A DNA stretch of 64,000 nt from Candidatus Sulfomarinibacter sp. (GTDB lineage: Bacteria; Acidobacteriota; Thermoanaerobaculia; Thermoanaerobaculales; Sulfomarinibacteraceae). The position numbers and the translations under genes were made by a program. The notes beneath the pieces were generated by a model, which did not search any database, was not told where the DNA came from, and worked only from the letters and a program-made list of their open reading frames with translations. Every line of letters starts with the position of its first letter. The stretch's first letter is position 1. Positions 1 to 64,000 of the stretch are shown one piece after another. The stretch lies in the NCBI GenBank assembly GCA_041560205.1, contig JBFFBV010000008.1:1467-65466 (forward strand). Direction: 5' to 3'.

Positions 1-1
1 C

Positions 2-1012
2 TACCTCGGCGACGGAAAGGGAGGCTTCAATTACTGGAGCGAGGCCCGCTGGCCGAAAGAGATGCCGTGGGACTATGGCGACGTGGCGGCGGCGGACTTC
101 AACGGTGACGGGCATCAGGACCTGGCCTTCGCCATCCACTTCAAACCGCATTTCGTGCTCTACGGCGATGGTGCCGGGCAATTCCCCAGTGGCGGTTTTC
201 TGGAACCGCCCCACCCTCTGCTGAGCTCGCGCGCGGTGACTGCGGCCGACTTCGACGGAGACTCTCGGATAGACCTCGCCTTCGTAGCGGAGATGGATTA
301 CAACCTGTCGACGAAAGCGCGGATCGAGGCCGCACCGACCGTCTGGGTGCAGTTCAACCGGGGTGACCGGTGGGAGCTCTCGACGGAAGGATTGCCGCGG
401 AACCACATCGCCGACGTGATCCGCGCCGCGGATCTGGACGGGGATGGTCGTCCAGAGCTGGTGCTCTCCACCAACACCTTGGGGCGCCGATTGCTTGTCT
501 ATTCGTACTCTGAGAGCGATGGTTGGCAGGCGGGCGAGCACCGCGGGATGTTGAGCGCCGCCTATCAGTACGACATCGAGCCCTCGCACCAGGAGCTCTT
601 CGCGACCTTCACCCAGTTCCGCGTGCTCGAGGATGGAACACAGGCACGAAACGGACTCGTGCGCTACCCCCTGAACACAGGGAGTGAGGAGTTGCTGATC
701 GGATCGCCGGTCGTGGTGGACGCGCAGCGAAACGATGTCTTCTTCCGGCTCGGTGTCGGCGACCTCGACGGCGACGGCCTGACCGATCTCGTGGCCGGAC
801 GCAAGGGCGGCGGCCTCGAGGTCTATCTGCAAACTCAGGATGGCTACTTCTACCGCGAGCGGGGTTCCGAGTTCGAAGGAATCGGACGTGCATATGACAT
901 TCGTCTGGTCGATCTGGACGGCGATGGGCGTGACGACATCGTCGCCGGGTGTGCACCGGAAGAGGGCAGGGCGGGCGGCGTCTACGTGTGGCTCAGCCGA
1001 CCCACGGTGTAG
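2..1012 (+). CDS. FG-GAP/VCBS-repeat protein (5' end lies outside window)
   Basis: Frame is open from base 2 (YLGDGKGGFNYW...) into track ORF 62..1012. Five FG-GAP-type Ca-binding repeats: DFNGDGHQDLAF, DFDGDSRIDLAF, DLDGDGRPELV, DLDGDGLTDLV, DLDGDGRDDIV. Confidence 0.8.
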   Translation, partial: YLGDGKGGFNYWSEARWPKEMPWDYGDVAAADFNGDGHQDLAFAIHFKPHFVLYGDGAGQFPSGGFLEPPHPLLSSRAVTAADFDGDSRIDLAFVAEMDYNLSTKARIEAAPTVWVQFNRGDRWELSTEGLPRNHIADVIRAADLDGDGRPELVLSTNTLGRRLLVYSYSESDGWQAGEHRGMLSAAYQYDIEPSHQELFATFTQFRVLEDGTQARNGLVRYPLNTGSEELLIGSPVVVDAQRNDVFFRLGVGDLDGDGLTDLVAGRKGGGLEVYLQTQDGYFYRERGSEFEGIGRAYDIRLVDLDGDGRDDIVAGCAPEEGRAGGVYVWLSRPTV

Positions 1013-1227
1013 GCGAGCGTTCGAGGGAGCGGTATGGTGCCGACTGCATGGCGTTCGCGTTGGTGTGCGGAGTTCCCTCCCTCAGGCTGCGCCGCACCCC
1101 TTGACTTGTCACGGTCAGAATGGGATCATTCCAGACAGTGGGTCACGGCCGACAGGGCCTTGACAGGGGCGCTCGCTTGAGATATCTTTTATGCTGTGAT
1201 GACATAAATTAGAGGATAAGTTGCTAG

Positions 1228-1240
1228 AAACAATTTGTTT
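1228..1240. promoter_or_regulatory. Perfect 13-bp palindrome AAACAAtTTGTTT inside an AT-rich island (candidate operator/promoter region)
   Basis: Bases 1181..1242 contain only 18 G/C of 62 in an otherwise GC-rich window. The palindrome lies ~105 nt upstream of ATG 1346. A TTGAGA -35-like hexamer sits at 1177..1182. Confidence 0.3.
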
Positions 1241-1345
1241 ACGGGAGGTGATGCGGGACATCGGAGGAGGGTAGAGGACGCTTGACCGGTCCGCAGGGCC
1301 GGCAGTTCTGATTCGAAAGTTCTAGAGGAAAGGAAGGAGCTGAGC

Positions 1346-2980
1346 ATGAAGAGATTTCTGACCTACGCGCTTGCGGTGGTTGTGGCCCTCGGCCTGACGA
1401 GCACCGTGTACGCGAACATCTGCGCGACCGACGTGGAGCCCGCGGCGACGCTGCTCTTCCCGTTCGTGCAGTACGACTACGAGGGCGGTGACAACGGCGA
1501 CAACACCCTGTTTGCCATCACCAACGTGTCCTCGGATGCAACCATCGTTCACATCACGATCTGGACCGACTACTCGATCGCGATCCTCGACTTCAACCTG
1601 ACGTTGACCGGTTACGACGTGCAGACCATGAGCATCCGCGACATCCTGCGCGACGGCGTTCTGCCGCACGATGCGACCGGCGCCAACGAGTGGTGGAACG
1701 GCCAGAACCCCCCGAACGGTCCGGGCACCAATGCCGGTCAACTCCCGTTTGCGGCGGGTCCGGTCTCGCCCTTCAACCAGCTGTGGGGAAGCACCCTTGA
1801 TGCTTATTTCAACGTCAACGGTCTGGGGCCTCCGGACTCCACCCACTTCCTGAACTGCGCGCCTCCGGGCACCCCGTCGGCCTACAACCCGTACTTCCCG
1901 GATGAGTGGATTTCGTCGCCGGTGAACTACGCGACGCCGATCCCGGCCGGAACGCTCGACATCTTCCAGGGTTACCTGCAGGCGAGCCAGCTCAACACCA
2001 CGGCCTACTCGAACTGCGGTTGGAGCGGCCTGGTCGAGTTCTCGGGCGGCACCTGGTACACCAACCAGGATCCGCGTCCGACCTGGATGTACGTCACGGC
2101 CGACGTGGTCGGCGCCTGCAACAAGGAGCTGCCCGACGGCGCGGTGGCGTACTTCAACCCCGCCATCACGGATCCCGTGACGACCCCTGGTATCCCTCAC
2201 GGACTGCTGGACAACAACGTCCTGATCGGTGACGTGATCTGGGTGAACCCGGGCAACAACTCCTCCGAGGCCGACAATGCGCTTCACCTCGAGGCACAGG
2301 ACGGCATCGTGACCACGCAGACTCCCTTCTTCAAGTCGACCACCTTCTACCACCGGTATCATCAGACGGTCCCGGCTTGGGAAGACGATCGTGAGCCGCT
2401 GCCGAATGCATGGGCGTTCCGTTACCTGGTTGCCGATGCGGCCAACGTCAGCACCCACATCCGCGCCTTCAAGGCGAGCACGGTCTTCGCGGTCAACGAC
2501 GATCTCCGTGGTCCCGACGTCTCGAGCCCCGCGGACGGAATCTACGATCCGATCACGGGTCCGAACCCGGCCGAGATGTGGGCCAACAGCTGCTTCGCCT
2601 ACACCTACTACGCGTGGGACGAGGACGAGAACGTGAACTCGGTCGATCCTGGTTTCGAGCCGCCGTGGTCCGGTGGTCCGACCGTGGATCCGGTGCCGGT
2701 TCCGAACCTGTTGCCGCTCGAGACCCAGGAGGTTTCGGCGGATCAGTTCTTCCTCGTCGGCGAGCCGGGCTTGGCCTTCGGTTGGATGCTGTTCGTGTGG
2801 CCGCCCTCGAACGGCACGACGCTTTCATCGCCGGCACTGGTGGATCACTACCAGACCTGGATGGGCGTGAAGTACGGCTACGGCACCTACAGCGCTGGCC
2901 TGAGCGGTGCTGTCATGGCCAACTACAGCTGTGACGCGACCGAGGTCCTGCCGCTTCTCGGCCTGAACGACGTCGACTGA
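1346..2980 (+). CDS. Secreted protein of unknown family (544 aa)
   Basis: AAGGAG RBS 6 nt before the ATG. Signal peptide MKRFLTYALAVVVALGLTSTVYA. Followed by a hairpin plus T-tract terminator. No family recognised. Confidence 0.85.
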   Translation: MKRFLTYALAVVVALGLTSTVYANICATDVEPAATLLFPFVQYDYEGGDNGDNTLFAITNVSSDATIVHITIWTDYSIAILDFNLTLTGYDVQTMSIRDILRDGVLPHDATGANEWWNGQNPPNGPGTNAGQLPFAAGPVSPFNQLWGSTLDAYFNVNGLGPPDSTHFLNCAPPGTPSAYNPYFPDEWISSPVNYATPIPAGTLDIFQGYLQASQLNTTAYSNCGWSGLVEFSGGTWYTNQDPRPTWMYVTADVVGACNKELPDGAVAYFNPAITDPVTTPGIPHGLLDNNVLIGDVIWVNPGNNSSEADNALHLEAQDGIVTTQTPFFKSTTFYHRYHQTVPAWEDDREPLPNAWAFRYLVADAANVSTHIRAFKASTVFAVNDDLRGPDVSSPADGIYDPITGPNPAEMWANSCFAYTYYAWDEDENVNSVDPGFEPPWSGGPTVDPVPVPNLLPLETQEVSADQFFLVGEPGLAFGWMLFVWPPSNGTTLSSPALVDHYQTWMGVKYGYGTYSAGLSGAVMANYSCDATEVLPLLGLNDVD

Positions 2981-3003
2981 TCGGCATCTGACAACGAACC
3001 TTG

Positions 3004-3032
3004 AGAGGCGGCCTTCGGGCCGCCTCTTTTTT
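3004..3032 (+). terminator. Rho-independent terminator
   Basis: AGAGGCGGCC-ttcg-GGCCGCCTCT 10-bp stem followed by TTTTTT, 24 nt after stop codon 2978-2980. Confidence 0.7.
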
Positions 3033-3061
3033 CGAGGCCGCAGCCGGCGGCTGCGGCCTCG
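3033..3061. other. Second perfect 12-13 bp GC hairpin flanked by T6 (5') and A6 (3')
   Basis: CGAGGCCGCAGCC-ggc-GGCTGCGGCCTCG. The T-run precedes and the A-run follows it on both strands, so it is not a classical terminator by itself. Confidence 0.5.
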
Positions 3062-3322
3062 AAAAAAGGCCATGCGATGAGCCGTCGCGGTGAGAGACCA
3101 GTTCGGATCGCCCCCGAGATCCGCGCGCCCCATGAGCGGGTTGACAAGCCGCCAACACGCGCGTATCGTTCCGCGTCGCGGCATGGGATGCCGCAACCGC
3201 CCGTGACCCCGGTCACGCGTCACCACATTCTGCATAAAGTACTGAAAAAAGAAGTCTCTAGACCGACTCGATCAGTTGACACGAAAGCCGTTATTAAAGT
3301 ACCGTCCAGGGTGGAGGTGAGC

Positions 3323-6300
3323 ATGAGTTGCTCATGGAACCGGACCTCTCAGAAATTCTCGCGCGCTGCGCTGCTCGGCGCGGCCGCGTTGCTCGTGATG
3401 ATCCCGACGACACCCGCTTGGGCGCAGTATTCGTGTCAGCCGCAGTGGGTCACCACCCTGCTCGACACGAGCGAGACCTGCGTCAACGAGCCGTGGCGCG
3501 AACGGGCCATGGGTGTGCAGAGCATCCGCTGGAAGGGTCACGACTACATCATCTTCAACCGGGGCAACGAGCTTTCGATCTACAACATCGACAACCCCAC
3601 TGCCCCGCTTTCCGTCGCCAAGTCCGAATACAGGTTCGGCACTCGAGGCGACTCCGACTATGACCTCCTCGACTTCGACGTGTGTGACGACTGCCGTTAC
3701 GGCGTCTTCGCCCACAAGGTCAAGGGCACGGTGGTCTTCGACCTGGGGAGCGGCAGTGAGCCGTACCTTGCCGCTGGAGGGTACTGGGCCAAAAACCCTG
3801 GTGACGCATTTGCGGGCGGTTCCACCTTCCAGAAGGATGGGCAGCAGTATCTCGTCCTGTCGACCTTCCCAGAGCATTGCGGGATGTTCGGAACGGGCCT
3901 TTACATGACGAATGGTCTCAGCACGCCCAACTTCGTGGAGTGCGTGGAGGTCGGAGGGGCCTCGGTTTTCATCAAGGGGATGCACCCCTACACCGTGGGG
4001 ACTACGCTCTACTTGTACGCGAGCGATGTGGGTGGCCAGACCCATGTGTTCCGGGCCGACGGGGCCGGAGCCGGGCTCACCCTGACCCATCTCAGCTCGC
4101 CGTCGCTGATGACGGCCCGACAGTACACCTTGTCGATCGACGCCAACAACGCGCGTGCGGCCTCCGGCCGCGCCGACAATGGCGACGGTGAGGTCACGAT
4201 CTGGGACCTGTCATCACCAACGAGCCCGCAGGCGCTGTTTAGCGTTCCGGGTGAGACGAACATCGTTTCCCTGAGCTCACCCAGCGCCAACGCCGATGCC
4301 ACCATGTTCACCGCGTACGGGGGTGACTTCGGTTCGGAACGCTCGTACACGGTTGGGTCCGGCGGACCCTTGGAGTTCGCGGGCGGCGACCCGAGCTTTT
4401 GGGGTGATCGCACCCTCGCCCACAACGAGCTGCCGGGCTGTGGCGTCCCGGTCAGCAGCGCGATCTCTCCAGACGGCTCGGTGCTCTACCTGAGCCGCAA
4501 CGTCATGCTCCAGGTTTTCGATCTGTCGGCCTGCCTGTCACCGGTTGAGGCCACCGCCGCCCTGACGCTGACGCCGAGCTCGGTCTACCCGGGCGAAACG
4601 GTGACCATCAGCGATGCCTCCACGGGCCAGGTCGACCGCAGGGCGATCTGGGTCACCGAGGAACCCGGGAGCGTTGTGGCTGCGGGAAGCACGGTGCCCA
4701 CGGCCGGCACCCTCCTCCCTCTCGCCTTCCAGATTCCGCCCGACGTTGCGGCGGGCACGAGCTATCAGGCCCACATCAAGGTCGAGAGCGACACGCTCAC
4801 ACCGGCCGTTCCGAGCGCCGACGTGTCGATCGGCATCGATCGTGCGCCGACCGCGAACATCGCGGTCGATCCTGCCGCCGTGATCGTTGGCGAGACCGTC
4901 AATCTCCAAGCGACTGTGAGCGGTGGATCTCCGTCGTCGTATCAGTGGGAGATCTGGGCGCCGGGTGCGACGACACCGGACACGCGGACCGGGCCCACGG
5001 TGGCTTCGTTGCTGCTGCCGTTGGCCGGAGAGTGGATCTTCAAGGTCGCCGCCACCTACGCCCACGAGGCGAGTTCCGGCGGGCCCTATGTGGCGAATTA
5101 TCAGCTCGCGTTCGACGTCACGTCAGTGGCGGCGGACTTCAGCATCTCGCCGCCGAGCCCGCTCCACACCCAGGTGATCACACTCGACGGCTCGATCTCC
5201 AAACCGATCGGGGGGAGCCTGAGCTTCGCGTGGAAGGTGGAAAGTCTGTTCCACGACTACAATGGTTGCAACGCCTTGCCCCAGTGCGTCATACCGGCCA
5301 ATTCGCTCAACCCCAACACCACCTACACGATCACCCTGACGGTCACCAACAACGCCGACCAGGAGTCCGACGAGGAGCCTCGTCAGCTCTTTGTCGGCGA
5401 TGGCAACATCAACCCGACCATCAGCTTCAGCCCGAGCAGCCCGGATATCGGTCAGAACACCGTCTTCACCATCAATGGCGTGACGGGGGACATCGATTCC
5501 GCAAGCTGGAGCATGGGTGGACCGGGGTGTGACGGCGCCGACTCGACACCTGAGTGCACCCCCAATCTCTGGCACGACTGCAAGACCCTGAGCTACAAGT
5601 ACTCCACCAGCGGTACCAAGACGGTCAACGTTTCACTGGTCATCGGCGGCAACACCTTCACTGCGCCCGCGCGAACTCTGACGGTCGATCCGAGTGGCAG
5701 CTGCTCTGGCCCGGCGCCTCCTCCTCCCCCCACATGCACATTTACCTTGGGTGATTCCGAGCAACTTTTCGGGCCCTATGGTGGCACGGACGCATTCAGC
5801 ATCACGACCAGTTTCGGGTGCTCGTGGACCGCGACGACATCGTCCTCGTGGATCACCCTCCAGCCGCCGACGTCTGGAACCGGTAGCGGCACGGTCCGCT
5901 ATTCGGTCGCAGTCAACGAGGGGCGCGCGCGAACCGGCACCATCATTGCCGCCAACAAAATCTTCGTCGTCAGCCAAGAAGCCAAGTTTGTGCCGGCCAA
6001 CTTCACCATGTCCAAACCCAATCCCGAGATCGGCGAGGTGATGACCTTCACGGTGGACCCGCTTCTCGAAGTTGTGAGCTGGGACTTCGGTGAGGCTGAC
6101 TGCCGTGGCAACAGCCCCAACATTAACTGCGCCTACCTTCCCTCGGGAACCTGCAATAACATGCAGTGGACCTATCCGACGTCGGGCCAGAAATCGATCA
6201 CCATGGTGTTGGCGGACACGCGGACACAGACCAAGTTCCCCACGGTGCAGCCGGTTGGGGAGTGCTGTCTCGCCGACGGGCGGCCGGATGCGGGCTTCAC

Positions 6301-8599
6301 CATGAGCGCGAGTGAGATCAACGCTGGCGACACGGTGTATTTCAGCGATACCTCGTCAAAGGCTTTCCAGAACAAGGCCGCCGTCGTTTCGTGGGCACCG
6401 ACGAGTCCCGAGATCGGTGACACCATCGTCTTCTCGCTCGGCGGCGTGGTCGGCGACATCGAGCTGGCAAGCTGGGATTTCGGGGGCGACGGGTGTGAGG
6501 GCGGGTCGACCGCAACCTGCGTGCCCTCCCTGTGGGACGACTGCACGGCAATCAGCTTTGCCTACGCCTCCGGTGGACAGAAATCGGTGAGCGTGTCCCT
6601 GCAGATGGCTGGGGGTGGTACGGAGAATGCCGGCCCGGTGACCGTGAATGTTGCCGACAGTGGCACCTGTGACGACGGCGGTGGCGGCGGTGGCTGCAGC
6701 TACGCGCTGAGCCAGTACAACGTGACCTTTCAGCCTGAAGGCGGCTCGGGATCGTTCAACGTCGACACCACCGACGAGTGCGCTTGGAACGCGACCACGA
6801 CGTTCTCGTGGTTGACCGTCGATTCGGATGCCGGTACGGGCCCCGGAACAGTGACCTACACCGTGGCGGCGAACGAAGGACTGTCCCCCCGGATCGCGAA
6901 CATCAGGGTCGAAGGCGAGGTCCACAAGGTGACCCAGCTGGCTGACGAGGGCGACACAGCGCCGTCTGCCTGGGCATGGACCGTCACCCGCATCGAGGAT
7001 GATGACGGCAATGTCGTGAATGAGATCGTCGGTTCGGGGAACACCCAAGATTTCAGCTTCCGGTTCGATGACCCAGGGGTCTATCAGGTAATGCTCGTTG
7101 CCAGCAACTGCCTCGGTTCCGATACCACGGTGCAGTACGTGACGGTCGGAGAGGCGCTGGTCGAGGAATTCGTGGTCGGCGCCGCGGTTCGCGCGGTCGG
7201 AGATGCCGGCACGAGCTGGGTCTCCGATTTTCGCTTCTTCAACCCGTGCGACGAGGAGATCGACGTTCAGATCGAGTACGAGCCGGGTGAGACGAACAAT
7301 GTGGGCAAGGCCCTGGCCAACAGCAGTTTCAGACTCGTGCCCAACGAGACGGTGAAGTACGCCGATGTCGCGGAAGCCATCCAGTCTCTCGACAGCGAGG
7401 AGACGCTGTCCGGCTCGATGCGCGTCGATTCTCAGAGCGATAGCGGCTGCAAAGTGTTGACGGTGTCGAGGACGTTCAACGATACCGCCCAGGGGAGCCT
7501 CGGGGTCTTCGTGCCAACAATTCCGGTGAGGCCGTCCCTTATGGATTATCTCGATCTCACCGGTCTGGTCAGCAACGCCAACTTCCGCACCAATGTCCGG
7601 CTTGTGAACTACGGTGATGAAGACGCGACGGTGAAGATCAAGATCTTCGACCATGCGGGCGATAGGATTGGCGAGGAGCCTCTGATCACCGTGCCGGCGC
7701 ACAGCACCGACCAGATCAACAATGTCCCGAACAGATTGCGAATCGGCGATGACCTGGATCTCTTCTCAGTTCGCGTCGAGACCTTCGGTCATGACGTCGA
7801 TGTCTTCGGGACGGTGATCGACCAGCTGACCGGGGACGCGGTCGTTGTGATGCCCACGTTTTCCGGCGACAACCGGATCTGGCTCGTTGGTGTTGCCAAC
7901 CTGACGGGCGAGAACGCTCGTTGGCGGAGCGACGTGTGGATCAGCAACCCCACCGATGATTGGCTCGCCGGGCGGGCGGAGTTCGTCATCGGATCCAACC
8001 CGGACGAGCTCGAAATCTACCACCTCGACTGGCCGGTGCTCAACCCTCACCGTTCCAAGGAATTCAGCGACATCGTCGCCGAGCAGTGGGGGCTGGAGGA
8101 CACCCGCGGATTCCTCGAGTTCATTGGAGAAAATGACACCCCGTCGCCCCTCGTGACGGCCAGGACATTTGACCTCGACCTCGAGGGCGGAAGTTATGGA
8201 CTCGGCATCAGGACCTTCACGGAAGACGATCTGCTGGATGCCGGCCACTCGGGCTATATCGTTGGAGTCTCCACCTCCGATGATCCGAGTCAGGGTTTCC
8301 ACACCAATCTCCACGTGCTGAACACCGACCACACCGAGTGGTCGAACGTCAGGATCACGATCTATGCTGTCGACGGCTCGGAGGCTGCCGCGCCCTGGTC
8401 ATTGCTGGTCGGGCCGAGGGTCTACAAGCTCTGGGAGATCTTCGGAAAGCTCGGGATCGACTCCAGCATGATTGGCACGATCAAGGTCGAGGTCCTCGAT
8501 GGGGGCAGCGTCGCGGCCTTTGCGACCGAAATCGACAACAAGAACCAGGACTCGATCTTTGTCCCGGCGCAACGCCGCTACATGGGTCTCGCGCGGTAG
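3323..8599 (+). CDS. Large secreted multidomain protein (~1758 aa): LVIVD-like beta-propeller, PKD-like and BACON-like Ig modules, four C-terminal repeats of unknown type
   Basis: - Start: GGAGGTGA RBS then ATG 3323. Signal peptide ...AALLGAAALLVMIPTTPAWAQ. The track start at 3077 is upstream of the RBS and signal peptide.
- LVIVD-like strands: LSIYNIDNPTAPLSV, VTIWDLSSPTSPQALFSV, LQVFDLSAC.
- PKD-like: ADFSISPPSPLHTQVITLDGS.
- BACON-like: CSWTATTSSSWITLQP..GSGTVRYSVAVNEG. Confidence 0.9.
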   Translation: MSCSWNRTSQKFSRAALLGAAALLVMIPTTPAWAQYSCQPQWVTTLLDTSETCVNEPWRERAMGVQSIRWKGHDYIIFNRGNELSIYNIDNPTAPLSVAKSEYRFGTRGDSDYDLLDFDVCDDCRYGVFAHKVKGTVVFDLGSGSEPYLAAGGYWAKNPGDAFAGGSTFQKDGQQYLVLSTFPEHCGMFGTGLYMTNGLSTPNFVECVEVGGASVFIKGMHPYTVGTTLYLYASDVGGQTHVFRADGAGAGLTLTHLSSPSLMTARQYTLSIDANNARAASGRADNGDGEVTIWDLSSPTSPQALFSVPGETNIVSLSSPSANADATMFTAYGGDFGSERSYTVGSGGPLEFAGGDPSFWGDRTLAHNELPGCGVPVSSAISPDGSVLYLSRNVMLQVFDLSACLSPVEATAALTLTPSSVYPGETVTISDASTGQVDRRAIWVTEEPGSVVAAGSTVPTAGTLLPLAFQIPPDVAAGTSYQAHIKVESDTLTPAVPSADVSIGIDRAPTANIAVDPAAVIVGETVNLQATVSGGSPSSYQWEIWAPGATTPDTRTGPTVASLLLPLAGEWIFKVAATYAHEASSGGPYVANYQLAFDVTSVAADFSISPPSPLHTQVITLDGSISKPIGGSLSFAWKVESLFHDYNGCNALPQCVIPANSLNPNTTYTITLTVTNNADQESDEEPRQLFVGDGNINPTISFSPSSPDIGQNTVFTINGVTGDIDSASWSMGGPGCDGADSTPECTPNLWHDCKTLSYKYSTSGTKTVNVSLVIGGNTFTAPARTLTVDPSGSCSGPAPPPPPTCTFTLGDSEQLFGPYGGTDAFSITTSFGCSWTATTSSSWITLQPPTSGTGSGTVRYSVAVNEGRARTGTIIAANKIFVVSQEAKFVPANFTMSKPNPEIGEVMTFTVDPLLEVVSWDFGEADCRGNSPNINCAYLPSGTCNNMQWTYPTSGQKSITMVLADTRTQTKFPTVQPVGECCLADGRPDAGFTMSASEINAGDTVYFSDTSSKAFQNKAAVVSWAPTSPEIGDTIVFSLGGVVGDIELASWDFGGDGCEGGSTATCVPSLWDDCTAISFAYASGGQKSVSVSLQMAGGGTENAGPVTVNVADSGTCDDGGGGGGCSYALSQYNVTFQPEGGSGSFNVDTTDECAWNATTTFSWLTVDSDAGTGPGTVTYTVAANEGLSPRIANIRVEGEVHKVTQLADEGDTAPSAWAWTVTRIEDDDGNVVNEIVGSGNTQDFSFRFDDPGVYQVMLVASNCLGSDTTVQYVTVGEALVEEFVVGAAVRAVGDAGTSWVSDFRFFNPCDEEIDVQIEYEPGETNNVGKALANSSFRLVPNETVKYADVAEAIQSLDSEETLSGSMRVDSQSDSGCKVLTVSRTFNDTAQGSLGVFVPTIPVRPSLMDYLDLTGLVSNANFRTNVRLVNYGDEDATVKIKIFDHAGDRIGEEPLITVPAHSTDQINNVPNRLRIGDDLDLFSVRVETFGHDVDVFGTVIDQLTGDAVVVMPTFSGDNRIWLVGVANLTGENARWRSDVWISNPTDDWLAGRAEFVIGSNPDELEIYHLDWPVLNPHRSKEFSDIVAEQWGLEDTRGFLEFIGENDTPSPLVTARTFDLDLEGGSYGLGIRTFTEDDLLDAGHSGYIVGVSTSDDPSQGFHTNLHVLNTDHTEWSNVRITIYAVDGSEAAAPWSLLVGPRVYKLWEIFGKLGIDSSMIGTIKVEVLDGGSVAAFATEIDNKNQDSIFVPAQRRYMGLAR

Positions 8600-8623
8600 C
8601 CAGAGCAACATCTTCGCATTTGA

Positions 8624-8653
8624 CCGGGGGCGTGCATGCGCCCCCGGTTCGTT
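8624..8653 (+). terminator. Rho-independent terminator-like hairpin
   Basis: CCGGGGGCG-tgcatg-CGCCCCCGG 9-bp GC stem followed by TTCGTT, 25 nt after stop codon 8597-8599. Confidence 0.6.
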
Positions 8654-8667
8654 GACCTTTTCTCGGG

Positions 8668-8683
8668 TGGCACAGCAATTGCT
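8668..8683 (+). promoter_or_regulatory. Sigma-54 (RpoN) -24/-12 promoter
   Basis: TGGCAC-agcaa-TTGCT matches the consensus TGGCAC-N5-TTGCW exactly. It lies ~58 nt upstream of ATG 8741 and downstream of the preceding terminator. Confidence 0.6.
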
Positions 8684-8740
8684 TTATAATCCCCTCGCCC
8701 CCGGCGAAGCGCCACATTGGCATTCATGAAGGAGTTCTCT

Positions 8741-9550
8741 ATGTTGTGTCGCAGACTGAGCGTTTTTCTTTCCCTGGTGGTTCTCGCGAGCTCCGCGTTG
8801 GCTCAGGAAATGCCGAATGCGAAGCAGATCGTCGAACGCATGATTGCCGCTGCGGGCGGTGACGCATTTGCGGAGTTCGGTGCGGTCCAGCTCGTGGTTC
8901 ACGAAGAACAGACACGAAACGACGGGACACAGACGACCAAGGAATACACTCTCGTCGTCGACACTCGGGACCTCGCAAACTTGCGCCTCGAGCACCCGAA
9001 TGGGACGGTCGTTGGAGCCAACGCCGCAGGCGGATGGGGCGTCGTCGATGGCGTGTTGGATGACCGGCCGCAGGCACCGACCATGGCCCGCAAGACCCTC
9101 AACCAGACGGTTTTCCCGCTGCTGATGCCGTTCAGCCTCGAGATGGAGGGTGTGGGCATCATCGAGGCGCGAGAGTCGACGCTCGAGGGGCGCGACGTGT
9201 GGGTGCTGGCAATCCCATTCAGCAAGGGGTTCTTCCTCTCGCCAGTGTTGACGACCACGTGGCTCATGGTCGTGGCCCAGGATGACTACTCGATCCTGGG
9301 CTACGAGTTCGTGCCACCGGTTGAGTATCGAAAGGTCTCACCGGTGGGTGTCCGCTATCGGATCCTCAAACATCACGAGATCGAGGGGGTAAAGATCGCC
9401 GAGCAGATCCTGTCCGTCGGTATCGATCCCCAGGGTCAGGAAAGCGGCCTGACGAGAGTCACCAAGATCGAGTCTTCCGCGAGGTTCTGGGAGCCCGCGC
9501 TCTTCCTCAGCCCGGCGGAGCTCGCGGCCCTCGAAGAAGAAGAAGAATAG
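8741..9550 (+). CDS. Secreted hypothetical protein (possibly LolA-like fold), acidic EEEEE C-terminus
   Basis: AAGGAG RBS 6 nt before ATG 8741. Signal peptide MLCRRLSVFLSLVVLASSALAQ. The function call is weak. Confidence 0.75.
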   Translation: MLCRRLSVFLSLVVLASSALAQEMPNAKQIVERMIAAAGGDAFAEFGAVQLVVHEEQTRNDGTQTTKEYTLVVDTRDLANLRLEHPNGTVVGANAAGGWGVVDGVLDDRPQAPTMARKTLNQTVFPLLMPFSLEMEGVGIIEARESTLEGRDVWVLAIPFSKGFFLSPVLTTTWLMVVAQDDYSILGYEFVPPVEYRKVSPVGVRYRILKHHEIEGVKIAEQILSVGIDPQGQESGLTRVTKIESSARFWEPALFLSPAELAALEEEEE

Positions 9551-9560
9551 GCCGTCGATC

Positions 9561-11036
9561 TCAGGCGGCTCCCCGGGTGGAGAGAACCACGGGGATGGTT
9601 TTGAGCAGGATCTTGAAGTCGAGCCACGGCGACCACTGGTCGATGTAGGCAAGGTCGAGGGCGATCCATCGGTTGAAGTCTTCCAGCTGAGCGCGACCCG
9701 ATACCTGCCACAGACCGGTGATCCCGGGCTTCATCGACAGGCGCCGTCGCTGCCATCGTTGGTACTGCTCGACCTCCTCGGGAATCGGGGGCCGCGGGCC
9801 GACCAGCGACATATCCCCCAAAAAGACGTTGTAAAGCTGCGGCAGCTCGTCCAGCGAAAGGCGGCGCAGCACGCGCCCGACTGGAGTCACCCGCGGGTCG
9901 CGTCGCGCCTTGAAGGCCGGTCCCTCGACCTCGTTGAGGTGCGCCACCTCATCCAGCTTCCGGTCGGCACCCTCGTACATGGTGCGGAACTTGAGGAGCT
10001 TGAACCGCCGGCCGTTGAGGCCGCAGCGGATCTGCGAGTACACGACGGGGCCGCGCGAGCCGAGCTTGATGGCCGCGGCGATGAAGGGCATCAGGGGCGC
10101 CGTCAGGACGATGCCGAGGACTGAGACCGAGATGTCCTGGAGACGCTTGAGGAACATCGGAAAGGGTGCGCCGGGGGTGGTCGTGAAGGTCAGGAGCGGG
10201 ATGCCCTCGAGCTCTTCGAGCACGACACGCGCTTTCATGTGCGGAAAGTACAGGGCGACGCGAGCACGGATGCCGAGCTCCGAGCACAGGAGGAAGCTCT
10301 CCTCGAACTCCTCCAGCTGCCGTCGCGAGAGAACAAAGATGACCTCGTCGACGACCTCGTTCTGGAGGATCTCGGGGAGGTCGTCGGCCCGGCCCAGCAC
10401 CGGCACCCCTGCCACCTCCGCGGCATGCTCGCCGTTGGGGGCGACAAAACCAACGAGCTTGAGGCCCCAATGAGGATGGTCGCTGATGATGCGCGCCACC
10501 TCTTCGGCCCGGGGATTGATGCCGACGATGAGCAGGCTGCGGTAGTTGTATCCGCGTTGACGGACTCGCCGTGCCGAGAGGCGCAGGACCAGTTTCTCGG
10601 CGATCAGGAACAGCAGATTGAGGGTGGCGAATAGGATCAGGAATGGCCGTGAAACGAAATCGAGGCGAAGCAGCCACCCGGCAGCGGCGAGCACGAGGGT
10701 GCCACCGCCGACCACCTGGACCACCTGCCAGACCTCCGCGGCGAGGGCGACGGTACGACGGGATGTGTAGGCCTCGCGGGTGACCAGAAGAAGCGTCCAG
10801 ATGGCGAGGACGAGCGGCAGCAGGCCGAGGTAGCGCGAGAGCGGGTAGAGCTCGGTCGGGAAAATCGAGGGCGCGAGCTGGGGCGCGATGTGGGAGCGCA
10901 ACCACCAGGCGAGGAGAAAGGCCGCGGTAGTGAGCACCAGATCGGCGCTCCACACCCAGTAGGCGACGACCTTCGCCCGTTCCTTCAGCACAAGCCCTCC
11001 AACAGCCTTTCGTATCGGTCGGCCACGTCCGACCAC
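9561..11036 (-). CDS. Polyprenyl-phosphate glycosylphosphotransferase (polytopic initiating sugar transferase)
   Basis: N-terminal TM helices. C-terminal bacterial sugar-transferase motifs LLKFRTMYEGAD, FKARRDPRVTPVGRVLRRLSLDELPQLYNVFLGDMSLVGPRPP. The start may instead be the internal GTG at 10991, which reduces the overlap with the upstream gene to 7 nt. Confidence 0.9.
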   Translation of the reverse strand: MVGRGRPIRKAVGGLVLKERAKVVAYWVWSADLVLTTAAFLLAWWLRSHIAPQLAPSIFPTELYPLSRYLGLLPLVLAIWTLLLVTREAYTSRRTVALAAEVWQVVQVVGGGTLVLAAAGWLLRLDFVSRPFLILFATLNLLFLIAEKLVLRLSARRVRQRGYNYRSLLIVGINPRAEEVARIISDHPHWGLKLVGFVAPNGEHAAEVAGVPVLGRADDLPEILQNEVVDEVIFVLSRRQLEEFEESFLLCSELGIRARVALYFPHMKARVVLEELEGIPLLTFTTTPGAPFPMFLKRLQDISVSVLGIVLTAPLMPFIAAAIKLGSRGPVVYSQIRCGLNGRRFKLLKFRTMYEGADRKLDEVAHLNEVEGPAFKARRDPRVTPVGRVLRRLSLDELPQLYNVFLGDMSLVGPRPPIPEEVEQYQRWQRRRLSMKPGITGLWQVSGRAQLEDFNRWIALDLAYIDQWSPWLDFKILLKTIPVVLSTRGAA

Positions 11037-12076
11037 CGATATCTTTCCGCGACCCGCTGTGTCGAACGCCGCCCCATCTCAGAGAGTCGATGCTCGTCGT
11101 CGATCACGGCAGCGATCGTGCTCTCGAGACGGGTTGCGCCTTCGAAGCGGAAGGGCGCGCCGACGCCGCCGGCAACCTCCCGGTTCTCGGGCGTGTCATA
11201 GTACAGCACCGGCCGCCCGGCGCCCATCGCTTCGACCAGGGCGGGGTGCGTGCCGCCGACCTCGGTGGCGTGGATATAGGCGCGGCAGTTGAAAAGAAGC
11301 TGCCGGTACCCCTCACCGTAGATCGGACCAGGAAGCAGCACCCGGTCGTCGGCAAGCTCGGTCACGCGGCGGGTGAGACCACGCGCGTAGGGAGCTCCGC
11401 CGACCATGATGAGAGGCCGCGAGCCCTCGACCAGACGATAGGCCTCCACGACCCGGTCGGGGTTGTTCTCCGGCTCGAAGCGCGAGACGTAGAGCAAGTA
11501 CCCTCCGGGCTCGACGCCAAGCTCGGGGAGCACTCCGGAGCCTTCGGGGGCTTCGAGGTCGCCGCCGTAGACGATCATCTCAGATGCCACCCCGTAGGCA
11601 CGACGGTAATAGCGGCGAATGACCTCCGCGTCGGTGACGAGGGCGTTGGGCAGTCGGGCGGCAAACCACTCCCCGAGGCGGTAGTAGCTGCGCCCGGCCC
11701 ACCCCCACTTGCGCCGCTTCCGTTCGAGGCCGTCGACGTTGAGTGCCACCGGGACGCCCGCCATCTGCAGAATGCGGACAAAGGGGGCGTTGGCCGCGTT
11801 GCACATCAAGACGACGTCATAACCCTTCCGTGCCGCGTGGACTGCTGACAGCATGGTGTGAGAGACGGTCTCCAGGTGCTTGGTACGCAAGGCCGGCAGG
11901 ACCACCAGCCGCATGCCCCTGTAGTCCTCGAGCCCAGGGTCGATGAAACCGCGGCGGCCGTAGACCGTGATCTCGTGGCCGCGCTCCGCGAGGCGCGCTC
12001 CGAGCTCCTCGGCGAAGGTCTCGAAGCCGCCGTAATTTGCGGGCACCCCGCGGGTGCCGATGATCGCGAGTCTCAC
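10985..12076 (-). CDS. Glycosyltransferase family 4 (DUF1972-type N-terminus)
   Basis: MRLAIIGTRGVPANYGGFETFAEELGARLAERGHEITVY is typical of DUF1972 GT-B enzymes. GTGA start-stop overlap with the upstream GT2. Confidence 0.85.
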   Translation of the reverse strand: MRLAIIGTRGVPANYGGFETFAEELGARLAERGHEITVYGRRGFIDPGLEDYRGMRLVVLPALRTKHLETVSHTMLSAVHAARKGYDVVLMCNAANAPFVRILQMAGVPVALNVDGLERKRRKWGWAGRSYYRLGEWFAARLPNALVTDAEVIRRYYRRAYGVASEMIVYGGDLEAPEGSGVLPELGVEPGGYLLYVSRFEPENNPDRVVEAYRLVEGSRPLIMVGGAPYARGLTRRVTELADDRVLLPGPIYGEGYRQLLFNCRAYIHATEVGGTHPALVEAMGAGRPVLYYDTPENREVAGGVGAPFRFEGATRLESTIAAVIDDEHRLSEMGRRSTQRVAERYRWSDVADRYERLLEGLC

Positions 12077-13116
12077 GCCCCTTCGACCTCCTCCACCCGT
12101 CCTCGTCTACGAAACCAAGGGTTGATCTGTCGGGGCGGCACGGTGCGGCGGCCGACCACCCATTGGCGACGCCGTCGAGAGTCAGCACGCAGGCGCCACA
12201 GATCGGCCAGGGCGGGCAGCGAGGACCGTTCGACGGTCAGGCATGCGCCGATGACCACCAGGTCGCGCACGAACCACCACGGAAAGCATCGAAGGTGCCA
12301 CCGGGTGTCGGCACAGTGGCGCCGGAGCAGAAAGCGGTTGCGCACCGAGTAACGGTTGATGGTCTCGTGGCCCTCGCGCCCCTCTTCGGGCCGGAACCCC
12401 CTCCGGTGAGCGGCGACTGCCTCGGGAGCGTAGAGACAACGCCAACCGCGCAGCTGGAGGCGCCACGCGAGCTCGGCGTCCTCGCGGTAAGCGAAGAAGG
12501 ATTCGGCAAAGATCTCTTCGTCCGGATAGGCGACATCCGCAAGGGCCTTCCGTCGCAGGAGGATCGCAGCCGCCGTGCCCCCGAAGACCCAGGCCGGGCG
12601 ATCGAATGAACCGTCGTCCGGCAGGCCCGCTCCGCGATCGAGGTGGCGTCCGGAAGGCGTGACGATCATCCCGGCAGCATCGATGGTCATTCCGGCTTCG
12701 AGATCGGGCCCTTCGGCGCGCAGCAGCTTCGGACTGACCGCGCCGATCCTGTCGCCTTGCGACGTGTTCGCAACCGCCTGGAAGAGGCGCCTCACGCAAT
12801 CCGGCATCGGTGCACAGTCCGGGTTGAGGAGCAGGATCCAGGGCTCCGATGTGGCGGCGATACCGCGGTTGGCGGCGGCGGCGAAACCGGTGTTTCGCGC
12901 CTCGCACAGGACCTCGGAGTTGAGATTGCCCGACCGATTCGAAGCGATCTCGACCGAGGCGTCGGATGAAGCGTTGTCAACCACCACCAATCGAGCCGGA
13001 GCGGGATCGAGGCGCTCCACCGCGGCCAGGCATCGGGGGAGCGTCTCGGCGTGGTCGAAGGTCACGATGACCACCGCGAAGGGGGTTTCGACGTTCACGA
13101 CGCCATCTTGGCACAT
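12073..13116 (-). CDS. Glycosyltransferase family 2
   Basis: FAVVIVTFDHAETLPRCL..VVVDNASSD, LLLNPDCAP, FFAYREDAELAWRLQLRGWR. Confidence 0.85.
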   Translation of the reverse strand: MCQDGVVNVETPFAVVIVTFDHAETLPRCLAAVERLDPAPARLVVVDNASSDASVEIASNRSGNLNSEVLCEARNTGFAAAANRGIAATSEPWILLLNPDCAPMPDCVRRLFQAVANTSQGDRIGAVSPKLLRAEGPDLEAGMTIDAAGMIVTPSGRHLDRGAGLPDDGSFDRPAWVFGGTAAAILLRRKALADVAYPDEEIFAESFFAYREDAELAWRLQLRGWRCLYAPEAVAAHRRGFRPEEGREGHETINRYSVRNRFLLRRHCADTRWHLRCFPWWFVRDLVVIGACLTVERSSLPALADLWRLRADSRRRRQWVVGRRTVPPRQINPWFRRRGRVEEVEGA

Positions 13117-13254
13117 CTTCCGTCCCGAAGAAGGAGTCAGGAGGGATCGGGGCGGTCACGCGGGTCGGACCTGTGATGGAGGCAGCGGTCGATCAGTATA
13201 CTCATGGATGACGATGAAGCATGCAGGTGAGTCAATGAGCCGGGGGTCCCTGCT

Positions 13255-15543
13255 GTGAGTCCGGTTCACGCCCTCTTCCTGGTCCCGGTTCTCATGCTGC
13301 TGCCCGGATACGCTCTGCTCCCAAGCGGCTATCCGCGGCGGCTTCGCCTCCCCTTCGTGATCTTCGCCAGCGTCGCGGTGACCTCAGCCGTTGGTCTGGC
13401 CCTCATGTTGTCGGGCAACTTCAGCGTGCCGTTGCTGGCTGCGCTCGAGGCACCGCTCCTTTATTTTCGATTTCGCGCAGGAGCCTGGCCCGCGCTCGGG
13501 CTGCGTCACCACCTTCCAACAGTGTTGCTCCTGATCGTCGTGGCGATCTTCGCTGTGCTGACCTCGGGTGAGCCGTTTGACGGGACCGGGGACGCCGGGG
13601 TCTACACGATCTCCGCCGTCCACCTGTCCGAAACTGGTCGCTGGTCGTGGCCCCTCGACGAGGTCGTGCCAGCGGGCGTGCCAGAGGAGCTGGTCGTCTA
13701 CGAGCCGCCGTACGTCCGGCCGTGGCGCGAGGTGGCACCCGGCTTCATCGTTCGCGGCCAGCAGGTCGTACCCCAGTTCTTCCCGCTCTTTCCGGTCTGG
13801 GGCGCCATCTTTGGCGCCTGGTTGGGGATGCATGGGGTCTTGGCGGCGAATCTCCTGGGCGCCGTGATGCTCGTTCTCGGCTGCGATGCGCTCTTCCGGG
13901 TCCTGCTCGGCCGCGACTGGCGCTTTGCGGGCCTGGCGGTGCTTCTGCTCAACCCGATCTTCCTCGTCTTCGTCAAATACCCGAGCGCCGAGGTCTTCCT
14001 CGCCGGCCTTCTGGCCGGTTGGCTCCTGTGGATGGTACTGTTTCTGCGCGCGCCGACCGCGCGTGGATCGTTGATGCCGGCGGCACTTCTGGCCCTGGCG
14101 ATCCTCACGAAGTTCTTCGCCTGGGCCGTGGCCGGCGCGGTCGTGCTCGTGTGTGTTCTTCTGCCCCTGCGTCATCTGAGGGCAACAGTAGGTTTTGCCG
14201 TGCTGCTGCCGCCGGCCTTCGCCCTCGATGCGTGGCTGGCGACGCCACACCTCCAGAACCACCTCGGGCAGCTCCTGATCTTGTCCGGGTTCAAGGTCGT
14301 TCTGGTTGGGTGCGGCCTTGTCCTGCTCCTCCGCCTGGTGTGGTCGAGGGTGGCCAGAGCGGCGCCTCCGGCGCTCGCCGTCGTGTACATGATTGCTCTG
14401 GGTCTTCTGTGGTCGTCGGCCAAGGCGAGCCACGTGCGCGACTATGCGACCCTGAGCGGGCCTCTCGTCCTGTGGGGCGCCGCCATCGGCCTTGCTTGGT
14501 ACCTGTGGCGACGGCGCGCGATGTGGCTCGTGCTGCCGGCTTTCGTTTTCGTTCTCCTCAGCCTCTACCTCTTTCTCGGCAGTGGTGACTCGCCGTACTA
14601 CCCATTCGCTGCACGGCGATACCTCCCGATCACGGTGCCTCTGGGAGCCCTGTTTCTCGGGTACCTCGTCCGGGAACTCGCGCTTCGGATGAGCCGGCGA
14701 CTCCGGATTGCGCGGCCGATCCCCACTGCGATCGCGTGCCTGCTGCTGGCCGTGGCGGCGCTGCCGGCCCTGTGGGTTCAATATCCGGCCGTTCTCGTGC
14801 GTCACGGGAATGGTTTTGTCGAAACTCTGACGGAGCTCCGGCGGGTCACCAGGGGGCGAGGGGTAGTTCTCGCGACCGGGCAGGCGTGGCGCTACGCTCC
14901 CCACCTCCTGCTTGGTGGAGATTCCGTTTTTTGCCTTGACCTTCGTCCTCCGGGAGTCCTCGAGGTGCTTCAGGGTTTCGTCGGCGGAGTTCCCGGAGTC
15001 GTTATGCTCACGAACGAACAACGTGAAAAGGGTCTGCTGGGAGTCGTCGCTGAAGAACGGCGTGGCATCAGCCAGACGAACTCGCCGCCCCTGAAGGCCG
15101 CGCTGCCGCGCACGACCACATTTCGACTCTTCAGCGCCGACATGAGGAGCTGGACGGTACCCGATCGACTCGATGTTGGAGAGGACGACCAGCTGAGTGT
15201 GGCGGGTTGTCATCATCCCGAACGGGCGAAGGGGAGAAGCTTCCGTTGGACGGGAGGTCATGCCAGGGTGTTGGTTGGGGCGGGTGAGCAGCTTCGCTTC
15301 GTGTGGTCGAGAGGCGGGAACCCCACGAAGCCCCTGCCGGTCAGCGTCTTCGCGCGAGGTCTGCACATCGGCGACGACCGGCTTGCGGACGGCTGGCAGA
15401 CGAGCCGCTGGTTCGATATCCCGCTCGGCGACGGACCGGTGCAGATCGAAATTCGCACCCCGACCTTCCAACCCGCCCTCCTGGGCCGAGGGAACGATCG
15501 CCGAAAGCTCGGTCTCTGCCTCGACGCTGTCGAGATTCGTTGA
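13255..15543 (+). CDS. Polytopic membrane protein, probable GT-C-fold glycosyltransferase/polymerase-like
   Basis: GTG start. More than 10 predicted TM helices, then a ~150-aa soluble C-terminal domain (SFRWTGGHARVLV...RKLGLCLDAVEI) as seen in ArnT/PMT-like proteins. Divergent from the GT operon. Confidence 0.7.
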   Translation: MSPVHALFLVPVLMLLPGYALLPSGYPRRLRLPFVIFASVAVTSAVGLALMLSGNFSVPLLAALEAPLLYFRFRAGAWPALGLRHHLPTVLLLIVVAIFAVLTSGEPFDGTGDAGVYTISAVHLSETGRWSWPLDEVVPAGVPEELVVYEPPYVRPWREVAPGFIVRGQQVVPQFFPLFPVWGAIFGAWLGMHGVLAANLLGAVMLVLGCDALFRVLLGRDWRFAGLAVLLLNPIFLVFVKYPSAEVFLAGLLAGWLLWMVLFLRAPTARGSLMPAALLALAILTKFFAWAVAGAVVLVCVLLPLRHLRATVGFAVLLPPAFALDAWLATPHLQNHLGQLLILSGFKVVLVGCGLVLLLRLVWSRVARAAPPALAVVYMIALGLLWSSAKASHVRDYATLSGPLVLWGAAIGLAWYLWRRRAMWLVLPAFVFVLLSLYLFLGSGDSPYYPFAARRYLPITVPLGALFLGYLVRELALRMSRRLRIARPIPTAIACLLLAVAALPALWVQYPAVLVRHGNGFVETLTELRRVTRGRGVVLATGQAWRYAPHLLLGGDSVFCLDLRPPGVLEVLQGFVGGVPGVVMLTNEQREKGLLGVVAEERRGISQTNSPPLKAALPRTTTFRLFSADMRSWTVPDRLDVGEDDQLSVAGCHHPERAKGRSFRWTGGHARVLVGAGEQLRFVWSRGGNPTKPLPVSVFARGLHIGDDRLADGWQTSRWFDIPLGDGPVQIEIRTPTFQPALLGRGNDRRKLGLCLDAVEIR

Positions 15544-15765
15544 GCTCGTCGCGGATCCACGCCTGAGGAGGCCCGGGGTTCGCGATGGTATTCTGCGAGT
15601 TGTGATGCTTGACGAGAGTTCGCCGTTGAGCCCCGAACTCGGAGATCCCCGCACCCTCCCCGTGGCGGGTGGTTGTGGTCCTGTCTCGTGCGACCTCGAC
15701 CCACCATCGAGTGGCCAATGGTCGTCCGTGGTGAACCGAATGAGCGTTGGGAGGGCTGCGAACGA

Positions 15766-17565
15766 ATGACCTGGACCGCGTGGTTCGCTCTCTTCGTGAC
15801 AGCGCTCGTGGTTGCCGGCCTGGCTCGGAACCTGGCCGCCGATGCCCTTCTGTGGGGAGCGGTGCTCGCGTGCGGTTTGGCGGGCATCCTCAGCCTTGAA
15901 GAGATGTTCGTCGGCTTCACCAACTCGGGGATGCTGACGATCGCCGCCCTCTATGTGGTTGCCGCCGGCGTTCGCGAGACAGGGGCTCTTGATCTTGTCG
16001 CACGGAGGTTTTTGCGAGGCGTCCGATCAACTCGGGCACTGATGATCCGTCTGGGTATGGTGGTGCCGGTCCTCTCGGCATTCCTCAACAACACGCCGGT
16101 CGTGGCGATGCTCATTCCGATGTTGACCGGGTGGTCTGCGAAACACCGTGTTTCACCATCGAAGCTCCTGATTCCCGTCTCATTCATGTCGATCCTCGGT
16201 GGCATGACGACCCTGATCGGCACCTCGACCAACCTCGTGGTCCACGGCATGATGGCCGACACCGCGGCGGCGCGACCCGAGCTCGCGCAGTCGCTTCGAC
16301 CGATGGGTTTGTTCGAAATAGGCGCCGTCGGGATCCCGTGCGCCATCCTCGGCATTGCCTACCTGATTCTCTTCTCCCGTCGCCTGCTGCCCGAACGAAT
16401 GGACATGCTCGAGGAGATCGGCACTTCGCCGCGCGAGTATCTGGTCGAGATGAGGGTCGCTGACGGGTGTCAGTTCGTCGATATGCACGTCGAGGAAGCC
16501 GGCCTTCGCCACCTCCACGGCCTTTACCTCCATGAGATCGTACGGGACGGCGAGCTGATCGCGCCCGTCCAACCGGATCACCTGATCGAGCCGGGTGATG
16601 TGCTCAGCTTCAGCGGTGTCGTGAGCCAGATTGTCGATTTGGAGAAGCTGCCCGGACTCATCCCGGTGGCGGATCCCGGCTACGAACAGGAGCTTTCCGT
16701 TCAGCGGGAAAGCATGCTGACTGAGGCCGTGGTTTCGCCGACCTCCCCGATCATCGGTCAGAGCATCATCGAGAGCAACTTCCGCGCTCTCTACAACGCG
16801 GCGGTGGTCGCGGTGCACCGCGGGGGAACCCGTCTGTCCGGCAGGGTGGGCGAGGTCGTGCTCCGCTCGGGTGACACCCTGCTCCTGCAAACCGGTCCGC
16901 ATTTTGTTGATGCCCACCGCAACAACCGGGATTTCTTCCTGGTCAGCGGTGTCGCGGATTCCCAGCCGCCGCGCCACGCCCAGGCGGGTCTATCGCTCGT
17001 CCTGCTGGGGCTGATGATCGTATTGCTGATGAGCCAGGTGATCCCGACGGTTCTGTCGGCCTTTCTCATCGCCGGTGCGATGATCGTCGGTCGCTGTATC
17101 TCGGTGGCGAGAGCGCGCCAGGCGCTCGAGCTGCAGACGCTTTTCGCCATCGCGGGCGCCATTGCGCTCGGACTTGCACTTTTCAATTCAGGTGCGGTGC
17201 ACGCCATCGCGCATTCGACCGTTGCGACCGTCGGCCTCTGGGGTCCCTATGCGGTGCTTGCGGCGCTCGCCCTCTTGACGATGCTCTTCACCGAGGTTGT
17301 CACCAACACTGCGGCGGCGGCGCTGATGTTCCCGCTCGCCGTGGCAACGGCCCTCGACCTCGGGGTCGATCCTCGCCCCTTCGTCATGGTGGTGGCCCTC
17401 ATCGCTTCGGCGAGCTTTCTGACGCCGATCGGGTATCAGACCAATCTCATGGTCTACGGCCCCGGAGGGTACCGTTTCACCGATTTCACCCGGGTCGGGC
17501 TCCCGCTCAGTGCCCTCCTGATCGGGGCGGCGACCCTCTTTGCCCCCTTGGTGTGGCCGTTCTGA
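15766..17565 (+). CDS. SLC13/DASS-family anion transporter with two central TrkA-C (RCK_C) domains
   Basis: GGGAGGG RBS then ATG 15766 (MTWTAWFALFVTALVVAGL...). Two permease halves flank two TrkA-C-like segments (VEMRVADGCQFVDMHVEEAGLR; LTEAVVSPTSPIIGQSIIESNFR). Confidence 0.85.
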   Translation: MTWTAWFALFVTALVVAGLARNLAADALLWGAVLACGLAGILSLEEMFVGFTNSGMLTIAALYVVAAGVRETGALDLVARRFLRGVRSTRALMIRLGMVVPVLSAFLNNTPVVAMLIPMLTGWSAKHRVSPSKLLIPVSFMSILGGMTTLIGTSTNLVVHGMMADTAAARPELAQSLRPMGLFEIGAVGIPCAILGIAYLILFSRRLLPERMDMLEEIGTSPREYLVEMRVADGCQFVDMHVEEAGLRHLHGLYLHEIVRDGELIAPVQPDHLIEPGDVLSFSGVVSQIVDLEKLPGLIPVADPGYEQELSVQRESMLTEAVVSPTSPIIGQSIIESNFRALYNAAVVAVHRGGTRLSGRVGEVVLRSGDTLLLQTGPHFVDAHRNNRDFFLVSGVADSQPPRHAQAGLSLVLLGLMIVLLMSQVIPTVLSAFLIAGAMIVGRCISVARARQALELQTLFAIAGAIALGLALFNSGAVHAIAHSTVATVGLWGPYAVLAALALLTMLFTEVVTNTAAAALMFPLAVATALDLGVDPRPFVMVVALIASASFLTPIGYQTNLMVYGPGGYRFTDFTRVGLPLSALLIGAATLFAPLVWPF

Positions 17566-18436
17566 TCGTCTCCAGGGCAGCTCTGTACGCGTCGCGCTGA
17601 TCGGGCTGGAGGAGCATCCGCCCTCGGAGAACGAGCCGGAGGCACTTTCGAACCAAACCGAGCCGTCCCGGATGATGGCGCGCCGTGTAATGCAGGAGAT
17701 TGGTGTAGTAGGCGGCAAAAAACGCCCCGCGGCCGAGCTCGGCGATGCTCGATCCACCGCGGTGGAGGAGGCGCGCCGAGGGTTCGACCACAAAGCCTTC
17801 GTTTGCGGGGAAACCTGGATCCTCGAGACCTTCGTCGAGACGCACACAGAAGTCGACGTCCTCCCACCAGGCAGGCTCGAAGGTCGGATCGAGCCCGCCG
17901 AGGGCTTCCCACACGTCCCGACGAATCAGCCACGCCGCCGCCGCCGGCTGCGGAACCGTGGCGGGGGCAAGTGGCGGTGACGAAAAGGCGGGCGCGCCCG
18001 AGAGACCAAGGGCGAGCCGAGCTGCCCCTGGAAGGCGCTTGAGCTGCCAACGGTGCTGTGAGGCACCATCGAAACCCTCCAGAAGCGGTACAGCTCCCGC
18101 TACGCCCGGGCGGCTGTCGACCACGGACGCGAGCGATTCCACTGCGCCCTCGAGCACCTCGGTGTCCGGATTGAGAAGGAGCAACAACGGCTCGGACGAC
18201 TCACCTGCGCCGCGATCCGCGGCGTATGCGAAACCACGATTGTGTTCGAGAGCGACGACCTGGACGTCGGGAAACTCGGCGGCCAGCCGCTCGGCTTCCC
18301 CATCACCGGATCCCGAGTCGACCAGGACGACGCTGCGAAGGCGCGGCCCACCGTTGGCGAGCAGTGTGCCGAGGCAGTGGCGGACCTCGTCGCCACCGCG
18401 CCAGCGCACGATTACGGCATCAACCTGGGACTTCAT
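17507..18436 (-). CDS. Glycosyltransferase family 2
   Basis: Start ATG 18436 forms an ATGA overlap with the upstream gene. VDAVIVRWRGGDEV..VVLVDSGSGDG, LLLLNPDTEV, WWEDVDFCVRL. Confidence 0.8.
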   Translation of the reverse strand: MKSQVDAVIVRWRGGDEVRHCLGTLLANGGPRLRSVVLVDSGSGDGEAERLAAEFPDVQVVALEHNRGFAYAADRGAGESSEPLLLLLNPDTEVLEGAVESLASVVDSRPGVAGAVPLLEGFDGASQHRWQLKRLPGAARLALGLSGAPAFSSPPLAPATVPQPAAAAWLIRRDVWEALGGLDPTFEPAWWEDVDFCVRLDEGLEDPGFPANEGFVVEPSARLLHRGGSSIAELGRGAFFAAYYTNLLHYTARHHPGRLGLVRKCLRLVLRGRMLLQPDQRDAYRAALETIRTATPRGQRGSPPRSGGH

Positions 18437-19605
18437 GCAGTACCTTCCGGCGATTGCCCGGCGAGGACCGCCGCGGCGCGGAGAGCGGCCGGTGCCAGTG
18501 ACCCGCGGTGGCACCTGGAAATCTCTGGGAGGACGTCCAGTAGTGGCTGCGCGACGGTCGACCATCGCCATTCCTCACGGCTGTCCGCCAAGGCGGTGCG
18601 GCAGCGCCCTTGTGAGCGTTCACTCAAGAGGAGGTCGAGGGCGGCCGCCGTCAGCTTGGCATCGCCGGTCGGCACCACGGCTCCCCACCCCTGAGCGTTG
18701 GCAATGCGAGCGGCGGCACCACCTTCGCTGAGAAGCAAAGGCACCCCAGCCCAGACTCCGTCCAGAGCTCGAGTGCGGAAGCTGAGCTCGGATTCCGGGC
18801 CGGTCCGGTGAAGCACCGCCAGGATCGAGCTGCGGTTGAGGACCCGGTCACGCGTGGCGTAGGGGACCCATCGCTCGAGCGGTACGACAGCCGGTTTCTC
18901 GAGGCCGTGCCGCGCGGCAGCAGCTTCGAGCTCGCGTGATGTGAAATGAGCGCCGCCTCCCGGACGATCGGCTGTCGGTACGACGACGCTGACTCGCGCC
19001 GAGCCGAGGCGCGCCCTGGCCGCGAGCAGGGTCTCGAGATCGAGCCACGGCCAGACACCGCCCCACCACAGCACCACTGACCATCCGGCGGGAACGCCAT
19101 CGATCGGGTCGGTATCGGAGGACGGATCGGTCTCCGAGATGCCGAAAGGGACGGGAATCAGGGGCACGTCAGAGCGATGCGACACGCGGGAGGACCACCA
19201 TGCCATCTGCTCGTCGCCGGCGACGAGGACCGCATCGGCTCGCGCCGCCACCAACGGGAGGCGCGCACCGGCGGTGCGGCGTCGACGAGCGATCACTCGA
19301 GTCTGAGGGCTTGCGGCGAGCTCGGCGAGCAGGGGTGTGACGCCGTCGATGACCAGAAGGTGATCACCGACAAAAGCCCGGGTGGGCAGACACCAAGGAG
19401 GGGCCAGCAAGGCATCCGCCCAGCGCCACGGTGGTCTGTCGACCACCGGTGGTCCATGCCCTTCCGGGTGGGAGGACCCGGCGCCGCCGGAGATGACGAC
19501 GTCGTGTCCGTCGTTGAGCAGAGCCCGCGCCAGCTCCCACGCGCGCAGCGCCGAACCGGCCATGACCGGTCCGACGAGGTCGTCGGTGAGAACGAGGACC
19601 CTCAT
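18433..19605 (-). CDS. GT-B fold glycosyltransferase (GT4/GT1-like)
   Basis: Start ATG 19605 forms an ATGA overlap. MRVLVLTDDLVGPVMAGSALRAWELARALLNDGHDVVI is a typical GT-B N-terminus. Confidence 0.7.
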   Translation of the reverse strand: MRVLVLTDDLVGPVMAGSALRAWELARALLNDGHDVVISGGAGSSHPEGHGPPVVDRPPWRWADALLAPPWCLPTRAFVGDHLLVIDGVTPLLAELAASPQTRVIARRRRTAGARLPLVAARADAVLVAGDEQMAWWSSRVSHRSDVPLIPVPFGISETDPSSDTDPIDGVPAGWSVVLWWGGVWPWLDLETLLAARARLGSARVSVVVPTADRPGGGAHFTSRELEAAAARHGLEKPAVVPLERWVPYATRDRVLNRSSILAVLHRTGPESELSFRTRALDGVWAGVPLLLSEGGAAARIANAQGWGAVVPTGDAKLTAAALDLLLSERSQGRCRTALADSREEWRWSTVAQPLLDVLPEISRCHRGSLAPAALRAAAVLAGQSPEGTA

Positions 19606-20522
19606 GTCCCGAAGTCCGGAAGCGATTGAAGGCGCGGACCCGGGGTCCGTCTCAGCCAAGCTCGAGCGACCAACAGCGGCGCGGCGGCGGCAACCGCCGT
19701 TGCGACCGGGAGCGATCTCGGATTCGTTCGCATCAGTGTGCGAACCGCCCTGAGTTCACCGCGCAGCAACGTCGGCACCGCCCCGAGCAGCGCGGCCGCG
19801 CTGAGATGGCCGGCGAGCGCTCGCCAACGATTGGCGAGGATCCACCACGGGTGGCGCCATTTCAGCAAGGACCCGCTGGCGGAGCCGAGATGCCGACAGC
19901 GGGCGCCGCCGACCCACTTTGCCCGCCATCCGAGACGGCAGAGCCGGAGCCCGAGGTCGAGATCCTCGTGGTAGCTGCCGAACCGCGGATCGAAGATCTG
20001 GAAGCCCGCCATGGCCCCTTGCCTCAAAGCCTCCATCCGATACAGCCCGGCGGTGCCGGAAACGGCGAGCACCGAGCGTTCTCCGGCGTCATCTTCGACC
20101 GCGCGGCCGCGGTCGATCTGAACCGGCAGGCCGGCACGATCGAAAAGGATGCCCCGTCCGTCGACGGCCGTGCCGGAGGCATCCGTAACGGTCCCCTGGA
20201 CAGACGCGAGATTGGGTTCTCGATCGAGGGCGTCCGCGAGAACGCCGAGCCAGCCCGATTCGGGTGTGGCATCGTCGTTCAAGACGGCCACGGCATCGAG
20301 TTCACCGGGAAGAGAAGCAAAGCCGGCGTTGACCGCCGCCGCAAACCCCAAGCGGCTGTGAAATCGCTGGACACTGAAATTCCTGGGTACAGATGGCGCG
20401 TCGGAAGCTCCCGAGAGCACGAGGGCCGCCTGGTCGGGCCCCGGGTCGAGGGCGGTGACCGCCTCGATACAGTGCTCGAGGTGAGGCGCGCCGACAGATG
20501 GGATGACGAGGCCTGTACGCAT
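19602..20522 (-). CDS. Glycosyltransferase family 2
   Basis: GLVIPSVGAPHLEHCIEAV, VLNDDATPESGW, FGSYHEDLDLGLRLCRLGWR. Confidence 0.8.
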   Translation of the reverse strand: MRTGLVIPSVGAPHLEHCIEAVTALDPGPDQAALVLSGASDAPSVPRNFSVQRFHSRLGFAAAVNAGFASLPGELDAVAVLNDDATPESGWLGVLADALDREPNLASVQGTVTDASGTAVDGRGILFDRAGLPVQIDRGRAVEDDAGERSVLAVSGTAGLYRMEALRQGAMAGFQIFDPRFGSYHEDLDLGLRLCRLGWRAKWVGGARCRHLGSASGSLLKWRHPWWILANRWRALAGHLSAAALLGAVPTLLRGELRAVRTLMRTNPRSLPVATAVAAAAPLLVARAWLRRTPGPRLQSLPDFGT

Positions 20523-20656
20523 CTGCTTCAGTATAGAGAGGAAATAGGTGCGGGGCTGGGAATGGCGAGGAGCGTTCTGTCGACCGGATCGCCAGTTGCC
20601 CTCCGACCATTCGCCGCCGACGGAGCGGCATTGGCGATCAACGTTACAATGACGGC

Positions 20657-21772
20657 ATGGCGTTGCGACTGGCCCTGGACGCGCGGAAGCTGACCGACTT
20701 CGGGATCGGCACCTATCTTCGCGCGTTGCTGCGTGGTCTCGACACTCGTCCGGACGTCGAACTCACGGTGCTGACGAGATCCGGGTACGAGGAACGGGTC
20801 GCGTCGCTCGCCCCGCGTGCTCGGGTGATCACGACCTCGGCCCGTGGTTACACTGTTGCCGAGCACGCCCAGCTCCCCGCCGCCCTATGGAGGGAGAAGG
20901 TGGACCTCGTCCACTTTCCCCATTATGTGGCGCCTCACCTGGTGACGCGCCCGATGGTGGTCACGGTCCACGATCTCATCCAGCTGTTCTATCCACCGCG
21001 TGACCGGCCCCATCTCGCACGAATCTACGTCCGCCTGATGATCGGTTCTGCGCTGCGGCGGGCGCGTCGGGTGATCACGGTGTCGCGCGCTTCACGGCGC
21101 GACCTGATCAATCTCTTCGCTGCCGACCCCCAGCGACTGATGGTGGTGGCGAACGGCGTCGACCCGAAGCTCGCGCAGCGTCCGCCCAAGGAAGAGCTCG
21201 AAAAGCTCAAGGCCCACTATGGGTTACGGTCACCGCTCATCCTGGTGGTCGCCAACGACAAGCCACACAAAAATCTCGACATGGTGTTGCGCGCCTACCA
21301 CCTCGCGGTGCGGCATCACCGTTTTCCCGGCCAGTTGGTATTTCTCGGCGGCGCCGATGCGGAGAGCCGGCTGGCCGTGCGGGCCGAGCGTCTCGGCCTC
21401 GGCGAGCGCATCCGTTTTCTCGGACGCGTGCCGCGCGCCCACCTCTACGCGTTGTACCATGTGTCCGCGGTGTTGCTCCACGTTTCGCTTTATGAGGGCT
21501 TCGGTCTGCCAGTGCTCGAGGCGATGTGTGCCGGCTTGCCGGTCATCACGTCCAACCTCGGCGCCATGCGCGAACTGGGCGATGGATCCGCACGCCTGGT
21601 CAATCCGCTCGAGGTGGATGAGGTCGCCGAGGCGCTCGAGCGGGTGCTTGTCGACGACCCGTTGCGCAGGCGGATGATCGACTCAGGGCGGAAGCGGGCC
21701 GAGAACCTGAGCTGGGAGCGCATGGTGGAAGAGACGGTGGCCGTTTACCGAATGGCTCTCGGGGAGGCTTGA
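20657..21772 (+). CDS. Glycosyltransferase family 4
   Basis: LLHVSLYEGFGLPVLEAMCAGLPVITSN (E-x7-E region). Divergent from 19602..20522. Confidence 0.85.
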   Translation: MALRLALDARKLTDFGIGTYLRALLRGLDTRPDVELTVLTRSGYEERVASLAPRARVITTSARGYTVAEHAQLPAALWREKVDLVHFPHYVAPHLVTRPMVVTVHDLIQLFYPPRDRPHLARIYVRLMIGSALRRARRVITVSRASRRDLINLFAADPQRLMVVANGVDPKLAQRPPKEELEKLKAHYGLRSPLILVVANDKPHKNLDMVLRAYHLAVRHHRFPGQLVFLGGADAESRLAVRAERLGLGERIRFLGRVPRAHLYALYHVSAVLLHVSLYEGFGLPVLEAMCAGLPVITSNLGAMRELGDGSARLVNPLEVDEVAEALERVLVDDPLRRRMIDSGRKRAENLSWERMVEETVAVYRMALGEA

Positions 21773-22867
21773 GTGCGGGTTGCCCTGGTGCACGATTGGA
21801 TGACCGGTATGCGTGGGGGCGAGTGGGTCCTCTACGACATCGCCCGTCTCTTTCCATCTGCGCCGATTTACACGCTGGTCCACCGTGCCGGGAGCGTGGC
21901 GCCGCTGCTTGAGGAACACCCGATCAATACTTCGTGGCTCCAGACCCCTTCGTTCGGCGGTCGACGGTGGCGATACCTCTTGCCACTGATGCCGGCCGCC
22001 GTAGAGTCCTTCGTGTTCAGAGACTTCGATCTGGTGATCTCGACCTCTCACGCGGTCGCCAAGGGTGTGATTCCTCCTCCCGGGGCCTTCCACCTGAGCT
22101 ATGTCCACACTCCGATGCGCTATGTCTGGGACCAGAGGAACCAATATCTGGATCCGATCCCGAAGCTTCTGCGACCGATCGTCGAGATGCGCTTCGCCCG
22201 CCTTCGGCAGTGGGACATGGTGTCCTCGGCGCGTGTCGACCGCCTCGTCGCCAACTCGCGTCTGGTGGCGTGGAGGATCAAGCACTACTGGAACCGGACC
22301 GCGGAGGTCATCCCTCCACCGGTCGCCACCGAGTACTTCACGCCGGGTGGTGAACGCGGAGACAATCTCTTGACGGTGGCCGCCCTCGTTCCGTACAAGA
22401 GGGTGGAGGATGCGATTGCGGTTGCCCGAAAGCTCGGTCGAAGACTCGAGATCGTCGGCACCGGCCCGAGGATGCGGGCTCTCCGGCGTCTCGGGGGCTC
22501 CGATGTGCGATTCCTTGGCTGGCTGGATCGGGAGCAGCTGCGCGAGGCCTACCGCCGCGCAGCGGCCCTGCTCGTTCCCAACGTCGAGGATTTCGGCATG
22601 GTCTCGGTGGAGGCTCTGGCCTGCGGGACGCCGGTCGTCGGTCTCGCACACTCCGGCACTGCGGACGTCATCCGTGCCGGTGTGGAGGGCGAGCTGGCCG
22701 GGGAGTCATCTGTCGATGCCCTTGTGGATGCGGCGGAGCGTGTTCTCGGCCGGACATGGGACCCTCGACAGCTTCGTGGTCGCGCAGACATCTTTTCGCG
22801 CGAGCGGTTTCGCACCCGCTTCGGATTCCTGCTCGATCGTCTCGGTTTCGGAGAGGCTCGGGAGTGA
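21773..22867 (+). CDS. Glycosyltransferase family 4
   Basis: GTG start immediately after stop codon 21770-21772. MRVALVHDWMTGMRGGEWVL; LLVPNVEDFGMVSVEALACGTPVV. Confidence 0.85.
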   Translation: MRVALVHDWMTGMRGGEWVLYDIARLFPSAPIYTLVHRAGSVAPLLEEHPINTSWLQTPSFGGRRWRYLLPLMPAAVESFVFRDFDLVISTSHAVAKGVIPPPGAFHLSYVHTPMRYVWDQRNQYLDPIPKLLRPIVEMRFARLRQWDMVSSARVDRLVANSRLVAWRIKHYWNRTAEVIPPPVATEYFTPGGERGDNLLTVAALVPYKRVEDAIAVARKLGRRLEIVGTGPRMRALRRLGGSDVRFLGWLDREQLREAYRRAAALLVPNVEDFGMVSVEALACGTPVVGLAHSGTADVIRAGVEGELAGESSVDALVDAAERVLGRTWDPRQLRGRADIFSRERFRTRFGFLLDRLGFGEARE

Positions 22868-24270
22868 TTGAACGACGGCGGCAGTTTCAGCTCCTGCTGC
22901 AGCTGATCGGCGACATCCTCGCGACTGCTGCAGCGGTCATCGTTGCCTACTGGCTGCGATTCGAGGTGCAGATCCAGCCGGTGACCAAGGGCGTGCCGCC
23001 GGCTCACATGTACCTGCAACTGGTACCGGTCGTGGTCGTCTTGTACCCGATCGTTTTCTATTTCCAGGGCCTGTATCAGAGGCGCCGGATTCGCTCGCGC
23101 TTCGACGAGTCGATGCGTGTTCTGGTAGCGGTGATGCTGGCGACCGTGCTCCTGACTGCGGGATTGACCTTCTATCGGCCGCCCGATTTCACGTACTCGC
23201 GGCTCTTCCTGGCCGTGTTCGCCGCGGTCGATGCGGTGCTCGTAGGTCTCACACGATGGTTGATCGGCGTGTCCCTGGCGCGCATCAGGCGGTCCGGCGG
23301 CAACCTCCAGAGGGTGTTGGTTGTCGGCGCAGGAGAGCTCGGGCGGACGGTCGTGGAGCGATTGAACCTTCACAAGGAGTACGGATTCTCGATCGTCGGC
23401 TTTCTCGACGACGACCCGGGCCGCCAGCAACGCCGCATCCAAGGCGTGCCCGTCCTCGGCACCACCCGCGACCTCGAACGTGTGATCGGGGAGGAAAAGG
23501 TCGACCAGGTCATGATCGCCCTGCCCCTCGAAGCCCATTACCGTACGGTGAAGCTCGTGCGACGTGCCGGGCAGCTCTTGGTGGACATCAAGGTGGTTCC
23601 TGATGTCCTCCAGTATTACGTCATGCGAGCTGGCATCGAGGACCTCGACGGCCTTCCGCTGATCAATCTGACCCAGATCCCGCTTCAAGGCTGGAACCAG
23701 ATCGTCAAACGGGCATTCGACATCTTTGGATCGGCCCTGTTGCTGGTGGCGACATCGTTGCTCTTCCCGATCGTCGCCTGGCTCATCAAGCGTGAGGATG
23801 GCGGCCCGGTGTTTTTCTCCCAGGTGCGGACAGGTCTCGACGGTCGTTCTTTCAGGCTATTCAAGTTTCGGTCGATGAGGATCGACGCCGAGGGGAATGG
23901 CGAGGCCCGCTGGACCCGAAGCCGGGACGCGCGCGTCACGCGGATCGGAGATTTCCTCCGCCGGACAAACCTCGACGAGCTCCCGCAGCTCTTCAACGTC
24001 CTGCGCGGAGACATGTCCCTCGTTGGTCCCCGGCCCGAGCAACCGAAGTTCGTCGAGCGATTCCGGAACCGGTATCCCACCTACAACTCCCGCCACAGGG
24101 TGCGCTCGGGGCTCACGGGCTGGGCTCAGGTCAACGGGCTGCGCGGTGACACCTCGATTCGGCAGCGGGTCGCGCACGACCTCTACTACATCGAGAACTG
24201 GAGCTTTGGGCTGGACATCAAGATCCTCTGGCGCACCTTTCGGATCGCATTGCACGAGGCGAGAGCTTAG
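22864..24270 (+). CDS. Polyprenyl-phosphate glycosylphosphotransferase (WbaP-like, second initiating transferase)
   Basis: GTG 22864 forms a GTGA overlap. N-terminal TMs, Rossmann-like VLVVGAGELGRTVV, C-terminal FRLFKFRSMRIDAE, RDARVTRIGDFLRRTNLDELPQLFNVLRGDMSLVGPRPE. Confidence 0.9.
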   Translation: MIERRRQFQLLLQLIGDILATAAAVIVAYWLRFEVQIQPVTKGVPPAHMYLQLVPVVVVLYPIVFYFQGLYQRRRIRSRFDESMRVLVAVMLATVLLTAGLTFYRPPDFTYSRLFLAVFAAVDAVLVGLTRWLIGVSLARIRRSGGNLQRVLVVGAGELGRTVVERLNLHKEYGFSIVGFLDDDPGRQQRRIQGVPVLGTTRDLERVIGEEKVDQVMIALPLEAHYRTVKLVRRAGQLLVDIKVVPDVLQYYVMRAGIEDLDGLPLINLTQIPLQGWNQIVKRAFDIFGSALLLVATSLLFPIVAWLIKREDGGPVFFSQVRTGLDGRSFRLFKFRSMRIDAEGNGEARWTRSRDARVTRIGDFLRRTNLDELPQLFNVLRGDMSLVGPRPEQPKFVERFRNRYPTYNSRHRVRSGLTGWAQVNGLRGDTSIRQRVAHDLYYIENWSFGLDIKILWRTFRIALHEARA

Positions 24271-24454
24271 TTTCTCTTCGGAATCGGTATCGGGCTTGGC
24301 GGTGGCGACTCGAAACCGTATCGAGATACCGGAAAAGTGCCGCGCCCAGTGGAATTGGACGCGAACACTGCCCATCAAGACGCGGCTGGCGCCAAGGTAA
24401 TTTTCATCCGATTCTGGTGAGCCCTGCTGGCTGCGGGGATTTTGAAATCGCCCA

Positions 24455-24542
24455 GGCGCAAAGCCGCCCACCGTCCCGCCCGCGCGAAGAATTCGCAAAG
24501 GGCCACTTTTGGTTCTTCTTTGCGTGCTTGGCGTCTTTGCGG
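24455..24542. repeat. Octamer-array element (NCGCAAAG units 24455-24463 and 24493-24500, facing CTTTGCGT/GCTTGGCGT/CTTTGCGG at 24518-24542)
   Basis: Read directly from the sequence. A related copy lies at 45899..45998. Confidence 0.6.
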
Positions 24543-24601
24543 GTTGAACGCGGTCGAAGCCGGACTGCTGTTTGAGGAACGGAATCGGGAGTGCGATCAG
24601 A

Positions 24602-25897
24602 TCAAGCTCGATACTCTGCGGCGCCTTCGACGGGCAAACCGGCCGCTTCGCGCAAAACCTGGGCAGTCGCCTCCGCGGCCCGATCCCAGGAGAATTTTCC
24701 AGCCCTTTCGCGGCCCAGGGCCACCAGACGATCCCGGTGCTGGGGATCGCGGAGGAGTGCCGCGGTCGCGGAGGCGATGCTGTGCGGGCTCTCGGGATCG
24801 ACGTAGATCGCTGCCGGGCCGGCGATCTCGGGCATCGAGGTCGTGCCGGAGGTCACGACCGGCGTCCCGCAGGCCATGCTTTCCAGGAGTGGAAGCCCGA
24901 AGCCTTCGAGCCACGACGGGAAAAGAGTCGCATCCGCGTTGCCGTACAAGGCCGCGAGCCGGGGGCGGTCCACGTAATCGAGGTGTCGGATACGCCCACG
25001 GACCGGCGAGCCTTCGAGCTCGTCGCGAATGGCGTCGGTCCTCCAACCCCAGCGGCCGACGAGGACCAGCTCGCCCTGATAACCCCATTCGACCAACAGC
25101 CGAAAGGCGCGCAAAACCCCGATCACGTTTTTCCTCGGCTCGAGGGTCGAGACGAAGAGCAGATACGGCTGCGAGATTCCGGGTGGCGGATCTGCCTCGG
25201 CGCCGTCCGCAAACCCCGGGTCGACACCCTCGTGGACGGTCCGGATCGATCGGGGGTTGATCTCGAGACGATCGACCAGATCACCGGCGGTCGCATCGGA
25301 GACCGCGATCAGGAGATCCGCGTGATAGAGCGTCCCCGGGAGATGCCTCTTCAGCCCGGCCAGGGTCATAGGTGAGACGGTGTCCGGCATGGAGGCAAAG
25401 GCGAGATCGTGGACCGTCGCCACCTGAGCCCGGCCGAATGGCTCCTGGTCGCCGTGGAGGAAGAAGTTCGGAGCGAAGAGCACGTGGTTACCGTCCAGTA
25501 TCCGCAAGATCGGCTCGACGACGTGGCGCAGCAGCGCGAGAGTGGGTCGAAGCGGCAACAAGAATCCACCGGGGATCTGATGAACCCGCAGACGCATCTT
25601 CCGCGATCCCGGCATCTTTGGGGGCGGCGTGTCGTCCGGCGCCAGGAATGTGCGGGCATAGAGGTTGTAGGTGATCCCGTCGTTTCTGCGGTCGAGAGCG
25701 GCCAACAGATTCCACTCGTACCAACCGACGCCGGTCATTCGCTCGTAAAACGGATAGACGTCGACACCGACGGCGATCTCCGATCGATTGTGCACGACTC
25801 GGGAGTGAAATCGCCGCCAGCGGGCTCGCAGGGTTCCCGCCCCGTCGCGGGCGATGGCGGAGAAGAAACCGGCTGTGGCCGTGAGGCGGCGGATCAT
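24602..25897 (-). CDS. Glycosyltransferase family 4
   Basis: Start ATG 25897 (MIRRLTATAG...). TLFPSWLEGFGLPLLESMACGTPVVTS. The longer track ORF to 26122 runs through the GGGCAC repeat (PVPVPV) and is unlikely to be coding. Confidence 0.85.
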   Translation of the reverse strand: MIRRLTATAGFFSAIARDGAGTLRARWRRFHSRVVHNRSEIAVGVDVYPFYERMTGVGWYEWNLLAALDRRNDGITYNLYARTFLAPDDTPPPKMPGSRKMRLRVHQIPGGFLLPLRPTLALLRHVVEPILRILDGNHVLFAPNFFLHGDQEPFGRAQVATVHDLAFASMPDTVSPMTLAGLKRHLPGTLYHADLLIAVSDATAGDLVDRLEINPRSIRTVHEGVDPGFADGAEADPPPGISQPYLLFVSTLEPRKNVIGVLRAFRLLVEWGYQGELVLVGRWGWRTDAIRDELEGSPVRGRIRHLDYVDRPRLAALYGNADATLFPSWLEGFGLPLLESMACGTPVVTSGTTSMPEIAGPAAIYVDPESPHSIASATAALLRDPQHRDRLVALGRERAGKFSWDRAAEATAQVLREAAGLPVEGAAEYRA

Positions 25898-25939
25898 GAG
25901 GGACGATTTTACCGCAGCTTGGGATTCGGAAACGAAAAC

Positions 25940-25967
25940 GGGCACGGGCACGGGCACGGGACCGGGG
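25940..25967 (+). repeat. Tandem hexamer (GGGCAC)x3-4 / canonical G-quadruplex motif
   Basis: GGGcacGGGcacGGGcacGGGaccGGGG sits in the 83-nt divergent region between GT genes starting at 25897 (-) and 25981 (+). Confidence 0.7.
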
Positions 25968-25980
25968 TAGGATGGGCGCG

Positions 25981-27099
25981 ATGAAGGTCGGGGTGATTGC
26001 AGCCGAGATCGAGGGCCGTGCAACCGGTGTCGGTCGGTACCTGAGCGGTCTGCTTCAGGGTCTCGAGTCCTGGGACCACGGAGTCGAGTGGCATTTCTTC
26101 TTTCAGGGAGATCCTCCTTCATCGTCTCGCCTTCCGGATGGGCCGTACCACGCGCACCACTCGCACCACCGAGGCAGCAGAGTCTGGTGGGAGCAGGTGC
26201 TCGTCGCGCGTAGACTGGCCGAAGTCGATCTGGACGTCGTCTTCGGACCCGCCTACACCTTGCCCTTCGCTTTGACGGCGCCGGGTGTGGTGACCATCCA
26301 CGATCTCAGCTTCGAGGTCCTGCCGGAGGAGTTCGGTCCACGTGAGCGATGGCGCCGACGACTCCTCGCGCGGCGGGCGGCACGGATCGCCCGGCGTGTG
26401 ATCACCGACACGGAGCACATGTCTTCCCTTGTCGGGGCGCGTTACGGCATTGCCGGCGATCGGCTCGCTGTCGTACCCCTGGCAGTTGACGGTGGCACAT
26501 TCACCCCGGCCTCTCGGCACGAGGACGCAGGCATCCTGAACGATCTGGGAGTCGGGTCACCTTACGTTCTGTTACCCGGAACAGTTCTCGAACGACGGCA
26601 TCCACGCTGCGTTTTGGAGGCATTCGCCCTCGTGCACGCTGATCACCCGGACCTCCAGCTGGTGGTTGCGGGCGCGAATCGTATGCGACGATCAGAGGAT
26701 CTCGCCGCGTGGATCGATGACCTCGGGTTGAGGGGAGCGGTGCAGCTGCTCGGATGGGTTGAGGATGCGGCGCTCGCGCCGCTGTACCGCGGGGCGGAGC
26801 TCGGCATCTACGTGTCCCGCCACGAAGGTTTCGGCCTGCCGCCGCTCGAGTGCCTGGCGTGTGGCACACCGGTCATCGTCGAACGCGGCCTCGGCCTGGA
26901 CGACGTCTGGCCGGACTACCCATTCAGGCTTCGCGCTGTGGATTCAGAGAGCATCGCAGCGGCCATCGAGGGGGTCCTCGAAGACCGCTCGGGAACCTAT
27001 CGGGCCATGGCCGAGGCACCTGCGGCGATCGCGGGCCTCGACTGGGAGCAGAGCTCGCGTCGACTCGTGGCGGAGCTCGAACGGGCGGTGCAGGCGTGA
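25981..27099 (+). CDS. Glycosyltransferase family 4
   Basis: MKVGVIAAEIEGRATGVGRYL; YVSRHEGFGLPPLECLACGTPVIV. An alternative ATG exists at 25972. Confidence 0.85.
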   Translation: MKVGVIAAEIEGRATGVGRYLSGLLQGLESWDHGVEWHFFFQGDPPSSSRLPDGPYHAHHSHHRGSRVWWEQVLVARRLAEVDLDVVFGPAYTLPFALTAPGVVTIHDLSFEVLPEEFGPRERWRRRLLARRAARIARRVITDTEHMSSLVGARYGIAGDRLAVVPLAVDGGTFTPASRHEDAGILNDLGVGSPYVLLPGTVLERRHPRCVLEAFALVHADHPDLQLVVAGANRMRRSEDLAAWIDDLGLRGAVQLLGWVEDAALAPLYRGAELGIYVSRHEGFGLPPLECLACGTPVIVERGLGLDDVWPDYPFRLRAVDSESIAAAIEGVLEDRSGTYRAMAEAPAAIAGLDWEQSSRRLVAELERAVQA

Positions 27100-27917
27100 T
27101 CACAGCGATCATCGTCAATCGCGACGGAGAGGCGACGCTCGGCCGCTGCCTGGAAAGCCTCGACGGTCCGGGGATCGAGGTGGTCCTCGTCGACAACGCA
27201 TCGGAGGACGGCTCCCTGTCGTTAATCCGGGAGCGATTTCCGAAGGTCACTGTCCTCCCCCAAAAAAGCAACCTCGGCTTCGCCGCCGCCAACAATTTGG
27301 CGGCGGAAAAAGCGAGTGGGGAAGCGCTGCTGCTCCTCAATAACGACGCCTGGCTCGAGACCGGCGCTCTCGAGCTTCTCGCAAATCGTCTCCGCGGCCG
27401 CTCCGATGTTGGATTGGCGGCGCCGCGTCTGGAGTACCCGGACGGCGGGCCTCAGTTCGCGTGGTCGCCCGTGCGAGGTGTTTTCGGTGAGGTGATACAG
27501 ATCCTGCGAAACCCCTTCGAGTCGCACCCTTGGGCTCACGGGACACTGATGCGGGCGACGGCCCGACTGTTGGGTCCACTGTGGTACACGGCAGCCTGTG
27601 TTCTCGTTCGGAGCGAAGCCTGGCGTTCGGTCGGAGGCTTCGACGAGCGATTTTTCATGTATTTCGAAGACGTGGACCTGTGCATACGCCTCGGCAACGC
27701 CGGCTGGCGTTTGGAGCAGGAGCGGGAGGCCGTGGTTCGGCACGCGGGTGCGGCCAACCGGGCGGGGTGGGTCGACGACCTCTATCGACCGTCGCAGCTG
27801 CGCTACTATCGGATCCATCGGCCGACGTGGGAAGCGCGGCTCATCGAAGGCCGGATGCGTCGGCGATTCGGAGACACTGCGGTGGATCGTTGGCTTGCGC
27901 GTGAAGGAGTGCGATGA
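27096..27917 (+). CDS. Glycosyltransferase family 2
   Basis: GTG 27096 forms a GTGA overlap. ITAIIVNRDGEATLGRCLESL..VVLVDNASEDGS, LLLNNDAWLE, FFMYFEDVDLCIRLGNAGWR. Confidence 0.85.
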   Translation: MITAIIVNRDGEATLGRCLESLDGPGIEVVLVDNASEDGSLSLIRERFPKVTVLPQKSNLGFAAANNLAAEKASGEALLLLNNDAWLETGALELLANRLRGRSDVGLAAPRLEYPDGGPQFAWSPVRGVFGEVIQILRNPFESHPWAHGTLMRATARLLGPLWYTAACVLVRSEAWRSVGGFDERFFMYFEDVDLCIRLGNAGWRLEQEREAVVRHAGAANRAGWVDDLYRPSQLRYYRIHRPTWEARLIEGRMRRRFGDTAVDRWLAREGVR

Positions 27918-28141
27918 CAACGGCGCTGGTCGTCGCCGGCCTGTCCGCAACAGTCGCGGTAGGCGCTGTCGTCCTGCGTGGGCTCATGCGGCGTTTGAAG
28001 CTTTTGCGTCGGCTGGACCGGGCCGAGTCGGTGGTGGCGGATGCGATGGCGGACGGCCGCCTCGCGATCGCAACCGGTGAGGCGCTCTTGCAGCATCTTG
28101 ACGGCCTGCGAAGGGCCTGTATCCGAGGTGGGGAGGGCTGA
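27914..28141 (+). CDS. Small single-pass membrane protein (75 aa), unknown function
   Basis: ATGA overlap with the upstream GT2, and it ends 2 nt before the next GT start, filling the gap exactly. N-terminal TM TALVVAGLSATVAVGAVVL, then an Arg/Leu-rich helix. Confidence 0.5.
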   Translation: MTTALVVAGLSATVAVGAVVLRGLMRRLKLLRRLDRAESVVADAMADGRLAIATGEALLQHLDGLRRACIRGGEG

Positions 28142-28143
28142 GC

Positions 28144-29235
28144 TTGCGGCTCGGCGTCGATGTCGGTCGGGCGCTGCACGGACACGGCGGTGTCGCGACC
28201 TACACCCGGGAGTTGGTCCATGCCCTCGTTCAGTCGCGCAGAGTGGATGAAATCGTCCTCTTCGATCTCGACCGCGGAAGATGGAAGCGAGCGTACTTCG
28301 AGAGCTCACTTGGTCATTTGCCATCGAATATCTTCATCGAGCGTGCGAACCGGCGCGAGCTGGAGGCGCTTGACCTCTTTCACGCTCCGGGTTACGCCAT
28401 GCCGCCCGTCGGCACACCGCGCTACGTTTTTACCCTCCACGACCTGACGGTCCTGAGTCATTCCTTCTGCCACACCCTCGCAAACCGGGTGCGGACGCTG
28501 GCTTCCATTTCCGACGCGCTGGCCAGGAGCGCGACGATTCTGGCCGTATCCAAGGCGACGAAGGAAGAGACGGTCCGGCTGCTGGCGCTGCCGACGGCCT
28601 CGGTCGAGGTCGTGCCGCCGATGCTCAATCCGATCTTCAAAGTGGCCGGCGATTGCGAAAAGGACCTTGCAATGGCAGCACGCCTGGGGGTTCGGGAGCC
28701 CTTCGTGCTCGCCGTCGCGAGCTTGGAGCCGCGCAAGAACTTCGGTCGGCTGCTCGATGCCTGGACCTCCCTCGGAGCGGCCACGGGCGCGCACCAGCTC
28801 GTCGTGGTTGCGGCGGAAGGGTGGCGGCAGGGGAGGGTTCGCCGCCGCTTGGAGCGGATGACCGGCGATGGGTCGGTCGTGAAGATCGGTCACATCCCGG
28901 ATGAGGCGCTGGCGGGCCTCTACCGCCGTGCCAATGCCTTTGTTTTCCCGTCATTGGCGGAGGGCTTCGGTCTGCCGGTGGTCGAGGCCATGGCCTGCGG
29001 CGCACCGGTCGTGACATCAAAGGTGTCCTCCCTTCCGGAGGTCTGTGGTGACGCGGCGATGCTGGTCGATCCGGAGGACACCGACGAGATTGCGGCCGCC
29101 ATCGAGCATCTGCTCGCGGACCGCAGGCTGCACCGGCGTCTACGCGACCGAGGCCTCGAGCGAGCGCGTTCGTACTCCCGAGAGGCGGTCATACCCCGTC
29201 TCTTCGAAGTCTACCGCCGCGCCGCCCAGCGCTAA
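28144..29235 (+). CDS. Glycosyltransferase family 4
   Basis: TTG start. MRLGVDVGRALHGHGGVATYTREL; FVFPSLAEGFGLPVVEAMACGAPVVTS. Confidence 0.85.
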   Translation: MRLGVDVGRALHGHGGVATYTRELVHALVQSRRVDEIVLFDLDRGRWKRAYFESSLGHLPSNIFIERANRRELEALDLFHAPGYAMPPVGTPRYVFTLHDLTVLSHSFCHTLANRVRTLASISDALARSATILAVSKATKEETVRLLALPTASVEVVPPMLNPIFKVAGDCEKDLAMAARLGVREPFVLAVASLEPRKNFGRLLDAWTSLGAATGAHQLVVVAAEGWRQGRVRRRLERMTGDGSVVKIGHIPDEALAGLYRRANAFVFPSLAEGFGLPVVEAMACGAPVVTSKVSSLPEVCGDAAMLVDPEDTDEIAAAIEHLLADRRLHRRLRDRGLERARSYSREAVIPRLFEVYRRAAQR

Positions 29236-29290
29236 GCGCTTCCCGTCGGGTCAAGGACCTCGAATCGGGGACGGGCTGATAGGATGGGGC

Positions 29291-30097
29291 ATGCCCGAAC
29301 CGGTGCTCCAACGACGCGACGGTCCGATCCTCATCGTCACCCTCAACGACCCTGATCGGGCGAACCCTCTAACGTCGGCGATGATGGTTGCCCTCAGCGA
29401 ATCTCTCCAAGCCGCTGCCTCGGATGAGGCCGTGCGGGCGGTCGTGCTCACCGGTGCCGGCAGGCACTTCTCGGCCGGGGCCGATCTCGAGATGCTCGAG
29501 AGAATCGCCCGCTCCGGTGATGAAGCGACGAACCGTGACGACGTTGAGCATCTGCGCCATCTCTTCGAAATCCTCCTGGGCCACCCGAAGCTCACCGTGG
29601 CCGCCGTTCACGGAGCCGCGGTGGCGGGAGGATGTGGGCTGGCAACCGCCTGTGATCTGGTGATCGCCGAACCCGACGCGAAGTTCGCCTACACCGAGGT
29701 CAAGATCGGTTTTCTGGCTGCGGTCGTGTCGACCTTCCTGACCCGGCGCGTCGCCGGGCACGTCGCGCGACGGCTCCTCCTCGATCCGGAGATCCTTGAC
29801 GGAGCGCGTGCGGTCGAGCTGGGCTTGGCCGACGAGCTGGCTCGCGAGAACGAGGCATTGGCAACAGCCGTGGCGCGCGCGAGATCCATCTGCTCGAAGG
29901 CCTCGCCATCGGCCCTGTCGGCGACGAAAGGTCTGCTCAACGAGACGGTCGGCCTCGGTTGGCGCGAAGCCCTCGATGTCGCGGCGGCGGCCAACCTACG
30001 GCAGCGCAAAAACCCGGAGTGCGCACGCGGCGTTCGCACATTCCTCGAACTCAAGAAGACCCCAGACTGGCTTGCCGCACCCGACAACGACGAATAG
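29291..30097 (+). CDS. Enoyl-CoA hydratase/isomerase (crotonase) family protein
   Basis: ATG 29291. ILIVTLNDPDRANPLT, VVLTGAGRHFSAGADL, AVHGAAVAGGCGLATACD. Confidence 0.85.
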   Translation: MPEPVLQRRDGPILIVTLNDPDRANPLTSAMMVALSESLQAAASDEAVRAVVLTGAGRHFSAGADLEMLERIARSGDEATNRDDVEHLRHLFEILLGHPKLTVAAVHGAAVAGGCGLATACDLVIAEPDAKFAYTEVKIGFLAAVVSTFLTRRVAGHVARRLLLDPEILDGARAVELGLADELARENEALATAVARARSICSKASPSALSATKGLLNETVGLGWREALDVAAAANLRQRKNPECARGVRTFLELKKTPDWLAAPDNDE

Positions 30098-30135
30098 AGA
30101 GCCGAATCACGCAGATGACGTGCTGCGGGTACGAT

Positions 30136-31263
30136 TCACGTGACGTGGAGAAGCTCAGCGAGTGAGCCGAGCGCTGCCGGCCAGTCTTTTTCGTGCGGTG
30201 CCGTCACGGCGATCCGAACATGGCCCTCGCCGCCGAAGTCTTCGCCCGGCCACATGCCAACGCCCCGGCTGCGCGCCATTGCCACCGCCCATTCCACAGT
30301 GCTGTCGCAGCCGGTCATTTCGACCTGGTCGCTCACCGGGAGCCAGAGATAGAAGCCACCATCGGGGACATCGACCGAGGCGCCGACACCGCGCAGGGCC
30401 GTACAGAGCTCGTGCATGCGGCGGTGGACCGTCTCACGGACCGAGTCCTTGTACTCACCGGGAACGTCGGTCAGCGCGCGGAGTGCCTTCTGTGCGGGCC
30501 CGGAAGCCGGATTGACGAGCGAAGCGTGGGTGCGGGCGGTTCGAGCGATCAGCGGCGCGTCGGCGACCAGCCATCCAAGTCTCCAGCCGCAGAGGGCCCA
30601 GCTCTTGGAAGTGCTGCGAACCTGGACCACGGTTGTTCGCTCGGGGTCGTGGTCGGACGGCAGGGAATTCTCCTCGTCAGTAAATCGGAAATCGACATAA
30701 GCCTCGTCGCTGATGAGGCGAAGACCGTGGTGTCGGCAGAGCTCAACCAGCGCGCCCGCGGCTTCGGAGGAGAGGGTCGTTCCGGTCGGATTGGACGGCG
30801 ACGAGAGGACCACTGCCCGTGTTCGTGGGCCGATTCTGGACGCCACCGCATCGACCCAGCCGCTGAAACCGTGCCCATTCTCGGAAACGGCGACTGGTTT
30901 TGCCCCGAGACGAGAGGCCATCATCGGGTATGCGGGATAACAGGGGGAAGGGTGGATCAGTTCGTCGGCGGGCTCGAGGAGGGTTGCGAGGACGGCGAGG
31001 AGGCCTCCCTTCGCGCCGCTGGTGACGGCGATCTGATCCGGTGCGACGGTGCAGGAGCCTTTGCTCTGCAGGCCTGCGAGAACCCGGCGAAGCTCGGGCA
31101 GGCCGTCGTGAGGTGGGTATCGGAACGACTCGGACGCTGCAGATCGCGCGAGGGCCTGTACCAGCTCTGGTGGGGGTGCGAAACACGGCTCGCCGACGAG
31201 CCAGGAATGTGTCCTTCCCCGATACCCATCGAGCGCAGCCGCCACCACGTCGACGCTTCTCAT
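30136..31263 (-). CDS. Class I/II PLP-dependent aminotransferase (aromatic/aspartate type)
   Basis: ATG 31263 forms an ATGA overlap with tyrA. SPSNPTGTTL; STSKSWALCGWRLGW (PLP lysine region). Confidence 0.85.
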   Translation of the reverse strand: MRSVDVVAAALDGYRGRTHSWLVGEPCFAPPPELVQALARSAASESFRYPPHDGLPELRRVLAGLQSKGSCTVAPDQIAVTSGAKGGLLAVLATLLEPADELIHPSPCYPAYPMMASRLGAKPVAVSENGHGFSGWVDAVASRIGPRTRAVVLSSPSNPTGTTLSSEAAGALVELCRHHGLRLISDEAYVDFRFTDEENSLPSDHDPERTTVVQVRSTSKSWALCGWRLGWLVADAPLIARTARTHASLVNPASGPAQKALRALTDVPGEYKDSVRETVHRRMHELCTALRGVGASVDVPDGGFYLWLPVSDQVEMTGCDSTVEWAVAMARSRGVGMWPGEDFGGEGHVRIAVTAPHEKDWPAALGSLAELLHVT

Positions 31264-32399
31264 GGCCCCGACCCGTTGGCGATCGTCTGGCTGAGGTACT
31301 CGTGGCACGCGGTCATGAGTCCGCTGAACTCCTCAACGTCGCCGGATTGGACCACATCCAACCACTCGTCGAGGGATTGTCGAAGCCACTTTCCGGTCTC
31401 CGGTGTCAGCTGGTTGAGGGCCTGGATCTCGAAGTACAGACCCGGGTTTTCGCCGGTCACCTCACAGGTCGTTGCCAGCTGTTTCGTAAACGTGACGCCG
31501 GCCACCTCGTTGAGCTCGGCGGCACCGATCGACGAGTGTGAGATGGCGCGGGCGAAGACCAGATTGGCGAGGTGCGTCAGACCGAGAACGAGCCCCATGC
31601 GCCGATCGTGCTCCTCGCTCGACATGTCGACGAGCTTGGCCGAGGTCTCGGCGAAGAGCGCCCGCACGACATCGAGATCCTTCGCGCGACCTTCGTTGCA
31701 GAAGACGATTGTGCGGCCGGAGAGCATCCGAACGTCGGGTCCGAAAAGCGGATGAAAGGAGACTAGCCGGAGACCGTCCTCCCGCAGTCGGTCCACGAGC
31801 GGCACGAGGTGCCCCTTGAGGCTGCACATCTCGGCGACCACGCCCTTCACGTCGAGGTGCGCGAGGGTTTGGAGGACCTCCGGACAGGCGCTCATCGGCA
31901 CGGCGACGACGATGAGATCGGACTCCACCACCGCTCGGTCGAGCTCCTCGGCTTCGAGGAAGTCGGTTGCTGCCGGATCCGGATCGTTGATCGTGACTCG
32001 ATGTCCCTGACCGCGCAGGAATCGTGCGATCCAGCGTCCCATGCCGCCCTTTCCACCGATGACCAGCGTGCGCAGAGCGTTGCCCTGGTACACGGTGTCT
32101 CGCTGTACCGCCTGCTCCTCGACCGCCTTGCCAATGAGGAAGGTCGCCAGGTCGCGGCCCAGGTCCTCGTCGAGGCCGAGCAGGCGGCTGGCCTCCGAAA
32201 ACCTTTGGTAGACCTCCGCTTCGACTTTGAAGTTCCGCAGCGGGATGCCGCTGGACTGCTTGAGCTCGCCGATCTGGCGGGCCAGATCGAGCCGCTCGCA
32301 GATCAGGTGCAGGATGCGCCGATCGAGCGCCTCGATATCGCGCCGGTGCTGCTCCAGAAGTGGGCCCGGTGTCTCGCGAGGGGTGATTGGTGTCCGCAT
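31260..32399 (-). CDS. tyrA: Bifunctional chorismate mutase / prephenate dehydrogenase
   Basis: N-terminal CM_2 helix pattern (LLEQHRRDIEALDRRILHLICERLDLARQIGELK), then a Rossmann LVIGGKGGMGRWIARFLRGQGHRV and a prephenate dehydrogenase core. Length is similar to the E. coli T-protein. Confidence 0.85.
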   Translation of the reverse strand: MRTPITPRETPGPLLEQHRRDIEALDRRILHLICERLDLARQIGELKQSSGIPLRNFKVEAEVYQRFSEASRLLGLDEDLGRDLATFLIGKAVEEQAVQRDTVYQGNALRTLVIGGKGGMGRWIARFLRGQGHRVTINDPDPAATDFLEAEELDRAVVESDLIVVAVPMSACPEVLQTLAHLDVKGVVAEMCSLKGHLVPLVDRLREDGLRLVSFHPLFGPDVRMLSGRTIVFCNEGRAKDLDVVRALFAETSAKLVDMSSEEHDRRMGLVLGLTHLANLVFARAISHSSIGAAELNEVAGVTFTKQLATTCEVTGENPGLYFEIQALNQLTPETGKWLRQSLDEWLDVVQSGDVEEFSGLMTACHEYLSQTIANGSGP

Positions 32400-32652
32400 G
32401 TCTCCTCCTGAGCAAAGCGGGGGAACGCGGACGAAGGCGGGTTCCGGGTCCCGCCGTCGCCAGCGGGCCCCGTGATCTCTGACTCAGACCATTGGCCGCT
32501 GGCGTCGGTGGCGCACGGAATAATAGCCGTCAACCCGGCTGCCGACGATCGGAGTCATCGTTCTCATCGCATTATCGTACCAGAAGAACGCCTCGGCGAC
32601 GAGGGATCGCGAAGCGTCATGACGGCGTCAAGCCGAATGGTCCGGAGGGCGG

Positions 32653-33366
32653 CTACGAAGCCCCTTCGGTGCCGTCGAGTGAAAACCGGTGGCTGACGGC
32701 GTGCCAGCCCGTACCCCGAACGACGACCGAGCACAACAGTTTCGGGTGAAGCTCCGGGAAGAGGAGGCTCCATCCGACGGCTCCGCCGGGGAGACTGATC
32801 AGCCGTTGACGGTCGCCAACCGGCATCTCCACCTCCACATTTCGGATCCCGCCGGGCAGCCCGGTACCAATGGCCTTGAGCGCGGCTTCCTTGCAGGTCC
32901 ACAGGCGCAGGAGGAGGTCGTGCCGTGCTTCGCCCGGGGTTTTTTGCAGCAGCTCCAACTCGCTGTCAGTGCATATTCGATCGGCGAGGCGATCGAGTTG
33001 GGCGAGTTGGCGCTGAGCTTCGATATCGACACCGACTTCGGCGTGGGACAGGGCGATGACCACGAACTCACCCGAGTCGCTGGCGTTGAAATGCGGCCCA
33101 CCGGCGGCGAGGTGGGGCTTGCCGTGCGGACCGAGTTCGAACTCGATGTCTTCGGGGGCGGTACCTGTCGCTGAGCCCAGCACCGTGCGAAGCGCTGCGC
33201 GGGCGACGATGAATCGCCGCGCCGCCCTGGCGACCCGGAAGCGGTCGGCCCGCTGCAGCTCCAGAGGGGCGAGGAAGCCGCGAAGCCTGTCGATCTCAGG
33301 GTCGCTGAGCTCCAGAGACGCCCACCACAGCTGCACCTCACCATCGTGAATCTCGATGCTTCGCAT
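32653..33366 (-). CDS. 4'-phosphopantetheinyl transferase (Sfp type)
   Basis: ATG 33366. GPHGKPHL, FNASDSGEFVVIALS, VGVDIE, LWTCKEAALKAIG. Confidence 0.85.
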   Translation of the reverse strand: MRSIEIHDGEVQLWWASLELSDPEIDRLRGFLAPLELQRADRFRVARAARRFIVARAALRTVLGSATGTAPEDIEFELGPHGKPHLAAGGPHFNASDSGEFVVIALSHAEVGVDIEAQRQLAQLDRLADRICTDSELELLQKTPGEARHDLLLRLWTCKEAALKAIGTGLPGGIRNVEVEMPVGDRQRLISLPGGAVGWSLLFPELHPKLLCSVVVRGTGWHAVSHRFSLDGTEGAS

Positions 33367-33513
33367 GCCTGAGATGGTACTACCGCCCGATCCCCCAGTA
33401 ACCAGGCGCCAGTGGCCGCTCATCAGTGATCAGCGATCATTCCCATCCGTCCAAATCTTCGGAGCTTCGATCTGAGAAAAGATCACTCGTGGAGAGCTGC
33501 TAACCTCTCGGAC

Positions 33514-33915
33514 ATGGAAGGCTATCCATTTTCCTGTCCGATCCAGGTGCGTTGGCGTGATCTGGATGCATTTGGCCACGTCAACAACGCGACCTTCGCG
33601 AGCTATCTCGAAATGGCGCGAACGGTTGTTTGGATGAGATTGCTCGGGGGGCGAGACGCCCTTGCGATACCGTTTTTCGTCAGGCGGCTCGAGATCGACT
33701 TCAAGCGTCCCATCGCTCTGGACGACGAGGTCAGAGTGTGGCTTCGGGTCGGCCAGATCCGAGGGGCGTCGTTCATCTTCGAGTACGCAATCGAGGCGGC
33801 TGGAGAGGTGGCTGCCGAGGCGATCACCCTTCTTGCCTGCGTCGACAGTCGTACGGGGAGGCCAGTTCCCATCGACCCGGAAGTCCGCGAGACCCTGGCA
33901 ACGCTGCAAACGTGA
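33514..33915 (+). CDS. Acyl-CoA thioesterase (4HBT/YbgC hotdog family)
   Basis: VRWRDLDAFGHVNNATFASYLEMAR; 133 aa. Confidence 0.85.
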   Translation: MEGYPFSCPIQVRWRDLDAFGHVNNATFASYLEMARTVVWMRLLGGRDALAIPFFVRRLEIDFKRPIALDDEVRVWLRVGQIRGASFIFEYAIEAAGEVAAEAITLLACVDSRTGRPVPIDPEVRETLATLQT

Positions 33916-33988
33916 AACTTGAGACGCAGGCTCCACGGTGCGAGATCCCAGAAGTGCCTCGCTCCTTTGTTCGTGCGTGTGGATGGCG

Positions 33989-35758
33989 CTACTGGATCTC
34001 GAGCCAGCTGAACCAGATCGGGTGGTTGGCCTTGTACCAGTCAAGGACCTCACGGATCAGATCCCGTTTGTCCGCTGGAAGCACGGCGTCGTCGATTTGG
34101 TCGAAGCGAACCAGCATGCGGTCGCCCGGCAGGTACTCGATGGCTTCCGAGCACAGGGTCTGGAGCTCGTTGCGGATGCGGCCCGAGTCCGAGATTTTGA
34201 CCGGCCGCTGACGGTAGTCCTGTCCCGAGTAGAAGCGATCGAGGAGGGGCGAGAAGACCATCCGCATCTCCTCGAAGGGCTCCATCAGTCGAAACTCGAG
34301 GGTCGCGTCGATCACGCCGAGGCGGGTCGAGGCGCGGGTCGTGACACGGTAGCAGTCGTCCGCCACCTTTTCGACCCCGTCGGCCCCGCTGTAGGGGTCG
34401 GGGAGCAGGTACCCGTCGAGGGCCAGAACCCGCCACTCCTTGAGTGGGAAGAAATCGTCTGCGGTGATGGTGCGCCGCTCGACCGGCATCATGGCCTCGC
34501 GCGCCGATCGCAGGCTTTCCCGGTAGGCCCGCGAAACCTCCGGGTCGAGGTCGGTCCCGAGGGCCTCGATGAGCTTCGCCTCGAAATCGTCACGCTCCGG
34601 GTCGAGAGTGATGATCTGCCTTTCGCGGTTGATCGAGGCCTTGAACTGGGAGGAGAAAAGGCACATCGAGGTCTTCAGATCGAGAATCGGGTCGAGGCTC
34701 GCGGCCTGCATGGCCTCGGCGGAGGCCGCATACCCGTCACACAGGAAGAGGTGGGGCGTCCCCTCGTCGTCGGTGTACGGTCCAACCCGAAACACGGGAG
34801 CGTAGGTTCCGGACTCGTTGAAAATTCCCTGGCCGGTTTCGGGAAGTGTCCAGCCTTCCTCCACGAGATGCGCGCCCAATTCCTGCCACTCCGACCACAG
34901 AGCGCTCAGCCGGTCGAGGCGCGAGGGCCCACCAAGAGTCCACACGTGGACGTTTTCCGGCAGGATTCCGGGGTAGGTCTCACGGATGGCCTCCATGACC
35001 TTGGCCCGCGGAGTCCTGAAGTCGATCAGGATGGAATGGTCCGCGGCGCGATCCACGACCTCTCGCGGCAGCACCAGGTTGCCCATATAGCCCTCGTAGG
35101 GGCGAGCCACCTTGAGCGGTTGGTTGAAGAGGTGGAGGACCGTCATCGGACCTGTGGCGCTTCCCTTGGCAAAGCGAGAGGTGTTTTCGAGGGTGTCCAC
35201 CGCCGCACCCCATACGGTGATGCCGGCCGTCTGGAGATCGAGCCAGAACTCCGGCCACTCGTAGGCGGGATCGTTGACCAGGCGGTGGACGCGTCGATCG
35301 AGAAAACGCGCCACCTGAGGCCGCGCGTAGACCCGTCCGAAGCCCAGTAAGGGATTGGAGCCCATCTCGGGCGTTTCGCCCGCCTTCGGCATCAACCCCT
35401 CGCCGAGTGAAACCATCACTGCATGGTTCTCCGGGAGGCTTCGCGTCAGGTACCAGAGCGCCTCAGATAACGCATAGGCCGAGACCGCGTCGGCGTCCTT
35501 TTTGACCCTGTTGATGCCCGCCTTATCGAGCCCGGCGCCTTCGCCCCAGCGGCCGAAGAGCCGGGTCCCGAGGGCCGTCACCGCCGTCGCCACCACGAAT
35601 GCGCGCTCCAGTGAACCACCGACAAAAGAAATGCCATTGGTGACCGAGTTCGCTTCGGAGCGCAGCTCGACGTCCTCGAGCCAGAGGTGGAAGCGACCGA
35701 GGATGGCCCTCGTGTCGAAGGCCCATTGGGCAATTTCGTTGCGGCGGTCCATATTCAT
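33989..35758 (-). CDS. Divergent GlpX-like (class II FBPase fold) protein with insertions and a C-terminal extension (589 aa)
   Basis: GGAGGAAGG RBS then ATG 35758. Colinear resemblance to GlpX: VTALGTRLFGRWGEG..KKDADAVSAYALSEAL..VSLGEGLMPK ; AAVDTLENT (compare DPIEGT) ; LCDGYAASAEA (compare PDGDVAASI). Confidence 0.55.
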   Translation of the reverse strand: MNMDRRNEIAQWAFDTRAILGRFHLWLEDVELRSEANSVTNGISFVGGSLERAFVVATAVTALGTRLFGRWGEGAGLDKAGINRVKKDADAVSAYALSEALWYLTRSLPENHAVMVSLGEGLMPKAGETPEMGSNPLLGFGRVYARPQVARFLDRRVHRLVNDPAYEWPEFWLDLQTAGITVWGAAVDTLENTSRFAKGSATGPMTVLHLFNQPLKVARPYEGYMGNLVLPREVVDRAADHSILIDFRTPRAKVMEAIRETYPGILPENVHVWTLGGPSRLDRLSALWSEWQELGAHLVEEGWTLPETGQGIFNESGTYAPVFRVGPYTDDEGTPHLFLCDGYAASAEAMQAASLDPILDLKTSMCLFSSQFKASINRERQIITLDPERDDFEAKLIEALGTDLDPEVSRAYRESLRSAREAMMPVERRTITADDFFPLKEWRVLALDGYLLPDPYSGADGVEKVADDCYRVTTRASTRLGVIDATLEFRLMEPFEEMRMVFSPLLDRFYSGQDYRQRPVKISDSGRIRNELQTLCSEAIEYLPGDRMLVRFDQIDDAVLPADKRDLIREVLDWYKANHPIWFSWLEIQ

Positions 35759-35947
35759 TCGGCCCTTCCTCCGGACTGCACTGTGCCACGGCTGTGGCGC
35801 TGACTCAAGCGGACACGATGTCCGGCGACGAGCAGGGGAGTCGGGGGGCAGAGACACCGGGCGCCGAGTCGGGCAAAGATTGCTCGGGCATGGGAGCTCC
35901 CTCGCTCCCCTGCACCCTTTCGCACGACGAAAGCGCGGGACTCCGCA

Positions 35948-36892
35948 TTAAATCTGATGACGCCACCAGTCGAGCAGATCGCCAAGGGTCTGGCCCAGAG
36001 GGATTTCCGGCCGCCACCCGGTGAGATCGGTGAAACGCGAGTTGTCGCCGACGAGTTGGGGAATGTCGGCGGTCCGCAAACGACCGGGATCTTCCTCGAT
36101 CTCCACTTCGACACCGGAGGCTTCGATGAGGATTTCGAGCACTCGGCGAATGCTCGTACCCTGGCTCGAGCACACGTTGTAGACACCGCCGGCGATGCCA
36201 TCGGTCGCGGCCAGCCAATAGGCGCGTGCAACGTCGCGGACATCGGTGAAATCCCGGATGGCGTCGAGGTTTCCGACCGTCAATCGTGGCGGGTCGAGCC
36301 CTCTCTCGATGCGGGCGAGCTGACGGGCAAAGCTCGAAGCGGCGAACTGTGGCGGCCGACCGGGTCCGGTGTGGTTGAAGAGGCGGAGCCGCACCGTGTC
36401 GAGACCGTGACCATGGAAGTACTGAGCCGTGACGAGATCCTGTGCCGCCTTGCTGGCTGCGTAGGGCGAGATCGGCTCCAAAGGCGCATCCTCGTTGATT
36501 GGCTGATGCTCTGCCGGCACCGCTCCGTAGATCTCACCTGTCGATGCGACAACCACCCGCGTGGTGTTGCCATTTGCACGCACGGCTTCCAGGAGATTGG
36601 CCGTACCGATCGCGTTGACCTCGAGGAACCAACCAGCTTCTTTCCACGAGCCGGCCACCGATGATGCGGCTGCAAGGTGAAACACGATGTCCGGCCGCGC
36701 CGAGCTGAACGCCGCCGCCAATGACGAGACATCGGTGATATCGCCCTCGATCGGACGGACTGAATTGGGAGGCGCTGCCCGGTCCCCGGCCCACACGAGG
36801 CCCCAGATCTCGTGATCGGGCTTCGTTCCGGCGATGTGCCGGACGAGGTGCGGACCGGCGAAACCCGAGACCCCGGTGATCAGGATTCGCAC
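35948..36892 (-). CDS. NAD-dependent epimerase/dehydratase (extended SDR; GDP-4-keto-6-deoxymannose reductase-like)
   Basis: MRILITGVSGFAGPHL; SPYAASKAAQD (YxxxK); RLFNHTGPG. Confidence 0.8.
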   Translation of the reverse strand: MRILITGVSGFAGPHLVRHIAGTKPDHEIWGLVWAGDRAAPPNSVRPIEGDITDVSSLAAAFSSARPDIVFHLAAASSVAGSWKEAGWFLEVNAIGTANLLEAVRANGNTTRVVVASTGEIYGAVPAEHQPINEDAPLEPISPYAASKAAQDLVTAQYFHGHGLDTVRLRLFNHTGPGRPPQFAASSFARQLARIERGLDPPRLTVGNLDAIRDFTDVRDVARAYWLAATDGIAGGVYNVCSSQGTSIRRVLEILIEASGVEVEIEEDPGRLRTADIPQLVGDNSRFTDLTGWRPEIPLGQTLGDLLDWWRHQI

Positions 36893-37746
36893 GAAGGCTC
36901 CAGATACCGGGCCAGGGCGTCATCCCAGTCGGGCATACTCCGGCCGATGAGGGTCGACAGTCGGGTGTTGTCGAGAACCGAGAAACCAGGCCGACGCGCT
37001 GGGCGTGAAAACTCTTCCGAGGTGACCTCTCGAATATCGATGTCTGTGCCGAGGAGACCGGCAATGGCCTGGGCGAATCCGTGCCAGGTGGTTTCGCCGC
37101 CATTGACAGCGTGCACGACACCGTCGGCGCCAGCTCTGACGAGGTCGAGGATCGCCTCCGCGAGGTCCCCGCAGTAGGTGGGGCTGCCCCGCTGATCGAT
37201 CACCACCTTGAGATGGTCCGCCCCACCCTTGATCTGGCTCCGAATGGTCTCGACGAAGTTCCGACCGCCGTGACCATAAAGCCACGCTGTTCGCACGACG
37301 AGGTGGTGATCGGCATCGGCCGCCAACTCTTCGCCGTGGAGCTTCGTGCGCCCATAGGCGTTGATCGGTGCGACCGGATCGTCCTCCCGGTACGGGCGTT
37401 CGCTGGTGCCGTCAAAGACGTAGTCTGTCGAAATCTGTACGAGACGCGCCCCGATCGCATTGCACGCGGAAGCCAGGTAGCCGACCGCAGTGCCGTTGAT
37501 CCGCATGGCGGCCGCCTCGTCGGATTCGCAATCGTCGACTGCGGTGAGGGCTGCGCAGTTGACCACATTCGTGGGCCGTGCGGCCTCGATCCACGCGCTG
37601 ACCGCGGCCGCGTCGCTGATGTCGATGGTGTCGATGTCGCGACCTTCGAAATCGATCCCCCTGGCCATGCAGGTGGCCGCCAGTGCACGACCGAGCTGAC
37701 CGTGGACGCCCGTGATCAGGATCTTGGCTCCGTGGCTCTTCGACAT
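36880..37746 (-). CDS. rfbD: dTDP-4-dehydrorhamnose reductase
   Basis: KILITGVHGQLGRAL, VVNCAALTAVDDCE, ISTDYVFDG, YGRTKLHGE. Confidence 0.9.
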   Translation of the reverse strand: MSKSHGAKILITGVHGQLGRALAATCMARGIDFEGRDIDTIDISDAAAVSAWIEAARPTNVVNCAALTAVDDCESDEAAAMRINGTAVGYLASACNAIGARLVQISTDYVFDGTSERPYREDDPVAPINAYGRTKLHGEELAADADHHLVVRTAWLYGHGGRNFVETIRSQIKGGADHLKVVIDQRGSPTYCGDLAEAILDLVRAGADGVVHAVNGGETTWHGFAQAIAGLLGTDIDIREVTSEEFSRPARRPGFSVLDNTRLSTLIGRSMPDWDDALARYLEPSCES

Positions 37747-37966
37747 CGTCCGGATGGTAGCAAACCGCCCTCCCGCCCGGCTTCACGGGAATGCGGCTTC
37801 CACCGCCGGCCCGCCCACAGCTATACGGCGATTCCGGCGTGAGAACGCATCAGCGTCGCGCCCTCAAGCCGTTCAGCTGTAATGCCGTCTTCTCGGATGG
37901 TTGGTTGGGGGGGCTGGAATACGCTATCCTGTGGCGCGATTGTCCGTCGGCGAAGGAGAGCTGCAG

Positions 37967-38629
37967 ATGAGCGACGTAACGGCCATCGACACAGACGAGC
38001 GTGACCGGGAAAACAGGGGGGGCGCCAACGGCGACAACACGATTCCCCGCGGGGACGAGGAGAGGATTATCGAAAACGTCGCCGATCATATGGCGGCGAT
38101 CATGGGCGAGCTCAACCTCGATCTCGAGGATCCCAACTACCAGCAGACCCCGGAGCGGGTCGCAAAGATGTATCTGGAGATGTTCCACGGCCTCCGCGAG
38201 GGTGCGGAGCCGAAGATCACGACCTTTCCAAACGAGGAGGGGTATCACCACATGGTGATCGAAAGGGAGATCCCCTTCTACTCCATGTGCGCGCACCACT
38301 TCGTCCCGTTCTACGGTCACGCCCACATCGCCTACATACCCGAGGCCGAGGTCGTTGGCCTGTCGAAGCTGCCACGAATCCTCGAGTTCTACGCCAAACG
38401 GCCCCAGCTCCAGGAGCGTCTCACGGAGCAGGTGGCCGAGTTCCTGTGGACCAAGCTGCAGCCGCAGGGTGTGATGGTGGTGATCGAAGCCCGGCACCTG
38501 TGCGTCGAGATGCGGGGCGTCAAAAAGGCGGGTGCGCTCACCACGACCTCCGCCCTCCGGGGTTGCTTCGCAGATCGTCTGGTGCGCGAGGAGTTCCTCG
38601 CCCTGCTCCGGCGCCATGTAACCTGGTAG
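37967..38629 (+). CDS. folE: GTP cyclohydrolase I
   Basis: GAAGGAGAG RBS then ATG 37967. PERVAKMY, FYSMCAHHFVPFYGHAHIAYIP, GLSKLPRI, VVIEARHLCVEMRGV. Confidence 0.9.
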   Translation: MSDVTAIDTDERDRENRGGANGDNTIPRGDEERIIENVADHMAAIMGELNLDLEDPNYQQTPERVAKMYLEMFHGLREGAEPKITTFPNEEGYHHMVIEREIPFYSMCAHHFVPFYGHAHIAYIPEAEVVGLSKLPRILEFYAKRPQLQERLTEQVAEFLWTKLQPQGVMVVIEARHLCVEMRGVKKAGALTTTSALRGCFADRLVREEFLALLRRHVTW

Positions 38630-38763
38630 GTAGCAATCAGCATCCAGCAGCCAGCAGGCAGCAATCAGCAATCACGACATTTTGAGTGTGCTCGTCATGG
38701 GGTTGCCCAGAGTGCGATGTCGGATGGGGAAGCTGACGGCTGCACGCTGACAGCTGGCCGCTC

Positions 38764-39216
38764 CTATTCCACCTCGCAGAACAGATAGACACGGCGGGTG
38801 GCGTTGAGGACTGCCCCGGAAATCTTGAACTTCTGGATCGACTCCTTGAGGCGGTCGTTGTTGGCGCTCACCCTGGAGCATTCAACGCGTTCGAGCGGGT
38901 TTCCGTTGACATCCTCGAAGAGCGCGATGACGAGGACCTTGACGCTGTTCGAGTTGGTGTTGACAAAGCCGAGTTCGACAGTCACCGGGATGTTCTTGTC
39001 GCCTTCGATGTCTCGATCGCCTTTGACGTGAACACCGAAGCGGGCCCAACGGACGCCCGCGACCTCGACCATCGGCTGGAGGTCGGAGTTGACCTGGAAC
39101 TCGAAGTCTTCCTGGTACGGGCTCTCGACGGCCCGGTACTCGGTACTCTGGGCCTCGGCAACGGCCGCCGACGCCACGATCACGCAACCGATGAGCAATG
39201 CTGTGTTCCGAATCAC
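38764..39216 (-). CDS. Secreted hypothetical protein (150 aa)
   Basis: Signal peptide MIRNTALLIGCVIVASAAVAEAQ. No family recognised. A perfect TATAAT on the minus strand at 39249..39254 lies upstream. Confidence 0.7.
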   Translation of the reverse strand: MIRNTALLIGCVIVASAAVAEAQSTEYRAVESPYQEDFEFQVNSDLQPMVEVAGVRWARFGVHVKGDRDIEGDKNIPVTVELGFVNTNSNSVKVLVIALFEDVNGNPLERVECSRVSANNDRLKESIQKFKISGAVLNATRRVYLFCEVE

Positions 39217-39280
39217 ACCGAGCGCCCTCTCGATACTCCCCCAAGCGAATTATACACGGAGGGGTCGCGTCAGTGACGGG

Positions 39281-39314
39281 CAAAACAAAACCGCCGCGCC
39301 ATCGCGCGGCGGTT
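39281..39314 (-). terminator. Rho-independent terminator after the CsgG-like gene
   Basis: Minus strand reads AACCGCCGCGC-gatg-GCGCGGCGGTT (11-bp stem) followed by TTGTTTTG. Confidence 0.7.
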
Positions 39315-39334
39315 GAAGGTTGCAATGCCTCGAT

Positions 39335-40261
39335 TCAGGGGGAGTGGATTGTCATGCCTTTGGCCACGGCAGCCGCATCGCCCGAGGTCACGTCACAGAT
39401 CGAGAGCTTCTCCTTGACCTGGCTGACGGTGAGACGCGCGACCTCGGTCATGCTCTCGTCGAGCACCTCGCCGGTATCCGGATCCCGAAGCACCTCGACC
39501 TCTCCGACGGTGAATGTCTGACCGACGGAGACGCCCTCGCGGGTGCCGCGGTTGACGTAGATCTTGTCGCCCTTGACCAGAATGACCGCGCCCGACCACG
39601 GGAAGTTCGGAAGCTGCTCGGTCATGAACGAAACCGCTGCGGCGCACGCATCTTGCACGGCGAGCCCGACGTTGTCCTTCTTGTCGCCGCCGAAGGCCGC
39701 GCCCCAGCCGCCCGCGTTGTAGCCGACGCCCAAGGCCTTGCGCTTGTGGGTGCCGACCACGCTCTTCGATGCCAGGACCTGGCCGGTGGTCGAATCGACA
39801 ATGTAGATGGTGGCGTTGACCTCGCCTTTTCCGCCGCCGCCGCCGACCTTGAAGCCCTTGACGCGAATTCCGCCGGATGCGCCGCCCGTGTCACCTTGAA
39901 CGTGGGTGATGGCGCCTTTGACGAGCAGCTGCGCCGGTGTCATCTGGCCGGTCACCGGTGCCTTCTTGCCGCCGGCGGTGCGGCCGGAGGCCGCAAAGTC
40001 CTGTTCGTCAAGCGCCGCCGCCCGCATATCCGTCTCGCCGAGGACGATGAACTTCCCGGTCTGGTTGAGCATGTCGGTGAGCACCGTGTCCCAGGCGTGA
40101 CCCAGGTCCCATTGTCCGTGCCATCCTGATTGGTTTTCGAACTTGGTCACGGTGATCGAGTAACGGAGTCCCCCGGTGGCCTCCTGCGCCTGCGTGGGCA
40201 CCACCGTGCACACCGCGACGACGAGTACCACGAGCACAAACGACCTCAGATATCTCTTCAT
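39335..40261 (-). CDS. CsgG-family outer-membrane channel lipoprotein homolog with extra C-terminal beta domain
   Basis: Colinear with E. coli CsgG:
- YSITVTKFENQSGW (compare IFVSVYNIQDETGQ)
- LTDMLNQTGKFIVLGE (compare LVTALKDSRWFIPLER)
- AQLLVKGAITHVQGDTGG (compare ANIMVEGSIIGYESNVKSGG)
- ATIYIVDSTTGQVLAS (compare VNLRVVNVSTGEILSS). Confidence 0.8.
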   Translation of the reverse strand: MKRYLRSFVLVVLVVAVCTVVPTQAQEATGGLRYSITVTKFENQSGWHGQWDLGHAWDTVLTDMLNQTGKFIVLGETDMRAAALDEQDFAASGRTAGGKKAPVTGQMTPAQLLVKGAITHVQGDTGGASGGIRVKGFKVGGGGGKGEVNATIYIVDSTTGQVLASKSVVGTHKRKALGVGYNAGGWGAAFGGDKKDNVGLAVQDACAAAVSFMTEQLPNFPWSGAVILVKGDKIYVNRGTREGVSVGQTFTVGEVEVLRDPDTGEVLDESMTEVARLTVSQVKEKLSICDVTSGDAAAVAKGMTIHSP

Positions 40262-40403
40262 AACGATCCTCCGAGCGTTCTTCTGGTGTATGTAAGTTTA
40301 CACTGCCGGGCTCGGGACCCGGGATTCGTGGCCTGAGTACAGGTCGACGAAACGTTTCGGGCGGGGTGCCGAGCCTCGAGCCCCAGCGGTCTGGGGGCGG
40401 AGC

Positions 40404-40847
40404 TCAGCCCGGGTATTTCCCGGTGATGAAGTTCATCAGATCCTGGATGTGCCCCTCCTGATTGCGGCTGACGCTTCGTGTGAGATCGCCCGAGGAAACG
40501 AGACCTTTCAGCTCTCCATCATCGACCACGGGCAGGTGACGGATCCGTCTTTCGGTGATGACCGCCATCGCCTCGTCGACCCGGGTGCCTGACCCGACCG
40601 TCACGACCTCCGCGGTCATTACCTCGACAACGCGGGTGGCGCCGGGGTCCCGCCCCGCGGCCACCACCCGGTTGAGCACATCGCGTTCCGTGAAGATGCC
40701 GACCATTTCGCCCGAGATGCAGACCAGCACGGCGCCGATTCGTTCCTCGTTCATCTTTTTGACGGCGTCGAGCACCGTGGCCTCGGGCACCACGTGGTGG
40801 ATAGCGCGTCCTTTTTCCTCTAAGACTGCGTTGAGAGAATCCTTCAT
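40404..40847 (-). CDS. CBS-domain pair protein
   Basis: GGAGGA RBS then ATG 40847. Two CBS motifs (IGAVLVCISGEMVGIFTERDVL ; IRHLPVVDDGELKGLVSSGDL). Confidence 0.85.
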   Translation of the reverse strand: MKDSLNAVLEEKGRAIHHVVPEATVLDAVKKMNEERIGAVLVCISGEMVGIFTERDVLNRVVAAGRDPGATRVVEVMTAEVVTVGSGTRVDEAMAVITERRIRHLPVVDDGELKGLVSSGDLTRSVSRNQEGHIQDLMNFITGKYPG

Positions 40848-41032
40848 CGTCGTCCTCCACGACCTCTCGGACCCACGGGTGGGGCCCATGCGATCGAAAA
40901 TCAGGGGTGTGTTGTTTCCCTTTAACAGCCGCTGTCGTCGCCTGCATTCCGGAAGGGTCTGGCGACCTGCAGGCGAGAGCGACACCTGCGGCAACATGAG
41001 CGTGCCGAATCGCTGGGCGGCCCGATCTCGTT

Positions 41033-43294
41033 TCAGCTCCAGCGCTGCGCCTTGAGGACGCAGAGGGCTGCCATGTTGACGATATCGTTGACATCCACCC
41101 CACGCTGGAGGACGTGCACGGCGGCGTCGACTCCGATGAGGATCGGTCCGATGGCCTCCACCTTGCCAAGGCGCCACAGCAGCTTGTAGGCGATGTTGGC
41201 AGACTCGAGATCCGGACACACGAGAATGTTGGCGTCGCCCTGGATCCGCGACAGCGGGAACGCTTCCTTCGCGATTCCCGGCACGATGGCGGTATCCGCC
41301 TGCATCTCACCCTCGACCAGGAGATCCGGCCATCGCTGCTCGGCGATGGCCACCGCGTCGCGGACCTTCTGGGAACGCTGGTCGATGTTCGATCCGAAGT
41401 TCGAATAGGAGAGCATTGCCACCCTTGGCTCGACCCCGAAGTAGTGCTCAGCAGCCTGGCTCGTCAGCCACGCGATCTCAGCCAGCTCCTCGGAGCTCGG
41501 GTCCTGGTTGACGGTCGTATCGGCGATGAAGAGCATCCGGTCCTCGAAAAGGAGGAGGTAGGCGCCGGCGGCGCGCTTGATGCCTTCGCGCGTCTTATGG
41601 ATCTGCAGCGCGGGTCGAATCGTCTCTGGATAGGACATGGTGAGACCGCCGATGAGACCGTCGGCGTCGCCTTGCTGGACCATCATGTTGCCGAAATAGA
41701 CAGGGTCGCGCATCGCCTTGCACGCGGTGTCCATTGTGACCCCCTGTCGCCAGCGGGTGCGGGCGAGGATCTCGGCGTATTTGCGAGCGTCGTCGCTGAC
41801 CAGCGGATCGACGACCTCGACGGCGTCGTGTGGCACCTCGTGCTCGCTCAGGAGCCTGTCGACGACGTCGGCAGAGCCGAGCAATACCGGCGTGCAGATG
41901 CCCTCGTCGGCCAAAATCTTGGCCGCGCGCACGATTTTGACGGCCTCGCCCTCGGGGAAAACGATCCGTTTGGGATCCGCGACCGCCTGGTCGAAGACGC
42001 TGTGCATGACGCGACGGGTCCGCGAGAGCCGGTTCTCGAGCTCGCGGACATAGTCCTCCTTCGACGGGAACGGTTTTCGTGCCACTCCGGTCTCGATCGC
42101 CGTCTCCGCCACTGCAGGCGCCTCCCACAGCAACACGCGGTAGTCGAAGGGCTTCGGGATCAGGTAATCGCGTCCGAACTTGATCGGCTTACCGCCGTAG
42201 GCGCGGACCACCGCATCCGGCACGTCTTCCTTGGCGAGCTCCGCCAGAGCTCGGGCAGCCGCGAGCTTCATCTCCTCATTGATGTGGGTAGAGGCAACGT
42301 CGAGCGCACCGCGGAAGATGAAGGGAAAGCCGAGGACATTGTTCACCTGGTTGGGGTAGTCGGAGCGGCCGGTCGCCATGATGACGTCGGAACGCACTGC
42401 GAAAGCGTCCTCCGGCAGGATCTCGGGATCCGGGTTGGCCATGGCGAAGATGATCGGGTCCTTGGCCATCGTTTTCACCATCTCCTGAGTCACCAGTCCC
42501 TTGACGGAGACCCCGGCAAAGACGTCCGCGCCAGCCATGGCGTCGGCCAGGGTGCGCGCCTCGGTTTCGATGGCGAAGCGCTCCTTGTAGGGGTTCATTC
42601 CTTTGGTGCGGCCCTTGAAGATCACGCCCTTGGAATCGACCATCAGGAGGTTTTCCTGTTTGACTCCGAGCGAGACGTAGAAGGCCGCGCAGGCGATTCC
42701 CGCCGCCCCGGCGCCGGAGAAGACGACCTTGACGTCCTCGATCTTTTTGCCGGCGATCTCGAGGGCGTTGACCAGCGCCGCCCCCGAGATGATGGCGGTT
42801 CCGTGTTGATCGTCGTGGAAAACTGGGATGTCGCAGCTTTCCTTGAGCCGCTCCTCGATCTCGAAGCACTCGGGCGCGCCGATGTCTTCGAGGTTGATGC
42901 CGCCGAGAGTGGGTGCGAGGAGCTGGCAGAAACGGATGATCTCCTCGGGGTCCTTGCTATCGAGCTCGATGTCGAAGACATCGATGTCGGCGAAGCGCTT
43001 GAAGAGGACGCCCTTCCCCTCCATCACCGGCTTGCCGGCCATCGGCCCGATGTCGCCCAACCCGAGGACGGCCGTCCCGTTGGAAACGACCGCGACCAGG
43101 TTGCCCTTGTTGGTGTACTCGTAGACCAGCTCGGGATCACGGGCGATCTCGAGACACGGCTCCGCGACCCCTGGCGTGTACGCCAACGAGAGATCGCGTT
43201 GGGTGATGCACGGTTTGGTCGGGACGACCTCGGTCTTGCCGTGGCGTTTGCCGGTGTGGTACGCGAGGGCCTCTTCTTTCGTGATCTTCTTCAT
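41033..43294 (-). CDS. maeB: NADP-dependent malic enzyme (malic enzyme plus PTA-like domain)
   Basis: [62 protein letters not shown]-terminal phosphate acetyltransferase-like half. Confidence 0.95.
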
Positions 43295-43467
43295 GGCTCG
43301 TCTCCTCGCTTCAATCTGTCGCGTGAAACCTTCATGAGAAAGATTTCACAAGCGCGGAAGATAGTCCCTAGACCGGCAGAGGTCAAGCCTCTCGTCGAAG
43401 CTCGTTCCGCAGTCCTTCGGACCGTGATTCCCGCGGGGTATCGTACCTGATTCTCAGGAGCTGCGCT

Positions 43468-44523
43468 TCAGCCGTGCCCTGCGAATGCGAGCCGGATCAA
43501 CTCGTCGATCAACGCCGGGTAGTCGAGACCGGAGAGCTGCCAGAGACGCGGATACATCGAGATCGAAGTGAAGCCGGGTATGGTGTTGGCCTCATTGACC
43601 CACAGCCGGTTGCTGTCGCGTTCGAGAAAGAGATCGACCCTGGCCATTCCCGAGCATCCGAGGAGGCGAAAGACCTCGACCCCCAGCTCCTGAGCCGCAG
43701 CGGTCGTCTTCGCGTCGAGAGGAGCGGGTGCGAGGAGCTCGCAGGCCGAATCGACGTACTTGTCGTCGTAATCGTAGAACTCGTGGCCCGGCACGATCTC
43801 GCCCGGGACCGCGGCCCGCGGGTGCTGGTTGCCGAGCACCGCGATCTCGATCTCGCGAACATCGAGGCCCTTTTCGATCAATGCCCGGCTCCCATGGCTG
43901 AGGGCGCGCTCGACTGCCGGGACCAGATCCTCCGCGCGGGAGGCCTTGCTGATGCCGACCGACGATCCCAATCGGGCCGGTTTGACAAACAGCGGCAAGC
44001 CGAGAGCGAGGCCGCGCTCGACGATACCGTCGTGCTCCTCGGCCCACGAGCTGCGATCGAAACCGACCCATTCCGGGGTCGGCAGGCCGGCCTGGGCGAG
44101 CATCCGCTTGCAGAAGATCTTGTCCATGCACAGTGCCGACGAGGCGGCGTCGGAGCCGACGTAGGGCAAGCCGAGCATGTCGAAGAGCCCCTGGATCGTG
44201 CCGTCTTCACCGTAGGGTCCGTGGAGAACTGGGAACGCCAGGTCGACGGTGTCGTCGAGGAGTCTCGCGTCGAGTCGGTAGCGACCCTTGAAGCGGACGA
44301 CGTCGTCGGCACGGTCGGAGGAGTCGCGGAGGACGCGGCTCGCGGTCTCGGCGTCGGCCCACATGCCATCTCGGTCGATGGCCATCGGCAGTACGTGGTA
44401 CGTGTCCCGATCGAGGGCGCGGTCAACCGACCGCGCCGACACGATGCTCACGTCGTGCTCGTCGGAACGTCCGCCGAAGACGAGCGAGATGCGCCGTTTC
44501 TGGGAATCAGGAGTGTCGGTCAT
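43468..44523 (-). CDS. ddl: D-alanine--D-alanine ligase
   Basis: ISLVFGGRSDEHDVS, HGPYGEDGTIQGLFDMLGLPYVGS, CMDKIFCKRML, NEANTIPGFT. Confidence 0.95.
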   Translation of the reverse strand: MTDTPDSQKRRISLVFGGRSDEHDVSIVSARSVDRALDRDTYHVLPMAIDRDGMWADAETASRVLRDSSDRADDVVRFKGRYRLDARLLDDTVDLAFPVLHGPYGEDGTIQGLFDMLGLPYVGSDAASSALCMDKIFCKRMLAQAGLPTPEWVGFDRSSWAEEHDGIVERGLALGLPLFVKPARLGSSVGISKASRAEDLVPAVERALSHGSRALIEKGLDVREIEIAVLGNQHPRAAVPGEIVPGHEFYDYDDKYVDSACELLAPAPLDAKTTAAAQELGVEVFRLLGCSGMARVDLFLERDSNRLWVNEANTIPGFTSISMYPRLWQLSGLDYPALIDELIRLAFAGHG

Positions 44524-44603
44524 CCCTTGGCCTCCCCACCACGGACCACTCTACATCGGTATTGTGGCTCAGCAATGGCAGGCAGAGGGCGGGGTGGAGG
44601 TCC

Positions 44604-45167
44604 TTATCGCTTGGCCGCCGGCGCGCTCTCGAACAAAACCAAATACGCCCCGTAGCCGTTCTCCTCGAGCTCCTCGACGGGGACGAATCGGAGCGCCGCC
44701 GAGTTGATGCAGTAGCGGAGCCCGGTCGGAGCCGGTCCGTCGGGAAAGACGTGGCCGAGATGCGAGTCGGCGTTCGCGGAACGAACCTCGGTCCGGACCA
44801 TCAGCCAGCTGCGGTCCTTCTTCTCGACGATGTTCTCCGCGACGAGGGGCTGGGTGAAGCTGGGCCACCCGGTGCCGGAGTCGAACTTGTGGATCGAGGC
44901 GAAGAGCGGCTCCCCCGAAACGACGTCAACGTAGATTCCGGCACGGTGGTTGTTCCAGTACTCGTTTTGGAAGGCCGGTTCGGTCCCGTCCTTCTGGGTC
45001 ACCTTGTACTGCATCGGGGTCAACTTTTCTCTGAGTTCCTTGTCGCTCATCTTTTCCACTCCAGAATTCCAGGTCACTGTTCGGTCCTCCTGGGCGGTGC
45101 CCGTTATCGGCGCCAACAGCGCGCAACTCAGGAGGCACGCCGCGCCTGCCAGAATCGTGTTCTTCAT
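44604..45167 (-). CDS. msrB: Peptide-methionine (R)-S-oxide reductase with N-terminal signal/lipobox-like sequence
   Basis: [26 protein letters not shown]; [36 protein letters not shown]. Confidence 0.95.
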
Positions 45168-45787
45168 TTTGCTGCTCCCCAGAGCTCTGCCAAGCGTCGA
45201 TCCCTTCCACAGCCCTTGCGATAGTACGAATAGCGGATCGGATTCTTTTTGGAGTAATCCTGGTGGTAAGCCTCGGCCGGGTAAAAGGCCGTGGCGGCGA
45301 TGATTTCGGTGACGATCGGGTCCGGGAAGGGTTTGGACTTCTCGAGTTCGGCCCGGGACCGCTCCGCCGCCTGGCGCTGCGCGTCGTCGTGGAAGAAGAT
45401 CCCACTCCGGTACTGGCTCCCGACATCGCAGAACTGGCGATCAGAAACCGTCGGATCGATGTTGCGCCAGAAGACCTCGAGCAGCTCTTCGTAACTGACG
45501 ACCTCGGGATCGAAGACCACCCGCACGGCCTCGGTGTGACCGGTCGTGCCTGCGGAGACCTGTTTGTACGTCGGGTTCGCGACCTGACCCCCGGTGTAGC
45601 CCGAGGTCACCGAGAGCACGCCCTCGACCTTCTCGAAATCGGCCTCGATGCACCAGAAGCAGCCGCCCGCAAAGGTCGCGTAGGCCGTGTCACCCTCGCC
45701 AGCGATCGCCGGCGGGGCGACGACCAGGCCCGCAATCAGTAACATCACGGCTCTTTCTGGGCGCATCCTCAATTTTTCAGTTGTCAT
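45164..45787 (-). CDS. msrA: Peptide-methionine (S)-S-oxide reductase with N-terminal signal peptide
   Basis: GGAGGA RBS then ATG 45787. [21 protein letters not shown], then [35 protein letters not shown] overlap with msrB. Confidence 0.95.
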
Positions 45788-45898
45788 CGCTCGTCCTCCG
45801 CTTCCACCACTAGTAATGCCGGAACGGACGAAAAAGTTTCCACTCGGTGCGATCTCACGTCTCGATTTTGTGAAGGACTGATCGCAGGCCATCGAGAA

Positions 45899-45998
45899 AC
45901 GCAAAGACGCAAGGACGCTAAGACGCCAGGAAAGCGCAAAGTATTTTATTCGTGTCTGGGTTCGAGGATTGTCCTTTGCAGCCTTCCCGTCTTGGCGG
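45899..45998. repeat. Octamer tandem array (ACGCAAAG ACGCAAGG ACGCTAAG ACGCCAGG) with a downstream inverted partial copy
   Basis: Four contiguous 8-nt units at 45899..45930. CCTTTGCAGCCTTCCCGTCTTGGCGG at 45973..45998 is ~75% complementary. Related to 24455..24542. Confidence 0.65.
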
Positions 45999-46091
45999 TT
46001 ACAACGTGCTTGGGTCAGGTATCTGCCTTGTGTGGTGGCGACGGCCCCGGAACGTGTTCGTCATCAGGATCGGTCGAGGTACGATATCGCC

Positions 46092-47282
46092 ATGCAGCAC
46101 GTGCAAACCGGTCTGGAGGTCTTGCTCGAAACACCGGAGCTGATCGGCGGTCGTCCGTGGGCGCTGGTCTCCAACCAGGCGGCCGTCACCGCCGATCTCG
46201 ACCACGCTCGCGCCGCCCTGCGCGCGATCGATCCGGGGCCGCTGGTACGCCTTTTCGCTCCGGAGCATGGGATCGATTGCATCGAACAGGACATGGAAGC
46301 GGTGGTCGACGCGCGCGATCGCCTCACCGGATGCGAGGTCCGGTCGCTCTACGGAAGCACCGCCGACACCCTTTCGCCGAAGCCGGAGGATCTCAACGGG
46401 GTCGAGGCTGTGCTCGTTGATCTGCCGGACATCGGCGCCCGCTACTACACCTTCGCCGCGACCATGGATTGGGTGATGGCGGCGTGCGAAAGGGCTCGGG
46501 TCGAGGTCGTGGTGCTCGACCGACCCAACCCGATCGGTGGTGTGCGGCGTGAGGGCGGGCTGGTGGACGAGGGCTACGAGAGCTTCGTGTCGCAGCTGCC
46601 AGTGCCGATCCGCCACGGCCTGACCTTGGGCGAGATCGCGCTCCTGTTGCAGCGCGACCGCTACCCGCAGCTCGAGCTGACGGTCGTTCCGTGCCGCGGA
46701 TGGCGGCGGCAGGACTGGCTGGACGATACCGGTCTACCATGGGTGCTCCCGAGCCCCAACATGCCCACGGTAGAAACTGCGGGCCTCTATCCGGGCCTTT
46801 GCCTGGTCGAGGCGACGACGCTCTCGGAAGGGCGTGGCACGACCCGCCCGTTCCAGCTCGTCGGCGCTCCATGGATCGACGCCGAGGCCCTGACGGGCCG
46901 GCTGCGCGACCTCGACGTGACCGGGATCGGCCTTCGCGCCGCCCGTTTCCGGCCCGAGTTCGGCAAACACGGCGGTGAGGTCTGCTCCGGAGTGGAGCTG
47001 CACCTCAGAGATCGGCGGGCCTTCAACCCGGTCGCCTTTGGCCTGCACCTGGTGAAGACCGTTCACGATCTTCACCCCGAGGACTTCAGCTGGCGCCCCG
47101 ACCCCTACGAGTTCGTCGGAGACATTCCGGCGCTCGACATTTTGACCGGGTCGTCAGCAGCGCGCGAGGCCATCGAAGGTGGACGAGAGCTCGAACCCGT
47201 TCTCGACTCGTGGCGGCATTCCGTAAAGGGCTTCGAAAGCCGGCTCGAGGGAATTCTGCTGTACCACGAGCGGACCGGCTGA
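46092..47282 (+). CDS. DUF1343 family protein (NamZ-like exo-beta-N-acetylmuramidase family)
   Basis: ATG 46092. LVSNQAAVT, LFAPEHG, VLVDLPDIGARYYTF, VVVLDRPNPIGG, LPSPNMPT. Confidence 0.85.
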   Translation: MQHVQTGLEVLLETPELIGGRPWALVSNQAAVTADLDHARAALRAIDPGPLVRLFAPEHGIDCIEQDMEAVVDARDRLTGCEVRSLYGSTADTLSPKPEDLNGVEAVLVDLPDIGARYYTFAATMDWVMAACERARVEVVVLDRPNPIGGVRREGGLVDEGYESFVSQLPVPIRHGLTLGEIALLLQRDRYPQLELTVVPCRGWRRQDWLDDTGLPWVLPSPNMPTVETAGLYPGLCLVEATTLSEGRGTTRPFQLVGAPWIDAEALTGRLRDLDVTGIGLRAARFRPEFGKHGGEVCSGVELHLRDRRAFNPVAFGLHLVKTVHDLHPEDFSWRPDPYEFVGDIPALDILTGSSAAREAIEGGRELEPVLDSWRHSVKGFESRLEGILLYHERTG

Positions 47283-47289
47283 GCAGCGC

Positions 47290-48462
47290 CTATCGGCGAA
47301 GCTTCCGGAGGCGCACGACCTCCTCGACGATTCGGACGGCGGCCCGGTCGATCTCGTCCGCTGTCGTGAAACGTCCGAGACTGATCCGGAGCGAAGCCTT
47401 CGCGAGCTCTGCTTTGACGCCCATCGCCATCAGGACCGGCGAGGCCTCCGGATGCGATGAGGTACAGGCCGATCCGCTGCTCACCGCGAGGTCCGGGAGT
47501 GAGGCGAGAAGCGCATTGCCCTCAACGCCTGCAAACGAGATATTGGTCGTGCCGGGCAGGCGGTGGTCCGGCGATCCGTTGACCCTGCTTCCATCGACCG
47601 AGGAGATGACGGCCTCTTCGAGACGATCGCGCAAATCGGCGATCCGAGGTGCTTCATCGCCGAGGGCGGCGCCGCCGATCTCGAGAGCCCGGGCGAGGGC
47701 GACGGCCCCGGGAAGATTCGGGGTTCCGGAACGCAGCCCGCCCTCGTGACCGCCGCCGTGAACCAGAGGCGTCAACGTGAGGGACGGCTTGGCTCTTCGG
47801 ATGTACAACGCTCCGATTCCCTTCGGTGCGTAGAACTTGTGGCCCGAGATGCTCAGCAGGTCAACCCCCAGCTCCACCACGTTGACGGGGATCTTGCCAA
47901 CACCCTGGGCCGCGTCGCAGTGGAAAACCGCGCCGCGTGCGTGGGCCAGCTGCGAGGCTTCTTGAACCGGCTGAATGGTGCCGGTTTCGTTGTTGGCGAG
48001 CATGAGGCTGACCAGAACGGTGTCATCCCGCAGCGCCGCCTTGAGCGCGTCGAGCCGAACCTGTCCCCGCCCGTCGACCCCGACCTCGGTCAGCTCCCAC
48101 CCTTCATCGCGAAGTGCACGCAGGGCGGCGATCACCGACGGGTGCTCGGTCTTCTGGGTGACGAGGTGGCGTCCGCGACCTGTCAACGAGTTCGCCGCTC
48201 CAATTAGGGCCAGGTTGTTGGCTTCGGTAGCACCCGAGGTGAACACGACCTCGGCCGACGATTTGGCGCCGAGGATTTGTGCCGTCGTGCTCCGGGCCTC
48301 CTCAAGGGCGGCGAAGGCCTCGCGGCCCGGTCGGTGGCTGCGGCTTGCCGGGTTCGCGGCAACCGCCTCGAAGTACGGCTGCATCGCCTCGATCACTCTC
48401 GGATCGCAAGGCGTCGAGGCGTTGTAATCCAGGTATATGACGTCAGCTGACATGATCGACAT
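47290..48462 (-). CDS. Cysteine desulfurase (NifS/IscS class V aminotransferase)
   Basis: IYLDYNASTP, FTSGATEANN, SGHKFYAPKGIGALYIRR, SSGSACTS. Confidence 0.9.
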   Translation of the reverse strand: MSIMSADVIYLDYNASTPCDPRVIEAMQPYFEAVAANPASRSHRPGREAFAALEEARSTTAQILGAKSSAEVVFTSGATEANNLALIGAANSLTGRGRHLVTQKTEHPSVIAALRALRDEGWELTEVGVDGRGQVRLDALKAALRDDTVLVSLMLANNETGTIQPVQEASQLAHARGAVFHCDAAQGVGKIPVNVVELGVDLLSISGHKFYAPKGIGALYIRRAKPSLTLTPLVHGGGHEGGLRSGTPNLPGAVALARALEIGGAALGDEAPRIADLRDRLEEAVISSVDGSRVNGSPDHRLPGTTNISFAGVEGNALLASLPDLAVSSGSACTSSHPEASPVLMAMGVKAELAKASLRISLGRFTTADEIDRAAVRIVEEVVRLRKLRR

Positions 48463-48498
48463 CGCGATTCTACATGTGGCCGGAGGTCTTTCGCTTCA

Positions 48499-48534
48499 GA
48501 TGCCAGATAACGGATCCCGGATGCCAGATGAACG
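48499..48534. promoter_or_regulatory. Direct repeat GATGCCAGAT[A/G]AACG x2, 21 nt start-to-start
   Basis: 48499..48512 and 48520..48534, in the divergent nifS-like/ribBA intergenic region. Confidence 0.35.
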
Positions 48535-48681
48535 AACACTTCGCGGTCTCGTGGAGGGGCGGGCGGATCTGATAGCTGAAATCCGGAATCCGGTATCTAC
48601 TGAGGAGCCCGGTGCTTGCAGCCAAACCGCGAACGAGCTACCATGCGGGCTCGCCGCGCTGTGGCGCGGGCGGGAGTGTGA

Positions 48682-49899
48682 ATGGCCGAAAAAGACGAGA
48701 GGTTCATCTCGGTGGAGGAGGCGGTAAGGAGGATCGCTCGCGGAGAGCAGATCATCGTCGTCGACGACGCCGACCGCGAGAACGAGGGCGACCTCATCTT
48801 CGCCTCCGACAAAGTCACGCCGGACGCGATCAACTTCATGGCCAAGAACGGTCGGGGCCTGATCTGCGTGTCGATCACCGGTGAACGATGCGACGAGCTC
48901 GAGCTGCCGTTGATGGTCGAGAAGAACACCTCGGCCCATGGCACGGCCTTCACCGTCAGTGTCGAGGTGAGGGAAGGGACGACCACCGGGATCTCCGCTC
49001 ATGATCGAGCAGCGACGGTGCGCGCGATGGTGGACCCGAAGACCCTGCCTGCGGATCTCCAGCGTCCCGGCCACATGTTTCCCCTGCGCGCGAGAAAAGG
49101 GGGGGTGCTCAAAAGAGCAGGCCACACCGAGGCCTCGGTCGATCTCGCCCGCATGGCCGGTCTCACACCATCGGGCGTGCTCTGCGAAATCATGGACGAC
49201 GACGGTCAGATGGCGCGGCTGCCACGCCTCGTCGACTTCGCCAACGAGCACGGTCTCGGGATTCTCACCGTCGCAGATCTCATCGCGCATCGCATGCGAA
49301 CCGAGAATCTGGTCGAGCGGGTCGCGGGACCGGCGCTGCCGACCAATGCTGGTGACTTCCGGATTTACGGCTACCGCAATCGAGTGACCGGCGAGGAACA
49401 TGTGGCGCTGGTCATGGGCAAGATCGTGCCCGATGAGCCGGTCTTGGTACGGGTTCACTCACAGTGCCTGACCGGCGATGTCTTCGCATCGCGCCGTTGC
49501 GACTGCGGTTCTCAGCTCGATGCCGCGATGCATACGATCGCCGAGCACGGGTCTGGGATCCTCCTCTATCTGCTCCAGGAGGGACGGGGCATCGGCCTGT
49601 TCAACAAGCTCCGCGCCTACGAGCTCCAGGACGAGGGAGAGGACACCGTGGAGGCCAACCTGCACCTCGGCTTCAAGGCGGACCCGCGCGATTACGGCAC
49701 TGGCGCCCAGATCCTCGTCGATCTCGGTGCGCGCCGGCTTCGGCTCATGACCAACAATCCGAAGAAGTACACCGCGTTACGCGGCTTCGGTCTCGAGATC
49801 GTCGAGCGAGTGCCGCTCGAGGTACCGCCCACCGAGAGCAATCGCGAGTACCTCGAGGCGAAGAAACTCAAGATGGGCCATCTGCTGAAGATGGTCTGA
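48682..49899 (+). CDS. ribBA: Bifunctional 3,4-dihydroxy-2-butanone-4-phosphate synthase / GTP cyclohydrolase II
   Basis: [30 protein letters not shown]; [31 protein letters not shown]. Confidence 0.95.
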
Positions 49900-49911
49900 T
49901 CCAGCACCGAT

Positions 49912-49979
49912 CCCGATCCCGATCCCGATCCCGAACCCGAATATCGGGACGGGAATACGGGGCCGGGAACGGGAACGGG
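49912..49979. repeat. Opposed hexamer microsatellites: five C3 runs ((CCCGAT)x4 then CCCGAA) followed by G-run block incl. (GGGAAC)x3; i-motif/G4-capable, partly self-complementary
   Basis: Five C3 runs at 49912..49938 and six G3-4 runs at 49946..49979, ending 8 nt before the mfd ATG at 49987. Confidence 0.7.
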
Positions 49980-49986
49980 AACGAGA

Positions 49987-52900
49987 ATGGCCACATTGCC
50001 TTTGCCAGATCTCAGTACGCTCTCTCGCGAGTTGGCGAAGGGCGTCCCCGGGCTCGCGGTCGGCGGCATCGTTCCGGGTGCCCGTGCCCTGGCGGTGGCC
50101 GCCATTGCGGCCCACGGCTGGCCGAAGGGCCTCACGGTCGTCGTCGTACCCCATGTCGCCGAGGCCGGCGATCTGGCGGCGGGGTTGAGTCTGTTGGCGC
50201 CCGAGCTTCAGGTCGGTGTGGCGCCGGCCGAGCTCGCCGGCCCGTATCTCGGGGCGGAACCACCCTTGGCGGCCCGCCTGCAAATGGTCGAGCTCCTGCA
50301 GAGAATATCGAGCCGCTCGGTGGAAATCGTGGTGGTGCCGGCGCGACTCCTGGCCTCGCCCGTGCCAGAACCCAACACGATCGACGATGCTGCCTTGCGG
50401 ATCGCCACCGGGCATACCATCGACCTCGGGGCTCTGCGGGCGGGCCTCGGTGCGGCTGGCTATCGCCGCGTCGATCTAGTCGAGGAGGCGGGCGAGTTCG
50501 CCCTCAGGGGATGGGTGATCGACCTTCACACTGGTGGGGACAGCGGCATCCGCATACAACTCGATGACGAGCGGGTGGAATCGATCAGGTGCTTCGACCC
50601 GGCCGACCAGCGGAGCATCGGCGAGGCGATCGACGATTTCGTGGTGCTGCCCGTCGACCCCTTTCCTGCCGAGCCCGAACGACTGAAGGCGGTCGCGGCC
50701 GAACTGGAAACCGCCTGCCCGGCGCTTGCGGTGCAACTGATGGAGGGGGCGGAAAAGCGCCTCTGGTGGGGAGCACTGCATCTCGGAGGAGGCGCGACCT
50801 CCTGGTTCGAGCTGGCCGACAAGGTGGTCGTTTGCGATCGCGACGAGGTCTCGGGTGAGCTAGCCAGGTGGTGGCAGGTGCAGCAGCGGGAATGGGTAGC
50901 GCTGAGTGGACGCGTCATGGAGCTGCCGCCGCCCGAGCTGTTGTTGCTCGACGCCGAAGCGCTGCGGAGCCGAATCGAAGAGCCGTCGCTTCGACTCGAA
51001 CAGCTCGAGCTGGTGGATGGGTCCACCACGTGGCGCAGATTGTCCACGCGTCCGGCGGAGAACTTCGTTCGTCGTCTGCCCGATCTGGTGCCAACCCTGA
51101 GATCTCGCCGGGCCCAGGACATGGTCCAGGTACTGGTCGTGGCCTCTGCCGGAGAGGGCAGACGCTTCGCCCATCTCCTGCGCGAAGGTGAGGTGGAGCC
51201 GCTGTCGAAAGCGCCTCCGCCCGGTGGTGTCGCGATTCTCGAGGGCGGCCTGCAGCGCGGGTTTGTCTGGGAGGACACTCTCGCCGTTTACGGTCGCCGC
51301 GATCTCACCGCGACCCCACGTCCTCGCAGGCGACGTTCGGGGGTCAGCGCCTTTAGCTCCGATCTCCGGGACCTCCGCCCCGACGATCTCGTGGTCCATC
51401 TGGATCACGGGATCGGCAGATTCACCGGCTTCCGGCGGGTGGTGGTGGAAGGGCGGGAGATGGAGATGCTCGCGCTCGCGTATCAGGGCGGAGATTCGCT
51501 GCTGGTTCCCGTGGAGCGGGCGGACTTGATCCAGAGATACGCTTCGGGTGAAGCCGACGTCAAGCCGAAGCTCGACCGTCTGGGAGGTGTGAGCTGGCAC
51601 AAGCGGAAGGCGAGAGTCAAAAAGGCGGTCAGGGAGATGGCGGCGGAGCTCCTGCGGCTGGCCGCCGTACGGCACGCATCGAGGGGTTTTGCCTTCTCGC
51701 CCGATTCCCCCTGGCAGCGAGAGTTCGAGGATGCCTTCGAGTTCGATCTGACCCTCGACCAGGAACGGGCGGTGTCGGAGATCAAACACGACATGGAGTC
51801 GACGCGACCCATGGACCGACTGCTGTGCGGGGATGTCGGCTACGGCAAGACCGAGGTCGCGATTCGTGCGGCGTTCAAGGCTGTGCTCGACGGGAAGCAG
51901 GTGGCGGTCCTCGCTCCCACCACCATTCTCGTCGATCAGCACCTCGAGACTTTTCGCAGGCGTTTCGAAGGATTCCCGGTCGAAAGCCGAATGCTCTCCA
52001 GATTCGTGTCGAGGGCGGAAACTTCAGAGGTGGTCAAGGGCCTTTCAGAGGGCCGGGTGGACGTGGTGATAGGCACTCACCGGTTGCTTGCGGACACGAT
52101 CGGATTTCGTGACCTCGGCCTGGTCGTGCTCGACGAGGAGCAGAGGTTCGGCGTCGCGCAGAAGGAGCGTCTGAAAAAACTCAGGACCGAGGTCGACGTG
52201 ATCGCGATGTCGGCGACCCCGATCCCCCGGACCCTGAATCTCTCGCTCAGCGGCATCCGTGACATCTCGATCATCGAGACCCCGCCGCGAGACCGACAGG
52301 CGGTCGAGACCAGCGTTCTGGAGTTTTCCGAGGAGGTGGTTCGGGAGGCCATCCTCTACGAGGCCGAGCGTGGAGGCCAGGTCTATTTCGTCCACAATCG
52401 TGTGCGGTCGATCGGCGCCTTCGCCGATTGGGTTCGGCGGACGGTACCGGAGGCGAGCGTCGTGGTGGCGCACGGGCAGATGTCTGAACGCCATCTCGAG
52501 TCCGCGATGCAGGCGTTTCTGGAGGGGAAAGCGGACGTCCTTGTGGCCACCGCGATCATCGAGAACGGGCTCGACATTCCCAACGCCAACACGATGCTCG
52601 TCAACCGGGCCGATCGCTTCGGGCTCGCCCAGCTCTATCAGCTGCGGGGTCGTGTGGGGCGCTCGGAGCGACTGGCTTTCGCATACTTCCTCGTGCCACC
52701 GGGATTGAGCATGACCCCGGCGGCCCGCGCGCGGCTCTCTGCCATCCAGGAGTTCTGTGAGCTCGGCGCCGGTTTCCGCGTTGCCGCTCGCGACCTCGAG
52801 ATCCGAGGCGCTGGAAATCTGCTCGGTGCGGAGCAGCACGGCTTCCTCGAGGCGGTCGGTTTCGAAACCTACTGTCAGCTTCTCGAGGAGGCGGTGGCGG

Positions 52901-53373
52901 AGCTCGAAGGACGCCCGGCAACGGTCCAGAGGGAGGTCGAGCTGCGGTTGGGGATGGATCTGCAGCTTCCCGAGCGATACCTCCCCGAGCCGTCTCTGCG
53001 CCTGAGCTTTTACAAGCGTCTTGCGGCTTGCGAGGACGAGAGCGCCCTCTCAGCCCTCCTGGAGGAAATGGCCGATCGCTACGGCCCTGCACCGGCCCAG
53101 GTCGATGATCTCGCACGCGCCCAACGGGTACGAATGGCGGCTCGCCAAGCCGGCGTGGTGTCGGTGACCCGACGGCCCCGCAAGTGGAGGCTCCGCCTCG
53201 ATCCCACCCTCGGTCCTTCGCCACGACTCGCGGACGCCGTTGCGGCCTGGGCCGGCTCCCAGGTGAGCCCGTCCGGCGAGATGACATTGCCGGTTCGGGA
53301 CGAACACTCGGGCGTCGAAGACGTCCTCCAGTTTTTGCTTTCGATCCGCCGTCCGGACGCCGAGACTTCGTAG
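49987..53373 (+). CDS. mfd: Transcription-repair coupling factor
   Basis: 1128 aa. RNAP-interacting CarD-like region (LVVHLDHGIGRF), helicase motifs GDVGYGKTEVA, LDEEQRFGV, SATPIPRT, GQVYFVHNRV, QLRGRVGRS. Confidence 0.95.
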   Translation: MATLPLPDLSTLSRELAKGVPGLAVGGIVPGARALAVAAIAAHGWPKGLTVVVVPHVAEAGDLAAGLSLLAPELQVGVAPAELAGPYLGAEPPLAARLQMVELLQRISSRSVEIVVVPARLLASPVPEPNTIDDAALRIATGHTIDLGALRAGLGAAGYRRVDLVEEAGEFALRGWVIDLHTGGDSGIRIQLDDERVESIRCFDPADQRSIGEAIDDFVVLPVDPFPAEPERLKAVAAELETACPALAVQLMEGAEKRLWWGALHLGGGATSWFELADKVVVCDRDEVSGELARWWQVQQREWVALSGRVMELPPPELLLLDAEALRSRIEEPSLRLEQLELVDGSTTWRRLSTRPAENFVRRLPDLVPTLRSRRAQDMVQVLVVASAGEGRRFAHLLREGEVEPLSKAPPPGGVAILEGGLQRGFVWEDTLAVYGRRDLTATPRPRRRRSGVSAFSSDLRDLRPDDLVVHLDHGIGRFTGFRRVVVEGREMEMLALAYQGGDSLLVPVERADLIQRYASGEADVKPKLDRLGGVSWHKRKARVKKAVREMAAELLRLAAVRHASRGFAFSPDSPWQREFEDAFEFDLTLDQERAVSEIKHDMESTRPMDRLLCGDVGYGKTEVAIRAAFKAVLDGKQVAVLAPTTILVDQHLETFRRRFEGFPVESRMLSRFVSRAETSEVVKGLSEGRVDVVIGTHRLLADTIGFRDLGLVVLDEEQRFGVAQKERLKKLRTEVDVIAMSATPIPRTLNLSLSGIRDISIIETPPRDRQAVETSVLEFSEEVVREAILYEAERGGQVYFVHNRVRSIGAFADWVRRTVPEASVVVAHGQMSERHLESAMQAFLEGKADVLVATAIIENGLDIPNANTMLVNRADRFGLAQLYQLRGRVGRSERLAFAYFLVPPGLSMTPAARARLSAIQEFCELGAGFRVAARDLEIRGAGNLLGAEQHGFLEAVGFETYCQLLEEAVAELEGRPATVQREVELRLGMDLQLPERYLPEPSLRLSFYKRLAACEDESALSALLEEMADRYGPAPAQVDDLARAQRVRMAARQAGVVSVTRRPRKWRLRLDPTLGPSPRLADAVAAWAGSQVSPSGEMTLPVRDEHSGVEDVLQFLLSIRRPDAETS

Positions 53374-53473
53374 CTATTCGCGCCAATCGAGCATCAGAGA
53401 TTGGTCCGCTCACGCCCAGGGCCTCCCCGATTTTCGATGGAGAAGGCGCCCTGCGCAGGCTTACCATGAGTGT

Positions 53474-54706
53474 GTGGTTCCCGAGCACGGAGAAGATCTC
53501 GGTCACGGCGTCTATGCCAGCCCCGGTCCCGGCGGTGAGCTGACCGTCACCAGCCCGCGCCTCGATCTCGGGTGGAAGGCTGCCGAGGGGCGTGTCCCCG
53601 GGACGGCAGTCCTGTGGAGGGAACAGTCGTACGAGGTGGCGGGCCGCATCGCTGCGGGGAAGGGCGCTCAATGGACCCTGAGGGTCTGGAATGAGCAGTC
53701 GGCGATGCGCAACGTCTTCAAGCTGAGCCGCGATTCCATTCAAGAACTCGCCGACAGGGCCGTGACCGAGAAACGAAACCGCCGCGCACGCGGCTGGACC
53801 CTGCTGGCGCTACCTTTGCTCGGCTTCGCGCCGGCAGCGCTGCAAAAGAAGTGGGCGAACGAGTGGGGATTTGCCGCGGATCGCGCGACGCTGCTGTCGG
53901 CCATCATTGAAATGCTCGCGGGAGCGGCGGGTACGGTCCAGCTCGCTGCGGCGGCCTTCGGTGCCGACTTTTTCATGCCGCCCTTCCTGGCCCTGCCAGG
54001 GCCCCTGCTGTTTGTCTTCGGTGCCGCCCGCCTCGCGATGGTCTTCGGCGACGGTGAACCTGTGGGATCCCCTCTTGGCGCACCGCTCCTGCTCTTCGTA
54101 CCGGATCCAGTGTCCGAGCCCGATCGGTCGACTCCCTCTCTTCGCCTGTTCGAGGACAGCCAAGGTGTGCTCGAGCTGGAGTCGCCGATACTGCGGCAGG
54201 ACTGGGACAGAGACGGGCTCTTGCGCTTCCGTGGCGGACTTTTTCGGCTCGACGTCGTCGAGCAGCAGGGGCGGTCGTGGCTTTACCGCTTCAAACGCGA
54301 TGACCGGCGAGGAGAGGAGGAAAGGCTTCTTCGCTTGAAACCGCATTGCGCGGCCGCACCAGCTCGTGTCGAGAGGGCGGCTCCTCCCTCCTTCCTGCGA
54401 ACGATGCTGATGACGGCCGCACTGACGCTCGGTCCTGCCTCCGATCAGAAAAGGTGGGCGGCCGAGCTCGGGATCCATGCGCTCTGGCTCACGTTGATGG
54501 GGAGCGTCGCGGAGCTGGTGGGTGGCATCGCCAATCTCCAGGAGGACCTGGGCATGGCACAGAGCTGGCTCGTTGCGTTCGATCTCTTCCTGGTCGGCGA
54601 GGGCCTGCTGCGACTTGGCTCGGTTCTCATGGGACGGCCGATGGGCAGCGTCTTCGGGTGGGCGCTCCGGCCGTTGTATCGCCGCCACCTTCCGCCCATT
54701 CAGTGA
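53474..54706 (+). CDS. Membrane protein of unknown function with internal two-fold duplication
   Basis: GTG start (uncertain). Two copies of a soluble segment plus ~3 TM unit (LALPLLGFAPAALQKKWANEWGF... versus LMTAALTLGPASDQKRWAAELGI...). Confidence 0.65.
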   Translation: MVPEHGEDLGHGVYASPGPGGELTVTSPRLDLGWKAAEGRVPGTAVLWREQSYEVAGRIAAGKGAQWTLRVWNEQSAMRNVFKLSRDSIQELADRAVTEKRNRRARGWTLLALPLLGFAPAALQKKWANEWGFAADRATLLSAIIEMLAGAAGTVQLAAAAFGADFFMPPFLALPGPLLFVFGAARLAMVFGDGEPVGSPLGAPLLLFVPDPVSEPDRSTPSLRLFEDSQGVLELESPILRQDWDRDGLLRFRGGLFRLDVVEQQGRSWLYRFKRDDRRGEEERLLRLKPHCAAAPARVERAAPPSFLRTMLMTAALTLGPASDQKRWAAELGIHALWLTLMGSVAELVGGIANLQEDLGMAQSWLVAFDLFLVGEGLLRLGSVLMGRPMGSVFGWALRPLYRRHLPPIQ

Positions 54707-54763
54707 CCAGTAGCCAGTAATCAGTGGTCAGTTATTGAAGATCAGAGATCAGCCTGAACGTTC

Positions 54764-54816
54764 GAGGGGGTGGGCGGGACTGGGTACCGGCTCCTGCTTA
54801 CTGGAGGGGTGGGCGG
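54764..54816 (+). repeat. Direct repeat GAGGGG(G)TGGGCGG x2; the first copy is a canonical G4 motif
   Basis: 54766..54784 reads GGGGGtGGGcGGGactGGG. The second copy at 54804..54816 is 18 nt upstream of ATG 54834. Confidence 0.6.
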
Positions 54817-54833
54817 CATGGTAATCTTTGCTG

Positions 54834-55685
54834 ATGAGCGACTTGCGTTGCCGCTCGTGCCTTGTTGCTGCTCTCCTTGCGGCCTGTGCGGCGGCCTGTG
54901 GAGTCAAAGAGAATGTCCTGGCCCGGGTCGGTGATCAGCAGCTGGTGACCGATCCCTTTCAGATCTACGTCGGCGAGGTCACAGGGGAAGCGTGGCAGGC
55001 GGTGAGCGCCCGGGTTGCTTCGGGGCTGCTCGACCAGTACATCGATCGGCAGGTGGTGCTCGAGTCGGCCCGTCGGAACGAGATCGACATTTCGACCGAC
55101 TTCGCAGCAATTGGACCGGCAGAGGTTCAGTGGCTGTTCGATGAGCTGTGCGGGCCGGCGACCGAACCGTCGGAGGCAGAGATCGCCTCCGAGATCGGGC
55201 GACGAGCCGGGGCGACTCTTCCCGCGAAAGCTCATGTCAGGCAATTGCTCCTCGACAGCCACGAACAGGGCCTCGAAGCCCGCCGGAGACTTCTTGACGG
55301 AGAGGACTTCGTCGAGGTATCCCGTCAGATGAGCCGTGCGCCGAACGCCGCCGATGGGGGCGAGCTCGGCTTCTTCGACCAGGGCAGCCTCACACCGGAG
55401 ATCGACGAGGTGGTATTCTCCCTCGCGCCGGGAGAGTTTTCGGAACCGGTCCAGGGGCCGTCAGGCTACCACGTGTTCCAGGTTCTCGAAGCGGTGCCGG
55501 CAGGTCCCCCCGATCTTGCTGAGTTGGAAGCGACGGTTCGCACCGAGTTCGCGCAGGAAAGGATGCGCGAGCACACTCAGGGGTGCATTCGAAGACTGGC
55601 CTTCGAGATCGGGGTTGAAATCTACGATGATCACCTGTGGTTTCCGTACACGGGACGGTATGCGGAGGGAAAGACAGATGCGTGA
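54834..55685 (+). CDS. Parvulin-type peptidyl-prolyl isomerase lipoprotein (PrsA/SurA-like)
   Basis: MSDLRCRSCLVAALLAACAAAC (lipobox LAAC). Rotamase motif GGELGFFDQGSLTPEIDEVVFSL..GPSGYHVFQV. Confidence 0.85.
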   Translation: MSDLRCRSCLVAALLAACAAACGVKENVLARVGDQQLVTDPFQIYVGEVTGEAWQAVSARVASGLLDQYIDRQVVLESARRNEIDISTDFAAIGPAEVQWLFDELCGPATEPSEAEIASEIGRRAGATLPAKAHVRQLLLDSHEQGLEARRRLLDGEDFVEVSRQMSRAPNAADGGELGFFDQGSLTPEIDEVVFSLAPGEFSEPVQGPSGYHVFQVLEAVPAGPPDLAELEATVRTEFAQERMREHTQGCIRRLAFEIGVEIYDDHLWFPYTGRYAEGKTDA

Positions 55686-56652
55686 GCGATTGACGGTGGT
55701 TTTCGTCGTGGTGCTGATCTCGATCGCGGGAACGATCTTGGCTGCAGAGCGGATCGTGGTTGAAGGAGTGCTGGTGCGGGTCAATGATCGCATCATCACG
55801 ATCTCGGATTTCACCGAGAGGTTGCGGCAAGAGCTCACCCAGATGCCGGCCCAGCCGAACAACGAAGAGCTTCGTCAGTTTACCGACATGCTCCTCGAGG
55901 AAATGGTGAACGAGCTCATTCTGATGGAAAGGGCGACCGAGAAGCGGTTGACGGTCGACGACCAGATGGTCGACCAGGCGCTCGACAACCTCCGCAAGGA
56001 GAACAACCTCGAGGACGACGAGGCCTTCGAACAGGCCTTGGAGAGCTCGGGTATGACTGAGGACGCACTGCGGGAACGATACCGCCGGTCGATCCTGCTC
56101 CAGCGAGCCGTGCAGGGCGAGGTGCGGCCCGTCGAGATTACCGAAGAGGAGCTCCGCCAACAGTACGAGCTCGATAAGGAGAACTTCTCCGTACCAGCCA
56201 AGGTCGAACTCCAACAGGTCTTCCTCAGTGACAGCGAGGCGAGCTCGGCCGAGCTCGAGCGCCGGGCCCGTGGAATCGTCGAGAGAGTCCGTGACGGTGC
56301 GGACCTCAAGGCCGAGGCGACCCTGGCGGGCTCGGAGCTCCAGGACCTCGGCGCCATTCCGGTGGCGGACTGCAGGGCGGATCTCGCGCGCGCCCTCGGT
56401 CCCCTCGATGACGGAGAGGTCGCCGATCCGCTGACGGTGCCCGGTGGGGTCCAAATCGTCCGCTTGGTGCAGCGGATCCCCGCAGGCCATCAGCCCTTCG
56501 AGGAGGTGGTCGATCAGATTCGTCGTGAGCGCTCCGCCGAGACCTATGAGGGGCAGACACGAGGCTTGGTGGAAAAGTTGCGACAGCAGTACATGGTCGA
56601 GGTCCACAGGGAGTACCTCGATATCGTTTTTGCCAATCTGGGTGGCGCCTGA
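55678..56652 (+). CDS. SurA N-terminal-domain chaperone-like protein with degenerate parvulin domain
   Basis: ATG 55678 overlaps the previous gene by 8 nt. Signal anchor LTVVFVVVLISIAGTILAAE. VLVRVNDRIITISDFTERL is typical of SurA_N. Confidence 0.8.
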   Translation: MRERLTVVFVVVLISIAGTILAAERIVVEGVLVRVNDRIITISDFTERLRQELTQMPAQPNNEELRQFTDMLLEEMVNELILMERATEKRLTVDDQMVDQALDNLRKENNLEDDEAFEQALESSGMTEDALRERYRRSILLQRAVQGEVRPVEITEEELRQQYELDKENFSVPAKVELQQVFLSDSEASSAELERRARGIVERVRDGADLKAEATLAGSELQDLGAIPVADCRADLARALGPLDDGEVADPLTVPGGVQIVRLVQRIPAGHQPFEEVVDQIRRERSAETYEGQTRGLVEKLRQQYMVEVHREYLDIVFANLGGA

Positions 56653-56653
56653 G

Positions 56654-57646
56654 ATGGCGGCACGTGCGAGCGCTGGCCAGCGGACGTGGGTCAAGGACCT
56701 CTGCGCCGGGACCGACCTCGACGAGTGTTTCGCCGTGCGCAGCGTCGATGTCCGCCAACGACGGGGGGGTGGTCCCTATCTCGCGGCGACGATCGGCGAC
56801 AAGACGGGCGAGGTGACCGCCCTGGTCTGGCAGAACGTGGATCGGCTGCGTGAGGTCCTCGAGCCCGGCAGCGTGGTTTCGGTCAAAGGACAGGTGCAGA
56901 AATACAACCAGCAGCTCCAGGTCGTCGTTCGCCAGGCCGAGGCCCTCCCCGGTGAATCGGTCGAAGACCAGCTCTTCGTGCGCTCGTCGGCGGTCGACCC
57001 TGCCGTGCTGTGGGAACAGCTCAACGTTTTCATCGAGGAAGTTGGCGATGGCGATCTCCGTCAGCTGCTCTTCCGGATCTTCTCGGATCCGGAGACCGAG
57101 AAGCTCTTCCGCGCGGCCCCGGCGGCCCGCTCCATGCACCACGCCTTTCGCTCCGGTCTCCTGGAGCACACCGTGTCCGTAACAACGATGGCACGTCGAT
57201 TGGCACGTCACTACGAGTTGAGCGAGGATCTCGTGGTTGCCGGGTGCCTCCTTCACGACTTCGGAAAGATCTGGGAGTTGGAGATTGGCGCCTCGATCGA
57301 GTACACCGACGATGGCCGTTTGATCGGCCACATCCCGATGGAGGCTCTCTTCGTCGACAAAAAAATCGGTGAGATGAAAAAGTTCCCCGCCGAAACTCGG
57401 CGGCAGCTCCTGCACATTCTCCTCTCTCACCACGGCGAGTACGACTTCGGTTCTCCCCGGCGGCCGAAGACCCCCGAAGCCTTGTTGGTGCATATGGTCG
57501 ACAACCTCGACTCGAAGATGGCGGGGATGATGGAGGCGATAGCCGCCCAGGGATCCGACGGCGAGGCGTGGACGCCCTATTCACGAATCCTCGAACGCCA
57601 CATCTACCGACGCCGAATGCCGTCGAATGACGAGGGCTCGGAATAG
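56654..57646 (+). CDS. OB-fold plus HD-domain phosphohydrolase (YhaM-like 3'-5' exoribonuclease family)
   Basis: ATG 56654 is 1 nt after the previous stop. OB fold (ATIGDKTGEVTALVWQN..VSVKGQVQKYNQQLQVVV). HD motifs HHAFRSGLLEHT, LLHDFGK, LSHHGEYDFGSP. Confidence 0.85.
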   Translation: MAARASAGQRTWVKDLCAGTDLDECFAVRSVDVRQRRGGGPYLAATIGDKTGEVTALVWQNVDRLREVLEPGSVVSVKGQVQKYNQQLQVVVRQAEALPGESVEDQLFVRSSAVDPAVLWEQLNVFIEEVGDGDLRQLLFRIFSDPETEKLFRAAPAARSMHHAFRSGLLEHTVSVTTMARRLARHYELSEDLVVAGCLLHDFGKIWELEIGASIEYTDDGRLIGHIPMEALFVDKKIGEMKKFPAETRRQLLHILLSHHGEYDFGSPRRPKTPEALLVHMVDNLDSKMAGMMEAIAAQGSDGEAWTPYSRILERHIYRRRMPSNDEGSE

Positions 57647-57741
57647 ATTAGATGGGCACCCGCTCGTCAGGAGCGCGTGGCCGCTTCGACGACACCGGTG
57701 CGACCCCGCCCATTCCGAGCGCTTCGCTGCATCGATGTCAC

Positions 57742-57823
57742 AGGTGCCACTCTTCGCATTGCTTGAATCATTCGCGCCTCAGTAGCTCAGCGCCTTGAGG
57801 GCAAACAATGCGAAGAGTGGCAC
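57742..57823. repeat. 19-bp perfect inverted repeat (GGTGCCACTCTTCGCATTG / CAATGCGAAGAGTGGCACC) around a 44-nt loop with a nested hairpin
   Basis: Arms at 57742..57760 and 57805..57823. Located between convergent gene ends at 57646 (+) and 57904 (-). Confidence 0.8.
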
Positions 57824-57903
57824 CATGCGCGCCGCACGCCGAAGCAACAGGCGAAAAGAAGCGTCGTTGAAGGTGGCACCCGGCACACCGAATCGAGAAG
57901 CGC

Positions 57904-58125
57904 CTACCGGGTTCGGATGATCGACGCAACTTCCCCATCGTCCGGGAATCGGCCGAGGGACCTCTTCGAGAAAACCAGTTCACCGTCGACGACGACCTCG
58001 AAGTCCCCGTTCGCACCCTTGATCAGACGCGTCGACGCGTCGAAATCCCGATTCAGTTCGGCCGCCAGCCCGGCGGCCCGAGGCTCGTAATTTCAAACGA
58101 CGCAGTATTCGATCGAAATGTCCAT
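57904..58125 (-). CDS. SelW-like (Rdx family) selenoprotein, 73 aa, Sec encoded by in-frame TGA at 58093-58095
   Basis: Minus strand: GGAGGActgATG(58125). Translation is MDISIEYCVV-U-NYEPRAAGLAAELNRDFDASTRLIKGANGDFEVVVDGELVFSKRSLGRFPDDGEVASIIRTR, ending at TAG (57904-57906). It has a CxxU redox motif and the family signature FEVxVDGELVxSKxxxGRFP. Confidence 0.8.
58060..58078 (-). other. Bacterial SECIS-like hairpin
   Basis: mRNA GGCCGCC-GGGCU-GGCGGCC (7-bp stem, GG in the apical loop) begins 15 nt 3' of the UGA. Confidence 0.55.
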
Positions 58126-58388
58126 CAGTCCTCCACGCTTCACAACGAAATCATACCTCGACCTCCTTCCGGCGTTGATTCGATCCCGGTCCCGAATGGT
58201 GTCGGCGCCTCCAATCGGTGGACAATGACTGCCTCGGGACCATGATTCTTAACTCTTTACTTTTAGGTTATTTGCCACCAGAATGGAGACATGAAACACG
58301 GCCAAGACCGGTGCCTGCATCGTTACGGTGCTAGCATCGTGCCCACCGGGACCAACGATGGTCCTGCGGCCTCCGTAAACGGATACGG

Positions 58389-58415
58389 GGAACGATGGTG
58401 AGGGAGATCCCGTGT
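58389..58415 (+). promoter_or_regulatory. Candidate ECF-type promoter GGAAC-N17-CGTGT
   Basis: GGAAC at 58389..58393 and CGT at 58411..58413, ~40 nt upstream of ATG 58455. This is consistent with autoregulated ECF sigma operons and argues against the longer track start at 58395. Confidence 0.3.
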
Positions 58416-58454
58416 GTTCAGCCTGCTGGACTCGGCAGCCGTAATGGGGTGGTC

Positions 58455-59030
58455 ATGAACGACCCCCAGTGGATCCAGTCTGCCAAGGCCGGCGATGAGA
58501 GTGCCTTTGCGGAGTTGGTACGACGCCATTCCGCGGGCCTCCACCGGGCGGTGGCACGGATCCTCGCCGACGATACGGAAGCCTGGGACGTGGTGCAGAT
58601 GGCATTTCTCAAGGCCTGGCAGAAGCTCGAACGCTACGATCCTCGCTACAGCTTCACGACGTGGCTGTATCGCATCGGCACCAATCTGGCCATCGATCTC
58701 CTGCGTTCCCGGAGCAGCCGAGAGCGGGCTCACAAGGCTGGCACCGAGCACCGGCTGCGGCTCGTCGGGAACGGCGAGGGCGCCGGTTCGAGGGCGGAAG
58801 GCCGTGAAGCCGACGAAATCCTGTGTCAGCTGGTCGGTGTTCTCACACCGCAGCAGCGAAGCGCCTTCGTTCTGCGCGAGATGGAAGGTCTCGAAACGGC
58901 CGAGGTCGCGGACGTCCTCGGGTGCTCTGCGACCACCGTCCGCAACCACATTTTCCAGGCGCGAAAAGCGCTCCGCAGGGAGCTCAAAGAGCGTTTCCCA
59001 GAGTACCTGCCGGCATCCGAGAGGGGATGA
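58455..59030 (+). CDS. ECF-subfamily RNA polymerase sigma-70 factor
   Basis: Region 2: AFAELVRRHSAGLHRAVARIL..AWDVVQMAFLKAW..FTTWLYRIGTNLAIDLLR. Region 4: LTPQQRSAFVLREMEGLETAEVADVLGCSATTVRNHIFQARKALR. Confidence 0.9.
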   Translation: MNDPQWIQSAKAGDESAFAELVRRHSAGLHRAVARILADDTEAWDVVQMAFLKAWQKLERYDPRYSFTTWLYRIGTNLAIDLLRSRSSRERAHKAGTEHRLRLVGNGEGAGSRAEGREADEILCQLVGVLTPQQRSAFVLREMEGLETAEVADVLGCSATTVRNHIFQARKALRRELKERFPEYLPASERG

Positions 59031-59031
59031 T

Positions 59032-59544
59032 ATGAACTGCGAGATCTTTCGTGAGATGATCGGGTCCTACGTGGACGAAACACTCGAGGAGGACCGTCGA
59101 CGGTGGTTTCGGGACCACCTCCGAGAGTGCGGAGCCTGCCGGGATGTCGCGGTGCAGGAGGAGCCGAGCCTTTTCTTCGCGGTCGCTCCGTCGCCCGTCT
59201 CCGATCTGGCGGCGATCGAGGACTGTGTGGCGGCAGTCACCTCACGGATCCGTCAGGACCGTTTCGAGCGTCGTCTGCGTCGAAACCGCCGGCCGTGGAT
59301 GGCCGCAGCGGCAGCTGCGGCCATGGTGATCGGAAGCGGTCTCACGTGGCGCGCTTTCACCGGTGACGATGGGGTGAAACCGGGGCCGACCATCGAGGCG
59401 TCTCGTGGCGCCGTGAGCCAAGCGACCCCTCCGACCGTGGAAGTAGAGATGCCGGGCGAAGACGTTCGCGTCTATCAATTCGCCACGGACGGAGACGATG
59501 ACACAGCCGTATATTTCATCGTCGATCCCGCGCTGGAGCTCTGA
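59032..59544 (+). CDS. Anti-sigma factor (zf-HC2), single-pass membrane
   Basis: ATG is 1 nt after the sigma stop. HLRECGAC (H-x3-C-x2-C). TM WMAAAAAAAMVIGSGLTW. ~70-aa periplasmic tail. Confidence 0.8.
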   Translation: MNCEIFREMIGSYVDETLEEDRRRWFRDHLRECGACRDVAVQEEPSLFFAVAPSPVSDLAAIEDCVAAVTSRIRQDRFERRLRRNRRPWMAAAAAAAMVIGSGLTWRAFTGDDGVKPGPTIEASRGAVSQATPPTVEVEMPGEDVRVYQFATDGDDDTAVYFIVDPALEL

Positions 59545-59545
59545 C

Positions 59546-60259
59546 ATGATCCAAAGACTCAGTGTGCTCGTCGTCACGCTCGCTTTGACAACTCCGGTTG
59601 CCGCGGCGAGCGATGAGACGGTTTCACGGGTATTCAGACTCAAACACGTGTCGGTTTCAGAGGCCTCGGCAGCAGTGCAGCCCATGCTTTCCGAGTACGG
59701 CAGCCTGACCCTGCAGCCCAAGCTATCCAAGATCGTGGTCCAGGATGAGCCCGAGGTCATCGACCGGGTGACGGCGATGATCGAAGAGCTCGACCATGTT
59801 CCGGGGACGTTCAGCGTCCGTTTCGACCTGCTCAAAGGAGGTGCGCCAACACCTTATGGATCGGTTCAAGAGGTCGAGCTCGAAAAACGGGTGCGGGATA
59901 TGTTCGACGTCGAGGCCTTTCAACGCCTCGGACAGTCCACGGTGGAGGGCGAAGTTGGAAGCCCGACACATGCGGAGCTTGGAGCTTCATTCCGGGTGTC
60001 GTTCCTGGCCCGCCTGCCGGAATACTCAGAGTCGACGCCCTGGGGGGCGCGTGATCCCGGAGATAGGCTCTATCTTCGCCAGTTGGTGCTGGAACGCAAG
60101 GAGGTCGCGTCGGACGGCACGCTGGTCACCCAGGAGCTCCTTCGGACCAACGTCCTCCTGTCACCCAAGCAGACCGTCTATATCGGTGCCGGTAACTCGG
60201 AGAAAACCAAAGATGTGCTCGTTCTGATCGTACACGCCCAGGATTTCGGGAGCGACTGA
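59546..60259 (+). CDS. Secreted mini-secretin-like protein (NolW/Secretin_N-like domain plus short beta region), 237 aa
   Basis: ATG is 1 nt after the anti-sigma stop. Signal peptide MIQRLSVLVVTLALTTPVAAAS. FRLKHVSVSEASAAVQPMLSEYGSLTLQPKLSKIVVQDEPEVIDRVTAMIEELD resembles secretin N-domains. The C-terminal QTVYIGAGN...DVLVLIVHAQ resembles the secretin tail. Confidence 0.65.
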   Translation: MIQRLSVLVVTLALTTPVAAASDETVSRVFRLKHVSVSEASAAVQPMLSEYGSLTLQPKLSKIVVQDEPEVIDRVTAMIEELDHVPGTFSVRFDLLKGGAPTPYGSVQEVELEKRVRDMFDVEAFQRLGQSTVEGEVGSPTHAELGASFRVSFLARLPEYSESTPWGARDPGDRLYLRQLVLERKEVASDGTLVTQELLRTNVLLSPKQTVYIGAGNSEKTKDVLVLIVHAQDFGSD

Positions 60260-61468
60260 GTGCCGGAGTTCGTCTGCCGGTTGGGCGCGCCCGACGGTTC
60301 CGTCGTGGAGCAGCGCCGGGTGGCGGCCTCGATCGACGCCCTGCGTCGGGAGCTCGAGGGTGAGGGATTCCATGTCTTCAGCCTTTCGAGTGCGCGGTCC
60401 AGGTTTCGCATCCCGATCTTCTCGCGCTCGGAGAAGGTCATCGGACAGGACTTCCTGCTCTTCAACACCCAGCTCAAGACCCTCCTGCACGCCGGCATGC
60501 CGCTCGCCCAGAGTCTCGAGCTTCTCAGAGACCAGCAGACCGGCCCTCATTTCAGGGCGCTGCTGGAAAAGGTCCACCAGCAGGTGACCACCGGGGTCGC
60601 GTTGTCGGACGCTTTCTTGGCCCTGGGTGACACCTTTCCGCGGCTCTACTCCAACTCCCTCCGAGCCGGGGAGCGCACCGGTGAGCTCGAACAGGTGATC
60701 GGCCGTTTCGTCGAGTATCAGCGTTTGGTGGAGGCGGTGCGTAGGAAGATCATCGGCGCCCTGACATACCCTGCGGTGCTGATCGCCCTTGCGTCAATTC
60801 TCGTCGTCATTCTCATGACCTATGTCATTCCCAGCTTTTCCCAGTTCTACATCCAGTTCGAAACCGAGATGCCCCTGCCCACCAGAGTGGTGATCGGATC
60901 GGCCGAGTTCCTCAGCAACAACCTGATCGCGATCGTGGCTGCTCTGATCGTCGCGTGGTATGCATTCCGGGTGTGGCGCACCTCACCGTCCGGACGGCTC
61001 ATCACCGACCGATGGAAGTTGAGTCTCCCGCTGGTCGGACGGTTGACCCATCTCTTCGCCCTTTCTCAGTTCAGCCGCTCCTTGGCGATTCTTCTGGGCG
61101 GCGGAACGCCCATGGTGCCGGCCCTCGACACCTCGTCGACCTCAATCGGCAACGCGTACATCTCGGAACTCTTCCTCGGATGCGTGCAGGAGGTGCAGGA
61201 AGGGCGACCGTTGTCGGACGCCCTGGTCGACACCGGATACCTGCCGGATATGGCCTTGGCGATGATACGGGTCGGCGAGTCGACGGGTGCGCTGCCGGAG
61301 ATGCTGGGCCACACCTCCGACTTTTTTGACGAGTCGATCGAGTTCACGCTCAGCCGCATCGTGACGCTGATCGAGCCCATGATTCTGGTCGTCATGGGTC
61401 TCATCGTTGCTGGACTGTTACTGGCGGTTTACTATCCTTTGCTCACCATCGTGACCAAGATTGCGTGA
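60260..61468 (+). CDS. Type II secretion/type IV pilus platform protein (GspF/PilC family)
   Basis: GTG directly after the previous stop. Two T2SSF repeats (FNTQLKTLLHAGMPLAQSL ; FSRSLAILLGGGTPMVPAL) and three TM segments. Confidence 0.9.
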   Translation: MPEFVCRLGAPDGSVVEQRRVAASIDALRRELEGEGFHVFSLSSARSRFRIPIFSRSEKVIGQDFLLFNTQLKTLLHAGMPLAQSLELLRDQQTGPHFRALLEKVHQQVTTGVALSDAFLALGDTFPRLYSNSLRAGERTGELEQVIGRFVEYQRLVEAVRRKIIGALTYPAVLIALASILVVILMTYVIPSFSQFYIQFETEMPLPTRVVIGSAEFLSNNLIAIVAALIVAWYAFRVWRTSPSGRLITDRWKLSLPLVGRLTHLFALSQFSRSLAILLGGGTPMVPALDTSSTSIGNAYISELFLGCVQEVQEGRPLSDALVDTGYLPDMALAMIRVGESTGALPEMLGHTSDFFDESIEFTLSRIVTLIEPMILVVMGLIVAGLLLAVYYPLLTIVTKIA

Positions 61469-61475
61469 GGAAGCC

Positions 61476-63113
61476 ATGGCTACAGATCCGAACCTCGAAA
61501 AACATCTCGTCATGCTCGACCAGGAGGCGGAAGAGCATGAGGAGGAAAAACAGGCTCGTGCGCTGGCTGAACGACTCGACCTTCCCTTCGACCCCCTGCA
61601 CGAGTTTCACGTGGATCCAGAGCTCTTCCGGACCATCCCGGTGGAGGTGATGCTGCGGTATCAGTTTCTCCCGTTGCGGGCCGACGGGGAAACGCTGTAC
61701 GTCGTCATGGCCGACCCCTCGGATGTGATCAGCCTCAACGAGGTCGAGCTGACGCTAGCGAGGCCTCTCGAGGTCACGGTGGCGCCGGCGAACAGGATCG
61801 CCGACATTCTCGAGAAGTCGGAGTCTACCCAAAGAGTGCTGGACGAGGCGACCGAAGGCTTCAGCCTGCAGCTCGTTCAAGAAGCCGAGGACGGCGAGGA
61901 AGTTCTCTCCATCGACCGCATTACCGCCGACTCCTCTCCCATCATCCGGCTGGTCGATTCGATCCTCTTCAACGCCATCCAGCGCCGCGCTTCCGATATC
62001 CACATCGAGACCCAGGACCGGGAGGTGGTGGTCAAGTACCGCATCGACGGGGTGCTGTATCAGGCGATGAAGTCGATCGACAAGCGCCACCACTCCACGA
62101 TTGTCAGCCGCATCAAGGTGATGTCCGAGCTCGACATCGCCGAGAAGAGGATTCCTCAAGACGGTCGTTTCAAGGTGCGGTTCTCGGGTCGCACCATCGA
62201 TTTCAGGGTCTCCATCATGCCGACCGTCCACGGAGAGGATGCGGTGATCCGGATCCTCGACAAGGAATCCACCAACGCCGAGTTCAAGACCCTCAACCTC
62301 GATGTCCTCGGTTTCGAAGAGGACACGAAGCGACAGCTGCGAAAATTCATCAACGAGCCATACGGCATGGTGCTGGTGACCGGGCCAACCGGGTCGGGGA
62401 AAACGACCTCGCTCTACGCCTGCCTGTCGGAGATCAGGTCCTCCGAGGACAAGATCGTGACCATCGAGGACCCGGTCGAGTACCAGCTCAAGGGCATCAC
62501 CCAGATCCCTGTCAACGAGAAGAAGGGGCTGACCTTTGCCAGGGGGCTCCGGTCCATTCTGCGGCACGACCCCGACAAGGTGATGGTCGGCGAGATCCGT
62601 GACGAGGAAACTGCGCAGATCGCTGTTCAGTCGGCCCTGACAGGTCACCTGGTGTTTACGACGGTGCACGCCAACAACGTGGTTGACGTCATCGGCCGCT
62701 TCCTGAACATGAATGTCGACCTCTACAACTTCGTGGCGGCCCTCAACTGTGTGCTCGCCCAGCGCCTCGTTCGTCGCATCTGCCTGCACTGCAAGCGCCC
62801 GGCGCAGATCTCCGACATCATGCTTGAGGACTCCGGCCTCGATCCGGACCGCTATCGTGATGTCACCTTCTTCGAGGGCGGGGGTTGTATCGAATGCAAC
62901 GGAACCGGGTATCGCGGACGGCTGGCGATTGCCGAGCTTCTCAACCTCTCGGACAACATCCGTCAGCTGATCATCGACCGGCGGGCGGCGGCAGAGATCA
63001 AGCGGGCGGCCAAGGCGGAGGGGATGCGTTTCCTTCGCGAGTCGGCGCTGCAAAAGGTCTTTGCCGGTGAAACCTCCCTCCACGACATCAACAAGGTGAC
63101 CTTCGTCGAATGA
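61476..63113 (+). CDS. Type II secretion/type IV pilus assembly ATPase (GspE/PilB family)
   Basis: GAGGAAG RBS. N-terminal T2SSE_N/MshEN-like domain. Walker A VTGPTGSGKTTS. Asp and His boxes (IVTIEDPVEY, RHDPDKVMVGEIRD, LTGHLVFTTVHAN). Tetracysteine CLHCK..CIECNGTGYRGR. Confidence 0.95.
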   Translation: MATDPNLEKHLVMLDQEAEEHEEEKQARALAERLDLPFDPLHEFHVDPELFRTIPVEVMLRYQFLPLRADGETLYVVMADPSDVISLNEVELTLARPLEVTVAPANRIADILEKSESTQRVLDEATEGFSLQLVQEAEDGEEVLSIDRITADSSPIIRLVDSILFNAIQRRASDIHIETQDREVVVKYRIDGVLYQAMKSIDKRHHSTIVSRIKVMSELDIAEKRIPQDGRFKVRFSGRTIDFRVSIMPTVHGEDAVIRILDKESTNAEFKTLNLDVLGFEEDTKRQLRKFINEPYGMVLVTGPTGSGKTTSLYACLSEIRSSEDKIVTIEDPVEYQLKGITQIPVNEKKGLTFARGLRSILRHDPDKVMVGEIRDEETAQIAVQSALTGHLVFTTVHANNVVDVIGRFLNMNVDLYNFVAALNCVLAQRLVRRICLHCKRPAQISDIMLEDSGLDPDRYRDVTFFEGGGCIECNGTGYRGRLAIAELLNLSDNIRQLIIDRRAAAEIKRAAKAEGMRFLRESALQKVFAGETSLHDINKVTFVE

Positions 63114-64000
63114 ACTGGGAGCAGATCTTCACCAGCCCCCCCCCGTCGACCGGGTGGGTTTTCGACTCGCAAATGGTGGCCCTGGCCCATCGCTCGAAGG
63201 CAGATGAGATCCACTGTGCCGCCGAGGATCTGCCGGACGGCGGCCTGGATGTCGGGCCCGTTGGACTTCAGGCGGTGCACGACCAGGCACTGGGACCGGT
63301 TCTCGCGAGGCTCAAGGGAGCCGCGGAGGGCGCCGACACCGCCGCGGTCGTCGTGCCCACGAGCTGGCTGAGGAGCTTTCTGATCGACGTCGATCGCCTT
63401 CCCCGTCGAGAGGAGGAGCTTCTTGACGTCGTCCGGTGGCGGTTGAAAAAGCTGTTGCCGGTCCCCCCGACCGACCTCCGCCTGTCGGTCGTGCGTTTAC
63501 CGGAGTCCGAAGGACAGCGACAGCTCCTGGTCATGGCCGGCATCGAACGCGCGATGGCCGGCATCGAGTCCTGCTACGCCGGGGTCGGCGTCGAGGTTGG
63601 TCTGATCACCACCAGGCTCTTCGCTCTCGTTCCACGCGACGCGGGGGTCAAGACGCCGTCCCTCGTGATCCAGCACGAGGAGGGCTTCTTCTCGATGATC
63701 CTGCTCGTGGACGGGCTGCCGAAGCTGCTGCGCACAAAGCCTCTTTCGCGGAGCAACAGTGACGAAAGATCGGTGGCGCGCGAGGTTTCACTGACCCTTG
63801 GCTTCATCCGGGAGTCGATCGGTCTTCAAGATGCGATCGAAGTCAGAGTGAATTGCGAACGCCCGGAGATGGACTCGGTCCTGCGCGGCTGGCTGGCGGA
63901 ACAGCAGGGGCTGGTACCGGCGGAACGGGCCTCAGGTCCTCCGTGCGGACCGGCCACCGTGGTCAAACGGCTTGGTGCGGCCCGGCTGGATCCGGCGCTC
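63110..64000 (+). CDS. PilM/GspL-like assembly protein (3' end outside window; not in the ORF track)
   Basis: ATGA overlap with the GspE stop. The frame is open for 297 codons to the window edge. Translation MNWEQIFTSPPPSTGWVFDS...VVVPTSWLRSFLIDVDRLPRREEELLDVVRWRLKKLLPVPPTDLRLSVV resembles the PilM/GspL N-terminal actin-like fold. Confidence 0.6.
   Translation, partial: MNWEQIFTSPPPSTGWVFDSQMVALAHRSKADEIHCAAEDLPDGGLDVGPVGLQAVHDQALGPVLARLKGAAEGADTAAVVVPTSWLRSFLIDVDRLPRREEELLDVVRWRLKKLLPVPPTDLRLSVVRLPESEGQRQLLVMAGIERAMAGIESCYAGVGVEVGLITTRLFALVPRDAGVKTPSLVIQHEEGFFSMILLVDGLPKLLRTKPLSRSNSDERSVAREVSLTLGFIRESIGLQDAIEVRVNCERPEMDSVLRGWLAEQQGLVPAERASGPPCGPATVVKRLGAARLDPAL

Follow-up and report, generated by a model that had tools for sequence, protein, structure and literature searches.

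The SelW-like family has been catalogued among the bacterial selenoproteins since 2005, and in the Sargasso Sea data its CxxU proteins outnumbered every other selenoprotein family, with 48 genes counted (PMC1088965). SelW-like proteins occur in many bacterial selenoproteomes, and few cysteine (Cys) homologs are found in organisms that use selenocysteine (Sec) (PMC1794560). Acidobacteria were on record with selenoproteins in 2006 (PMC1794560). A 2026 review lists PF10262/CxxU under the families predicted with high confidence, and not in the experimentally verified class (PMC13188914). A literature search returned no paper connecting Sulfomarinibacter or Thermoanaerobaculia with selenocysteine.

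Here we describe a member of this family in the window, which is the whole 64-kb stretch of Candidatus Sulfomarinibacter DNA that was analysed (64% GC). The locus is, with high probability, an intact 73-residue SelW-like gene whose codon 11, a UGA followed by a hairpin, is read as selenocysteine. It represents an instance of a known family and mechanism, since the gene passes the curated equivalog model of the family. It is an ordinary small redox-protein gene, and its recognition is an annotation catch and not a discovery.

Gene structure and protein family

The complete coding sequence of the SelW-like (Rdx family) protein lies on the minus strand at positions 57904–58125 and comprises 73 residues and a TAG stop, with the predicted Sec as residue 11. 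All features of the gene given below are on this strand. The start codon ATG (58123–58125) is preceded by the Shine-Dalgarno sequence GGAGGA (58129–58134) with a 3-nt spacer; among the 25 relatives listed, most have a GGAGG-like motif in the equivalent position. The frame runs from MDISIEYCVV through an in-frame TGA as codon 11 (58093–58095), which aligns to Cys in homologs, and continues for 62 sense codons to the true stop TAG (57904–57906). This yields the CxxU redox motif C8-V-V-U11, which opens with Cys8 (codon TGC, 58102–58104). The N-terminus M-D/K-I/V-x-I-E/T-Y-C is kept across the orthologs, and the Cys8 position is occupied by Cys in 80/80 of them (the best 80 of 351 relatives). The orthologs end a few codons at most from the TAG at 57904–57906. 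Further upstream, the sequence TATGAT (58150–58155) may tentatively be taken as a −10 promoter element. A TATGAT block stands 25–30 nt before the ATG in the window and in the relatives L002, L003, L007, L010, L014, L019, L021 and L028, and a consensus promoter scan called no promoter on the strand of the gene.

Codon 1 is the sole in-frame ATG, GTG or TTG of the gene, and for this reason ORF finders are blind to it. As there is no start after the UGA, the C-terminal 62 codons are reachable only through UGA read-through. The mechanical ORF list contains no entry in the frame of the gene. The ORFs that overlap the region are one of 82 codons in another frame of the minus strand (57768–58016) and one on the plus strand (57917–58090). 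Both halves of the gene around the UGA score as coding under a codon-usage model built from the window's own genes, with +0.53 and +0.35 bits per codon. The initial annotation had described the gene in these terms, from the GGAGGA and the ATG at 58125 through MDISIEYCVV, the TGA and the 62 codons to the TAG, and had pointed to the empty frame in the ORF list; each of these particulars was confirmed.

The family was assigned with HMM searches in which the UGA codon was translated as Cys, and the E-values of the family models range overall from 1e-19 to 1e-27. The Pfam Rdx model (PF10262), which the initial annotation had named for one of its checks, matches with E = 7.6e-19 and 68.1 bits (cutoff 22.6), covering 72 of its 74 profile positions. 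Two NCBIfam models are also matched above their cutoffs: TIGR02174 (CXXU_selWTH) with 57.2 bits against 34.2, and the equivalog NF041051 ("SelT/SelW/SelH family (seleno)protein") with 93.4 bits against 88. Judged by these scores, all above curated cutoffs, the locus is a member of the Rdx/SelW-like family. Sequence matches to seven Rdx proteins of solved structure were obtained as well, led by 3DEX (3e-8) and 2FA8 (3e-7) and ranging to 1e-3. The YCTQC of 3DEX and 2FA8 aligns onto the YCVV and UGA of the window gene, with the second Cys of CxxC at the UGA position. The proposed CxxU motif therefore falls where the redox center of Rdx proteins lies, as had been claimed for it.

The fold was examined on P0006, a natural full-length Cys-form ortholog that is 58% identical, and was transferred to the window protein by homology. 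The AlphaFold model of P0006 (pLDDT 88.9) is arranged as β1(2–8)-α1(14–27)-β2-β3-β4-α2, and its CxxC residues 8–11 sit at the β1/α1 junction. Its 23 best PDB neighbors are all SelW-related or Rdx proteins. 2FA8 is the top match with a TM score of 0.91, followed by 2OBK, 3DEX, 2OJL, 2OKA, 2P0G, MIEN1 and mouse SelW (2NPB); thioredoxins come next. By homology to this model, the window protein is predicted to adopt a thioredoxin-like β-α-β-β-β-α fold.

Conservation of the UGA codon and the downstream hairpin

Orthologs were collected in a scan that represented each species by a single genome and returned 351 relatives; the best 80 loci, from 80 species, were kept. These loci belong mainly to Thermoanaerobaculia/Ca. 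Sulfomarinibacteraceae (Acidobacteriota), and others come from Gemmatimonadota, Planctomycetota and further groups. Codon 11 is TGA in 80/80 of these best loci out of 351 (81/81 with the window), a sample that may favor Sec forms because the scan was seeded partly with the peptide YEPRAAGL, which is encoded by the hairpin region. The closest relative, L001, encodes a protein that is 81% identical, with no frameshift and no extra stop.

The pattern of substitution points to a single protein-coding frame that spans the UGA. Among 65 ungapped relatives, codons 1–10 show 273 differences at third positions vs 165 and 111 at the others, and codons 24–73 show 1867 vs 1076 and 947. Third positions dominate on both sides, and therefore one frame is under protein selection before and after the UGA. 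Orthologs that stop at this codon and lack conservation downstream, the case that the initial annotation had set out as counter-evidence, are not seen: all 80 (the best 80 of 351) are conserved past the TGA.

Relatives in protein databases carry the mark of the UGA in a different way. Coverage of the query falls below 85% in 42 of 46 such entries, most of them fragments with a length of about 50 residues and a start beyond the UGA. A fragment of this kind is the typical output of a gene caller at a Sec codon. P0006 has TGT at the aligned codon, one nucleotide away from TGA, and its hairpin is intact. Together with the Cys of 3DEX and 2FA8, this ortholog provides the alternation of Cys and Sec that had been suggested as a test of the selenoprotein interpretation. 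Two other database orthologs, P0001 and P0004, show W at the Sec site. The DNA of P0001 reads TGA there and the deposited protein is not its table 11 translation; its W is thus a translation artifact of the source.

The hairpin that follows the UGA is the bacterial SECIS core GGCCGCC-GGGCU-GGCGGCC (58060–58078), located within the codons R16-A17-A18-G19-L20-A21-A22. Its stem consists of 7 bp, in which 58078–58072 pair with 58066–58060, and the apical loop is GGGCU (58071–58067). The stem is separated from the UGA by 14 nt and opens at the 15th nucleotide, exactly where a GC hairpin with GG in its loop had been reported. Published constraints for bacterial SECIS elements (bSECIS) call for a loop of 3–9 nt, a stem of 4–16 bp, a UGA-to-loop spacing of 16–37 nt, G in at least one of the first two loop positions and an MFE of at most −7.5 kcal/mol (PMC13188914). 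The hairpin agrees with every one of them in position and shape, having a loop of 5 nt, a stem of 7 bp, a spacing of 21 nt, G at both loop positions 1 and 2 and an MFE of −16.5 kcal/mol.

Comparative data demonstrate that this structure is maintained. Covariation was assessed in an alignment of 81 ungapped sequences (the window and 80 relatives), with a tested structure derived from one aligned sequence. Across the 81 sequences, 95.3% of the cells of the 7-bp stem are paired, vs 15–62% when the partners are slid. The alignment contains 14 compensatory cells in 2 of the 7 pairs, and 0/500 shuffles reach the covariation score. One covarying pair is GC in 43 sequences, GU in 11, CG in 7 and AU in 1; the other is CG in 64, UG in 7, UA in 3, AU in 2 and GC in 1. 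Both use third codon positions, linking Arg16 with Ala22 and Ala17 with Ala21. Since the covarying changes are synonymous, selection acts on the RNA. Elsewhere over the stem, synonymous sites are frozen: Ala18 is encoded by GCC in 75/75 Ala codons and Leu20 by CTG in 74/80 Leu codons. At the invariant Pro15, just upstream of the stem, all four codons are in use. The hairpin is thus under RNA-level selection at a bSECIS distance from the UGA. Taken individually, 74 of the 81 sequences hold at least 5 of the 7 stem pairs in their own MFE fold. The loop is GGUCU in 53/81 sequences and AGUUU in 6, with two singletons; the window belongs with its closest relatives to the 20 sequences that have GGGCU.

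Other structural analyses of the region returned less distinctive signals. RNAalifold, applied to the same alignment, gives a weak register-shifted helix of 4 bp that has no covariation; the 7-bp stem is preferred to this helix because the pair counts and the per-sequence folds back it. Folding of the single sequence, in DNA of 64% GC, gives z = −0.94 when 71 nt are considered and z = −2.66 for the core of 27 nt. The authentic E. coli fdhF SECIS scores only z = −1.33 in the same shuffle test, which means that the test has little power in GC-rich coding DNA. Rfam searches of the whole window at the gathering threshold, and permissive searches of 57850–58250 and 57640–57910, identified no SECIS or other real family. 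A match of the Rfam family isrD to the bare hairpin (12.8 bits) is attributed to chance, and matches of miRNA precursors to the downstream palindrome are spurious.

Proposed decoding of the UGA codon and alternative readings

Delivery of selenocysteine by SelB and Sec-tRNASec is the established bacterial Sec pathway. By analogy, we infer that SelB and tRNASec are involved at this locus, that selenium is actually incorporated and that the product carries out redox chemistry. Translation would begin at the ATG at 58125. With the ribosome at the UGA of codon 11, SelB, the Sec-specific elongation factor, would bind the apical loop of the GC hairpin. Carrying GTP and Sec-tRNASec, SelB would then compete with release factor 2 and place selenocysteine in the A site. 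After Sec insertion, the 62 further codons would be translated up to the TAG at 57904. The product would be a small thioredoxin-like, thiol-dependent oxidoreductase, in which Cys8 and Sec11 most likely alternate between the selenol/thiol and the selenenylsulfide states.

Comparative sequence evidence supports both the interpretation of the gene as a selenoprotein gene, as first proposed in the initial annotation, and the implied ability of the organism to decode UGA as selenocysteine. Pfam scans of 40 ORFs from the 64-kb window detected no SelA, SelB or SelD, and there are no tRNA genes in the window (ARAGORN) or in the loci L001–L040. The window does contain a gene for MsrB (SelR domain) and one for a class-V aminotransferase, neither of which is Sec-specific. 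Two screens, one of GC composition and one using the codon-usage model, were applied in the window to search for UGA-interrupted genes. The codon-model screen recovered no further credible gene of this type in the window besides selW. It returned a marginal candidate at 40449–40823, which has no redox motif and is not credible.

The genomic context of the gene is conserved within clades. Upstream and divergent are genes for an ECF sigma factor (58395–59030), a zf-HC2 anti-sigma factor and a Secretin_N protein, together with the T2SS F and E genes. The downstream side, in convergent orientation, holds an OB-fold/HD-domain gene that ends at 57646, as well as genes for a SurA-like protein and a PPIase. 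This layout, with sigma/anti-sigma/T2SS genes on one side and HD-OB/SurA/PPIase genes on the other, is kept in about 22 Thermoanaerobaculales-like loci, and together with the 81% identity to L001 it assigns the window to the Thermoanaerobaculales-like group. A second acidobacterial group has a membrane-protein-like ORF upstream and another conserved ORF downstream, and the Gemmatimonadales loci have a third, distinct set of conserved neighbor ORFs. Synteny is thus strong inside clades, and no partner is common to all of them; gene context therefore gives no functional inference.

Several other readings of the locus can be weighed against selenocysteine insertion. If UGA were a sense codon for Trp or Gly, as in codes 4 or 25, no special recoding would be needed, and the W at this site in the database entries P0001 and P0004 would favor this reading. 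This reading is refuted by the use of TGA in the window, where it is the commonest ordinary stop and ends 22/36 well-supported ORFs; the recoding is therefore local and the code has not changed. Moreover, the W of P0001 is an artifact over a TGA in its DNA, and the aligned homologs carry Cys at the site, neither Trp nor Gly. The probability of a sense codon is accordingly close to nil. The same holds for the idea that the ORF and its hairpin arose by chance in GC-rich DNA, with the hairpin a by-product of an Ala/Gly-rich peptide or with the ORF at 57768–58016 as the real gene, which we regard as exceedingly improbable. The modest single-sequence z-scores, the ease with which GCC/GCG-rich coding sequence folds into hairpins and the failure of RNAalifold to recover the 7-bp stem would agree with chance. 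However, the HMM E-values of 1e-19 to 1e-27 argue against it, and it is refuted by the comparative data, namely third-position-dominated substitution in the selW frame and orthologs in 80 species. In addition, synonymous sites of the stem are either frozen or change in compensating pairs, for which protein selection alone is insufficient.

A different set of alternatives accepts the gene and questions what happens at its UGA. The UGA and hairpin might be read with insertion of Cys, either by a tRNASec-like tRNACys (a selC*-type opal suppressor) or under poor selenium supply. tRNACys species that mimic tRNASec, possible opal suppressors, occur in several anaerobic bacterial phyla, and unusual tRNASec-like allo-tRNAs are found in Acidobacteria; the selC* genes, however, come from Firmicutes, Thermodesulfobacteria, Nitrospirae and Proteobacteria, not Acidobacteria (PMC5389517). 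P0006, with its TGT, shows that a Cys form exists in nature, and a single step from TGA to TGT or TGC would spare the gene the cost of recoding. Even so, both TGA and hairpin are retained in 80/80 species (the best 80 of 351 relatives), which argues that Sec itself is selected and makes Cys insertion very unlikely. Little probability is likewise given to a broader version, in which a non-canonical suppressor (selC*-type or other) reads the UGA to give Cys or a conditional mixture of Sec and Cys, and the clade-specific loop GGGCU is a sign that recognition of the SECIS by SelB has moved away from the fdhF-type GGUC. It is also conceivable that the gene is a relic in a genome that has lost the Sec machinery; translation would then end at codon 11, and decay of the locus would still be to come. 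Sister lineages are documented to have lost the Sec trait and SelW-like genes (PMC1794560). Against this stand the intact RBS, start codon, Cys8, UGA, hairpin and all 62 downstream codons, the 81% identity to the closest relative with neither frameshift nor extra stop, and the coding scores of both halves; a relic is thus hardly probable. Reading of the UGA as selenocysteine remains the preferred explanation.

Recognition of the gene has consequences for annotation and physiology. Standard ORF callers give nothing for such a gene, or only a truncated C-terminal fragment. The correct call would add one more selenoprotein to the proteome of the organism, and would imply a selenium requirement and a Sec-decoding system. 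It would also be a further data point for SelW-like proteins being kept almost exclusively as the Sec form across several phyla.

Comparison with known selenoprotein systems

A reference for the hairpin is the E. coli fdhF SECIS, whose sequence was confirmed against 5,419 E. coli genomes. It is likewise an in-ORF hairpin directly 3′ of a Sec-UGA, and its small apical loop has G in first position. The majority loop of the family, GGUCU, contains GGUC, which is the predicted apical loop of fdhF. The two elements differ in that fdhF has a bulged U in its stem, whereas the window stem is a perfect 7-bp GC helix without it. The distance from UGA to loop is 21 nt in the window vs 18 nt in fdhF, and loop position 3 is G in the window vs U in fdhF. 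The host protein of the fdhF element, formate dehydrogenase H, is unrelated to the window protein.

The protein itself has its counterparts among the Cys-form Rdx structures, which include Atu0228 (2FA8), SAV_2001 (3DEX), 2OBK, 2OKA, 2OJL and 2P0G. These have TM scores of 0.85–0.91 to the P0006 model and the same motif position. They differ from the window protein in carrying CxxC instead of CxxU, in exceeding it by about 30 residues and in requiring no recoding. Mouse SelW (2NPB) and MIEN1 (2LJK) share the Rdx fold and the CxxU/CxxC motif at a sequence identity of about 26–28%. In eukaryotic SelW, the SECIS lies in the 3′-UTR and acts with SBP2/eEFSec, in contrast to the hairpin within the coding sequence described here.

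The closest systems are the bacterial SelW-like selenoproteins covered by PF10262, TIGR02174 and NF041051. They have the same N-terminal CxxU, a size of about 70–75 residues and a SECIS hairpin within the coding sequence just after the UGA, and their Sec forms outnumber the Cys forms. Nothing substantive separates the window gene from them; the loop of its clade is GGGCU vs GGUCU in the majority.

Sequence variants at the recoding site and hairpin of selW orthologues

In public metagenome annotations, Trp appears at the position of the orthologues' selenocysteine UGA (CVVW and CTIW; entries P0001, which corresponds to positions 1-246 of locus L083, and P0004). The DNA underlying P0001 has TGA at this site, and therefore its contig was apparently translated by the source with a UGA=Trp code. 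Other database entries of the SelW-like family are mostly fragments of about 50 residues that start after the UGA. A different case is P0006 (L082, 564-800), a natural orthologue which carries TGT, encoding Cys, where the others have TGA. Despite this codon, it keeps the whole hairpin GGCCGCC-GGUCU-GGCGGCC. Either Sec was converted to Cys here very recently, or the sequence of this 1.2-kb Logan contig is in error.

The hairpin itself differs in six Planctomycetota-type loci (L051, L063, L065, L066, L067 and L072; columns 24-42 of the ungapped alignment A1), where the peptide QATSLAAD replaces RAAGLAAE. Their stem pairs GGCCACC with GGCGGCC, leaving an A-C mismatch, and their loop is AGUUU, or the 3-nt GUU in an alternative register. 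Within one and the same family of proteins, this hairpin is a putative divergent form of the SECIS.

The upstream region and the divergent sigma factor genes

Just upstream of the selW ribosome-binding site, on the same minus strand, lies a mini-ORF of four codons (ATG ATT TCG TTG TGA; window 58141-58155), with a second GGAGG motif 7 nt upstream of it. Several relatives share the TATGAT box that its ATGAT overlaps, and the site is more likely the -10 element of a promoter than a uORF that is translated.

selW is divergently transcribed from the genes of an ECF-family sigma factor and of an anti-sigma factor of the zf-HC2 (ZAS) type (window 58395-59544, plus strand), an arrangement kept beside selW in about 22 loci. 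selW and the sigma gene are separated by an intergenic region at window 58126-58394, which corresponds to about 2810-3000 in L001, L004, L006-L013, L019 and L021. In many relatives this region contains a conserved block, GTTTACGGA...CCGTTGG, which reads AAC-N17-CGTA on the sigma-gene strand and resembles a promoter of the autoregulated ECF type. Adjoining the block is a perfect stem that has a T-run and an A-run on opposite flanks and resembles a bidirectional terminator. Both the block and the stem are absent from the window, L002 and L003, where an AT-rich block, GGCAAATAACC...GTAAAGAGTTAAG, stands in their place.

Thiol-redox sensing is a frequent role of ZAS anti-sigma factors, and a regulatory link between this sigma/anti-sigma pair and the selenoprotein is therefore conceivable. 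The synteny of the three genes is clade-specific, and vertical inheritance alone may explain it.

Other genes of the window and a palindrome downstream of selW

Two genes on the minus strand lie about 10-13 kb away from selW: an MsrB gene (SelR domain, E = 1e-48; window 44604-45440) and a class-V aminotransferase gene of the NifS, cysteine-desulfurase- or selenocysteine-lyase-like type (47290-48495). Both genes are free of in-frame UGA codons, and their functions are not confined to selenium metabolism. Farther away, a large polysaccharide-biosynthesis cluster (9561-29235) encodes two Bac_transf initiating sugar transferases and at least six GT4/GT2 glycosyltransferases; several of its long ORFs (13231-15543, 18433-19755 and 19590-20693) have no match in Pfam. 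RmlD-type and dehydratase-type genes follow the cluster (35948-37782).

About 80 nt past the selW stop codon, in the gap that separates selW from the convergent HD/OB gene, there is an 82-nt palindromic element (57743-57824, both strands). Its 23-nt arms, GGTGCCACTCTTCGCATTGYTTG and its complement, are 96% complementary and separated by a 36-nt spacer; the fold reaches -56.7 kcal/mol (z = -6.3). The 64-kb window holds one copy, and the arms are also found in four related Sulfomarinibacteraceae-like genomes. The copy in L003 (3375-3456) occupies the orthologous position with a spacer identical to the window's, while those in L014 (2682-2764), L017 (2808-2888) and L028 (two copies, 2544-2623 and 2843-2922) lie upstream of selW with differing spacers. 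No Rfam family matches the element at 57743-57824, which resembles a dispersed palindrome of the REP or MITE kind, or else a candidate protein-binding inverted repeat.
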